DNA of 57,580 bases, the filler included, from Jimgerdemannia flammicorona (Eukaryota), in NCBI GenBank assembly GCA_003990765.1. It is 3 parts of 3 records of this genome, joined end to end, with 100 filler letters (N's around TTAATTAATTAA, not from the genome) between each part and the next. Parts side by side here need not be neighbours in the genome. Positions count along the whole stretch, not along the records: positions 38,458 to 57,580 come from RBNJ01002022.1; 2 more parts are not named here. One strand, given 5' to 3'. The notes under the pieces were generated by a model, which had not been told where the DNA came from, searched no databases, and saw only the letters and a list, made by a program, of their open reading frames with translations. A program made the position numbers and the translations under genes. This document shows positions 1 through 57,580 of this stretch, in pieces. How positions within the stretch are numbered: the first letter of the stretch is position 1; each line of letters starts with the position of its first letter.

Positions 1-660
1 AAAAAAAAAAAAAAGGCATACAAGGATTTATACTAGGCCTTTAGGACTTTTCATCCAGAACTTAGAAATATAGTCAGCTGCTGAAGGTTCTATTCTCTTC
101 TCCATAGCCACATTAGAACCACTAAGACCCTATAATCTACTGCTGCAGCTATCCAGAAATTTCTAGATTATATCTCACCTCCTATAGCTAGAAAAACAGC
201 TGCTAAGTGAATTGCATCTGACAGATTCCATCATACTCCAACCAGGACCTCAAGCTAGTTGTATACTTTACTTCTGCTATAACAAGGTATAAGAATGAGT
301 AAGCAGGCCCATCTATCTAGCCAGAACCTGATATTCTCTTTGAAGAACCTAGTTAGTATAAGGATGCACTATCTCATCAAAGAAGGGAGTCAGTTGAAGA
401 CTCTGCAGGATACTAGTCTGATGATAGCCAACAAGAAACAGCAGGCCTAGGAATTTACCAAGGACCTATAGGTCAAGAAGATCAGACCCCAGAACAAATC
501 CAGTCACTTACACAGAGGTTTGGTTTACCTTCTCTCACAGACTACTTGATCTAATCTCTGGGAATCAAGTAACCCCAAGTCATATAGCACTACAACCTCA
601 CTAGGCAAAACTATCTTCAGGAGAATCTACCCCCACAGGACCACCACTAATTGTCAATAT

Positions 661-1700
661 AATAGTAGATGCCAATATTGCAGCACTGACTACTCAGCTA
701 GTCACACTAGCAGAGATAGTAGGAAGAATTGCTAAATAGAACAAACCAACTAAGACCTTGTGAATCCCCATATTCAGTGAAAAAAACAGCAACATTGAAA
801 CCTTCATCAATATAGTTGATATAGATTACTGAGCAAACCAATGGAATAACAACTAAGTACCTATAGGAATGCTTACTAACAATCAGAACAACACTCTTTA
901 ACAGTTATTTGCTACATTAGCAGCACAAGTGGAAACAGTAGCCACATTCTTCACTGGAATAGCAGCTGAGTTCTGGCATATCTTGAAAGAATATCCAGTA
1001 ATCTGAGAAGACTGCCCTCAAATTGCAGGTCAAGTATCTGGTAATAACAGACCAGGATGAGATGACTATAAAGCAGGCCCAGGACTCAAGGCCCTATTAC
1101 TGATCAAATTCCAAAATATAGTCTATATATAAGAAACTTGGAATAAACTGACCCAGATGAAGTTCTACAAGAATGACAAAGAGGATTTAGAAACCTTTAC
1201 CACCAGGATAGATGACTATCTTAAGACCTTGAGACTCATCTATCAGAAAAACAATTTGACTATCAATAGTATCAGAGCCAACTATCTTTTTATAGTCTTA
1301 CCAGACTGTCTCACCTAGAAGATTATAAAACAAGGCTATCTCCAAAGATGTCTTCACTACTTATAGTACTTTGCTCAAGTATAAAGAAGAGCCCATAAAA
1401 TCCTTACTGCATAGGCTCTATGAAATCCAGAATACAAGAAGAATAACCAAGATAGGAGGAATCCCACCAGAAGGAATGATCAAAGAAATGATCAAAGAAA
1501 TGACCAAAGGAACCAGTGAAACCCCAGAGGACCAAGATCTCCTACTGAGGATGAAAAGAAGCAGCTCTATGAAAAAAGATTGTGCTTTATCTGTAGGAAG
1601 GCAGGATATATCTCAGTCAGATATTCTGAGAAGAGAAACAGATCAGGTGAACCTAGTGATCAGAACATCACTGTCATCAGAGAAGGCTCAGACAAGAAGA
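661..1700 (+). pseudogene. gag: Gag of element A (approximate bounds)
   Basis: Decayed CCHC knuckle LCFICRKAGYISVRY at ~1580-1625; lies directly upstream of dUTPase/protease; homologous to the gag region of element D. Confidence 0.7.
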
Positions 1701-1709
1701 ACTCTAAGA

Positions 1710-2125
1710 ATATCATCAAAGTACAGAAGATATGGTACAAGGCTACCATCCCCACATAGCCCATCTCATTGATATAGGATATGACCTCTACAGTAGTCAA
1801 GACCTCACCATTCTACTAAGTACTAATGCTACAGTATAAACAGAGATTGTAATATAAGCCCTCAAAGAAATATACATCTGCCTTACTGAGCAAAGCAGTC
1901 TGGCCAAAGAATTCAATATCAGGTTAGGAGAAGGAGTAGTTGACCAAGAATTTACTGGTGAAATCTATGTCATCTTGTGAAATTTTGGAGATATCTCATT
2001 TGAAGTCAAAGCAGGCCAAAGAATTTTCTAGGTAATCATTGAAGAAATCTGTCAAGATCTCACTATTGAAGAAGTTCCTGAACTCTCCCAGACAGATCAT
2101 AGCAAGAAAGAGTTTAGATCAATCA
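1710..2125 (+). pseudogene. dut: dUTPase domain of element A, between gag and protease
   Basis: Manual translation gives GYDLYS...GEGVVDQEFTGEIYVIL...FEVKAGQRIF*VII...TDHSKKEFRS, matching dUTPase motifs I, III, IV and a decayed V. Confidence 0.85.
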
Positions 2126-2439
2126 ACAAACCTTCTAGTCAAAAGGTTACCACTATAAAGAAAGATGATGAAAACTGGTACAAGAGAATTGTCAATGATT
2201 ATGTACTATATGGATGATGCCCTTATTCTATTCAAATATACTGTATGAAACATGTTGATGAATGCCCTGTATGCTTCTCCAAAGTTTTCAAAATCCAATC
2301 TGAGAAATGTCAAGCCTAACAAACTGAGGAACCCACCCTTCTTGTAAAAGATGGGGAGAAACTGACTTTGAGGAGACTGATAGCAATTGGATCAATAATG
2401 AGGATGAGGAACTCAATACTATTAAGAAGGAGAACAGTT

Positions 2440-2795
2440 GTATCAAGTTCACAAGCCAAGTTTACAGACAGAATATCAATGTCTTACTTGACAATAGAGC
2501 TACTGGAAACTATATCAGCACTAAGACTGTCAAGCAGATTAGAGCCTGAAGCAGACCAGTTACTGAGAAAAGGAGTGTTATCTTTGATGATGATAAGACT
2601 GCACCATTGACCAAGATCTATAAAGACCTATTGCTCAGGATTGACAAATATCAAGAGAAGGTGAACTTCAGTATTGTAGGTCTTCCAGGACAAGATATTA
2701 TCCTAAGAAAAGCCTGGTTGACCCAGTAAAACCCAAACATCAACTGGAGGACCAATGAGGTTAATCTGACCTATGAAGGCAGAAAGATCACCCTG
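2440..2795 (+). pseudogene. pol: Aspartic protease of element A
   Basis: NVLLDNRATGNYIS (decayed LLDSGATGNYIS) and DIILRKAWLTQ*NPNINW. Confidence 0.8.
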
Positions 2796-2989
2796 ATACC
2801 CCAGAAAGGTACCAACTATCAAGGAATAAAAATCATCTCTGCCATCTAAATAAAAAGACTCTTGGCAAAAAAGGAAATATCTACTTCATCTGTACTGTAC
2901 AAGAAGTTACCAAAGCCCTGAGTAGCCCAATCTCAGCAGAAGCTCAAGAATTGTTTGAGGAATTCTAAGATATATTCCAGGATCCTCAA

Positions 2990-3918
2990 GGACTTCCACC
3001 CAAGCACCAAATCCAACATAGAATTGATCTCATTCTAGGATCTGAACCTCCATACAAGAGTATCTACCAACTAGCCCAACTCAAACTCAAGACCCTTAAG
3101 GATGAGTTGACCAAACTATTGGGCTAAGGATATATTGAATCCAGCTGCTCTCTATTTGGAGTCCCCATTATGTTTGTCAAGAAGAAGAATGGCTCTCTGC
3201 AAATATACATTGACTACAGAGCTCTCAATAAGATTACTATCAAGAACTGATATACCTTGCTCAGGATTGATGAGTTATTATATCAAATCTTCAAGGCTAA
3301 GACCTTTTCCCCTACTAGACTTATGTAATGGCCACCATCAGATTCTCATTGATGAGAAGGATATTGAAAAGACAGCTTTCTGAACATAGTTTAGATACTA
3401 CTAGTTCTGAGTCATATCTTTTGGTTTGATCAATATATCAGTAACATTTCAGTATCTGATAATGATATCTTTGGACCACTCCTCAACATTTGTATTCTTA
3501 TGTATATTGATGATATACTAATCTATAGTGAAACAGTAGAGTTACACTACATCCACCTCAGATAGATACTGATCCTTCTGCAAGAACACCAGCTCTATGC
3601 CAAGATAAGCAAGTACAAGTTCTATTAAGATCAGATTGAGTACCTAGGACATATTATCTCTGCTGAAGATATCAATGTAGACTCTCAAAAGGTATCAGCT
3701 CTTAAGAATATTTCCATCTTCACTACCCTCAAGCTACTCCAGTGCTTCCTGGATATTGCTAGTTACTACTGAAGGTTTATCCAAGAATACTCTACTATTA
3801 TAGTCTTACTGATCAGCCTGGCCTATAAAGGAGTGAACATCAAGACTGAATGGATCTCCAAGTATATTCAGGCTATGGACCATCTCAAGAGACTCTTTAC
3901 TGAGGCCACAATACTAAT
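2990..3918 (+). pseudogene. pol: Reverse transcriptase of element A, cut by the LINE insertion
   Basis: [27 protein letters not shown] and LMYIDDILIYS motifs. Confidence 0.9.
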
Positions 3919-3999
3919 ATTTTTTTTTTTTTTTTTTTATAGTCACTTAGACTTTGCCATTTATTACTAGTCTATTAATATGGTTACAGTATCCCCTCC

Positions 4000-6900
4000 C
4001 ACTACCCAATCCTCATAGGGGAGCCCCTCCCCACATCGTTGCAAATGAAGACTACTTTCTCACCCACTACTCCAACTCTCCTCCCCACTCTACCCACAGA
4101 TTTTCTCCACTAAGCGATGCCTCTGACCACTCTGCAAACCCCAACCAAGCCACCAGCCTGTCATAGTGTCTTCCATAAGCCCTTGCCATCTCAACAGCTA
4201 GATCCCCAAGCCCAGTCTCCTTCCATCCTCAAAAATAAATAACCAGTGATCCGCCAGCTCTATCTATACCAAAACCCAACCTAAGGTAAGCCACTCCTTC
4301 CCCACCCCCCCCACCAATCTATCTCTCAAATTCTCTCACTGACCCCATGCACCATTCCCCCTACACACTACCCCTAAATGATCCCCAACAGCCTGCCAAA
4401 AGTTACTAAGTATCTCACACTCTCCTAGCCAATGTTCAGGCATCTGCATATATCCTCCTTTCTGCCCTACATTGTGGCACTCCTCACAGTTGAAGCAACC
4501 CCCCTTGATAAGATGACCTGAGCAGAAGTTGAGTATAACATTCCTCTACAGAATGTGCCACCAGATCACCCAGTACTTCAGCAGCATCTACCTCCTCATC
4601 TCAGTACTCTAGGCCCAGACCCCATACTAGTCCCACTTCTCTCTAATACCCACTAACTGCTATCTGCTGGGCCACAGATCCTGGCCTGGTCCCCTTTGGC
4701 ACTCAATCCCATCACTAGTATCGAACTCAACCAAGGGGATGCCTCCCAACAACACTCAGTCCCATCTCTATATCACCAGATCCCAAGGCACCTCCCCTTC
4801 ATTTCTCTACCAGCATATTCCAATGTGGTGCACCCCCTCTACTACCCCCCACCAGAAGCCTTTGTATCTCATGTGCTCAGTGTTCTGAAGCCCAACCAAG
4901 GATAGTAGATCTCCTGTAGAGCCTCTCAGCAAAGACCTCATCTCCCAGACCTTCTGCAACAGGGGGACCCAGTCACCCCCTCTCAGCTCCACTGCTCTCT
5001 TTAACCACCATGCTCTCAAGCAGTATAGTCTCTTCAGAAAGTCAACCAGCCCAAGTCCTCCTCTCACCACTAGTAAGGACAAGACCTCCCAGCTGATATG
5101 ACTCCTTCTCCCAGCCCAGATCCACCTCTTGGCCAGTTTCAACAGTCTCTTCACCACTTAGGCTGGGAAGTCCAGGTGATAGGCTAGATACCACAACTTT
5201 GGCAACTAGTAGATGTTCAAAATCAAGACACACCCTGCTAAAGACATGTGGCAACCTCCCCAACTCTACAGGGCCTCCCCCTAGATTGCAATCCTCTGCT
5301 CCCACTAAAGTCTCAGTAGGACTGACCCATATACTGACAAATAGATACCCAAGTACTGTACTACCTCTCCAGCAGAGACAATTGTTCCAATGACATCCCC
5401 TCCCACCAGGCCATTGCCTAACACTATTGTTTCACACTTATGCTAATTGAGTTTAGCTCCAGAGTTCACCTCATATCACTCTACTGTCTCCTTGAGCTCC
5501 TCTACATTAGCGATGAATCTCAGGCCAACCACCATATTATCTGCAAAGGCACCAACTTTCCACCCAATTCCAAAGACTGAGAGCCCTACTATCTTCTGTC
5601 TAATTCTATCCATTAGAGGTTCTAGGGAAAGAGTATACAGAATAGAAGACAGTGGATCCCCCTGGGGCACACCCCTACCCAGGGGAAATATCACCCCTCT
5701 ATACTCATTATACATAAGTGCAGCCCAACTCCCTTCCAATAGGCTGACCATTGCTGACCAGAACTAGTTTGGTACTCTAATCTTATCTAATACTCTCACC
5801 AATCAGACTTATCTCACCTGGTTGTATGCCTTCTCCTGATCCAGGAAGACCAGTCACCTATCCAGTCTATAAGCTTACACCTCTTCAATAACTCCATATA
5901 TCCAAGCTGTGTTATCCCTAATGAGCTGACCTCCTATAAAGCCCCTCTGTTCAACACCCAATACTTGCTGAGCCACCTTCTGCAGCCTTACAACCACCAC
6001 CTTAGTCACCAACTTTCTGTCCATGTCTAGCAGCATAATTGGCTGCCAGTTCTTCCAGTTCTCTCTCCTTCTCTTATTCTTATAAAGCAGCATCACCAGC
6101 CCCAGATCCTACTCCCCCATCCATCTCCCTGACTGTAGTATCAAATCACACAATACCATCATCTCATTAAATACCCCTGGGACTCTCACTATCTTCCTCC
6201 AGAAGTTCCAGGGCAGACCATCCTCCCCAGGTACCATGCCCAGTATAGTTGTGGCAAGAACCTAGTGGATCTTCTCCTCTTGGACTGGCAACATTAAGTC
6301 CCCAGCCCTTCTGCCTGTAGGGGGTGCCAATTCTCCAATACCTGGTCAATGGCAGCAGCATCAGCCCCACTCTCCTCCTCACTCCATAAACCACTCCATT
6401 GCTCCTTTAATTATCCAAGAATGTCTTGTATACTATGCACCAGTATACTATCAGAGTCTAGTACCCCCTCCCACCTCTGCTTCACCCTTCTCACCTGAAG
6501 GGCCCTTGTGAGATACTTGGAGGACCTTTTTCCTTCTTCTAAACCCTGCCAGCAAAGCCATGCCACCAAGCTCTGCACCCTTGCCTCCTCCTCTTCCCAC
6601 AACACCTGTTGTAGTTCTATAACCTCCAATTTTGCCTGCATTAATCTCCAATCCTCTCTCCCCTCCAGTGTCACTAACCCTGCCCAATCTTCCAAGAGTC
6701 TAGCCAGTCTAGCAGAAGCCTATCTCACCCTTCACCTCCTCTATTTTCCAGCCTCCTTACCAGCCTCACTCCAGTAGACCCTGGCCATCTCTTTCATTCT
6801 CATCCACCAGACACCAACTGGGGCCTCTTTCTGTCTCCAGCCCTCTACCCTCTGTTGAATGTCCTCAGCTCACTTATCCCACAGTACCCTATCATCTAAT

Positions 6901-7653
6901 AAAGAGAAATTGAGGTACCAATGTCCAGACCCATCCCCACTTCCCCCAAAATATCCCTGTCCTAGCAGTCCCCAATGATCTGACCATGGACACCACCCCA
7001 CCTCCAGCAACTTTCAAATATCTAAACTCCAGCAGCTCACTATCAAAATCCAGTCAATCCTTGTCCCCAGGTCCCCTGCACAATGCATGTATACTCTCCT
7101 ATTACTCCAACACTCCCTGCCAGCATCTACCAGAGTGCTTAGTCTTTCCACTTTCTCCCACATCACCAGCCCTCCACTCCTGCCCTCAGCTCCTCATCCT
7201 CCATTGGTTCTATCCACCAGCACATCCTGAACCATATTGAAGTCTCCACCAAGCATATCTACCCTGGCTTCTGCAAGAGTCCCACTCTCCTGGAGACCCT
7301 TTACCTAATCTACATATTTACCCCATACAGCAGAGCAGTAGCAAGAACCCACTATAACCAGCTCCTGACCTGTACATATCCACTCTCCCCAGACCAATCT
7401 ATCTCCCCAGCTCCTTACATCATGTATCTCCCCTCTGCCTCTCCAGACCAGAATCCCAACCTTGCCCTTTCAAACTGTCTCACCTCCCCATTCCTTTGTA
7501 TTCCAGCCTATTCAAATCATCCTCACACCTGACATCCTGCAAAAGGAAGAGATTGGCCTCCAATCTCTTCAGCTAAGTAAAAATGTTCCTATGTTAAGAA
7601 GAGCCCCATAACCCATTTACATTCAAAGAAAAAATGTTGGTTGTACTATTCAT
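4000..7653 (-). pseudogene. LINE copy 1 ORF2: AP endonuclease + reverse transcriptase
   Basis: Start MNSTTNIFSLNVNGL at 7653; GVPQGDPLS and GAFADN motifs (ORF 5476-5751); many stops. Confidence 0.9.
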
Positions 7654-7685
7654 AAGGAAATATGGTATGTTATCAAGTTCATCCT

Positions 7686-9693
7686 CTACTGCTCCATGCT
7701 CATCACTTCCTGTGCTATGTCCAGATCATGTTCCGCAGACTCCTCCTCCTCTCCAGCACTCTTAGCCTCCAATCCAGCCAACAGCTCATTCATCTCCCCA
7801 TCCACCTTCTCCTCAAACTCTTCCCAGTACTCCAGACAGACCTCCTGCCAGAGCTGTAATCTATAATTCTTAGTACAGTAGTAGTTGGCCCTCTGCCAGC
7901 TCTGCCTTCTGCTCCATTATCTACCTCATACCCTTCCTTCTCCAGATATACTATAAGCATTTCCACTTTCAATGCCACCACCACTCCATCTCCCTGCAGG
8001 ATCTATACTCAATGCTCATTGCTTATTACCCTAAGGTCCACCTCTCCCAACTCTTCAGCTACCAAGTTATTTATCATCCTACATATCCAAAGTAGATTTC
8101 CCACCTCCTTTCATCTAGGAGTTGCTGACCTCCCTCCATCCAGCATCATGGTATTGGTCCCTGCACTTGCAGACTCATCCTACACCTCTGGGACATCCAC
8201 CAGTTCCTCCTCTCCAACTGCTACTACTTGTCTCCCTTTTGCTACCTCTGGAACTCCAAATTGTACTTGCTGGGCCCCCTTTATGAGCACATTCTCTACC
8301 ACTCTACTATGAGAAGCTGGACCTTGCCTGATAAGAGAGGTAGGAGTAGGTGAGTCCTCCCAGACCTCCTCCCAGATCTCAAACATACCATCTATATATG
8401 GGTTATTATCAGTTGCCTCTCTGTCCTCTCCTGTCCCCTTCCCCCCAATTCCTCTACCCTCATCAGCCCAGATGCTTGCTTTGGCACCCCCCTCTGCCAT
8501 AATTCCACCCATATCCTTCTGTGGTCTATCCTCCAGTCTAGCCAGTAGCTCCTTCTGCCTCTTACATTCCTGGACCCTTTCCCACTGCCCCTTGTCCACT
8601 TGAATCTGCTTCCCATCCACCACTTCCAAATGTGTTGCCTCCACAAAAGCCTTCCAAGCCTTTGCCACCACTCCACTATACCACTCAGCTCTTCCAGTGC
8701 TTCCAATAAGTCCTCTTCCTCCTCACTCCCCTTCACTCTTGTTATCTTGCACAAGATTGCCCTCCAGACCATCACTGAAGGTCAGTTTCTTGCCTTCCCA
8801 ATAGCTTTCTTCTCTGCCAACTGAATCCTTACATCAATATCCCCAGTCCTGAATGAGATCCCTTCTTAGACTCTAAATTCAATATCTACCACCTCTCCAT
8901 ACTCTGCCATGACCTCCTCAACTCTCCTTCTCATCTCCACTACCATCACCATAGACACTCCTTTTACCAGTAGTTGTACCACTCTGGGATCCTATCTCAG
9001 GCAATGTATCATTGGAATACAAATCTCCCTAACAGTCAGGCCAGCCTTCAGTACCTCCTCCAAAGGCCCAGCCTCCTCAAAGCCTACCTCCACTCCCTCC
9101 AAACCCTTCAGAAACTTCACTGATGCTGCTCCAGCTACCTGCTTAGTGATTAGCCTCAGCACTATTTTCACTGTCACCACTAGGCCCCAGAAGCACAAAG
9201 TAACTGCAAACTCCAAGATTGACTTCTTGAGTAATAGGGCCACTACTAAGCCTGTCACACTATCTGTCAAATCCCCCTGCTATCCAAGCCCCAGCCTCTC
9301 AGCTCTACCATCAGCCATCATATCTGGATTTTTTTCCAGATTGACAGTTCTGTTGCCATCAGCCATCACATTCACCCCAGCCACTATACCCCCAGCTCTA
9401 CTGCCCCCACTACCAAGGACTACTTCCCCATGTACTGCTATCTTCTCCATCTCCTTGCCTTTCCTCAGCCAGTCCTCCAATCCAGATACCTGCTGTCTCT
9501 CCTTTACCATCTCCACAAAGTTTGCCCTTCCTGACCCCTGTCCTCCACCACTGCTTCCTCTCCTTCTGCATTCTCCTGCCAGCAGACCCCTCATGTTTCC
9601 CCCCAGGCCAGGGCCCCTCCCCACATACTGCTAGTCAAACATACTTGGGCCATCCTGCTCAGTATGCATCTCAAATTGCCTGTCAGTCACTAT
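7686..9693 (-). pseudogene. LINE copy 1 ORF1
   Basis: ORF fragments 9280-9624, 8992-9270, 8392-8775 and 8180-8671 match ORF1 of the other copies; ends in MEQ*. Confidence 0.85.
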
Positions 9694-9788
9694 GTTGCTA
9701 GTCTCTTTTCTCCAAAAACAATATTGTAAGTGCTTTTCAAAGGTTGTGTAACCCAAATGGTATTGGAGAAAGTGGCTACAATACTAAT

Positions 9789-11660
9789 TGCATCTGACCT
9801 TACTAGACCATTTACTCTGACCATAGATATCTCTGACATTATCATTGGGGCAGTGCTCAGCCAAGAAGATTGCCTAGTGGCCTATCTTTCCCAAAAGCTT
9901 AAGCCAGCTGAGACCTGGTATACTATCCATAAGAAAGAACTTCTGGCCATTCTCACTGTACTCCAGGAATAGTGCTATTTCCTCCTAGGACAACAATTTG
10001 TGGTCTATACTAATCACTATGCTCTGTGGTACATTCATACACTACCTATGCTAACTCATAGACAAGTCTGCTAGATGGAAATTATTACCAACTTTGATAT
10101 GGAAATTAAGTATATCTCTGGCAAAACCAACTACATGGCTGATAGTTTCTCAGATATATAGAAGATAAACTTGTCTTTATGGTCAAGATAATTAGAGACC
10201 TTACCCAGATAATTAAGAATAGCTACCAACAGGACAGTCCCCTGGTGAAATTCCTTCAATTCTACCAAGACCCAGAGGTCAAGGTCTCAGAACCTATAAG
10301 ACAAATGTCCAAAAGATTCACTTATTATAATGGACTTATCTATAAGAACTATGACAGAGTAGTTGTACCTAATAATAATACTCTGTAGCTCAAGATTATG
10401 TAGGAACTCCATGACACTCCTACAGTAGGACATTTTGGTTTTGAAAAGACCTATAATCTCCACTCAAGAGTTCTATTAGCCAAAGATGACCAAGAATATC
10501 AAAGACTTTGTGGCCTCATACAAGATATGCCAAAGGTTCAAAAGCAGCAACAAACTACCCACAGGACTTCTGTAACCCCTGCCTATCTCAAGTCACAACT
10601 AGAACCAGATTGTAATGAACTTCATTATCCAGCTCCCCAAGACCAAGGCAGGATGGGATGTCATTATAGTATTCATAGATTGCTTAAATAAATAAGCCCA
10701 TTTTACACCCACCAAGACCACCATTATAGTACTAAAGATTGCCAATATTTTCCTCAACCAAGTATTCAGACTATATAGCATGCCTAGCACTATTATATCT
10801 GACCAAGATACCAAGTTTACAAGCAACTTCTGGAAGGCATTCTTCTTTCTCCATAGAACCAAGCTGAAGTTCTCCACTACCTACCACCCCCAGACTGACA
10901 GTCAAACTAAGTGAACCAATAGGACTCTCAAGCAGATACTTAGTATCTTCTGCTGTTACAAGCAGAATGATTGGGACAAGTACCTAGTCCATACCAAGTT
11001 TGCCTACAATAATAGCCAGCAAACCTCTACAAAGAAGACTCTATTCTTTCTGAACTATGGTCAACACCCAAGGACCCCAAGCATTACTGCAAAATCAGTA
11101 GTCCCAGTAGTCCAAGATTTGACTGAGACTATTTCTGACCTTACTTGAATGACAAGAGATACTCTCATAGAAGTACAGGACTACCAGACCAAGTATGTAA
11201 ACTTGAAGTAAAGAGAAGTCTCCTACAATATTGGTGACATAGTTATGCTTAGAACAGACTATCTCCATCCAGACATCCTGGTATAATAACCAGCCAAGAA
11301 ACTCCATACTAAAAGAATTAGACTATACAAGATTGTAGAAAAAGTCAGCAAAGTCAACTACAAGTTACAACTTTCTCATAATATTTGAGTACACTCAGTA
11401 TTCTATATCAGCCAACTGGTGGACTACCATGAGAACCCCTTTCCTAAGCATATAGTTCCACCACCACTCCCAATTAGGATCAATGACTATGAGGAATTCA
11501 AAATTGAGGAAGTGCTTGACCACAAGGTCTGCAAATATCCCAAAACAGTCAAGCAGTTTTTCCTCATCAAATGGAAGGATTATCCCACCCATGACACTAT
11601 CTGGGAAAAATAGAATGTTCTGGAGAATATACATAAAGCTCTCTAAGACTATATGGAAAC
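9789..11660 (+). pseudogene. pol: RNase H, integrase and chromodomain of element A
   Basis: FTLTIDISDIIIGAVLSQ..VAYLSQKL (RNase H); ELHDTPTVGHFG and TYHPQTDSQT (integrase); EEFKIEEVLDHK...FLIKWKDYPTHDTIWE (chromodomain, ~11480-11660). Confidence 0.92.
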
Positions 11661-12342
11661 ACTCACCCCCCAGCAAAGGAAGGAACTACAGCTCTAAAGC
11701 TTAGAGCATATAGCAAAGAAAGAAGATACTATATATTTATCTAGAATATATAATACCAAATATTAACAGAAAAAGAATACTATATTTAATCAACAAGGAA
11801 GATACTCAGGTGAAGAATAGCCCAGCATGGTGTAGTAAAATACATTTGAACAACTCCATTTCATATCATTAGTGTCATCTCTACTGGATGATAACAGATA
11901 CTTCATATAGAACTTAGGAAAGCTGACAATGTTGAAGCCAATCTAAGTCTATCCATGTAATAGATATTGTTACTAGGAATTGCTTTGGATTATAAGAAAT
12001 ACTATTTCTAAAAGATTCAAATCCCCAGCCATAATAATGAGAGCTCTCACCCTAGATAAGAATGGCCAGTCCTCACAAATATACCAACCAGACAAAAAAA
12101 AAGAGGACCAAGATCTGTCAACTCTGTGTAACTACAACTATAAGTGGTGATATCTTTGAAATCAGAATTTTCTCATATGACTAGCACATGTCTTGCTTAC
12201 AGCAATAGGTCATATATTCTGCTAAAAAGTATGATCAAATTAAGGTCACACTAGACAGGCAAATAAGTATAAATACCCAAGACAAGAATATACTGCAACC
12301 CTTATCTCCCTCTCTCCTCTCCAAAGAAATAACAAGACAAGA

Positions 12343-13170
12343 ATGCCTGCTATCTGTCATCAAACTGTCCACCATAGCCAGCCCCTCTCAAGCCAGATTG
12401 ACCACCTCTTTGGACACATCTAGATTGTTTTCCAAGGAAGAAACTGCTGCTCTGAGGCCCTTAACCTCTCTAGCCAGGACCTAGGACAGTATGTTCTTGA
12501 TCACTATAAACTCATTGAAAGGGCCTACCTTGCTACCAGCCACCTAAAAATCTGATATGAATACAAAATCAGACATCAACTCCTTCAATGTACAAATGGC
12601 CTACCCACTGACCAGGTCTCAGACTGGACCAACCTGGATAGGCACAAGTAAAAACTAGCCAAGAAGGTCTATCAAATCATGTGCCATATATCTTTTGCAA
12701 TCTCTAACCTCAACTATATATAACTGAAGAATTTTCAGAACCTCCCCTTCCTCAAGGTTGACAAGCTAGAGATCAAGGTAGCCCAAGAAGTCAACTTCTG
12801 GATTACCCTCAAGTTCACTGACTGCAAACTCCACTAGAGCCTCCTCCTGAATGACAATCCAGACCAATGGCTTCAAGATCTCTCTGATCTCTTTGAAGGA
12901 CCATCCATCTGAATGGATATCCCCAGACATAAGGATCAAGAACCCTACTTGGATGGTCTCAACCATATTAGATGGAGAACTCCTACCTCAATATCCATAC
13001 CAGTACAAAAACCATTTGCAGACCTCATTGACTTTTCCATTCTAGATATTAAGCCATCAGCAACCACCCCTCCAGCCACTGAAGGAGAAGACAACAATAC
13101 TGAGAAAGATTCTCCACCTTTCTCTCCCCTAGTTCTCAATTTCTGAATCAATGAGGATGTTGATTTCTAA
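12343..13170 (+). pseudogene. Accessory ORF of unknown function (ORF-U) in element A, between integrase and PPT
   Basis: One reading frame from ATG 12343, interrupted only by stops explainable as C->T/G->A; aligns by eye with the LTR-encoded ORF of element E. Confidence 0.75.
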
Positions 13171-13240
13171 GGAAGAAAGAATATAATAGAGTGAACAGGC
13201 AATATATGACATATGAATGAGCAAACAGGTGAGACAACAG
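13169..13240 (+). promoter_or_regulatory. Polypurine tract and probable start of the 3' LTR of element A
   Basis: AAGGAAGAAAGAA followed by TATAATAG (decayed TGTAA start), preceded by a TCAATGAGGATGTTGA motif also seen before the PPT of element C. Confidence 0.6.
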
Positions 13241-13321
13241 TCTTTTCTCTAGTAACATTCAGGTTATATAACCTTTTGGCAACACTTTCAACACAGTTTC
13301 TGGAGAAAAGCTACTAGTATC

Positions 13322-15351
13322 ATGATAACCAATGAGTATTCTGAGATGTATACTGAGCAGGATGGCCCTGATACATTTGACTGGCAGTATGTGGAGAGGG
13401 GCCCTGGCTTGGGGGGAAGTATGAGAGGCCTGCTGGTAGGAGGACATGATAGGGGAGGGGGCAGTGCTGGAGGACAGAGGACAGAGAGGGCAAGCTTTGT
13501 GGATAAGGTGAAGGGGGGTCAGCAGGGAGCTGGGCTGGAGGGCTGGCTAAGAAGGGGCAAGGAGACAGTGAAGACTGCAGAACAGCAGCCTCAAGGGGGA
13601 GTCTCTCTGGGGGGCCAAAGTAGTGGGGCTAGTAATGTAGGGGCTGAGGGGGTGACTGCTGATGGGAGTGTGATAGGTGATCAGGAAAAAAATCTAGATG
13701 GAACTGCTGATGATGGACCAAGCAGTGGGAAAGACACAAGGCCTAGTGATCTGGCTGATGGTATAATGGGACTGGTGGTAGCACTATTACTCAAGAAGTT
13801 GATCTTAGAGTTCGCAGTCACCTTGTACTTCCAGAGCTTAGCAGTGATGGCAAAAATAGTCCTGGGACTGATTGCAAAGCAGGTGGGAGGTGTGGTATCT
13901 GTTAAATTCCTGAAGAGTCTGGAAGGGGTGGAGGTGGGCTTTGAGGAGGCAAAGCCACTAGAGGAGGCACTGAAGATAGGGTTGATGGTTGGAGAGATGT
14001 GTGTCCCAATGGCACACTACTTGAGATGGGACCCCAGAGTGGTGCAGCTCCTGGTGAAGGGCATGCCTACAGTGACCACTGGGGAGATAAGGAGGAGAGT
14101 TGAGGAGGTCATGGTAGAGTACAGAGAGGTGGTCAATATAGGGTTTAGGGTCTGAGAAGAGATCTCCTTCTGGATAAGGAATGTTGATGTATGGATTTGA
14201 CTGGCAGAGAGAGAGGCTACTAGAAAGGTATATGATTGGCCTTTAGTGATGATGTGGGGAGCCTTTGTGTGCAAGGTAATGAGAGTAAAAGGAAGTGAGG
14301 AGGAGGAAGAGGACTTGCTGAAAGCACTGGAGGAGCTGAGTGGTGCAGTAGAGTAGAGGGCAAAGGCTTGAAAAGTATATGAAGAGTTGATGCACTTGGA
14401 GATTGTTGATGAGAGGCAAGTTCATGTTGACAAGAGACTGTGGGAGAGGTCCCAAGGTCGCAAGAGGCAGAGGGAGTTACTGGTGAGTCTGGAGAAGAAG
14501 ACAATGAAGATGATGATGGCAGCTGGTGGTATTGAGGATACTGGAGGAGCTATGGTGAGTACTTGGGCTGGCAGACAAGAGGAGATTGGGAAGGTGGATC
14601 TGGAGGAGGCCAGGAAGATGCTGAGCGAGAATCCATATGAGAATGGTACATTCAAAGTCTGGGAGCAGTCTCCTACTCCTACTCCTCTTATAAGGTGAGG
14701 ACCAGCTGTGAGAGGTCAAGCAGTGGAGGATGTGCCCATGTGTGGAGCCCAGCAGGTGTACTTTGGGGTCCCTGAGGTAGCTAAAGGAGGACAAGTGGTG
14801 GCAGTTGGCAAGGAGGAACTGGTGAATGTCCCAGAGGAGAGATGGAATGAGGCTGCAAGTGTGGGGGAAGATATCTCAATACTGAGTAGAGGACAGCCTG
14901 TAACTCCTGGGGGGAAGAAGGTGGGGAATCTTCTGTAGATGTACTGAATGATGAATAATCTTGTGGCTGAGGAGCTGGGAGAAGTGGACCTGAAAGTGAT
15001 GAGTGATGAGTATTGGGCAGAGATCTTATATAGCAATAGAGTGGTGGAGGTATTAAAGGCAGAGATACTTGCAGTTTTTCTGAGGAGGAAGAGTATGAGG
15101 TAGATAGGGAGAGAGAGGCTGCATTGGCAGTTGTTGCTGGAGAGCAGGCCACCTACTTTTGGAAAAAGAGTCATAGTTTGCAGCTCTGGTAGAAGGCCTG
15201 CTTGGAGTATCATGAGGAATTTAAAGAAAAGGAGGATGGGGAAATGGCTGCACTACTGGATGGATTGGAGGCTAAAAGGACTGAAGAGGAGGAGGTATCT
15301 GCTGAATACAAACTAGACTTGGCACAGGAAGTGATAGGCATGGAGCAGTAG
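13322..15351 (+). pseudogene. LINE copy 2 ORF1
   Basis: 277-aa open fragment 13322-14155 with RRM-like KGMP..EYREVVNIGFRV, continuing through stops to MEQ*. Confidence 0.85.
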
Positions 15352-15382
15352 AGGAGGCTCTTTTATTTTCACAATATTCCCT

Positions 15383-18300
15383 ATGAACAGTACAACCAAC
15401 ATTTTCTCTCTAAATGTGAATGGGTTATGGGGTCCTTTTCAGCATTAGAACATTTTTGCTTGGTTGAAGAGATTGGAGGCTGATCTCTTTATTTTGCAGG
15501 ATGTCAGGTGTGAGGATGATTTGGATAGACTGGAATGGATGAAGGAATGGGGAGGTGAGGCTGTATGGAAAGGCAATGTGGGGATTCTAGTTCAGAGAGG
15601 TAGAGGGGAGATATGAGAGGTGGGGAGCTGGGGTGATAGACTGGTCTGGAGAGAGTGGATTTGAGCAGGTTGAGAGCCAGTTATAGTGAGATCTAGCTAC
15701 TATCCTGCTGTTGGGGGGAGCAAGTGGACTGGGTGAAGGGTCTCTCTAAGAGAGTGGGGTACTTACAGAGGCTGAAGTAGATATACTTGGTGGGGACTTC
15801 AATATGGTCTGGGATGTATTGGTAGATAGAACTGATAGAGGGTGGGGGGCTGAGGGAAGGAGTGGAGGTCTGGAGACATGAGAGAAAATAGAGAGACTGA
15901 GTGTGCTAGTGGATGCTGACAGGAGATTTTGGGGTAATAGGAGAGTATATACACACTGGGCCAGGGGATTGGGGACAAGGATCAATTGGGTTTTGATGAC
16001 AGATTGCTGGAGCTTAGATGTTTGGAAATCATTGGAGGTTGAATGGTGTCTATAGTCTGATCATTGGGGGCTGTTGGGACAGGGACATTTTGGGGGGAGT
16101 AGAGATGGGCCTGGACATTGGTGCCTCAATTCCTCTTTATTGGATAATAAGGAGTTGTGGGACAAGTGGGCTATGGACATTCAGCAGAAGGTGGAGGGCT
16201 GGGTACAGGAGATTGCCCCAGTGGGTGTCCAGTGGAAGAGGCTGAAGGATGCTGCTAGGGTCTACTGGAGAGAGGCTAGCAAGATGGCTGATAGACAGAG
16301 GAGGAGAAGAGTAGGGTGGACTTCTGCTAGACTGGCTTGGCTTCTGGAAGATTGGGCTAGTCTGTTGGCCCTAGAGGGAGGGGAGGACTGGAGATTGCTA
16401 CAGGTACAGAAGGAGGTGGTAGAGTTGCAATTGGTGGTGAGGGAGAAGGAGGAGGTAAGAGTGCAGAGTTTGGCAGCATGGCTGTATTGGCAGGGACTAG
16501 AGGAAGGAGAGAGGCCCTCTAAGTTTCTCATGAGAGCTCTTTGGGTGAAAAGAGTCAAGCAGTGGTGAGAGGGGGTATTGGATACAAATGGTCATCTGTT
16601 GTATGGCATATAAGATATTCTCAGATTATTAAAGAAGAGGTGGAGTGATCTGTAGAGTGAGGAGGAGGGGGGGGTGGATGATGCTGCCATTGACCATGCT
16701 TTAGAGGATTGGCACCCACCACCAGTGGAAGGGCTGAGCAGTCTGATGTTACTAGTATGAGAGAAGAAGATTCACCAGGTTCTTGCCACAACTATACTAG
16801 GCATAGTACTAGGGGAGGATGATCTGTCTTGGGACTTTTGGAAGAAGATGGTAGGAATTCCTGGTGTAATGGGAGAGCTGATGGCTATGTATAACTTGAC
16901 ACTACAGTCAGGTCATTGGGTAGGTGAGTAGGATCTGGGGCTGGTGGTACTGCTCTATAAGAATAAAGGCAGGAGAGAGGACTAGAGGAACTGGAGACTG
17001 ATTATGCTGCTAGATATAGATAGAAAGTTAGTTACTAAGTTGGTAGTGGCTAGGTTGCAGAAAGTGGCCCAGCAGGTCTTAGGGGAGAAGCAGCAGGGCT
17101 TTGTAGGAGGCTGGCTCATTAGGGATAGTATAGCTTGGATACATAGCATTATTGAAGGGGCATGAGCCTGTAGATTGGATAGGTGCCTGGTTTTTCTGGA
17201 TCAAGAGAAGACATATGACCATGTTTGGCAGATCTGAATGGCAAAGGTTCTGGATAGGATTGGTGTACCTCAGCAATTCAGAGTGGTGATAATCAGTCTA
17301 CTGGAAGGGAGTAGAGCTGTACTTATATATAATGGGCACTGAGGGGAGGCCTTCTCTCTGGATAGGGGGGTTCTCCAAGGGGACTCTTTGTTACCTATTC
17401 TGTATGCACTCTCATTGGAGCCACTGATGGATAGAATTTGGCAGAAGATAGTAGGGCTCTCAGTATTAGGCATAGATTGGAAGGTTGGAGCCTTTGCAGA
17501 TAATATAGTAGTTGGTCTGGGATTGATCGCAGATGTTGAAAAACTCAAGGTGACAGTAGAGTAGTATGAGGTGCATTCTGGAACTAAGCTCAATTAGTAC
17601 AAGTGTGAGACAATGGTGTTAGGTAATAGTCTGGTAGAGGAGGATGTCATTGGAACAATTGTCTCAGCTGGAGAGATAGTGTGATATCTAGATATCTATC
17701 TCTTAGTGTATGGGTCAGTCTTACTGAGAGCTTGGTGAGAGCAGTGAGTTGAGATCTAGGGGGAGGTCCTGCAGAGTTGGGGGGGCTACCATATGTCTCT
17801 AGCAGGGCAGGTTGCTATCTTAAATGTATACTGGCTACCAAAGCTGTAGTACTTGGCCTATCATCTGGACTTCTTGGCCTAAGTGGTGAAGAGATTGTTG
17901 AAACTGACCAAGGGGTGGATCTGGGCTGAGAGGAGGAGTCAGATTAGCTGGGAAATCTTATCTTTGCCAGTTATTAGAGGAGGTCTTGGGCTGGTTGACT
18001 TACCAAGGAGGCTGCATTGCCTGCAAGCATGGTGGCTGAAGAGAGTAGTGGAGTTGAGAGAAGGTAGTTGGGTTCCTCTGATAGAGAGGGTCTGAGAGAT
18101 GAGGTCTATGCCAAGAGGCTCTACAGGTGATCTGCTGTCCTTAGTTGGACTTCAGAACAATGGTCACATGTGATATAAGGGCTTCTGGTGAGGGGTTGTG
18201 GATGGAGTACATTGTATTGGAATCCACTAGCAGAGAGATGAAGGAGAGCTGCCTTGGGGCCCCACAATGTGAAGATGGGATCATGTTCTGGTGGGGGGCA

Positions 18301-19060
18301 TCTCATTACTTGACTTTGATATTAGTGATAGAGTTGAGTGTCAGGGGAGATTAGGACAGGATTTGTGGTAGGTAGCAGCAGACAGATATTGGAGAGGAGT
18401 GGGACTAGAATGGAGTCTAGACCTGGTGTACTGAGGTCAGGCAGTAGTTGCCACCAAAGTACTGGGTGGTCTGGTAGCATATGCTGAGGAGAAATGTTAT
18501 ACTCAACTTTCACTCAGGCCATCTGGTTGAGGGGGGAAGTTTTGACTGTGAGGAGTACTATAATGTAGGACAGGAAGGGGGTTTTGTACAGATACCAGAA
18601 CATTGGTTAGGAGAGTGTGAGGTGCTGGGTAACTTCTGGTTGGCAGTTGGGCATCAATTGGGTATAGTACATAGGAGAGATGGTATGAGAGGCCAATGGG
18701 AGGATTTGCAGAATAGATTGATAGGAGGGGTTGAGAAGGAGTAGCTCACCCTAGGTTGGGTTATGGCTGTATGGGTGGGGTTTGTGGGTTACTAGTTGTT
18801 TGTTTTCAAGGATGGAAGGAGTCTAGGACTAAGAGCATAGTTGCTGAGATAGAAAGGATTGATGGAGGACATTCTGATGGGCTGGTGGCTTGGTTGGGGA
18901 CTGCAGGGAGGTTGGCAGTATAGTTTGGTAAAGAAAATATGTGGGCAGAGTGGAGAGAGAGTTGGGGTAGTAGGGGATAGAGTGTCTTTCAAGTATGCTA
19001 GGTTAGATGGAGGGACCCCCCTAGGGGGATTGGGTAGTGGGAGGGGATACTGTAACTATA
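15383..19060 (+). pseudogene. LINE copy 2 ORF2 (EN-RT)
   Basis: MNSTTNIFSLNVNGL, GGDFN, QGDSL/AFADN and C-terminal DCEE..EHWLGEC. Confidence 0.9.
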
Positions 19061-19130
19061 TCTATAGTCTGGTAATTGGTAATAAATTGGAAGTCCAAGT
19101 GATTATAAAAAAAAAAAAAAAAAAAAAAAA

Positions 19131-19230
19131 NNNNNNNNNNNNNNNNNNNNNNNNNNNNNNNNNNNNNNNNNNNNTTAATTAATTAANNNNNNNNNNNNNN
19201 NNNNNNNNNNNNNNNNNNNNNNNNNNNNNN
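19131..19230. other. Artificial assembly spacer (44 N + TTAATTAATTAA + 44 N)
   Basis: Exactly 100 nt, identical to 38358-38457; the 12-mer places stop codons in all six frames. Confidence 0.97.
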
Positions 19231-20247
19231 TTTTTTTATAGTCACTTAGACTTTGCCATTTATTACCAGTCTATTAATAAGGTTACAGTATCACCTTCTA
19301 CTACCCAATTCCCATAGGGGAGCCTCTCCTTATATTATTACAAATAAAGACTACCTTCTCACCCACTACTCCAACCCTCTCCCCATTCTGCCCACAGACT
19401 TTCTCCACTAAGCAATACCTCTAACTACTCTACAACCTCCAACCAAGCCACTAGCCTATCAAAGTGTCTTCCATAAGCTATTGCTATCATAACAGCCAGA
19501 CCCCCAAGCCCAGTCTCCACCCATCCTCAAAAACAAATAACCAGTAACTGGCCAGCCCTATCTAAATTACCAAAACCTAACCTAAGGTCAGCCACTCCTT
19601 CTCCACCCCCCCCACCAGTCTATCCCTTAAATTCTCTCACTGATTCTGTGCACCATCTCTCCTACACACTACCCCCAAATAATCCCCAACAGCTTGTAAG
19701 TATCTTACACTCTCCTAGCCAATATTCAGGTATCTGCACATATCCCCCTTCCTGCTCTACATTGTAGTACTCCTCACAGTCAAAGCAATTCTCCTCAATA
19801 AGGTGACCTGAGCAGAGATTGAGTATTATATTTCTCCTCAGTATGTGCTACCAGACCCAGTGGCATCCACTTTCTCACCTTAGTACTCTAGGCCCAAACT
19901 CTATATCAGTTCCACTCCTCTCCAATATCCACCAACTGCTATCTGCTAGACTACAGATCCTAGTCTGGTCCCCTTTGGCATTCTATCTCATCACTAATAT
20001 TGAACTTAATTAAGAGAATGTCTCCCAGTAATACTTGGTTCCATCTCCACATTACCAGGTTCTAAGCCACCTCTCCTTCATTTCTCTGCCAACAAATTCC
20101 TATATGGTGCACCCCCTCTACTACTTCCCACCAGAAGCCTTTATATCTCAATTATCCAGTATTCCAAAGCCCAACCAAGGATAGTAGATCTCCTGTTGAG
20201 CCTCTTGGTGAGGATCTCATCTCTCAGACCTTCTGCAATAGGGGGAC

Positions 20248-20651
20248 TGTAATAGTTCTAGTTTCTAAATAAGGAAGCAACTAGTTCTGGTAGTTCTAAG
20301 TAGCTCAAAGAGATACTAAGGATTCAAGTGTTCTCTAAGGATTTCTGAGAGAAAATATTCTGAGACTTTATTCATGAGAACAAAGGGGATATTTATACAA
20401 GATCTAAAAGAAGGATCTGGAAGGATCTGAGAAATCAAAGGAAAATGCCAAGAGGAAAGTTCTCAGCAAAGATGACAAATGATGATAAATAAAGTTCTAC
20501 AAGTTTCCAGAATATTCTGTGACTAGCTAAATAAGTACTAGTTAATACTCGGTACCAAGAAGGGGATTTCTAAGTATACAGAAAGTGCTGGAAAGTTATA
20601 GAATATTTAAGAAAGACAGAGAAAAGAAATAAACTATGCTAAAGTGTTATA
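20248..20651 (-). repeat. 3' LTR of element C
   Basis: TGTAATA...TGTTATA termini; about 95% identical to 33288-33691; minus-strand TATAAATA (20390-20397) and AATAAA (20367-20372). Confidence 0.96.
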
Positions 20652-20664
20652 TCTCTCCCTCCTT
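20652..20664 (-). promoter_or_regulatory. Polypurine tract of element C
   Basis: AAGGAGGGAGAGA on the minus strand, abutting the 3' LTR. Confidence 0.85.
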
Positions 20665-21032
20665 AAGAATCAATGTCCTCATTGAATTCTCAAAGTTACA
20701 CATAACAAACAGTAAGACTAAAAGAAACTTCAAATTAAATATATTGACTCATTGATAAGGATTGGCCATCCTTGTATAAGGCGAGGGCCAAAGTATCATC
20801 TTAATCAGATGAGAACTAGTTCAAACCTCATTGGTTGCAGGATTTATAGGGGTTTCCTATATCTCTTGTTTCTGATACTGTATCTCTTAGAGAGGCCCAA
20901 TGCATAATGTGCCTGATCAGTACAGTAGATTATCTACTATCCAAGGAGAGAACCTCATGGATAGTCAATGAGTTCCTTTTTGCTCGAACTCTTAGATGAG
21001 GTCTTGGGAGTTCTTGAGATTAGTGGCAGGTT

Positions 21033-21295
21033 AAGGTGGGAGGAGCTGTTGGGGGATCTGTTAACTGGATGGTAGATAGGCTGGGGTCTTTCAGGGGGGT
21101 GGCAGTATGGTTTGGTGGCAAGGATATGCAAACAGAGTGGTGGGAGGGTGGAAATTGTATTCAATAGAGTAGTGTTTCATCAAGAAGGAGTAGGGGGGAG
21201 GGGCCCCTCTAGGGAGATTGGATAGGGGGTGAGTTTATTGTATTTATATAGGATAGATGGATATAATAAAGGACGAGTTCAAGTGCAATCCACAG
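21033..21295 (+). mobile_element. 3'-terminal fragment of a related LINE subfamily, lacking poly(A)
   Basis: Homologous to the ORF2 end/3' UTR of the LINE family (WEELLGDLLTGW*IGWGLSGGWQYGLVARICKQSGGRV; AATAAA); closer to 38458-38545 than to copy 3's own tail. Confidence 0.85.
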
Positions 21296-21377
21296 ACTCC
21301 TTTCTCCAGTAATATTCAGGTTACACAATCTTTGGCAATACTTTCAACACAGTTTCTGAAGAAAAGCTACTAGTATT

Positions 21378-23407
21378 ATGGTGACCAACGAGCATCTGGA
21401 GGTGCGTACTGGGCAGGGTGGCCCTAGAGCATTTGAATGACAGCAAGTGGAAAGAGGCCCTGGCTTGGGGGGAAGTATGAGGGGCCTGCTGGTGGGAGGC
21501 CATGGTGGAGGAGGGGGCAGAGCTGGAGGGCAAGGGGCTAGCAGGGTGAGCTTTGCGGAGAAGGTGAAGGAGGGTCAGCAAGGGGCTGGACTGGAGAGCT
21601 GGCTGCAAGGGGGGAAGGTACTGGTGAAGGCTGCCAGGTAGCAACCTCTTGGGGGTACCTCTCTGGAGGGCTATAGGGGTGGAGCTGGGGGGGTAGCGGC
21701 TGGGGCAGGGACTGCTGATGGGGGTGTAATGGGTGATCTGGAAAAAATCTAGATGGGACTGCTGATAGTGAGCCGAATGGTGGGAAGGACACGAGGCCTG
21801 GGGACCTGGCAGATGGTATAACAGGACTAGCAGTGGCTCTGTTACTCAAGAAGTTGATCTTGGCATTCGCAGTTACACTGTATTTCCAGGGTTTAGCAGT
21901 GACAGCGAAAATGGTATTGGGGCTTATCGCTAAGCAGGTGGCTGGAGTGGCTTTGATGAAGTTCCTGAAGAGACTGGAGGGGGTGGAGGTGGGTTTTGAG
22001 GAGGTCGAACTACTAGAGGAGGCACTGAGGGTTGGGCTGGTGGTTGGAGAGGTGTGTGTTCTGATGGCGAGGTGTTTGAAATGAGATCCGAGGGTGGTCC
22101 AACTGCTGGTGAAAGGAGTCCCCATGGTGATGGTGATGGAGACAAGGAAGAGGGTAGAGGATGTCATGGCGGAGTATGGTGAGGTAGTGGATATCGGATT
22201 CAGGGTCTGGGAAGGGACTACACTCAGGACTGGGAACATGGATGTGAAGATTCAGCTGGCTGGAAAAGAGGCTACTGGGAAGACAAGGGACTGGCCTTCG
22301 GCGATGGTTTGGGGTGCATTCCTGTGCAAGGTGATGTGGGTGAAAGAAAGTGAAGAAGAGGAGGAGGATTTATTGAAAGTGCTGGAGGAGCTGAATGGGA
22401 CTGTGGAATGGCGGGCCAAGGCCTGGAAGACTTTCGAGGAGTCGATATGCCTGGAGATAGTGGATGGGAAGAGAATTCGAGTAGACAAGGTACAGTGAAA
22501 AAGGGCTCAGGGGCAGAAGAGGCAGAAGGATCTGCTGGCTAAACTGGGGGGTGGACCGCAGAAGGATATGAGCATGAAGACAGGTGCAGAAGGGGCCAGA
22601 GTGAGTGTCTGGGCTGGTGAGAGGAGTGGGAATGATGGGGCAATGACAGGGAAGGCAAAGGAGGTGACGATTAGCAACCCATATGCAGATGGCACCTTGG
22701 AGGTTTGGGAGGAAGTCTGGGAGAACTCCCCCACCCCTTCCCCTCTTATCAGGCATGGCCCGGCTTCCAGGAACAAATCTGGGGAGGACGTGATAATGCT
22801 AGGGACCCAGCAGGTGAAATTCAGCATCCCGGAGGTGATGGATGGGGACTAGGTAGTGGCAGCTGGGGAGGAGGAACTGGTGGATGTCCCGGAGGTATGG
22901 GATGAGGATGCGAGTGCTGGAGCTGACACCACGATGCTGGATGGAGGGAGGCTGGTGACCCCTGGTGGGAAGGAGGTGGGGAACCTACTTTGGATGTACC
23001 AGATGATGAACAACCTGATGGCAGAAGAGCTGGGGGAGGTGGACTTGCATGGGATGGGTGATGAGCACTGGGCGAGAATTTTGCAGTAGGAAGGAGTGGC
23101 GATGGCACTGAAGATAGAAATTCTCACAGTGTATCTGGAGGAGGAAGGGTATGAGGTAGACAAGGAGAGGGAGGCAGAGTTGGCAGTTATCACTGGGGAG
23201 AAGGCTGAGTACTGTTGGAACAGGTGTCATGGGTTGCAACTTTGGCAGGAGGCTTGCATCGAGTACAGAGAGGAGTTTGAGAAGAAGGCTAATGAGGAGA
23301 TAAATGAGCTGTTGGATGGACTGGAGGCTCAGAGGGCTGAAGAGGAGGAGGTGATAGCTGAACACAATCTGGACACGGCACAGGAGGAGATGGGCATGGA
23401 GCAGTAG
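21378..23407 (+). pseudogene. LINE copy 3 ORF1 (~670 codons)
   Basis: ATG at 21378; RRM-like KGVP...AEYGEVVDIGFRVW; acidic helical C-terminus ending MEQ*. Confidence 0.88.
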
Positions 23408-23437
23408 GAATTGATTGCAAATAAACCGTATTTCATT

Positions 23438-26400
23438 ATGAACAGTACAACCAACATTTTTTCTTTGAATGTGAATGGGCTAAGGGGTGCATTTAGATGC
23501 AGGAACATTTTTATTTGGTTGAAGGGATTGGAGGCCAATCTTTTCCTCTTACAGGATGTCAGGTGCGAGGATGATTCTGATAGGATGGAATGGACTAGGG
23601 AATGGGGTGGCATGGCGATTTGGAACAGCAAGGTCGGGATTCTGGTTCGGAAAGGCAGAGGGGTGATACAGAATGTGAGGAGCTGGGGGGAGAGACTGGT
23701 TTGGGGTGAGTGGATTCATGCAGGTTGGGAGCCAGTTATGGTTGGCTCCTGTTACTGCCCTGCTGTGCGGAGGGAGCATGTGGATTGGGTGAAAGGGCTC
23801 TTGGAGAGTGGGATCTTTGCTGAAGCTGGGTTGGATATACTTGGAGGTGATTTCAATATGGTTCGGGATGTACAGCTAGATAGAACTGATGGAGGATGGA
23901 GTGCTGAGAGCAGGAGTGGGGGGCTGGCAATGTGAGAGGAGGTCGAAAGGCTAGGAGCACTGGTGGATGCTGGTAGGGAATACTGGGGGGACAGGAGGGT
24001 ATGTATATACGCATTGGGCTGGAGGCCTGGGGACAAGAATTGACTGGATTCTGATGGCTGACTGTTGGGGCCACGATATTTGGAAGGTGCTAGAGGCAGA
24101 ATGGTATCCATGGTCAGACCACTGGGGCTTTTTGGGACAGGGGTGTTTTGGGGGAAGTGGTGATGGGCCTGGACATTGGTGCCTGAATTCCTCCTTGTTG
24201 GATGACGAGTCCCAGTGGGAGGAGTGGGCAAATGACATTCAGATGAAGGTGGTGAATTGGTGGCAAGAAGGGGCCACAATTGGGGTTTGGTGGAGGAGGA
24301 TGAAAGAGATGGCCAGGATGTACTGGAGCGAGGCTGGCAGAGTGGCTGGGAGGCAGCAAAGGCAGAGAGTGCATTGGGCTTCTGCTAGATTGGCTAGGCT
24401 TCTGGAGAAGTGGGTGAGTCTGGCAGTAGTGGAGGGAGAAGAGGATTGGAGAATAATGAGAGTGAAGATGGAGGTTGGGGAACTACAACAGGTGCTGTGG
24501 GTAGAGGAAGAGCTAAGGGTGCAAGGCCTGGTGGCGTGGCTTTGTTGGCAGGGGCTGGAGGAAGGGGAGAGGCCTTCCAAGTTTCTTACGAGGACACTTC
24601 GAGCGAGAAGGGTACAGCAGCAGTGGGAAGGGGTACTTGACTCAGATGGTAGACTATTGCATGGTGTACAGGATATCCTTGGAATGCTGAAGGCGCGATA
24701 GAGTGGATTGTGGAGTGAGGAGGAGGGTGGGGCAGATGCTACAGCCATTGAACAAACATTAGAAGATTGGCACCCTCTACAAGCTGAGGGATTAGGCGAT
24801 CTGGTGATGCCTGTAAAGGAGGATGAGATCTACCAGGTTCTTGCTGCAACAGCCTCAGGTATGGCACCTGGGAAGGATGGCCTCCCCTGGGACATCTGGA
24901 AGCGAATGGTTGGAGTCCCAGGTATATTGGGAGAGTTGACGGCACTGTGTGACTCCATATTGCAGTCAGGGAGATGGGTGGGGGAGCAGGATCTTGGGCT
25001 GGTGATGCTGCTTTATAAGAACAAGGGAAGGCATGAGGATTGGAAGAACTGGCGGCCGATAATGTTGCTAGATATGGACAGAAAGTTGGTGACTAAGGTA
25101 GTGGTCGCGAGGCTGCAGAAGGTGGCCCAACAAATTGTAGGTATTGAGCAGAGGGGCTTCATAGGGAGTCGGCTTATTCGAGATGGCATGGCCTGGGTAC
25201 ATGGAGTTATTGAGGGTGCTCGAGCCTGTGGCCTGGATGGGCATCTTGTCTTCTTGGACCAGGAGAAGGCATATGACCGAGTGCAGTGAGTATGGCTGGC
25301 GAAAGTGTTGGATAGGATTGGGGTTCCAGTCCCTTTTCGGGCAGCAATGGTCAGCCTACTGGAAAGGAGTAGGGCTGCACTTGTGTGTAATGGGCATAGA
25401 GGGGTAGTATTCCCTCTGGGTAGGGGAGTGCTCCAGGGGGACCCACTGTCCCCCATTTTGTATGCACTTTCCTTGGAGCCTCTAATGGACCAAATTCAGC
25501 GGAGGATTGTGGGGCTTTCTATCTATGGAATTGGCTGGAAAGTTGGAGCCTTTGTGGATGACATGGTGGTTGGTTTGAGAGTAACTGTGGATGTTGAGGA
25601 GCTCAAGAAGACAGTGGAGTGGTATGAGGAGTACTCTGGGGCGAAGCTGAATTGGCACAAGTGTGAAATGATGGTGCTAGGTAATGGACTGGTAGGTGGA
25701 GAGGTTATTGGAACAATTGTCCCCATCAGAGAGGCAGTGCAGTACTTGGGTATATATTTGTCAGTCTATGGGTCTGTTCTGTCCAGGCTGTGGTGGGAGC
25801 AGAGAATTGGAATTTGGGAGGAGAACCTGCAGGGTTGGGGGGGAAGACACTTCTCTCTGGCAGGAAGGATCTTGATTTTGAATATATACTGGCTGCTGAA
25901 ACTGTGGTATTTGACTTATCATCTGGACTTCCCAGCCTGAGTGGTGAAGCAATTGGTGAAGGTGACCAAGGGATGGATTTGGGCTGGCAGACAGAGTCAG
26001 ATTGGTTGGGAGATACTGTCCCTACTGGTGGCGAGAGATGGTCTTAGGTTGGTGGACTTCCTCAAAAGACTTCACTGCTTGAGGGCATGCTGGCTTAGGA
26101 GGGTGGTAGAGTTGCATGGAGGGAGCTGGGTTCCCCTGCTACAGAAGGTATGGGAGAGGCGGACATCACCAAGAGGCTTAACTGGTGATCTTCTTTCATT
26201 AGTTGGGCTTCAGAACACTGGGTAACTGCGATATAAAGGCTTCTGGTGGGGGATAGCCAAGGGGGCACACCACATTGGTATTCACTGGCAAGGGGCTGAG
26301 GGGGAGAGGGCTTGGGGTCCAGTGATGTGGAGATGGGATGGCATTCTTCTGGGAGGCATGCCTTTACTGGAGTTTGACATTAGTGATGGAATCAAATGCC

Positions 26401-27069
26401 AAAGGGGACCAGGCCAGGATCTGTGGCCTAGTGGTTGGCAAGGAGTCGAAATTGGTGAGGAGTGGGACTGGCAGGGGGTTTGGACCTGGAGTGCCATGGT
26501 GAAAAATTGGATGCCGCCGAAGTACTGGGTGGTCTGGTGGCGGGTGCTGAGGAGGAATGTGATGCTTATCTTCCACTCAGGACACCTTGTGGTAGGGGGC
26601 TGCTTTGACTGTGAGGAGTGCCATAATGTAGGGCAAGAAGGGGGATTTGTACAGATGCCAGAACATTGGCTTGGGGAGTGTAAGGTGTTGGGTGACTTTT
26701 GGCAGACTATTGGGGACCGCTTGGGGGTAAGGCATAGGGGTGATGATGTATGGGGGAGGTGGGAGGATCTGAGAAATCAATTGATAGGAGGGGTAGGGGA
26801 AGAGTGGATTACTCTAGGCTAGGTGTTGGCTATTTGTATTTAAAGAAGGGAGGTGACAGAGCTTGGGGAGCTGGTTATCACGGTGGCAGTACCTTATGGA
26901 GGATACCTTGACAGGCTGGTGGCTTGGTTGGGGGCTGCAGGGGAGTCAGAGGCACTGCTTGGTGGTGAAAATCTGTGGTCAGAGTGGTGGGAGAGTTGGA
27001 GTTGTTGGTGAGAGGGTGGTCTTTACACATGAAGAGGTGGGGAAGGGTCCCCCAATGGGGATAGGGTAG
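23438..27069 (+). pseudogene. LINE copy 3 ORF2: AP endonuclease, RT, C-terminal Cys/His finger
   Basis: SLNVNGL, LQD, GGDFN, RIDWI and WSDH (endonuclease); PGKDG, WRPI, LDQEKAYD, QGDPLSP and AFVDD (RT); CFDCEEC..EHWLGEC. Confidence 0.95.
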
Positions 27070-27132
27070 AGGGTGGTGTTATTGTATACTTATTCATAGA
27101 CTGGTAATAAAGATGGAGTCCAAGGGACTATA

Positions 27133-27187
<55 letters not shown>

Positions 27188-27190
<3 letters not shown>

Positions 27191-30100
27191 ATTGGTGGCA
27201 GGTTCTCAGATGACATCATATTCAGAGTAACCTATCCACTTGACTAGGTATTCTGTGCAATGGTATCAGACTCACTTGTCTAAGATTTTCTCAACTTTAT
27301 ACTCGATATGATCTTTAACTATGACTAGTACTAATGGTGTCAGAATTTGGCCAGAATATAGAGGTGACTGGTTTCAGGCCTTAAGTTGTAATATATGGAA
27401 TACTAAGTATATATGTATGGTTGTTGGCAAGTTGAGGTGGTAAGACCAGGTAGAGACTTGCTCAGTGATCTCAAAGAGTCCAAGATACTTAGACTGGAAT
27501 TTGGCTGACTGGTGGTTGACTTGAGATTGAGCCTTGATGTTGTCAGCTTTGAGTAGAACCATATTACCAATGTTGTATATAATATCTCACCGCTTCTTAT
27601 CTGCATACTTAGCTTGAGGTTGCTGAGCCTTTTGTAGATTCATAGTGGTGACCTTGAGAAGGGAATCCATTTTGTTAATAAGGTTCTGAGCTGTGAGGAC
27701 TTGTGTATGACTAGATTGCTGGAATGAGACTAGGCTTACAGAGGTCTCAGGGTTTTGATCATGAAGTAGCTGAAATGGGGAAAGGCCAGTTGATGATTGG
27801 TTGGTATTGTTATAGGCAAACTCGGTATAGATCAGATAGTGGTCCCAATCATCTTGCTTATAAGATACATAGTTTCTGAGCATTTATTCAAGTATTCTAT
27901 TCATTTACTCTGTCTGTCCATCAGTTTGAGGATGGAAGGCCATGGATATAGCAATTTGGATTCCAAGGGTCTTGAAGAGTGCTTGCCAGAAGTGACTTGT
28001 GAACTTGGGATTGCAGTTGCTGATAATTACATAGAGAAGTCCATAATGGCAGAAAATAGTCTTGAAGAAGATTCTTGCAATTTCTAGGATAGTGGTATTG
28101 GTTGTAGTTGACTTGGTGATTGTAATCTTGGTGAGATGGTCTACAAACACAACAATAGCATCATAGCCTGTTTTGGTTCATAGGAGTTGCACAATGAAGT
28201 CCATTGTGACTTGTTTGAACTTCTTGGTTGGAATTGGCAAGGATTGTAGAAGACCAGCAGGTACTTTGTTGCTTGACTTATTTCTTTGACAAAGATCACA
28301 GCTTTGGACATACTCTTTGATTTCCTTGAGCATATTTGACCAGTAGTAGTCTTGTTAGATATTCTTGATGGTCTTCATAGTTCCAAGGTGACCAGCTAGT
28401 GGGGAGTCATAATGTTCATGAAGAATCTTATACCATAGTTCAGGGTTGGCAGGAATATATACTTTGTCTTGATAGTATATGAGGTTGTCCTTGATGGTGT
28501 ACTTTTTCTTGAATTCCTTGGTATTTCTTTGTAGAACCAGAGAGTCTTGTTTATATGCCTTCTTGATCTGATTGAGGAATTCAGATACCACAGTGACTTG
28601 TAAGATCATGGCAAGATCAGGTCTTCTTGACAGTACATCTGGTATAACTAGAGTTTTGCTAGGCTTATAGATGATGTTTGGGGTAAAGGTCTGAAGTAGT
28701 TGACTCTACTTGGCTTGTTGGTGAGAAAGGGTTGGTTGAGTGTTGATGTACTAAAGGGACCTGTGATTGGTGATCATGTCAAACTCAACTCCTTCTAAAT
28801 AGTATCACCAGGTCTTAAAAGCATGTATGATTGCCAGGAGTTCCTTTTTGTGAGTAGCCAGCTTTTGTTCTGCTGGGGACAATTTTCTTGACTCAAAGGC
28901 AATAGGTTGGTGTCCTTGACCATCATCTTGAGAAATGACTGCACCAATGGCAAAGTTAGATGCATCTGTAGTGACCATGAACTTCAAGTTTGGGTCCATG
29001 TTTCTAAGGACAGGTGCATGGGTCAGGCAGTTCTTGAGTTCTTGAAAAGCTTATTGACAGAAAGCATCCCAGATGTAGGGGACATAGAGGTCAGAGTTGG
29101 GTTCTTTTCACAGGAGGTTTGTCAAAGATTCTGCAATGCCAGAGAAGTTCTTGACAAATCAACAGTAGTATCCAGCCAGATCAAGAAAGGACCTGAGTTC
29201 AGTGAGGTTTGCTGGTACAGGCCACTGTTCAATGGCTTATATTTTCCTTGAGTCTACTTGAATTCCTTTGGCTAATACAATGTGTCCAAGATATTCGACT
29301 TGATCCTTGAAAAATTCACATTTCTTGAGCTTTGTATAGAGCTTGTTCTCATGGAGAATCTTGAGGACTTGTTCAATGTGCTTGAGGTGTTCTTCTTCAG
29401 TACTACTGAAGATCAGGATATCATCAATGTATACAAGTACAAAGATATAGAGCTGATCCTTGAAGACAGTTTACATGAGGTCTTGAAAGGTTGCTGGCAC
29501 ATTGGTGAGACCAAAGACTATGACTAGAAATTTGTAGAGTCCAAAGAGTGTCATGAAGGCAGTCTTGGGTATGTCTTCTAGCTTGATTCAAATTTGGTGA
29601 TACCCAGAGATGAGATCAATCTTGGTGAAGTACTTTGTATTCTTGAGAGCATCAAAGATTTGATCTATGAGTAGTAGTAAATAATGGTTCTTGACTGTGA
29701 TCTTGTTGAGTGCTCAGTAGTCTATGCACATTTATAGAGTATCATCCTTTTTCTTGACAAATAGGACTAGGGAGCCAAAGGGTGACTTACTTGGCTAAAT
29801 AGCTCCTCACTCAATGAGTTTATTGAGTTCCTTCTTGACTGCTTCAATTTTGAGTGGAGATATGTAGTACATTTTCTTCTTAGATATAGCTGCATCAGGT
29901 ACCAACTTGATTTCGTGGTCATGGTCTCTTGAAGGTGGTAGACCAGGTAGTTTGTCTGGAAAGACATCCTTGTACTTGTTCAGCAGTAACTTGATGCTTT
30001 CACTAATGGATAGCTTTTTGTCTTCTTTCTTTGGTCGGATTAGTACCACAAAGGTATAGATAGCTTTCTTGAGGGCCTTCTTGAACTGAATTGCTGAAAG

Positions 30101-30496
30101 GGTAGCAATTGGGGTTCTCATCTGAGTTTTGTCTGGCTTGATGGTAATATTGGCTCCATCCTGAAACAAGGTGACTTCATTCTTGGTCCAATTAATCTGA
30201 GGGTTGTGCTGTATAAGCCAGAGTTTGCCTAGGATCAGGTCATGGTCTCCTAGTGATGCTACCTTGAAATCTAAATGTTCCCAGTACTTCTGGATCTTGA
30301 GGGGAAGTTTAGCAGCAATTGAGTCAATTGGTAAGGTGGTGCCATCTGTGGTGACAACTCCATCATTCTTGCCAGCTAATTTGGTAAGAATCTTGAGCTT
30401 GTCGATAAGGTTCTTGTTGATGAAGTTCTCAACAGCTCCACTGTCTATGAGAACATCTAGTTCTTGTCCCTTGACTAGACTTTTGAAAATAAGCAT
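27188..30496 (-). pseudogene. pol: Protease, RT, RNase H, integrase and chromodomain of element C (chromodomain end resumes at 21015-20980)
   Basis: LIDSGAVENFI (PR); VLVYIDDILIFS (RT); VTTDASNFAIGAVISQ (RH); HYDSPLAGHLG and AFHPQTDGQTE (IN); YLVKWIGYSEYDVI*EPATNL|KNSQDLI*EF (chromodomain). Confidence 0.95.
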
Positions 30497-30529
30497 TGAA
30501 TTGGCTCAGTTCTTGGCTATACTTGCAAC

Positions 30530-30945
30530 TTTGTCAGTGCTGCTAAAGCCTTTCTGATCTTGCTTGGTTGGAGACAGCTTGGTGACTTCTTTGATGACTG
30601 GTAGGGTGGCTTGCTCCAGAATGAGCTGTGCAATTCTGTCACCTTCATTGACAGTATATGGTTGGTTCTTGTGGTTAACTAGCAGGACTTGCATTTCACC
30701 TCAGAAGTCAGGGTCAATGACTCCAGTACCAATATCCAATGAGTACTTGAAACTGAGGCCAGATCTTGGCGCAATCCTTGCATAATATTTCTTGGGGATT
30801 TTAACTGAAAGGCCAGTTGGAATGAGCCTTCTTTTATGTGCAGAAATAGTGACTTGTTGTACTACTTGAAGGTCCAAACCAATGGCTCCTTCTGACTATA
30901 CTTGAGAGATCTGGGCCTTGGGGTTGACTTATATGAAATTGAGTA
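30530..30945 (-). pseudogene. dut: dUTPase of element C, between gag and protease
   Basis: IGLDLQ, RIAPRSGLS, GVIDPDF*GEMQVLL, GDRIAQLI and QKGFSST. Confidence 0.95.
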
Positions 30946-30959
30946 CAACTTCTTATTCA

Positions 30960-31201
30960 ACTGGTTGACCTTGGGTGTCTTTGGACAGGACTAGAATCCT
31001 CTTTGGTTCAGCAGTTTTCTTGAGATATTTAGTTGCAATGTAATCAGACTGATGGTAAAAGAAGCAGGCTCTAGCCTTCTTGAGATGCCCCTTTTCCTTG
31101 GGTGTAAGCTTGTCTTTTTTGTTCTTGTCAATAGTGTCTAGGTCCATGGGGGCAGGTCCAACAGTTCTGACTTTGGGTTCCTCCTTTCTGTGGTTGTTGT
31201 T

Positions 31202-31263
<62 letters not shown>

Positions 31264-33215
31264 AACTCAATGTCCTGTAGAATTTTATTGGAAGGGAACC
31301 TAGACTATATAGGCCCAAATCCTCCCCCACCACCCATTAAGCACTGCCCCCCCATTAACCTAGGCTAGCTATTATCCAGCAGCTCGACCATGCCAGGTGC
31401 AGCAGGGCCTATATTGGACCACATCTCATTCTGTGTACCATGCTCTCTCTACCACCAGGGGAAACCCAGCCATACACCAATGACCGAAAGTGCACACCTG
31501 AGAACCCAACATATATATAAGGCCATGCCCAAGCCGAATAGAATAGCCCCTGCTACCTCAAAGAGAATGACAGACAAAGAAAAACTCTTATCAAAGTACA
31601 ACATGGTGGGTAGGGCCTGGTTCTCCTAGTTGAGGTGAGTAAAGGACTTACACATGAGGTGGGAGGAGACCCCCAATACTCCACTACTCAAGCCTGTGGA
31701 CCTTGATCATATTGCTATATCAGCTCCTGGTTCCAGTTAAGTGCAGCCAAGATACCTGAAATGGGTAGCCTTGGGCCCCCTGACCCCCCCTGATGACTAG
31801 AGCCCAACTCACCAATCTGCCAAAAGAAGCTGAGAGTGACACCTACTACCTAACCATGCCACACCAATCAAAAGACCCCACTGAAGCAGCACTCACCCTA
31901 GCCCTGACGACTGTCCCTAGTCTGGCACCCTACTGATTCACTGTTATCATCCTTCCTCCTATCTGTGATAGCCATCTCCTCTCCCATCCCAACAACATCC
32001 AAAAAGCAGTCACCTATGCTAGAACCATGCTTGCTGGGAAGCTCACCAAAGTCAGAGGGCTCCACCATAGGTACTGAAGACCTGTAGGTAACCTATACTG
32101 AGTACTTGACACCTAAGGTCAGCTGACTCCCTATGTAGCCTGAGACACACCAAGACAATACCTTGTTGGTGACAGCAAAAGGAAGAAGGCACCACACCAA
32201 AACGAATGCACTCTAGACACAGCCGAAGGCACCAGAAACTATGAAAAAGTGGAGAAGACACTGATCTGATACCAATAAAGAGGCAACTCATCACTATTGC
32301 CTCTCTCCCACTGCTCTGTAATAGGTACAGTAAACCAACCCAAGGTAGAGGGGGTAATAATTATAGAAAGTGGACTTGGAAGGTTGCCTACCAAACCATT
32401 GTGACTAGTAAGGTAGTGGAGAAAGGAGCATGTGGTTGTTATTATTGTTGAAAGATGGTCTCTTCTATTCAAAGTAGTAACTATAGGTGATGATATCAAA
32501 CCTATCAGCAATTTTCATTGCTGTATCTAGGTCCTTGGGTTCTTCTAGTTCAATACAAACTTGGGTTTGACCTTTCAGGCCTCAGATATACTTGTTGACC
32601 TTCTCGTCTTCAGTGATATGTGGTAATTCTAGCAGGATTGACAGGAATTGTATATTATATACTTATATAGACTTAAGTTGTTTGACATTTGCCAGATGGT
32701 CTTGTGTAGTCTTAGTGCTGTTAACTGGTTTTAATTGGCCTTGAATAGCATCAGAGAATTCACCCCAGGTCTTAATTCAGCCAGAGAATCTGATATTCTG
32801 GACATGATTTCACCACCAGATTGCAGCATTCCCTTAGAGAAGTATAGTGGTAAATTGGACTAGTGTTGCTTCTTCCAAATTGGTCAGTTCTCCATATTGC
32901 TCCAATTGGAAAAGCTAGGCATCAGTAGACAGTCCTCCTCTTTGACCATCAAAAGTGTTGGGCTTTTGGGGCTTGATAGTGACTGTTGTCAGATATATTG
33001 ATGTTGGTAGAGGTACAGAGGTATGAGCAGAAGCCTTGCTTTCCTTTCTTTCTATATGTTCTTGAAGTTGAGCAATCTGAGCTAATGCAGTCTGAAAAAG
33101 ACTCTTGATGGCCCCATTTGACTGAGTAGGGTTTTGCTATTCCTCTTCTTCTTGCTGATTGTATGAGGCATTGCCTGGACCATAGATACTATATGAAGAA
33201 TTCTACCCATTGTCC
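30960..33215 (-). pseudogene. gag: Gag of element C, split by the retroposon at 31205-32430
   Basis: IKPQKPNTFDG, GNAAIWW, DEKVNKYI*GLK, GPAPMDLD and decayed knuckle ACFFYHQSDYIATKY. Confidence 0.85.
31205..32430 (-). mobile_element. Non-autonomous ~1.2 kb poly(A) retroposon (SINE-like, non-coding), copy 1
   Basis: Poly(T) 31203-31259 with AATAAA upstream on the minus strand; 16-bp TSD TGTGGTTGTTGTTGTT (31189-31204) / TGTGGTTGTTATTATT (32431-32446); second copy at ~55890-56302. Confidence 0.88.
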
Positions 33216-33270
33216 TCCATAGTGTTGTGACTGATATCTTGAGAGGTATCTTAATAAGGTTAGGTGTAAC

Positions 33271-33285
33271 CACCTGCTGCTACCA
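33271..33285 (-). promoter_or_regulatory. Primer binding site of element C (initiator tRNA-Met-like)
   Basis: TGGTAGCAGCAGGTG, 2 nt downstream of the 5' LTR; TGGTAGC is complementary to the GCTACCA 3' end of initiator tRNAs. Confidence 0.8.
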
Positions 33286-33287
33286 AG

Positions 33288-33691
33288 TGTAATAGTTCTA
33301 GTTTCTAAATGAGAAAGTGACTAGTTCTGGTAGTTCTAAGTAGCTCGAAGAGATACTAAGGATTCAAGTGTTCTCCAAGGATTTCTGAGAGAAAATATTC
33401 TGAGACTTTATTCATAAGAACAAAGGGGATATTTATACAAGATCTGAAAGAAGGATCCAGAAGGATCTGAGAAATCAAAGGAAAATACCAAGAGGAAAGT
33501 TCTCAGCAAAGATGATAAATGATGATAAATAAAGTTCTACAAGTTTCCAAGATAATCTGTGACTAGCTAAATAAGTACTAGTTAATGCTCAGTGCCAAGA
33601 AGGGGATTTCTAAGTACACAGAAAGTGCTAAAAGGTTATAGAATATTTAAGAAAGACAGAGAAAAGAAATAAACTATGCTAAAGTGTTATA
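33288..33691 (-). repeat. 5' LTR of element C
   Basis: 404-bp direct repeat of 20248-20651. Confidence 0.96.
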
Positions 33692-36600
33692 GAGATCCAG
33701 CTACCCCCTCTCAACTCCACTGCTCTCTTTAACCACTATGCTCTCAAGCAGTATAGCCTCTTTGGAAAGTCAACCAGCCCAAGACCTCCTCTTGTCACTA
33801 GTAAGGATAAAATCTCCCAACTGATCTGACTCCTCCTTTCAGCCCAGATCTACTCCTTGGTCAGCTTCAATAGTCTCTTCACCACCCAGGCTAGAAAGTC
33901 TAGATGATAAGCCAGATACTATAACTTCAGCAGCCAATAGATATTCAAAATCAAGACACACCCCACTAGAGGCAAGTGGCAACCTCCCCAACTCTGCAGG
34001 GCCTCTCTCCAGATTACAACCCTCTGCTCCCATCAAAGTCTTGATAGGACCAACCCATATACTGATAAATAGATACCTAAGTACCACACTACTTCTCCAG
34101 TAGAGACGATTGTTCTAATAACATCCCCTCCCACCAGTCTATTGCCTAACACCATTGTTTCACACTTGTGCTAATTGAGTTTAGCCCCAGAGTTCTTCTC
34201 ATACTACTCTACCATCTTTTTGAGCTTCTCAACATCAGTGATTGATCCCAGGCTGACCACTATGTCATCCACAAAGGCCCCAACTTTCCACCCAATTCCA
34301 AAGACTGAGAGTCCTACTATTTTTCATCAGATTCTGTCTATTAAAGGTTCTAGGGAAAGAGCATACAGGATGGGGGACAGTGGGTCCCCCTGGGGTACAC
34401 CCCTATCCAGGAGAAATAACATCCCTCTATATCTATTACACATGAGTGCAGCCTGATTTCCTTTCAGTAGGATGATTATTGCTGACCAGAACTAGTATGG
34501 TACCTCAGTCCTATCTAAGCCAGACTCACTATACCTAGTCATAAGCCTTCTCCTGGTCTAAGAAGACCAGTAACCCATCCAGTCTATGAGCTTGTACCCC
34601 TTCAATAACTCCATGTACCCAGGCTGTATCATCCCTAATGAGCCAGTCTCCTACAAAGCTCCTCTGTTCAATACCCAAGACTTGCTGGGCCACCTTCTGT
34701 AGTCTCATGACCACTACCTTAGTTATCAACTTTCTGTCTATATCTAGCAGTATAATTTGCTGCCAGTTCTTCCAGTCCTCTCTCCTTCTCTTGTTCTTGT
34801 AAAGCAATGTCACCAGCTCCAGATCCTGCTCCCCCACCTATCTCTCTGACTGTAGTATAAAATCACACAGTGCTATCATCTTCCTCAGTACTCCTGAGAT
34901 CCCCACTATCTTCTTCCAGAAGTCCCAGGGCAGACCATCCTCTCCAGATACCATATCCAGCATTGTCATGGCAAGAACCTGGTGGATCTCTTCCTCCTGT
35001 ACTGGCAATACTAAGTCACCCAGCCCATCTGCCTGTAGGGGGTACCAATTCTCTAATATCTAGTCAATAGCAGTAGCATCAGCCCCACCCTCCTTCACAC
35101 TCCATAATCTACTCCATTGCTCCTTTAACAATCCAAGAATGTCTTGTATACCATGCACCAGTATACTATCAGAGTCAAGTACCCTCTCTTACCTTTGCTG
35201 TACTCTTCTTATCTGAAGGGCCCTTATGAGATACTTTGAGGGTCTTTCCCCTTCCTCCAAACTCTGCCAATAAAGCCATACCACTAAGCCCTACACCCAT
35301 GTCTCTTTCTCTTCCCACAACACCTGTTGTAATTCTCTAACCTCCATTTTTGCCCTCATTAATCTCCAATCCTCTCTCCCCTCCAATATTACTAGTTCTA
35401 CCCAATCTTTCAAGAACCTAGTCAGTCTAACAGAAGCCCATCTCACCCATCACCTCCTCTGCTTCTCAGCCTCCTTACCAGCCTCACTTCAGTAGACTCT
35501 GGTCATCTCTTTCATCCTCATCTACTAGATACTAACTGGGGCACCTTTCTGCCTCCAGCTCTCCACCCTCAGTTGAATGTTCTCAGTCCACTTATCTCAC
35601 CAGGTCCTATCATCTAATAATGAGGAATTGAGGTACCAATGTCCAGGCCCATCCCCACTCCCCCCAAAATGTCTCTGTCCTAACAGCTCTCAATGATCTG
35701 ACCATGGACACTACTCCACCTCCAGCAACTTCCAAATATCCAAACCCCAGCAGCTAGCTATCAAAATTCAGTCAATCCTCATTCCCAGGCCCACTGCCCA
35801 ATGTGTGTATACTCTTCTATCCCCCCAACACTCCCTGCCAGTATCAACCAGAGTACTTAGCCTTTCCACTTTCTCTTATACTGCCAGCCCTCCACTCCTA
35901 CCCTCAGTTCTCCATCCTCCATCAGTTCTATCCACCAGTATATCTCAGACCATATTGAAGTCTCCTCCAAGTATATCCACCCCAGCCTCTGCAAGGACCC
36001 CACTCTCCTGGAGACCCTTCACCCAATCCACATACACCCCATACAGTGGGGCAGTAACAGGAGCCCCCCATGACCAGCTCCCAGCCTATATATATCCACT
36101 CTCCCCAGACCAATCTATCCCCCCAGCTCCTTATATCATGTATCTCCCCTCTGCCTCTCCAGACCAGAATTCCAACCTTACTCTTCCAAACTGCCTCACC
36201 TCCCCAATCCTTCATCCATTCTAGCCTATCTAATCATTCTCATACCTAATATCCTGCAAGAGGAAGAGATCAGTCTTCAATTCCTTCAGCAAAGTAAAAA
36301 TGTTCCTATGTTAAGAAGAGCCCTACAACCCATTCACATTTAAAGAAAAAATATTGGTTGTACTATTTATAATAAAATATAATGTGGTATCAAGTCCATC
36401 CTCTATTGCTCCATATTTATCTCTTCCTGTGCTATGTCCAGATTATGTTCTACAGTTACCTCCACCTCTTCAGTTCTCCTTGCCTTTAATCCAGCCAACA
36501 GCTCATTCATCTCCCCATCTGTCTTTTCCTCAAACTCCTCCCAGTACTCCAGGCAGGCCTTCTGCCAGAGCTGCAATCCATGATGCTTATTCCAGTAGTA

Positions 36601-38288
36601 GTTGGCCCTCTCACCAGTAACACCTGTCAGCTCTGCCTCCCACTCCTTATCTACCTCATATCCTTCCTCCTCCAGATATACTACAAGAATTTCTGTCTTC
36701 AATACTATCACCACTCCATCTCTCTACAAGATCCACACCTAATGCTCATCACTCATTACTCTCAGGTACATCTCTCCCAACTCTTCAGCTGCCAAGTTAT
36801 TTATTATCCTATATATCCAAAGTAGGTTCCCCATCTCCTTCTCTCCAGGAGTCACTGGCCTCTCTCTCTCCAGTATTATAGTGTCAGCCCCAGCACTTGC
36901 AGACTCATTCCATACCTCCAGGACATCCACCAATTCCTCCTCTCCAACTGCCACCACTTGTCCCCCATTTGCTACCTCTGGAACTCCAAATTGCACTTGC
37001 TGGGTCTCCCACATTAGTACATCCTCTACCACCTAGCTCTGAGAAGCCAGACCTCACCTGATAAGCAGAGTAAGAGTAGGTGAGTCCTCCCAGACCTCCT
37101 TCCAGATCTCAAACATACTATCAGCATATGGGTCCTTGCCTGTCATCTCTCTATTCTCTCCTGTCTCCTTCCCTGCACTCTCTCTATCCTCATCAGCCTA
37201 GATACTCACTTTGGTACCCCCCATCTCCTCAATTCCACCCACATCCTTCTGTAGTCTACTCTCCAGCTTAGCTAGCAGCTTCTTCTGCCTCTTACATTCC
37301 TGTACTCTTTTCCACTACCTCTTGTCTACTTGAATGTACTTCCTATCTACTATCTCCAAATGAGTCAACTCAACAAAAGCCTTCTAAGCCTTCACCCACT
37401 GCTCTACAGCACTACTCAGCTCTTTCAGTGCTTCTAATAAGTCCTCTTCCTCCTTCTCACTCCTCTTCACCCTTGTTACCTTGCATAAGATTGTCCTCTA
37501 GATCATCACCAAAGACCAGTCCCTTGTCTTTCTAGTAGCTTCCTTCTCTGCCAACCAAATCCTCACATCAACATTCCCAGTCCTGAGCAAGGTCTCTTCC
37601 CAGACTCTGAATCTGATATCTACCACCTCTCTATACTTGGCCATGACCTCCTTGACTCTCCTTCTCATCTCCACTGCCATCACCATGGGCACTCCTTTCA
37701 CCAGCAGTTGAACTACCCTAGGATCCCATCTCAGACAACATGTCATTGGAACACATACCTCTCCAACAATCAATTCAGCCTTCAGCACCTCCTCTAAAGA
37801 CCCAGCATCCTCAAAGCCCACCTTTACTCCCTTCAATCTCTTCAGAAACTTTACTGATGCTGCTTCAGCCACCTGCTTAGTGATAAGCCCCAGCACCATT
37901 TTTACCATCACCACTAGGTCCTGGAAGTACAGTATAACTACAAATGCTGAGATTGACTTTTTGAGTAATAGGGCTACTACCAGGTCCATTATACTATCTG
38001 CCAAATCCCCCTGCCTTCTAAGCCCCAACTGCTCAGTCTTACCACCAGCAGTTACATCTGGATTTTTTTCCAGATTGGTAGTCTCATCACTATCAGCCAT
38101 CATATTCATCCTAGCCACTACACCCCCAGCTCCACCACCTTTACTGCCAAGAGCTACTCCCCTATATACTGCTGCCTTCCCCATCTCCTTGCCTTTCCTC
38201 AGCCATCTTTCCAGCCCAAATGCCTGCTGTCTCTCCTTCACTGTCTTGCAAAGCTCACCCTTCCAGACTCCTGTCCTCCATTACTGCT

Positions 38289-38293
<5 letters not shown>

Positions 38294-38357
<64 letters not shown>
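38294..38357 (-). repeat. Poly(A) tail of a further retroposon inserted into ORF1 of LINE copy 4 (body not in this contig)
   Basis: ~64-nt T run that abruptly interrupts ORF1 sequence continuous in copy 1. Confidence 0.7.
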
Positions 38358-38457
38358 NNNNNNNNNNNNNNNNNNNNNNNNNNNNNNNNNNNNNNNNNNN
38401 NTTAATTAATTAANNNNNNNNNNNNNNNNNNNNNNNNNNNNNNNNNNNNNNNNNNNN
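38358..38457. other. Artificial assembly spacer
   Basis: 44 N + TTAATTAATTAA + 44 N. Confidence 0.97.
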
Positions 38458-38780
38458 CCCCCCTACTCCTTCTCGACGAAAGACCACTTTATCAGACACC
38501 ATTACCACCCGCCCACCACTCTGCTCACAGATCCCTCTACTACCAATCCCTTTCACTATGTTATTTATTCCTCTAATTCTATTTATCTTCTATTCTTAAA
38601 TACATATAGAGAATGTCCAGCTAACCCCACCCATATTGCCAAAGCCCATCTGACAGTGAGCCACTTATTATTAATACACTCTACCAATCATAACCTCAAG
38701 TCTCCCCAATGATCTCCCTTTCCACCCTCTTGCCTTCTCACTTCTAAGTAACTGCCAACTATCACTCAGAAGTTTTTCAT
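38458..38780 (-). mobile_element. Short degenerate fragments of LINE ORF2 3' region
   Basis: 38458-38545 is reverse-complement similar to ~21110-21200; 38620-38780 is weakly similar to the LINE 3' coding region. Confidence 0.55.
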
Positions 38781-38904
38781 TAATAAAGTGCCCTCTTATA
38801 ACTTGGTAGTAGTAGTTTATAATCCAATTTTACTTCAAGACACTTCCTTACTTAGCTATAAATCTTTTTAAGAATTCCTATAAGTTGGTATAAATAGTGC
38901 TCCC

Positions 38905-39185
38905 AATAAATTAAATTAAATCAAATTTGACCCAAATTTAATTCAGTCAATTCAAATCAAAGATCAGATTCAATTTGAACCTATTTTTTAAAATATAATA
39001 ATCTGATAAATATATGTCCAAATATAATGACTCTTAGCTTGTTAGATTTCTCTATATAAGAGAAATCTAACAAGCTAAAGATTATAAAATTTGAATATAT
39101 TTCATTAAGATATTATATTTCTAAGAATAGGGTTTGAATCAGACCCTCAATTTGATTTGATTTAAATTGATTCAATTCATTTAGA
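38905..39185. repeat. AT-rich foldback palindrome (MITE-like)
   Basis: Perfect 20-bp inverted repeat 39034-39053 / 39059-39078 with a 5-nt loop, flanked by imperfect arms. Confidence 0.75.
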
Positions 39186-39449
39186 AGTACTAGATATAAA
39201 GCCCAACTGCTGAACTAGAATTTATTCTGAACTATTTGATAATCTGGAGCAAATTTAATCTAATATATAAGAATAATTAGACCTCTATACCTATAACAAG
39301 TGAGACAAGCTTTATACAAATAAGAAAGTACTCTAACTAAATTAATAAATAGGTAAAACTTTATTCACTAAACTCCTTACTCTATATTTTACAAGTCAAG
39401 ATAAAGAAGATCCTATAGATACCTTATTTATTCTTCACAACAAGAGTTT

Positions 39450-42242
39450 TATAAGCTCTAAGTACCTAAATGATCTAGGACAACCAGCAGCTATCTTTCT
39501 AGTCTTAGTACCTTATAAAGCCCAAGCCTCAGTAGCTAAGTGACTTAACTCTACTGACTTAACTCTACTGACTATTACTGAACCTGAACTATTACTGCTC
39601 TATACTACTATTTTCAGAATAGTAAGGCTCACTATATTCTTAAAGAAGAAGTCAGAGAAACTCTCTATCAATAATTAGTATCTGAGCCAGAAGTAGGCTC
39701 AGTTAGAACTCTATCTAAACCTAAAACCAAACCAGAAACAAAATCAGACCTTGAAGAAGCTTTTGTTTTAAGCTAATCTGAGCTTCAGTATATATACAAC
39801 CAATACTATTTATTTCATATTAAATAAACCTAGCTACAATAAGACCAAAGTAAATAAGAGAAAAAGTATCTCACTGAATTTGATCTAGAATATACTGCTG
39901 AAGGAGATACACCTATCTTAGGACAAAACACACCTATAGAATAATAGATAGTTATCTACCAAACTCTTATATCAGCCCTATAACAGTTACTCTAGTAACT
40001 TATACAAATTAAGGAACACTATCATACTCCACACTAGAATCTCAAATTATATCAGTAACCCCACTATCAGTAGTCTAACTATCTTTAGTAAACAATATAG
40101 CAAATTAACAAATCTAGGATCTCATAGCCTAGATAATTATAATGGCAGCAATTATTACTACCTTAGCCAAGCAGATCAGGCTGTGAGTCTATCTACCTTT
40201 AATAGTACTATATGAGAAGTTCAAAGCTTTATTAATATAGTAGATACTAATTTCAAAACTAATCAAAAGACTAACAAGTAAGTTACTAATTATCTTCTAA
40301 TAAATAACCAAGACTATACTATCGAACAACTTTTTACTACTATCACAGCTTATATCTGAAGAGTTATTTCATTCTTCTGAGGACTTACTGAAGAATAGTA
40401 GTGAACACTTTCTGAAAAACTCCTCATATGAAATATCTAACCTGCAGTTATTACTCAAAATGTAATAAATAATACTCCTGAATATGGAGATTACCCCACA
40501 GCTCCTAGACTAAAATAACTCATAATTGTCCAATATTATAGTAAACTCTAATAGCTGAATTCTCAGTCAAACTCTATAATCTTAAATTTGATATATATAT
40601 TAGTTAAGAAGAATTTAAAATCTTTTATACAAAACTTGAGTCATTTTTAAATACTGTTAGCCTAGAATATATTATCAATAATAAAGTATAAAATAGTATA
40701 ATAGCAGACTATTTATTCAATACTCTATCAGAATAGCTTACTAGAAAAATCTAAGATTAAGGATATATAGTTGGTTGTGATCATCAATAATAGTGCCTGG
40801 CTAGAATCAAGACTATGATAAAGTAAATTCTAATAGCTAGACCTATTTTGCCTTAAAACAATTTCATAGATCTAATAAAGAAAAATCATAGATAAAAAAA
40901 AAAGAAATCAAGTATAAATCATCTAGAGCTCTATCAATATCTATATCTTAGACACTCTGAAATTCTGAATCTATCTAGCCAAGTACCTTTAAGAAACTTA
41001 CTAAAGGTGAAAGAAATGAACTTAAAAGAAGTGAAGTATACTTCTATCATCAAAAGACAGACATATGATCAGTATCTACCCTAACCAAAAACTCCAAACT
41101 ATAATATAAGTAACTGTCACCACTCTATACTCAACAATCTGACTATCAAAATACTAGACTTCATCAAGTTAAGAACAATAGCTATGGCCCCTACTAAAGA
41201 AAGCTAAAAAGCAGTCTGTTATAATCTATATATAGCTGAAGAAGCTATAGTATCTAACTGAGAAGTCAAGCAAGTCTATATAGAAATCAGTATTCAAATT
41301 TCTGAAAAGGATATACTATTACAGCCACCTAGCATTGAAAGAACTCTCAGTAGAAGGAGAAGTTATTGATAAGGACTATATAGACAAAATTATTGTCCTT
41401 ATTAGGAATTATAGTTGGATACTATTCAAGATCCTTATTAGTTACTATATTGCTCAGATCCTATTTAAGAAAATTAAGTCAACTTTGATAGTTAAGGAGG
41501 TCTCTGAGCTACTATCCACTATCTAAGATTCAAAAGGATTCAACTTATCAAACAAAACTCCAGCCCAATCTACTGCAAATAAGAAAGAATAATTCTATAA
41601 AAAAATCAAAGAAGAGTTCATATCTAGTGACTGATATCCTTATAGTATTGAAATGTACTCTTTCTAAATAATAAATAATTGCTTCTCATATATCAACAAA
41701 TTAGCCAAATAAAGAGCTAATAGAAGAAAATCATCTGTAACTATAGTTACTACTATTGGATCAGACAAATGCTTATACTATAAGTCTTTATTAATTGTGC
41801 TCTTGTTAAGATCATAATATACAGTAGTATGTCTGGCAATTTCATCAATAAAGAAACAGCCAACAGACTTAAAGTCCCGATCTCTCCAGTATAATAAACT
41901 TAAGTAGTTGCTACTACTAATAGAACCTTATATATCATTAGTAAGGAAGTCTGCAACCTACTCTTCAGAATTAGTAACTACTATATATATATTACACTCT
42001 AAATTATACTACTTTCTAACAATAAGTTCATTCTTAGAATACTATGGTTAAAACAAGAAACCCCTATAATAGATTGGGTGAACCACTCTTTGACCATTAA
42101 GAAAGAACATTATAATTTCAAACTATAAGACAAAAACAATGCACTCAGCTCTAGTGACTTAGGTCCAAAGATCACTCATATCAATAAGCTCTAACTTAAA
42201 AAATTAGTAAAGAAATGCTCTCTTTTTGCTATCTCTATATAT
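39450..42242 (+). mobile_element. Gypsy element D, heavily decayed relative of A (gag, dUTPase ~41210-41530, protease ~41780-42120)
   Basis: Collinear similarity to A 16-2900; VEGEVIDKDYIDKIIVLIRN..IAQILF (dUTPase, ORF 41335-41526); ILRILWLKQENPYNR-like protease end. Confidence 0.75.
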
Positions 42243-42450
42243 TGTGACATACACAATTGACAATGGAGTACCGGTGACTGCTAAGATCAGACGACATAAT
42301 GGCGTGACAATCAAATAGACAGCCTGACCCATTAGGTGATCATCCCAAAAGAAGACAAGATGATCCGAGCCAAAATGAAGACCATGTTATTTAAAGGAAC
42401 CATACTCCACCTCGGGGATCGGCACCAAAGAACCAAGTACCCACCACACA

Positions 42451-43437
42451 ATGCCTCCTATTCGCCGAACCAACCAGACCTCCCGCCACTCTACCCCTTT
42501 GCCTGGCCCAAAGACCCTGATCTTTGAAGCTATCAAGATGGCCATCTGGCGCCCAGATACTTCCGAACACTTGAACTTCTACACCGAGGACCTTGGACAC
42601 TTCATCAACTACCGGTATATCATGACCCAACAGCTCAAAGATACTACTGAACGAATGACCCTCTGGCATGACTATGAAATCAGATACCGTCTTTGCAATG
42701 AGACTCAAGAAGATGACTGGGAAGGCCTCATTACCAAATTGATAACCACTAGCCGGCTAATCAAGAGAGCCCTCCGTGTCCACCAAATCTTCCACCATAT
42801 TCCCTGGGCCATAGCATACTTGCAAGGAGTAATGGCTGGCAGCCTCTCCTGCCTTTCAACTGAAGATACTGACTGGATAGAATCTGAAGTAGCCAACGCT
42901 ATTGGCAGCAACTGCATCGCTATAGGAAGCCAACAAACTGAACCTACTCAGCCAGGTTTCCACACCACCCCACTCTGAGACAACCATCAAGGTCACCTAA
43001 TGAGTCTTATGGAGATATTTGAAGGACTGCCCATTACCATAGAAGCACCTGTTGGAGCTACCCCAACCACCCACCACCTTGTCAGCCACAATTCACACCT
43101 CATCATTTGGGAACCGAATCAAGAAGAAGCCCAAGAGGTTCCTGTCTTTGAAGAGGAGGCCCAAGAACTCCAAGGCCCTGCCCCTGAAGAAATCCCCTCT
43201 GACACTGAAACTGATGAGTCTTCAGAAGAAGAAGAGGAGCAACAGAGAGTCTACCAGTCCTCTGTCCGCATTCAAGCAATTCAGGGACTGGAAAATGTTG
43301 TTGAAGATGACTGGCCACTTTTCTACCCCCTCACCTCTTGGCCAGTGCTTCCCCCCTTTGAGGAGAGATATGATGAAGAAGAAATCACAACCCAGTAAGA
43401 TTTACCCACCGCAGATGAAGGGTACTATTCCCTCTAG
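42451..43437 (+). pseudogene. LTR(U3)-encoded ORF-U of element E, ~328 codons with two in-frame stops
   Basis: ORFs 42451-42978 and 43000-43398 share a frame; stops TGA (42976, likely from CGA) and TAA (43396; CAA in the 3' LTR copy). Confidence 0.8.
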
Positions 43438-43470
43438 AGTACTGCCCATCAGCCATGAGAACCCGGCTTT

Positions 43471-43731
43471 TGTCAGCAAGTCTGTTTCCAGCATTGCTAC
43501 CCAGTACCACCATTTTCAGCATTTTTGTCAGCAAGTCCATTTCCAGTGTTGCTACCCAGTACCACCGTTTACAGCATTTTTGTCAGCAGGTCCGAATTCA
43601 GCATTGCCACCCTCCACAACTGCTTCTGGCAACAATCATCATATCATGTCAGCTCATCCGAATCCAGCATTGCTACCCAGTACTACTATTTTCAGCATCT
43701 TGTCAGCAGGTCCGAATTCAGCATTGCTATC
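43471..43731 (+). repeat. Tandem ~55-bp repeats (about 4.5 units) upstream of the LTR TATA box
   Basis: Units starting TGTCAGC at 43471, 43526, 43581, 43647 and 43701. Confidence 0.85.
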
Positions 43732-44644
43732 TCTTATAACCCAATCCATAGTAAACAATAGCCTGCACCTCACATCGTGCAAGCCAATAGCATAGCAAAT
43801 GTTTGCCACAACATAGTATACCTTAGCCATGCCCATAGCTAGCAAACTTGTATAAATAACCCATATTCTTAGAGTGAATAAACCTCAGCCAGTTTGTGTT
43901 TAAAAGTAAAAAGGAATTACCGAGAAACCTCACTGCCTCAAAGAGACCAGATAAATTCTGAGAACAAGATAATAACCTAGAGCAACAGATCGCTCGGAAG
44001 TTTGAGTTAAAGAATTTTCTCTTGCCATGGAAAGAAAACATTACCCGACCGCTGCCATTCAAGACCCAAGACCCAGCCAAGGATTCAAGACTACGACCTC
44101 CATGTATTCAGACCGCCATTCAGACTGCCGCCATTTGACTGCCACTCGAGATTCAAGACCCAGAAACCCAAGGATACCCAGCCAAAGGATACTAGACCGC
44201 CAAAGACTGACCCACTGCCAAGATACTCGAATGACTGCCAAAGACCCAAGTTATCTCACCCTTTCAAGTTAACAAGTCAAGACAGACGAGCGAGCCGTCG
44301 ACTGATTCCCGACCTACTGCGCCACAAACTGCTTAAAGCCAAGGCCATTGCCACATAAATTCAAGTTCACCACCAAGTTAATCGCCACCAGGAATGCCCT
44401 TATCCACTAAACAATTGAGCCACCATCGTTGAACAACTGAATGACCTCATCATCAAACAATTGAGCCATTGTCAAACAATCGAGCTCCTGCTATTATCAA
44501 TTACTGCATGAATCGAACAACCTGTCATATGACCATCAACCCGCGAACATCACCAATGTCTTCAGTTATCCATCGCATGCTTCACTAGTGGCATACATTG
44601 AGCCGTGCAGTTGAAGTTCATTATACAAACTGCACGCCACATAT

Positions 44645-44662
44645 TGGGGGCTCCACCAGGAA
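44645..44662 (+). promoter_or_regulatory. Primer binding site of element E (tRNA-Pro-like)
   Basis: TGGGGGCTCCACCAGGAA, 3 nt after the LTR; resembles the tRNA-Pro PBS TGGGGGCTCGTCCGGGAT. Confidence 0.75.
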
Positions 44663-44710
44663 AGTTTTCAAAAGACTTGACCATTTGGCTCAAGAACCCA
44701 GCTATCTACA

Positions 44711-46550
44711 GTGAAGAACTTAGCAGGACCAAGTCAGCAACCAAACCAGGGGCAGCAACAGCCCTCCTCAGCAGAAAAGAAAGCCCACACCCTTGTCAGA
44801 ACAGTAGCCAGGACCCTATTCAACACCAGTAGCCAGAAAACCGAATCAGAAGAAAGAAGTGACCCAGATTATGGTTTGACTTCAAGAGAAAGGAGACGAC
44901 TCAGAGGACAACCAGAACTACCCCTTCAGATCCAAGACTTAGGCCAAGAAGAAGAAGCGGATATTCCCGAGGAGTATCAGACTCTTATCCATAGGAAGAA
45001 CTCAGACAGAAGTGACTACATAACTACTGTTGTTACTCAAGTCACTCCACTAGACTGGGTTTACTTTGAAACATCAGAAGGAGAAGAGGACTACCATCCA
45101 TATCAACCAGAGCAAGACAATGATTGGGGATCAGACCATCAAAGGGACGAATTCAACCTATACTATTATCCAGACAGCGACACAGACCCACAACAGGCAA
45201 ACAAGACTTCACTACTTCACAACAGCAAGGGGCAGATGAACTCACTATCAGTTATATCAGTCCACTCCCACCATCAGTTGCTTGAACTTCAGTACCCTGG
45301 TCACTCACACCTTGCCACTATCACCAGTCAATCAGAAGATCTCCACCACTATCCAGGACTTCAACCCCAGCATTAATTAGAAGAGCCAGATTACCCTCAC
45401 CCTCACCAAGACACCACCCTCTGCCAGCACCACTAGACCATCAAGTACTAGCACCACCACCTTCCCCATCACCCCAAGGATTTACCAGATCTCCTACCCC
45501 TGAACAATACTCAGATAGTGAAGATGAGCCAGATATGAGCTACCTTCAGAAGTTCCATGGTGCTGACAATGAAGATATCAAGGAATTCTTTGGAGAAATT
45601 GAAGTTCAAGCAGCTGCCAAACAATGGGATGCTGCAAGAAAACTCAGAATTGTGGAGTCACTTCTGAGAGGACCCGCCCTACAGAGATATAATCAAGCCA
45701 AGTAAGCCAGAGGAGGAATCCATATCGAGGAACTGAATGATGGCCTTCAACCTGATAGAAACCATGTAGCAAGATATATGATTCACAAAGCCTGGCTCCA
45801 TGCCCAGTTCAATGGATTCAAGCGCCAACAAGAAGCATAGAAGGCTTTGACCTATATGAGCCAAGCTGCCAATGAAACTCCCAAGTGTTTCTACCATTGG
45901 ATTCAAGCTCAAATGATTAAGGTGAACCTTCAACCAGCAGTTCAACTGGCTCTAGCCTCAACTACCTTCCTCAATGGCTTATACCCAGAACTCTGAAGGC
46001 AAGTTATCAGGATGGGATATCGAAACATTGAACAGCAAGTTGCTGGAGCACAAGGATGTTGGGAAGCAGATTATAGACCAGTACAACAAGTACAAGGCTA
46101 TCCTGAGCCAATCTGAGCTGAAACCCCACCTGCTTTAACTGTGGAAATCAAGGCCACATCCAGAGGAATTGTCCAAGGAACCAATCCACCCAGTCCAATG
46201 ACAGAAATATCAACCTCTTTCAGGTAGATGAAGAGACTCAGGAGATGGAAGAAGAAGCAGCCTGGCTCCATGATCAAGAGGACGACATCTACCCATACTT
46301 CGAGGCTTTTCCATCCAAGGTGACATAGGAAGCTGCCCCTGTAGAGACCAGAGGATGAGGAAGACCATGAAGGAATCCCCCATCTCAACTGCCAGTAACG
46401 GTATCCACTGGCAAGCATCCGTGACATGGCCATTCTTCTTCAGACACTCCACAAGAACAGGAGAAGTGAGTTAGAAGAGATACTCCTGAACCAGAAGCCG
46501 GACCATCTAGGACAACCCCCAGCTCTACCCTGCCAGACCTTGAAGAAGAT
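44711..46550 (+). pseudogene. gag: Gag of element E (long low-complexity N-terminus, capsid-like region from ~45535)
   Basis: QKFHGADNEDIKEFFGEIEVQAAAKQWD...LLRGPA and TFLNGLYPEL, typical retrotransposon capsid signatures. Confidence 0.75.
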
Positions 46551-46859
46551 GAGCATATGAGCATAGAATCTTCAGCTGACAAAATGCCCATCAGGAATGA
46601 GAAACTATATCCCAAGGGACCAAGACACCGAAGGAGCAGCAAGCCCCATACAGCAGCCTCACTTTGGGAACATATCCGCCTACAGAATGCTGGTCTTACA
46701 GTTGAGCAAGTCCTCAAGAATGTACCAGAGGTCAGGCGAAAATTCCTGAAAGAAGCCAAGGAAGATACCAAGAGACTTCCAGTCCAAGGACCACACACTC
46801 AAGAACCTAGCACTATCCACACAGTCCATGAGAGCCAGCGACATGAACATCAATCTACA

Positions 46860-47225
46860 AGACTTGCCAATGGAAAAGTGTATGGTGAAAATGCCAGAAT
46901 TCTTGTTGATACTGGAGCAGCAGTATGCATCATCACCCAAAGGATGTTGGAGCAAATTGGATGGGGAATATATGAAGGAACCAAAGCAAGAGTTATCATG
47001 GCCGACAGATCAGCTTCCACACCCCTTGGACTTGTCAGAGACATCCCCATTCAAGTTGGAAAGGCCTGCCTCAATGTACCCAAAGCTGTCATGACCCCCA
47101 CAACCTCCTATGATCTGATCCTGGGAACTGACTGGTTGAGCCGAGTTGGAGCCAATGTAGATATCAAGAAACAACTCCTGGTCTTCTCCATTCATGGACA
47201 GAAGCACAAGGTGCCCATTGACTTG
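46860..47225 (+). pseudogene. pol: Aspartic protease of element E
   Basis: ARILVDTGAAVCII and YDLILGTDWL within ORF 46557-47591. Confidence 0.93.
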
Positions 47226-48324
47226 AAAGGATCATCAAAAAGGACGAATCAAGCCTCAGAAACAGAATGGCAAGGACATGGTGACACCCCCACTACTACT
47301 GAGGATGAAAGCAAGGCAAATTTCCTGCAAGAACTAGGAAGTGATTTTGATACCCCAAGGGACCAAGAAAGCGAACAAGAAGACTCTTTCATTGGAGTTA
47401 TTGGTGTTGAAGGTCTGGAAGAAAGCATTGATAGAGCCATTAATGCAAGGGCAGTACTTGAGTTTGCAGGACCTTCTGCTCAACCACCACCACCACTGGT
47501 AGAAAATTGGATCATGCAAGCCTTTCATCGAGGCATATGTGAACATTTTATCAGCTTCCACTCACCAAGAGATGATTGCAGCAATTGCTGAATCCTGGAT
47601 CTCAAGAAGGTTCCAATGCCAGGAATTGATGATAAGGACGAATTGAATCAAGCACCATCCCACAGCCGAATACAACCTCCAACCCCGAAGACCTTCAAGA
47701 AGACCTATAAGGAAGGACAGAAGATCCTTGCCCACCAAACATTCGAGTCCCTTACCATCGAAGGAGAAAGCAACAGCTCTTACACTATCACCCAGGCCCT
47801 CCAGATCACACAGCCCACCTATGACAAGTATCGGAAGAGATTCCCTACCAGTAGGGAGGTCAAATAGTGAAATGAAGACTTTGTCAAGAAGGGACATTGT
47901 GATTGTGGAAAAACCTTTACCTGCTACTGGTGTGAACATCGAGATGTTCACCTCAGCGAAGATGTCTACAAGAGCTGAGTCAAGAGAAAGGATCCCACCC
48001 TGCAAGAACCTCGAATTCACTGGGCCTGTCGGAAGTACAAAGAAATCAACCATAAAGGAGATTGCAAGTTTAAGAGCAAGACCTCTATCTGGGACCTACC
48101 ATTAGAAGTTCTTGCTATCATTCGCTGGTACTGCTGCCCTCATCAAGGAAAAGAAGATATCAATCTTACCTTCCTCCTTATGGAAGCTCTGGACCTTCTA
48201 GGAAAGACTGGATTCAATTATACAAGAAACTCGAAGACAGGAGCTCACTGGCCTTTCTTCAAACCGGAGCACATGGACTTCTCACCTACAATGGCAACAG
48301 CTGAAGTGCCATTTCTCAAAGCTC

Positions 48325-48740
48325 AACCAATTATCCAGGTCAAGCTGCTTTCACCCTGGGCACAGCCATCTCTTGCACAAATAGAAGGATCAGTTGGTTA
48401 TGACCTCTGCCTCTCCTACTAAGCAAGAATTTAACCCAGAAGTACCAGGACTTTTGATCTATAGATCGCACTTGCTATACCATCTAGGCATTATGGACAA
48501 TTGGTCTCAAGATCCTCATGGGCAACCAAAGGAATCACAGTAGAAGGAGGAGTCATCGATCAGGACTACCGAGGTCCCTTGAAGGCCATTATCCACAATT
48601 CTAGTAGAACCAGCCAATTCTTCAGTCCTATGGAAGCCATCTGCCAAATCCTGTTTATCAAGACATCACAGCTGACCATCCAAGAGGTAGACCAACTAGA
48701 AGATACCAACAGAAGACAAGGAGGCTTTGGAAGCACCAAT
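48325..48740 (+). pseudogene. dut: dUTPase of element E, between protease and RT
   Basis: GSVGYDL, LVSRSSWA, GGVIDQDYRGPL, ICQIL and RRQGGFGST. Confidence 0.95.
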
Positions 48741-49329
48741 AGAAATCTACAGACACCACCTATCGAGGTTCATTTGGCAACAGTTGCTCAATTCCGACAA
48801 ATGAGACCCCATATCTGCTGCCCAATCCGAGCAAGAGAAGACATCCTCCTGCAGCCCTACCAGCAAAAAGGCCTAGATGTGCATCTACCAGTAGAAGCAA
48901 ACAACTTGATATTTGCACCATCACTGGAGCTTCAAAAGGAATACCACATCCTCCTGACTGAAGAACGAATTCATGACCAGATGTCACCAATCCACATCCC
49001 TATCAGAAACTCGGGCTTCGAAGTGATAACTATCCCCAAGGGAACAACACTGGGATATTTCGAACCACTGATAGACACCTACGAGAAAGAAGTCTTCGAA
49101 TTCTTGGGAAACGGCAAGCCCTCTCCAGTGAGACTGACGGTACCAGAGAGGAAGACTCAGCAAATTCAGCAATCAAAGCCGTTGACATCGAGACAACTCT
49201 AACCAAAGACCAGCAACAACAAATACAGGAGTTGATAGAAGAGTACAAAGATATATTTACCACCACATACAATAACTTCCCACCATATCAATATGGAGAA
49301 CACCCTATACATACCGGAAATGCAAGACT

Positions 49330-51857
49330 GATCTGACAACGACCCTACCGAACACCACATCATCTGATTGAATTTGAACAACAACACATAGATGAAATGC
49401 TATGAAATGGAGTCATCAGACCATCATCAAGCCCCTGGGCCTCACCAGCAATTATAGTACCAAAGAAAGGAGGATGGAGATTAGTCGTGGATTTCAGAAA
49501 ACTCAACAAAGTCACTACAGAAGATGCCTACCCACTGCCAAGAATTGATGACCTCATCAATGCCCTCGGAAAAGCCAAATACATGACCACTACCGACCAG
49601 TTCCAAGGATTCCAAGTAATACCCATTGTTAAAGAAGATATCTGCAAGACGGCCTTCATCACCAGATGAGGACAGTATGAATACCTACGAATGCCCTTTG
49701 GACTCTGTAATGCACCTGCCTCATTCCAACAAATGATGAACTATGTCTACTAGGACCTCATTGGAAGAAATGTACTAGTGTATATAGATGATGTCATCAT
49801 CTACTCTGAGACATTCAAGCAGTATTTGCAAGACCTCCGCGAAGTATTCAATACCATTCGAAATTCAGGACTCAGACTCAATGCCAAGAAGTGCTTCTTC
49901 GGAAAACATCAAGTCGAATATCTGTGATATGTTGTCTCAGCTCAAGGAACACATGCCGACCCCCGCAAGGTGGAGAAAGTCAAGAACTACCCAGCCCCGA
50001 CCTCAGCAAAGGAGACCCTATCCTTCCTTATGCTAACATCCTATTATCAGCGATTCATTCTAAGGTTTTCAGATAAGGCAGCACCTCTCCGAGATATCTC
50101 CAAGAAGGACCAACCATTCTACTGGAAAGAAGATCAACAAAAGTCATTTGACCTACTCAAGAAGGCCCTTACCAAAGCCCCCATCCTGGTGTGACCAGAC
50201 TTTGGCAAACCATTCATCCTGGCAACCGATGCCTCAGCCTTAGGACTTAAATCAATTCTGTCTCAGCAAGATGACCAGAAGAGGGAGCATGTTATTGAAT
50301 ATGCTAGCAAGGCTACGAATGAAATACAAGCGAACTATGGAGCCACTAAGTTGGAATGCCTAGCAGTAGTTTGGGCTGTGGACCACTTCCAACACTATCT
50401 CTTAGGAAAGAGATTTGCCCTCATCACTGACCATCAAGCTCTACAATGGTTGTTCAACAAGCCGGAGCCCTCAGGAATCTTCGCTAGATGGATCATATCT
50501 CTGTAAGAATATCAGTTCACTATTGTCTACAAGAAAGGTGCTAAGAATTCCAATGCCAATACCCTGTCAAGAATCCCGCAAAACCAACAAGAAGGGAAGG
50601 AGCCCCCACGAGAGAAGGCTGCTTCCCGCTCACCCAAATGAACCAAGAATTGCGCCTCACCCTCATCTGGAGTCTACACCATAGAAGCTTCAAGAAAGGA
50701 ATCCAACCAGCCCACAAGTTGTTTATCCAAAAGAATTTCAAGAAATTCCAAGAAGGCAATAGCAAACTTTGGAGAGTAGAAGGAGAGCAGTACACCCGAG
50801 TTCTAAGAGAAGAAGAAATATTGAAGATCCTGACAACAAATCATGACCAAAATGCACACCGAGAAATTGGCACCACAATCGCAAGAATCAAGAAGCAATA
50901 CTGGTGGCCCAAGATGAGAAAACAAATTTCAACCCACATTCAACAATGTGATACCTGCCAAAGATACCGACAAAAGCCTACTGACAGAGCACCATTAATA
51001 CCGATCACAGTGCCAGCTGGAGCCTTTCAAAGACTAGGAATAGACATTATTGGACCCCTATCAGTAACCAGCCGAGGAAGATGCTACATCCTCACTATTG
51101 AAGACTACCTGACAAAATGGCCTGAAGCCTTTGCCATTGAGACTGCCAATGCCCAGACAATTATTGGGATTCTATATGATGAAATTTTCAGCCGCCATGG
51201 TGTGCCCAAGGAAATCATTACAGACCAAGGCCGAGAATTCGTCAACCAAGCCATGAAGACCTTTGCGAGCAACTTCAAGATCAAGTTACGACCAACAACA
51301 GCCTACCACCCACAGGTAAATGGACTCACTGAATGAATGAACCAGACCATCAAGCAAGGTCTCAGTAGAACCAGAGATCAACTAAACTGGGATATCTATC
51401 TACCGGCAATTCTATTCAGTATCCGTACCTCTAAGGCAACTGCTACCCAACAGACCCCCTTCTATTTGGTGTATGGCTGAGAAGCACAAGATCCTACTGA
51501 ACCAGTCCAGCTAGATCTGTCAAAACGAGTCTCAGAAGAGATCACCCGGTTATACGATATATGCCAGCAAGCACGAGGATTTATCGCCAAGGCACAAGAA
51601 TGCCAAAGAGGTACTACGACCGCAAAGCCGACCTTGAACCCCTGCTCATTGGACAAAAGGTTCTAGTGTACTGTACCATTATAGAAGGAAATTGGAGTGC
51701 CAAGCTTGAACCAAAATGGGAAGGCCCCTATCTCATACACCAAGTATTCTCGAACCACACTTATCAACTCAAGACCTTGGATGGAGTTATACTCAAGACC
51801 AAGATACATCGCAACCGTATAAGACTCTACTACTCAAGAGAAGCAAAACATATTTGA
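49330..51857 (+). pseudogene. pol: RT, RNase H and integrase of element E
   Basis: DFRKLNKVT..YPLPRID and VYIDDVII (RT); LATDAS..ECLAVVWAV (RH); HDQNAH..CDTCQ, GIDIIGP, TDQGREF, YHPQVNGLTE and KWEGPY (IN). Confidence 0.95.
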
Positions 51858-52182
51858 ACAATCCTGTTCACTCTGTCTGTGTCATCTCCGCTAGAGATAT
51901 GACGGACATCTCACTTGGAACTCAAGAAAGCCAACAACGTTAGAACCAGACTCAAGCCCATCCACGTGACAGATATTGTTACTAAGAAATTGCCTTGGAT
52001 TACAAGTAATACTATTTCCGATGGGTTCGAACCCCCAGCCACGACTATGGGAGCCCTCGCCCTAGAGAAGGATGGCCAGTCCTCACAAATGTGCCAGCAT
52101 TCCGCTCATCCTTGGAGTTAAGACCACCCAACTCTGTATAACCCTCACCACCGAGGACAGCTCTAATTTTGCAAGAGACAGA

Positions 52183-54586
52183 TATGATGTACACAATTGA
52201 TAATAGAGTACTGGTGACTGCTAAGATCAGATGACATAATGGCATGATAATCAAATAGACAGCCTGACCCATTAGGTGATCATCCCAAAAGAAGACAAGA
52301 TGATCTAAGCCAAAATGAAGACCATGTTATTTAAGGAACCATACTCTGCCTCAGGAATCAGCACCAAAGAACCAAGTATCCACCATACAATGCCTTCCAT
52401 TCGCTGAACCAACCAGACCTCCCACCGCTCTATCCCTCTGCCTGGCCCAAAGACCCTGATCTTTGAAGCTATCAAGAAGGCCATTTGGTGCCCAGATACT
52501 TCTGAACACTTGAACTTCTACACCGAGGACCTTGGACACTTCATCAACTACTGGTATATAATAACTCAACAGCTCAAAGATACTACCAAATGAATGACCC
52601 TCTGGCATGACTACGAAATCAAATACTGCCTTCGCAATGAGACTCAAGAAGACAACTGGGAAGGCCTCATTACCGAATTAATAACTACTAGCCAGCTAAT
52701 CAAGAGAGCCCACCATATCTACCAAATCTTCCGCCATATTCCCTGGGCCATAGCATACTTGCAAGGAGTAACAACTGGCAGCCTTTCCCACCTTTCAACT
52801 GAAGATACTGACTGGATAGAATCTGAAGTAGCCAACTCTATTGGCAGCAACTGCGTTGCTGTAGGAAGTCAACAAACCAAACCTACTCAACCAGGTTTCC
52901 ACACTCTGAGACAACCATCAAGGTCACCTAATGAGCCTTATGGAGATGTTTGAAGGACTGCCCATTACTATAGAAGCACTCGTTGGAGCTACCCCTACCA
53001 CCCACCACCCTGTCAGCCACAATTCACATCTCATCATTTGGGAACCGAATCAAGAAGAAGCCCAAGAACTCCAAGATCCTGCCCCTGAAGAAACCCCCTC
53101 TGACACTGAAACTGACGAGCCTTCAGAAGAAGAAGAGGAGCAACAGAGAGTCTACCAGTCCTCTGTCCGCATTCAAGCTGTTCAAGGGTTGGAGAATATT
53201 ATTGAAGATGACTGGCCACTTTTCTACCCCCTCACCTCTTGGCTGGCGCTTCCCCCTTTTGAGGAGCGGTATGATGAAAAAGAAATCTTAACCCAGCAAG
53301 ATTTGCCTGCCGTGGACGAAGGGTACTATTTCCTCTAGAAGCACCACCTGTCAGCCGTGAGAATTGTACAACCTTCATGTCAGCAAGTCTGAATCCAGCG
53401 TTGCTACCCAGCACAACCATTTCCAGCATTGCTATCTAGTGCTACTGTTTTCAGCGTTTTGTCAGCAAGTCTGAATCCAGTGTTACTACCCACAACATCC
53501 ATATCCAGCACTAGTACTCATCTTATCCCTATTCGGTGCAAACAATTGTCACATCCGTTTTCAGCATTGCTATCCCCTACAACCCAATCCATAGTAAACA
53601 ATAGCCTGCACCTTGCATCATGCAAGCCAATACCATAGCAAAGTTCGCCACAACATAGTATATCTTAGCCGCGCCCATAGCTAGCAAACTTGTATAAATA
53701 ACCCATATTCTTAGAGTGAATAAAACCTCAGCCAGATAGTTTTACAGAGAAAACACACTGCCTCCAAGAGACCAGATAAATTCTGAGAACAAGATAACTA
53801 GAGCAACAATCACTCGAGGTTTGAGTTAAAGAATTTTCTCTTGCCATGGAAAGAAAACGTTACCCAACTGCCACCATTCGACTGCCATTCGAGACCCAAG
53901 TTATCCAGCCAAGGATTCAAGACCACGGACTGCCCGCCAATTTTGCCGCCACGAAATGGATTCAAGACCACGGACCACCCACAATTCAGTCAGTTTGTGT
54001 TTAAAGAAAATGTTACCCGACCGCCGCGCATTCGAACCGCCATTCGGACCGCGCATTCGACCGCCATTTGAGATTCAAGACCCAGAAAACCAAGGAACCC
54101 AAGGATACCCAGCCAAACAAGACCATAGCCTAAGACCCTCCAAGATACTCGAATGACTGCCTAAGACCCAAGTTATCCTGCTCTTTCAAGCTAAACAAGA
54201 CAGATGAGCGAGCCGTCAACCGATTCCCAACCTACTGCACCATGGACCACTTTAATTGACCACATAAAGAGCAAGACCGTCATGACTGTCGCCACATAAA
54301 TTTAAGATCGCTGCATAAATTCAAGTTTGCCATCAAGTTAATCGCCACCAGGAAACTTAGCCAGCATAATCGCCGCCCTTATCCACTAAACAATTGAGCC
54401 ATCGACGTCCTGAGCCACCATCATTGAACAATCGAAGTTCCACTATTATCATACGTTTCGAACAACCCGATCACATGACCATTGACCCGTAACCATCGCG
54501 AATACACTCACATCCATCGCGTGCTTCACCAAGTGGCATACATTGAGCCGTACAGTCGAAGTTCATTATACATAACCAACACCACA
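52183..54586 (+). repeat. 3' LTR of element E, with a second copy of ORF-U (~52390-53338)
   Basis: Direct repeat of 42243-44641; ORFs 52594-52953 and 52931-53338 match ORF-U; TATA 53693-53700 and AATAAA 53719-53724. Confidence 0.95.
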
Positions 54587-55889
54587 ATATAGATATATAT
54601 ATTTATAAATTATAAATAACTTATTCAGTTCTATTATATAAACTAAGTACTATAAATCAAATTAACTAGATAAAAATTCATAATAATAAAATTACTAATA
54701 AAAAGATATATCTGATTTTAATCAAACTCACTAAATAATTTATGACCCAAGAAGATATTTTGAAATAGATATTGATATTACTTCTTAATAATATATCTAA
54801 AGATATTTATATTCTTATTCTTAAAGAGATTAATAAAATAAAAAAAAACTAAACTCATGCTAAAATATGACAACCTATACTATAAAAACTATTCTTATAT
54901 ATTCTAACTCTATATCAATAGTAGTAAGGTAACTTTGAATGTATTTTGAGATTTAGTAAAAAACTTAAGATATGTATATAATAATATTACAAATCTGATA
55001 GCAATGAGATGATCAGATTAGTTTATAAATATATAGCTTAAGTTATAGATAAGATAGCTGCTACTTTTGAATAATATAGATTATACTAAAGATATAGACT
55101 CTTATATTCTTATAACTAATAGAGATATAATTAGAATAACTCAGAATTATATTTCATCTTCTTAAAGAACTATAATTGAAGTAAAAAATATAAGTAAAAA
55201 ATATAAGTAATAAGAAGGCTCTTTATCTTCTTCTTGGTCCTTATTCTATATGTAAAATATCAAAAATATTATATATAAAATGAGTTTTTTTCTCCTTACT
55301 ATCAATATTGCCTACTTATATATTGAATCTACAAAATTGTTCTATATAGCTTATCTGAATTTGTTCAAATAATACTCTAAGAAACTACTTATGAGACTTG
55401 ATAATATTTTGAAAAATTATAACTATAGTGTAAAAACTATCATTCACAAAGATCAAGGAGCAAAATTCAGATTCTATATATTTGTACTTTTTTTTAGCCA
55501 GATGTAATACCTATATTCTTTTTTCAAAAACAATACAATTCTCTAGAACTTTTTCTGAAACCATTAAGCAACTTTTTTAAACTAGATAATAATATTCTTT
55601 TTGCAATTAAGATGCTTGTAGAGTTTTTATTTATTTAGTATACTGTTACTAAAAATATTATTAACAAGAATGAAGTTGATCTATATAGCAATATACTTTT
55701 AATTTACTATATAGTTCAAATTATTATTTATAAAGATATATAGAGTCAAGAGTATCTAAGGTGATTGAAATATATTATAATTGTATTAAATAAGGAAATT
55801 GACTCTTCAAGATATCATAAGTACTAAGTTTGATAGATAAACAAAATGTATATCACTTATTATACTAGTTATAAGATATGGGCAGATAA

Positions 55890-56302
55890 TTTTCTAGGTG
55901 TCCTTTTCCCTAACTTCACTTTCTCTACTCTAGTATAGTTCACTATACTTATAAGAATATAGTAGAAGGAAGGCAACAGTGATGAGTTATCCCTTTATTA
56001 GTGTTGAATCAGTGCTTTCTCTACTTTTTTATAGTTTCTGATACCTCTGGCCATACCTGGAGTATACCCATTTTGGTGTAGCACCTTTTTCCTTTTACTA
56101 TCATCAACAAGATGTTATTTTAGTATATTATAGATTATATAGAGAGTCAGCCAACCTTGGGCATCAAAATCAGTATAGGTTACCTATAGGTTCTCAGTAT
56201 CTATAGTAGAGCTCTCTGAGCTTTGGCAAGCTTTCTGGCAAATATGATTCTGATATAAGTAACTACTTTTTGGGTGGGATCAGGATAGAAGAAAAGATTA
56301 CC
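55890..56302 (+). mobile_element. Second, more decayed and truncated copy of the ~1.2 kb retroposon (5' third)
   Basis: Collinear with the reverse complement of ~31970-32380 (AGGCAACAGTGATGAGTT, TTTTGGTGT, GAGTCAGC, CAGTATAGGTTACCTA). Confidence 0.85.
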
Positions 56303-57580
56303 CTTTCTCGACTATCGGCGGGCCATGGGTTTGGCGGGTGGTGGTCACGAGGAGCCCACAAGTGGCCAGCGGCGTGGAGTGCTGGGTTCCGGAATAGAGA
56401 TTATGTAGTCGGGTTCGAGTTGAGCAGGGTCGGGTTGTGAGAGTATGTATTGGATATCTAGTTCCCGGTCCGAATCCGGTATGAGGCTTCGGTTTTCTGG
56501 AAAATCGATGTCGTTATCTGGATAGTATCCGATAATGATGGTTTCGGGGTGTTCTGTTTGATAGTAATCAGCGGTTGATCCTCGTAACAGTAGGCATAAT
56601 ATGGAGACTCAGGATAAGGTGAGTGGGGTTGGAAATATCCTTCCATTCTTACACGATCCGATACCTGCTCAGAACAGAGAAACAGCGAGAATGCTAATCT
56701 TGCAAACTAATCACGTGCATGGTACGTATAACGCTTCTCAAAAATTGTGCCTAATATTTTAGGGGTACGCCTAAAACCGATCAATCAAGGTTTGCTTTGA
56801 TAGAGATTTATTTCTCGAGGTGGGTTGCTCGCTGCTCTTTACATGTTCGGGGTCTTCAGGTATTTATATGGGATTGTCTTACTAGTCATCGTTCTTGTCT
56901 AAGGCTATTTTGCTATCCTTTCTAGGAGAAATCGGAGGATTGTATCGAACGCTTGTGCGCTCTACGGCGTTTAGTCGTTCGAGATCCTTGGCGGAGACGT
57001 CCCGGATGGCAAGGATTTGTCCTTCACGAAGGTCACGAGAACTTCGTAGCAGTTACGCGCTTGTCGAGTAATAGTTGCTACGGTGGAGTGAGTCTCCCCC
57101 TTGGCGTGGTCCAGTTACGAGGCCTCTCTCCTGCCATCGGTTTTCGTTGATACGATCTTCTTCAAAGAGCTCCTTTCCAATTAGCACGTTTAGCCGGATC
57201 GTTCGCGCCATACACACTTGACTTCGTCGCGCCTCCGGGACACAATTAATTAATGACCCGCAAGAAGAAGCAATGATAACGGAAACCATCGGAACAGAGG
57301 AAGAAGCCCAAACGGAAGTCACACGACAGCTGCGCGAACGTCGAGCGCGGCGGGCTCCCAATGAACCATGGCCCAGACAATAGAAAGAGCGCGAGCACGA
57401 ACCCCAAGGTGAACAAGGACCCGTGGTTCAAGTTATGAATACCGCTCCTAACAACCAATCCGCCAATATTCGTATCGACGTCAAAACCGAGGAAGGAATA
57501 TAGCAGCTGGTCGGATACGGAGTCCCAGATCAACCCCGACCACCCTTCCAGTTGACATGAAACGACCTCCCAATCGCCCG
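56303..57580. other. CpG-rich unassigned sequence, possibly a younger mobile element
   Basis: Abrupt switch to abundant CpG that truncates the retroposon copy; minus-strand TATAAATA (~56861-56868) followed by AATAAA (~56807-56812); no recognisable domain. Confidence 0.35.

What the first reader, a model, noticed from the sequence alone, without database searches (positions are those of the whole stretch)
31205..32430. Long non-coding poly(A) retroposon that appears to borrow the LINE's terminal motifs
Seen: a 1.2 kb insert with poly(A), AATAAA and a 16-bp TSD, no convincing ORF, and a second copy on another contig (55890-56302). Its 5' tip (CTCCTTTCTCCAC) matches the LINE 5' tip (CTCCTTTCTCCAG, 21297-21309). 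Its 3' end loosely follows the LINE 3' UTR (GGGTGGTGGG..TATAGTCT..AATAAA..TTAT-An). The interior shows no LINE similarity by eye and has hairpins (AGAGGCAA-TAGTGATGAG-TTGCCTCT; TAGGTTACCTA retained in both copies). I see no tRNA A/B boxes. Inference: a bipartite non-autonomous partner of this LINE family, or a retroposed structured ncRNA.
Basis: partly seen in the sequence, partly recalled or inferred. Interest (0 to 1): 0.7.

Follow-up and report, generated by a model that had tools for sequence, protein, structure and literature searches.

The report
LINE-headed non-coding retroposon family
This 1.2-kb insert is one of thousands of copies of a gene-less jumping element that probably starts with the same switch-on sequence as the genome's LINE retrotransposon and borrows its copying enzymes: a known kind of parasite, with an unusual partner and two possibly conserved RNA hairpins.

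Summary
Real. The insert (31260-32430, minus) belongs to a family with at least 2,986 heads and 2,564 tails in this genome. It has two subfamilies (1,170 and 1,188 nt), poly(A) and 11-20-bp target duplications. I found no coding constraint, tRNA or Rfam match. The co-resident LINE is of the L1/Tx1 group. The first ~55-65 nt resemble the LINE 5' UTR beyond chance (0 of 2,000 shuffles). The tail link is weak: not significant overall, with one 11-of-13 match in subfamily 2. The ~1 kb body is not detectably LINE-derived and does not fold better than shuffles. Two local hairpins show modest covariation. Best reading: a Pol II-type non-autonomous retroposon with a LINE-derived head, copied by LINE ORF2p; transcription and mobilisation are inferred. 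It works like Eg-R1, Sadhu and NARTc; it is neither a Pol III SINE nor a simple internal deletion of the LINE. The scan noted what is probably this family before on other DNA of this genome (e1-7552570, e1-7507835, e1-7416174; not confirmed by sequence).

The parts
31260..32430 (-). Retroposon body, 1,171 nt, subfamily 1; 82 of 158 CpG positions and 63 of 1,012 other positions differ from the family consensus
32365..32428 (-). Head, about 55-65 nt, related to the LINE 5' UTR; probable internal promoter (inferred)
32279..32304 (-).
32085..32095 (-).
31676..31751 (-). About 75-nt module, 88% conserved between subfamilies amid 60-65% flanks, duplicated in subfamily 2; rod-like hairpin with GCAA tetraloop and compensatory pairs (decayed in this copy)
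31539..31584 (-). Second hairpin (11 bp); 7 of 7 pairs touched by subfamily differences stay paired (picked after a scan)
31284..31289 (-). AATAAA polyadenylation signal, about 23 nt before the poly(A)
31268..31283 (-). Short stretch resembling the LINE's terminal motif (11 of 13 in the subfamily 2 consensus; weaker in subfamily 1 and decayed here)
31205..31259 (-). Poly(A) tail
31189..31204 (.). Target-site duplication, 3' copy
32431..32446 (.). Target-site duplication, 5' copy (2 mismatches in 16)
21298..27187 (+). Full-length, broken copy of the presumed helper: L1/Tx1-group LINE with about 80-nt 5' UTR, ORF1, ORF2 (APE endonuclease, RT), short 3' UTR and poly(A)
   Evidence: endonuclease on sister copy L070
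55902..56298 (+). Older fragment of the same family (positions 59-456), 69% identity
29810..33200 (-). Host Ty3/gypsy-type gag-protease region interrupted by the insert (upper bound approximate)

Best explanation
A high-copy, non-coding, non-autonomous non-LTR retroposon. Proposed cycle: (1) an unmethylated master copy is transcribed by Pol II from an internal promoter in its first ~60 nt, which it shares by descent with the 5' UTR of the resident L1/Tx1-group LINE (similarity shown; descent and promoter function inferred); (2) the RNA is cleaved and polyadenylated about 23 nt after AATAAA (sequence shown, process inferred); (3) LINE ORF2p acts on it in trans, through the poly(A) and perhaps a short LINE-like terminal motif, and inserts it by target-primed reverse transcription, leaving 11-20-bp duplications and some 5'-shortened copies (footprints shown, helper inferred); (4) new copies decay mainly at CpG, as expected from methylation (decay shown). 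Master lineages have swapped segments and duplicated a hairpin module (shown). The hairpins may help the RNA join the LINE particle or stabilise it (speculative).
For: Copy number: 2,986 exact head and 2,564 exact tail motif matches, reversed controls 0; 9 copies in 40 stretches chosen by contig number, 394,770 bases. Fixed ends with unrelated flanks in the 30+30 loci fetched. Target duplications in 31 of 49 evaluable full-length copies, 17 of 31 being 16-17 bp; the LINE gave 13-15 bp in 4 of 12. Head versus LINE head: 0 of 2,000 shuffles at 40, 60 and 80 nt for subfamily 1 and 0-1 of 2,000 for subfamily 2; still 2-6 (subfamily 1) and 14-25 (subfamily 2) of 2,000 with the first 10 nt removed. 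An unanchored profile of 32 LINE heads lands on element nt 5-69, 0 of 300 shuffles as high (subfamily 2: 5 of 300). LINE: best solved relative human L1 ORF2p (E 6e-36) versus R2 (2e-17), APE plus RT, 1,849 head matches. Non-coding: in the one shared 95-codon ORF 7 of 10 lineage-level changes are non-synonymous against about 73% expected, and no frame stands out. Eight T runs of 4 or more per consensus and no A box in the first 500 nt; ARAGORN 0 of 8 loci.
Against: No transcript, start site or mobilisation was observed. The tail is not significantly LINE-like over 40-120 nt (108-642 of 2,000 shuffles); the short motif after AATAAA is significant in subfamily 2 (43 and 12 of 5,000) but not subfamily 1 (1,149 and 985 of 5,000), and was picked by eye first. 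The head could be a host core-promoter motif reached independently; host start sites were not examined. Only part of LINE diversity was sampled, so a closer helper may exist. 18 of 49 evaluable copies gave no duplication with my strict finder, and I ran no swapped-flank control for it.
Confidence: 0.78

Rival explanations
1. True bipartite derivative: an ancient LINE lost its ORFs by internal deletion, and both ends plus a body degenerated beyond recognition descend from it; mobilisation needs the LINE-type 3' motif.
For: Head similarity. AATAAA followed by an 11-of-13 match to a terminal motif seen at most LINE 3' ends printed, including divergent subfamilies. G-rich sense strand like the LINE.
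Against: Tail not significant globally. Body shows only G-rich matches to 29 LINE-bearing loci (best blastn E 0.013; the lowest tblastx E-values pair opposite strands or non-colinear pieces). An ORF1 N-terminal profile scores no better than 91 of 300 shuffles. Subfamily 1 has lost part of the motif yet is the commoner form (18 of 20 unselected tail loci match its body or middle best).
Confidence: 0.12
2. Retrocopies of a host structured non-coding RNA or mRNA whose 5' end merely resembles the LINE's because both use a host core promoter.
For: Two hairpins covary; a B-box-like word lies inside the module; the head starts with a pyrimidine-rich stretch that could be a generic initiator (inference).
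Against: No Rfam match above chance. No folding excess: z = +2.1 for a young 5' half; 1 of 55 sense windows at z of -2 or lower. Subfamilies with shared diagnostic changes, a mosaic lineage and a tandem duplication show that element copies, not one host gene, are the sources. Similarity persists beyond the first 10 nt.
Confidence: 0.06
3. A small-protein-coding retroposon (HAL1- or ROPIP1-like) using the 95-codon ORF at about nt 134-421.
For: The ORF is open in both consensus sequences.
Against: 7 of 10 lineage-level changes are non-synonymous, as expected without selection; few changes, so power is low; stop-poor 60% GC sequence gives such frames by chance.
Confidence: 0.04

Closest known systems
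Eg-R1 and the BG_Non-LTR family of Blumeria (PMC6022598, passages read)
   Same: Fungal, more than 3,000 copies, non-autonomous, no A/B boxes, internal T runs, AATAAA, read as Pol II-transcribed; family members conserved in their 5' region
   Different: That paper says genomic Eg-R1 copies lack poly(A) stretches; these have them. The passages read name no LINE sharing its head. Eg-R1 encodes a peptide; no coding signal here. Sequences not compared.
NARTc/L1Tc and RIME/ingi of trypanosomes (PMC3383444, passages read)
   Same: ORF-less partner sharing the LINE's 5' end, which there is an internal promoter, plus a weaker short 3' similarity
   Different: NARTc is 263 nt with 97% identity over 77 nt and an HDV-like ribozyme, Ingi clade. 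Here about 70% over about 60 nt, a 1-kb unrelated body, L1/Tx1-group helper, no Rfam ribozyme match.
Sadhu elements of Arabidopsis (PMC2848041, passages read)
   Same: About 0.9-1.2 kb, non-coding, poly(A), target duplications of similar size, no Pol III boxes, conserved 5' motif with pyrimidine patch, presumed LINE-mobilised
   Different: Sadhu is low copy (16-21 full-length) and its transposase source was described as unclear; no sequence relation tested.
ORF-absent bipartite non-autonomous LINEs (PMC5786205, passages and section 23 read)
   Same: LINE 5' end retained, Pol II transcription expected, no ORF
   Different: Reported there only from RTE, Ingi, Vingi and R2 clades and made solely of LINE 5' and 3' parts; here the helper is L1/Tx1-group and most of the length is not LINE-derived.
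Classical Pol III SINEs (tRNA, 5S, 7SL heads)
   Same: Non-coding, LINE-dependent, high copy, subfamily structure
   Different: No small-RNA head, T runs early in the body, 1.2 kb long.

Membership tests
Non-autonomous non-LTR retroposon | Dispersed family with fixed ends and unrelated flanks | tested here: met
Non-autonomous non-LTR retroposon | Variable-length target duplications and poly(A) | tested here: met
   31 of 49 evaluable copies, 11-20 bp; no swapped-flank control run
Non-autonomous non-LTR retroposon | No RT or other conserved ORF | tested here: met
   longest stop-free frame 125-133 codons; no codon constraint
Non-autonomous non-LTR retroposon | Mobilised in trans by a LINE | not testable with these tools
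   inferred from footprints and a co-resident LINE
Pol III SINE | Head derived from tRNA, 5S, 7SL or snRNA with A/B boxes | tested here: not met
   Rfam none above chance; ARAGORN 0 of 8; no 5' A box by a recalled consensus pattern
Pol III SINE | No internal Pol III terminators | tested here: not met
   eight T runs of 4 or more per consensus, first T5 at about nt 183
Bipartite non-autonomous LINE | 5' end homologous to the LINE 5' end | tested here: met
   about 70% over about 60 nt
Bipartite non-autonomous LINE | 3' end homologous to the LINE 3' end | tested here: inconclusive
   global test not significant; short motif significant in one of two subfamilies
Bipartite non-autonomous LINE | Consists only of LINE 5' and 3' parts | tested here: not met
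   about 1 kb body without detectable LINE similarity
Eg-R1/Sadhu-like Pol II retroposon | Long, non-coding, AATAAA, no Pol III boxes, conserved 5' motif | tested here: met
Eg-R1/Sadhu-like Pol II retroposon | Pol II transcript starting at the element's 5' end | not testable with these tools
   no usable raw RNA reads
Eg-R1/Sadhu-like Pol II retroposon | Sequence homology to Eg-R1 or Sadhu | not tested
   reference sequences not available through the tools used
L1/Tx1-group LINE (helper) | Two ORFs, APE endonuclease before RT, L1-like RT | tested here: met
   no tree with RTE/CR1/I references was built
Processed pseudogene | Maps to a single spliced host gene | tested here: inconclusive
   no ORF and clear subfamily/mosaic structure argue against; a parent could hide behind thousands of copies

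The most novel reading that the evidence does not exclude
An L1/Tx1-group LINE has an ORF-less, Pol II partner that keeps the LINE's internal promoter but carries an independently acquired body whose small RNA hairpin modules (one duplicable, GNRA-capped) are under selection to dock the RNA onto the LINE ribonucleoprotein or the ribosome translating it: an Alu-like hijacking strategy reached without a Pol III small-RNA ancestor, in a clade from which ORF-less LINE-headed partners were not listed in the 2018 survey read.
Probability: 0.25. Interest if true: 0.65.

Novelty: new variant of a known kind. Interest (0 to 1): 0.42.

Why it matters
Long Pol II-type non-coding retroposons are known (Eg-R1, Sadhu, NARTc), but in the passages read the helper LINE is unnamed or of the Ingi clade. 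Here element and helper sit side by side in thousands of copies with a measurable shared head, so the shared positions predict the internal promoter of this L1/Tx1-group LINE, and the weak tail link lets one test whether the LINE recognises a 3' motif or only poly(A). The family is roughly 2% of the assembly (estimate) and its exact head matches outnumber those of the LINE subfamilies covered by my pattern (2,986 versus 1,849; patterns differ in recall). If the hairpins are functional they would be candidate cis-signals for hijacking. For most readers it remains a new repeat family of a broadly known sort.

Tried and rejected
Rfam on the window copy, five less decayed or other copies and two module stretches: only chance-level matches. 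zf-RVT and Fungi_SRP searches of the genome gave nothing, but their controls were silent too, so they say nothing; a recalled resemblance of the module's 3x3 internal loop to SRP helix 8 therefore stays untested. The module pattern found 0 matches in metagenome and viral contigs. Sequencing runs: no RNA holder listed. Contigs of 4 runs from 2 studies carry pieces of the element; in X1 (RNA is a guess) cover is higher at both ends and some contigs skip parts of the middle, which may mean other middles but was laid at 85% likeness and cannot show expression. Search for a LINE bearing the element's tail: 29 of 29 best-match loci and 20 of 20 unselected loci had element body upstream. Search for another body behind the head: 25 of 25 continued as element until a contig end or an insertion. 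A LINE subfamily whose head looked closer turned out to be an ordinary LINE with ORF1, sharing only a few extra letters; its 3' end was not fetched. Origin of the 5' half from ORF1: rejected. Structure conservation across the whole body: rejected; directional tests on the 5' half, post-module region and tail were not significant, and with a sequence-only alignment the second hairpin was not either. Sequence look-up and a word look-up in the scan's notes returned nothing. Literature: listings showed no description of this family and one search returned 0 papers; Repbase/Dfam and subscription journals were not searchable, and no supplements were read, so it may be catalogued there.

Full report
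Observation. The insert lies at 31260-32430 on the minus strand, with a 57-nt T run on the plus strand, AATAAA at 31284-31289 and a 16-bp target duplication with two mismatches. It interrupts the gag region of a Ty3/gypsy-type element in the same orientation. The second copy is a 69%-identical fragment of family positions 59-456. The organism is not given; some named LINE relatives are from Mucoromycota and other fungi, others from fish, and the scan's notes call it a fungus, which I did not test.

Family. A DNA search of the own genome scored 40 of 6,163 candidates; all 40 (one being the window copy itself) were near full length, the other 39 at 85-88%. Exact degenerate patterns gave 2,564 tails and 2,986 heads, with 0 for reversed controls. 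These patterns hit 47 and 44 of 60 loci chosen by body, which suggests 3,300-4,000 copies; 40 stretches chosen by contig number (394,770 bases, all from contig starts) held 9 copies in 8 stretches, roughly 5,000 if scaled. Of 103 head-tail pairs, 54 were too close to contig ends or lacked an assembled poly(A); 31 of the other 49 had duplications of 11-20 bp, 17 of them 16-17 bp, and 18 gave none with a strict finder for which I ran no control. Of 20 unselected tail loci, 12 reached within 15 nt of the 5' end and 8 began further in; one of those was merely too decayed for BLAST. Decay is CpG-driven: 18-58% of CpG positions versus 3-7% elsewhere in 30 copies; some copies are 97-98% identical to consensus, so activity is recent.

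Subfamilies. Subfamily 1 (1,170 nt) and subfamily 2 (1,188 nt) are nearly identical over nt 1-560 and the last ~120 nt but differ in between. Clustering 97 full-length copies showed a large lineage (33 copies) with the subfamily-2 first 130 nt on a subfamily-1 body, i.e. a mosaic, and subfamily 2 carries a tandem duplication of a ~75-nt module. Copies of the element, not one host gene, therefore act as masters.

Not coding, not a Pol III SINE. The longest stop-free frames are 125-133 codons. In the one shared 95-codon ATG frame, 7 of 10 lineage-level changes are non-synonymous against about 73% expected, and no other frame on either strand stands out (low power). Rfam gave only chance matches, ARAGORN none in 8 loci; each consensus has eight T runs of four or more and no A-box-like word in the first 500 nt, while a B-box-like word lies inside the module (patterns recalled).

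The LINE. It is about 5.85 kb, with two ORFs, an APE endonuclease and RT, closest among solved structures to human L1 ORF2p (E 6e-36; R2 2e-17); many relatives carry zf-RVT and one is named Tx1. An RT query had 15,345 candidates and a head pattern 1,849 matches. Its 5' UTR is about 80 nt and its 3' UTR about 60-70 nt.

Shared ends. Head: anchored alignment of consensus heads beat all 2,000 shuffles at 40, 60 and 80 nt for subfamily 1 (0-1 of 2,000 for subfamily 2), all ~1,800 windows of a LINE body and all ~3,900 genome windows; without the first 10 nt it still beat all but 2-6 (subfamily 1) or 14-25 (subfamily 2) of 2,000. An unanchored profile of 32 LINE heads found its best site at element nt 5-69 (0 of 300 shuffles; subfamily 2, nt 4-34, 5 of 300). 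By eye the matches fall largely on letters that divergent LINE subfamilies also keep, as expected for a promoter. Tail: not significant over 40-120 nt (108-642 of 2,000). After AATAAA, subfamily 2 has an 11-of-13 match to the LINE's terminal motif followed by nine extra letters (43 and 12 of 5,000 shuffles; chosen by eye first); subfamily 1 is not significant (1,149 and 985 of 5,000). Both tails can end in a small stem-loop, with different arms. Body: no convincing match to 29 LINE-bearing loci, and profiles of both subfamilies found only further element copies in 776,373 unmasked bases; ORF1 origin rejected. No locus showed a LINE with the element's tail (29 of 29 and 20 of 20) or another body behind its head (25 of 25).

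Structure. The RNA is not globally structured (z +2.1 for a young 5' half; 1 of 55 sense windows at z of -2 or lower). The duplicated module folds as a rod with a GCAA tetraloop; among its three master variants 4 pairs change on both sides, reached by 1 of 1,000 in each of two nulls, one keeping CpG context. Ten young real copies, 9 distinct, pair in 97.7% of cells with 0 of 500 shuffles as high, though relatedness inflates this. In a 47-window scan it was the only window at 2 of 120 or fewer. Against it: two of the four changes are at CpG sites, and a two-master directional test was weaker (74 and 42 of 5,000 in one null, not significant in the other). A second hairpin keeps 7 of 7 touched pairs, three with double changes, mostly through G-U pairs (34 of 20,000), but was picked after the scan and vanishes under a sequence-only alignment. 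After allowing for ~47 windows each result is borderline; together they are suggestive. DNA-level correction of inverted repeats is a rival cause.

Mechanism. Shown: fixed ends, duplications, poly(A), 5'-shortened copies, head similarity, subfamily mosaics, CpG decay. Inferred: Pol II transcription from the head, polyadenylation at AATAAA, trans-mobilisation by LINE ORF2p. Speculative: a role for the hairpins. Whether L1-clade LINEs use stringent 3' recognition or only poly(A) varies by lineage (PMC3747384, passages); here the LINE's terminal motif is conserved but the element's copy of it is partial.

Comparison and novelty. It works like Eg-R1 (PMC6022598, passages) and Sadhu (PMC2848041, passages), and shares the LINE-head logic of NARTc/RIME (PMC3383444, passages). 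A 2018 survey lists ORF-less bipartite derivatives only for RTE, Ingi, Vingi and R2 (PMC5786205, passages and section 23); this element fails that family's 'only LINE parts' feature and is not filed there. My searches (listings only) showed no description of it, but repeat databases were out of reach. Verdict: new variant of a known kind, interest 0.42.

Noticed in passing
L017:385-1320 and L155:1-330 (reverse): A different poly(A) element built on a 9-bp minisatellite; the L017 copy has AATAAA and ends with the same five letters AGTCC that occur just before the poly(A) in the LINE and in this family (single copy; may be chance). No LINE-like head was seen in either by eye.
   Followed up: partly
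L168, L175-L186: A young, divergent LINE subfamily (ORF1 about 60-70% identical to the main one) with its own head variant; one copy sits inside an element copy at about nt 289.
   Followed up: partly
window 3920-9772, 13241-19130, 21298-27187, 33697-38293 with 19231-20247: Four or five LINE copies of at least two subfamilies, 71-82% alike.
   Followed up: partly
window 42250-53927: Ty3/gypsy-type element with protease, dUTPase and integrase and long (about 1.8 kb) direct repeats 82% alike; less CpG-depleted than its neighbours.
   Followed up: no
window 30600-30950 (minus): The host gypsy element reads into a dUTPase-like stretch directly after gag (by eye).
   Followed up: no
window 38947-39160: An inverted repeat of about 210 bases, 74% alike.
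   Followed up: no
window 56300-57580: CpG-intact sequence begins abruptly where the old element fragment ends; probably a young insertion or unmethylated region.
   Followed up: no
L158, L135, L163, L209-type clusters on C209: Element copies often lie next to or inside one another (three heads in L158 and in L163; four tails on contig C209).
   Followed up: no
L187, L188, L195, L198, L199, L205, L206: Several copies carry a short interruption a few letters into the poly(A), suggesting a templated A-rich end inherited from a master.
   Followed up: no

Follow-up and report, generated by a model that had tools for sequence, protein, structure and literature searches.

Accessory genes separate the 'complex' retroviruses from simple retroelements, and Ty3/Gypsy elements are usually taken to carry gag-pol only, sometimes with env. 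The coding sequences of MMTV sag and HIV-1 nef lie in or overlap U3, and expression of both genes relies on spliced RNAs. Of the two products, Sag is a type II membrane glycoprotein; Nef undergoes N-myristoylation, a modification that needs glycine at position 2. The foamy virus protein Tas has an acidic C-terminal activation region. Foamy virus tas/bet has an internal promoter, and Tas transactivates both promoters, according to the accessible portions of the reports on this system (PMC3798896; PMC13220597; PMC8670036). For Ty3/Gypsy elements themselves, the accessible part of one study draws an 'add. ORF' with function unknown in some fungal chromoviruses (PMC2864245), and that of a second describes 'brtn' as an additional ORF of the Ty3/Gypsy element BcGypsy1 (bioRxiv 10.1101/2021.04.13.439636).

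Here we analysed a 57,580-nt stretch of the Jimgerdemannia flammicorona assembly GCA_003990765.1, made of three parts joined by filler and referred to below as the window. It holds a Gypsy element, E, with an open reading frame inside its LTRs. On balance, we consider it probable that this ORF represents a genuine accessory gene of a new family at the 3' end of a Ty3/Gypsy group, which E carries as a cassette in U3, and which would be expressed from its own mRNA and may encode a nuclear regulator. The arrangement resembles foamy virus tas/bel2-bet in that an accessory gene sits at the 3' end of a retroelement together with a second TATA promoter (here a candidate), but it differs in that the LTR of an env-less Ty3/Gypsy element here encloses both the candidate promoter and the entire ORF. 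No sequence or fold similarity to foamy virus Bel/Tas was found with Pfam-A (13 family members), a PDB profile search or BFVD. The position in U3 is shared with MMTV sag and HIV-1 nef. In contrast to Sag, however, the protein has no hydrophobic segment that could serve as a type II membrane anchor, and in contrast to Nef it begins with M-P, so that it lacks Gly2, and has no Pfam match. Whereas sag and nef depend on spliced RNAs, a dedicated TATA-like box is kept here. Athila/errantivirus ORF3, BcGypsy1 brtn and the fungal 'add. ORF' are likewise ORFs carried in addition to gag-pol, with accessory or unknown roles, but they are described as internal rather than in the LTR, and the env-like ones have membrane segments. 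Our ORF and the 'add. ORF' drawn in PMC2864245 could possibly be identical. No paper reporting protein-coding sequence within a Ty3/Gypsy LTR came up in a literature search through titles and abstracts that covered few subscription journals.

Element E, a Ty3/Gypsy retrotransposon that carries a dUTPase, lies on the + strand. It is dead, its gag-pol being broken as well as its accessory ORF. The following parts were located:

~42243-44646, + strand: 5' LTR, ~2.4 kb, ends approximate; 78-91% identical to the 3' LTR by blastn
46122-46325, + strand: decayed gag with a CCHC knuckle (Pfam zf-CCHC, 7.9e-7)
46470-47588, + strand: protease (Pfam)
48465-49199, + strand: dUTPase domain (Pfam, 2.6e-20), between protease and RT
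between dUTPase and RNase H, + strand: RT, found by tblastx to other Gypsy copies and not by Pfam
50195-50503, + strand: RNase H (Pfam)
50545-51333, + strand: integrase (Pfam)
~52186-54591, + strand: 3' LTR, ~2.4 kb, with a short purine run (PPT) just before it

The LTR pair, the gag with its CCHC knuckle and the PR-RT-RH-IN order are those of a Ty3/Gypsy element, and the Pfam scan detected no chromodomain after the integrase. A dUTPase between protease and RT is a placement described for some fungal Gypsy elements in the accessible part of PMC2864245. The 5' LTR is preceded by an AT-rich host flank and followed at ~44647 by a primer-binding-like run starting with TGG, which was read by eye. 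Between the LTRs, blastn aligned 42250-43136 with 52190-53067 at 91.0% identity, and four more collinear pieces at 78-85% extended the match to 44630/54576. Over 1212 aligned columns, 1095 were identical; the remaining 117 differences comprised 104 transitions, of which 52 lay in CpG context. At 90% identity between its LTRs, the insertion of E is judged to be old.

The accessory ORF is present in both LTRs of E and intact in neither:

42451-43437, + strand: accessory ORF, 5' LTR copy (pseudogene), 328 codons, with in-frame TGA at 42976 and TAA at 43396
52390-53338, + strand: accessory ORF, 3' LTR copy, with stops at codons 6 and 68 and gaps of 8 bp and 30 bp relative to the 5' copy

The 5' copy is 79% identical to an intact 325-aa relative (P0012), and both of its stop positions are sense codons in related copies (P0012 and the contigs aligned to E). 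The 3' copy is frameshifted by its 8-bp gap. Differences between the two copies fell on codon positions 1, 2 and 3 in the numbers 29/20/37. The pattern is compatible with roughly neutral decay of both copies since insertion. The same in-frame TGA occurs in both LTRs; either it was already present in the parent of E, or one CpG site decayed twice. If the parent had a truncated ORF and yet transposed, the gene would be dispensable in cis.

Further features of the E LTR lie downstream of the ORF or overlap its end. The segment beyond the poly(A) signal (43900-44646, presumed R-U5) is unusually long at ~750 nt and holds short tandem motifs of 12-15 nt. A 250-codon open frame in another phase (43043-43792) overlaps the end of the accessory ORF and a set of 55-bp repeats; its length is not retained in the 3' LTR, and it is probably a by-product of T-poor composition.

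A second Gypsy element of the window, A, had been predicted to contain a decayed homologue of the ORF. The relevant features, including one segment of E that is matched in A, are:

11389-11610, + strand: chromodomain of A (Pfam Chromo, 8.4e-7, above the curated cut-off)
11834-12080, + strand: conserved non-coding block of A, 75.9% identical in DNA to the block of E over 253 nt
12343-13170, + strand: decayed homologue of the accessory ORF in A, with 7 internal stops
13168-13182, + strand: purine run right after the stop codon of the A copy, a possible PPT of A-type elements
51842-52090, + strand: conserved non-coding block of E, at the 3' end of the internal region, with ~100 nt between it and the 3' LTR

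When the A copy was translated with stops as X and aligned with the E ORF, the Smith-Waterman score was 139 over ~200 residues. In the shuffle control (n=1000; mean 33.2, SD 4.8, maximum 57), 0 of 1000 shuffles reached this score, and the matching blocks that the original prediction had pointed out between the two copies were all present in the alignment. By these comparisons the A copy is a true homologue of the E ORF. Its nearest intact relative is the ORF on metagenome contig L001 (score 581, in the ORF frame). Element A is interrupted by a 5.85-kb insertion (3920-9772). By tblastx, it is collinear with E from the RT region, where the two are 35-41% identical, onward through RNase H and IN to the end of the internal region. 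This collinearity indicated that the two ORF copies are positional homologues and not independent acquisitions. Since A has a chromodomain and none was detected in E, and since their RT regions share 35-41% identity, the ORF family is common to two distinct Gypsy lineages, a chromovirus and a non-chromovirus one, as had been proposed.

The position of the gene in A-type elements may be different. In both A and L001, a TG-like LTR start follows a purine run after the ORF stop (in L001 the run is at 1252-1263, then TG). The window does not reach the 5' LTR of A, and a nested insertion at 13244 truncates the 3' end of the element. It is plausible that the A/L001-type gene is internal and lies just before the PPT.

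The block of ~250 nt is the best-conserved DNA common to A and E (compared with 35-41% protein identity for RT and ~30% for the ORF), and most of its A/E differences are transitions. Its last 60 nt also open the L001 contig (positions 1-60). The block may be a cis-acting RNA or DNA element, or a recently exchanged piece. By eye the block resembled a tRNA around a T-loop-like run, but ARAGORN identified no tRNA. Rfam returned nothing at gathering score, with weak matches only (E 0.31-5.5). A two-sequence consensus fold with 3 of 37 pairs compensatory was not convincing.

Database searches yielded ~15 relatives of the accessory protein, all of them unannotated metagenome fragments, several intact and 247-342 aa long. 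A phmmer search with a 175-residue N-terminal query against 1.84 billion representatives gave nine matches at E<=0.001. Six of these were counted as relatives (E 5.8e-45 to 6.2e-9); the other three (P0007-P0009, E ~1e-5) are long TPR-like repeat proteins that match query residues 32-74 only, and were rejected as spurious. A profile search gave 12 relatives, and a second round added no new members. The relatives are nameless or called 'hypothetical protein', lack Pfam domains, and come from contigs no longer than 4.8 kb. Intact forms include P0004 (342 aa), P0012 (325 aa), P0013 (271 aa) and P0005/P0011 (247 aa), and there are intact ORFs on the contigs L001 (291 aa) and L002 (323 aa). Pattern searches gave two relatives among 146 matches in metagenome contigs, none among 21 matches in viral contigs and none among 16 in genome contigs. 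No cellular homologue was found among the 1.84 billion representatives. No fused longer form turned up among 8000 longer candidates, which is weak evidence. With relatives that are all short metagenome fragments, a host-gene paralogue is possible.

Three tests pointed to coding constraint. E against L001 scored 265 in the ORF frame and 46 and 59 in the other in-phase frames; the corresponding values were 214 compared with 36 and 39 for E against L002, and 139 compared with 47 and 43 for E against A. This restriction to one frame held in the three most distant of the six pairs tested. Third positions differed most across the six pairs, with pS of 0.70-0.85 (saturated) and pN of 0.29-0.49. In the four of six pairs where dN/dS was computable it was 0.13-0.25, in the direction of purifying selection, although these values come from protein-guided alignments of very divergent pairs and are biased low. 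Stop-free runs extended over 308 codons in L001 and 343 codons in L002, whereas the maxima after dinucleotide shuffling were 201 and 177, and 0 of 300 shuffles reached the observed run in either case. The start M-P-[PA] is kept in all full-length members, and at least four subfamilies that have diverged to ~30% identity keep the position, the start codon and the TATA box. The combination of frame-restricted similarity, saturated pS with pN of 0.29-0.49, and open frames beyond shuffles shows that the ORF belongs to a real, new and conserved gene family under selection. The conserved protein family that the original prediction had postulated was thus borne out by relatives, reading frame, pN/pS and open-frame length.

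We then considered the signals around the ORF:

12268-12274, + strand: TATA-like box in A, 75 nt upstream of the ATG of the A copy
42388-42394, + strand: TATA-like box in the E 5' LTR, a candidate promoter for the accessory gene, 63 nt ahead of its ATG
43468-43612, + strand: tandem repeat of 55 bp with 2.6 copies (Tandem Repeats Finder score 211), located past the ORF and before the core promoter
43851-43882, + strand: LTR core TATAAATA with AATAAA 26 nt downstream, putative genomic promoter plus poly(A) signal; the U3/R boundary would lie just after it

The TATA-like box precedes the ATG at -62 in the E 3' LTR, -75 in A, -80 in L001 and -65 in L002. In each of the five copies with DNA, the 200 nt ahead of the ATG hold a single TATA-like heptamer, at -62 to -80, and no ATG lies between this box and the start; as background, the pattern occurs 0.4-2.2 times per kb. 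Downstream of the ORF, the E 5' LTR has TATAAATA at 43851 and AATAAA at 43877, and the pair recurs at equal spacing in the E 3' LTR (53693/53719) and in L002 (1218/1244). Contigs of other LTR families match E at ~43835-43888 only and diverge on both sides. We infer that this core is the genomic promoter and poly(A) signal of the LTR, with the start site just past AATAAA. The location of the E ORF in U3, upstream of the core, is well supported by the order of these signals, and the claim that a ~328-codon ORF precedes TATA/AATAAA in both LTRs agrees with the blastn pairing of the LTRs, with the translations and with the core positions. In E-type contigs from other samples, the internal region ends in a purine run that directly adjoins the TG start of the LTR, with the ORF further along in the same contigs; the junction at 42254 shows the purine-rich run and then the TG start in X1, X2 and X6. 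This order indicates that the LTR location is a stable feature of the E lineage. None of the sequencing runs listed as containing this stretch is registered as RNA; in run X4, whose RNA nature is a guess, the ORF had low contig depth and ~43789-44031 had high depth, from which no conclusion on expression is drawn.

Comparison of the flanks of the ORF in E, A, L001 and L002 (36 pairings of 9 segments) gave three pairs with z>4. Two were accepted: the post-ORF segments of E and L002 (z 9.2), and the pre-ORF and post-ORF segments of L001 (z 6.0). The third, the internal end of E against the post-ORF segment of L002 (z 4.5; score 27, shuffle maximum 24), was set aside as noise. L001 has a direct repeat of ~33 nt (173-205 and 1478-1510), ~200 nt upstream and ~230 nt downstream of its ORF, which might represent either a regulatory motif common to both sites or a repeat internal to a single LTR. 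A further copy of the 55-bp repeat of E was found by blastn at 43663-43727. No kept motif was found in common between the sequences that precede E's two TATA boxes, so that there is no sign of a common response element; two overlapping reverse-strand 8-mers present in both sequences in the 5' LTR are lost in the 3' LTR.

The protein can be divided into three parts. The first ~40 residues are basic, and the N-terminus is Pro-rich and not hydrophobic. A core of ~200 residues follows (pI 5.3-6.7) with an invariant H-Q-x3-H-x-P motif. The tail is variable, 56-126 residues long, with a pI of ~4.05 and 21-32% D+E. In the tails of non-E subfamilies, the motifs [DE]-L-I-x-F-[DES] and P-x-[VI]-L-N-F recur while the remainder is unalignable; the LNF motif is absent from E-type tails. 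No transmembrane-like segment was detected in six intact relatives (maximum Kyte-Doolittle 19-residue mean 0.47-1.07). With hydropathy that does not exceed 1.07 and a basic, Pro-rich N-terminus, the protein has neither the signal peptide nor the membrane segment of an env-like ORF3 such as that of errantiviruses or Athila, and it was right to call it not env-like.

Domain searches gave no match to a described domain. Pfam did not match the accessory ORF in a scan of the window ORFs that did find PR, dUTPase, RNase H and IN in E. Pfam-A with 13 family members at E<=1 gave three unrelated single-member matches only (E 0.02-0.09), profiles of gag, PR, RT, RNase H, IN, chromo and dUTPase did not match the ORF, and a PDB sequence profile search had 0 matches at E<=10. 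The best score in the ESM Atlas (0.88, an unnamed cluster) was below the level that counts. AlphaFold models of P0012 (pLDDT 54.2) and of the L002 N-domain (pLDDT 66.8, pTM 0.60) show a predicted fold of a helical core, then a small beta unit, and a disordered tail. Fold searches with these low-confidence models gave best VIA-align Z values of 4.2 and 4.0, a best Foldseek E of 0.77 in PDB, and a best E of 0.07 in BFVD, with no outstanding match. Among the 50 matches listed by the VIA-align search with best Z 4.0, ~12, judged by entry title, were helix-turn-helix DNA-binding proteins (ParB/KorB/SopB/VirB, DeoR, MarR, TetR; Z 2.8-3.6), a fold likeness that we treat as a lead only. Profile and fold searches with Pfam, PDB and Foldseek therefore left the family with relatives of its own and no match to a described domain.

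Several other explanations were weighed against these data. The chance that there is no gene at all, and that conserved non-coding LTR DNA is open by accident in T-poor sequence, is negligible. The LTR is indeed A/C-rich, and other frames have long open runs such as the 250 codons at 43043-43792, but frame-specific similarity, excess divergence at third positions and open frames far beyond shuffles have already refuted this explanation. We also find it quite improbable that the ORF is a passenger, that is a host gene, or part of one, that a Gypsy ancestor took up a single time and that has no role in the life cycle. The capture of extra ORFs by LTR elements is described in the accessible part of PMC5408684, and the lack of similarity to any retroelement domain would suit such an origin. 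A passenger would however not be expected to keep position, start codon and TATA box in at least four subfamilies at ~30% identity, nor to show purifying selection across subfamilies, and the 1.84 billion representatives yielded no cellular homologue.

Two further alternatives accept the gene and differ in how it would be expressed or act. The TATA at 42388 could be the genomic promoter, in which case the ORF would lie in a very long R/U5 leader as the first cistron of full-length RNA. Leader ORFs exist, for example Ogre ORF1, and both the retention of the TATA at -62 to -80 and the fact that the ORF ATG is the first ATG after it would agree with this arrangement. We nevertheless judge it improbable: R would be ~1.45 kb, the AATAAA of the 5' LTR at 43877 would need to be ignored, and gag would follow ~1.2 kb behind a 328-codon upstream ORF. 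The core of TATAAATA, 26 nt and AATAAA is moreover the best-conserved part of the LTR across families, and this downstream core has the classic layout in which the poly(A) signal comes immediately before the start site. The remaining alternative keeps the same gene and takes the tail motifs as short linear motifs that dock a host factor, by which the protein would counter silencing or redirect trafficking with no activation of transcription. We take these motifs to resemble the SUMO-interaction, LIR or clathrin-box classes. Their recurrence in all non-E subfamily tails, where the rest is unalignable, speaks for docking, as does a core that is not basic. E-type tails without the LNF motif speak against it, no partner is known, and acidic-hydrophobic tails would suit activation domains equally well; we regard docking as rather unlikely.

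In the reading that we favour, an accessory gene with its own promoter, the PPT of lineage E lies upstream of the gene. This places the whole cassette within U3, and each retrotransposition would copy it into both LTRs. The cassette would consist of the TATA-like box, a leader of ~60 nt, an ORF of 325-330 codons and the LTR's own TATAAATA/AATAAA core. Transcription from the upstream TATA would give a monocistronic mRNA of ~1.45 kb with its 3' end at the LTR poly(A) site; the gag-pol genomic RNA would be separate and start just past the downstream core. In this arrangement every LTR would amount to a complete gene in itself. If the A-type gene is internal, the E lineage would have taken the gene into U3 by shifting the PPT.

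Regarding the product, we tentatively suggest a nuclear trans-acting regulator of the element's own expression, acting as a Tas-like transactivator or as a recruiter of a host factor. The model of a Tas circuit is drawn by analogy, because the gene is 3'-terminal and has a dedicated candidate promoter, a basic N-terminus and an acidic-hydrophobic tail. Points against a transactivator are the core, which is near-neutral and not basic, and the lack of a shared motif upstream of the TATA boxes of E; a near-neutral core is unusual for a DNA-binding domain. Carried one step further, and as speculation, E-lineage LTRs, solo LTRs included, might be autonomous promoter-ORF-poly(A) units making a nuclear factor that switches on or protects the family, in a Tas-like circuit that evolved independently and uses a fold without known relative.

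A selected gene with a candidate promoter of its own in an LTR would mean that coding cassettes can be taken up within the boundaries of an LTR, and that solo LTRs might retain the capacity to encode protein. With it, the idea that a retrotransposon encodes a regulator of its own, or an adaptor for host factors, becomes testable. Because the family lacks annotated relatives, the accessory gene would escape standard repeat masking and annotation.

The window also contains other elements. A retroelement family of 5.9 kb is present in four copies, 72-83% identical, at 3920-9772 (- strand), 13244-19125 (+ strand), 21300-27151 (+ strand) and 19231-20247 plus 33694-38294 (- strand). The best copy has one frame of ~1700 codons with few stops, an RVT_1 match only and a GC skew of +/-0.4-0.5 with a G-rich coding strand. 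No LTRs or endonuclease were recognised, and both A and a third Gypsy element contain nested copies. This third element (20248-33691, - strand) has LTRs of 404 bp at 20248-20651 and 33288-33691 that are 94.6% identical, with protease and integrase matches, the nested 5.9-kb element and no copy of the accessory ORF. Identical N-run patterns (44 N, 12 bases, 44 N) occur at 19131-19230 and 38358-38457, at the ends of 5.9-kb copies.
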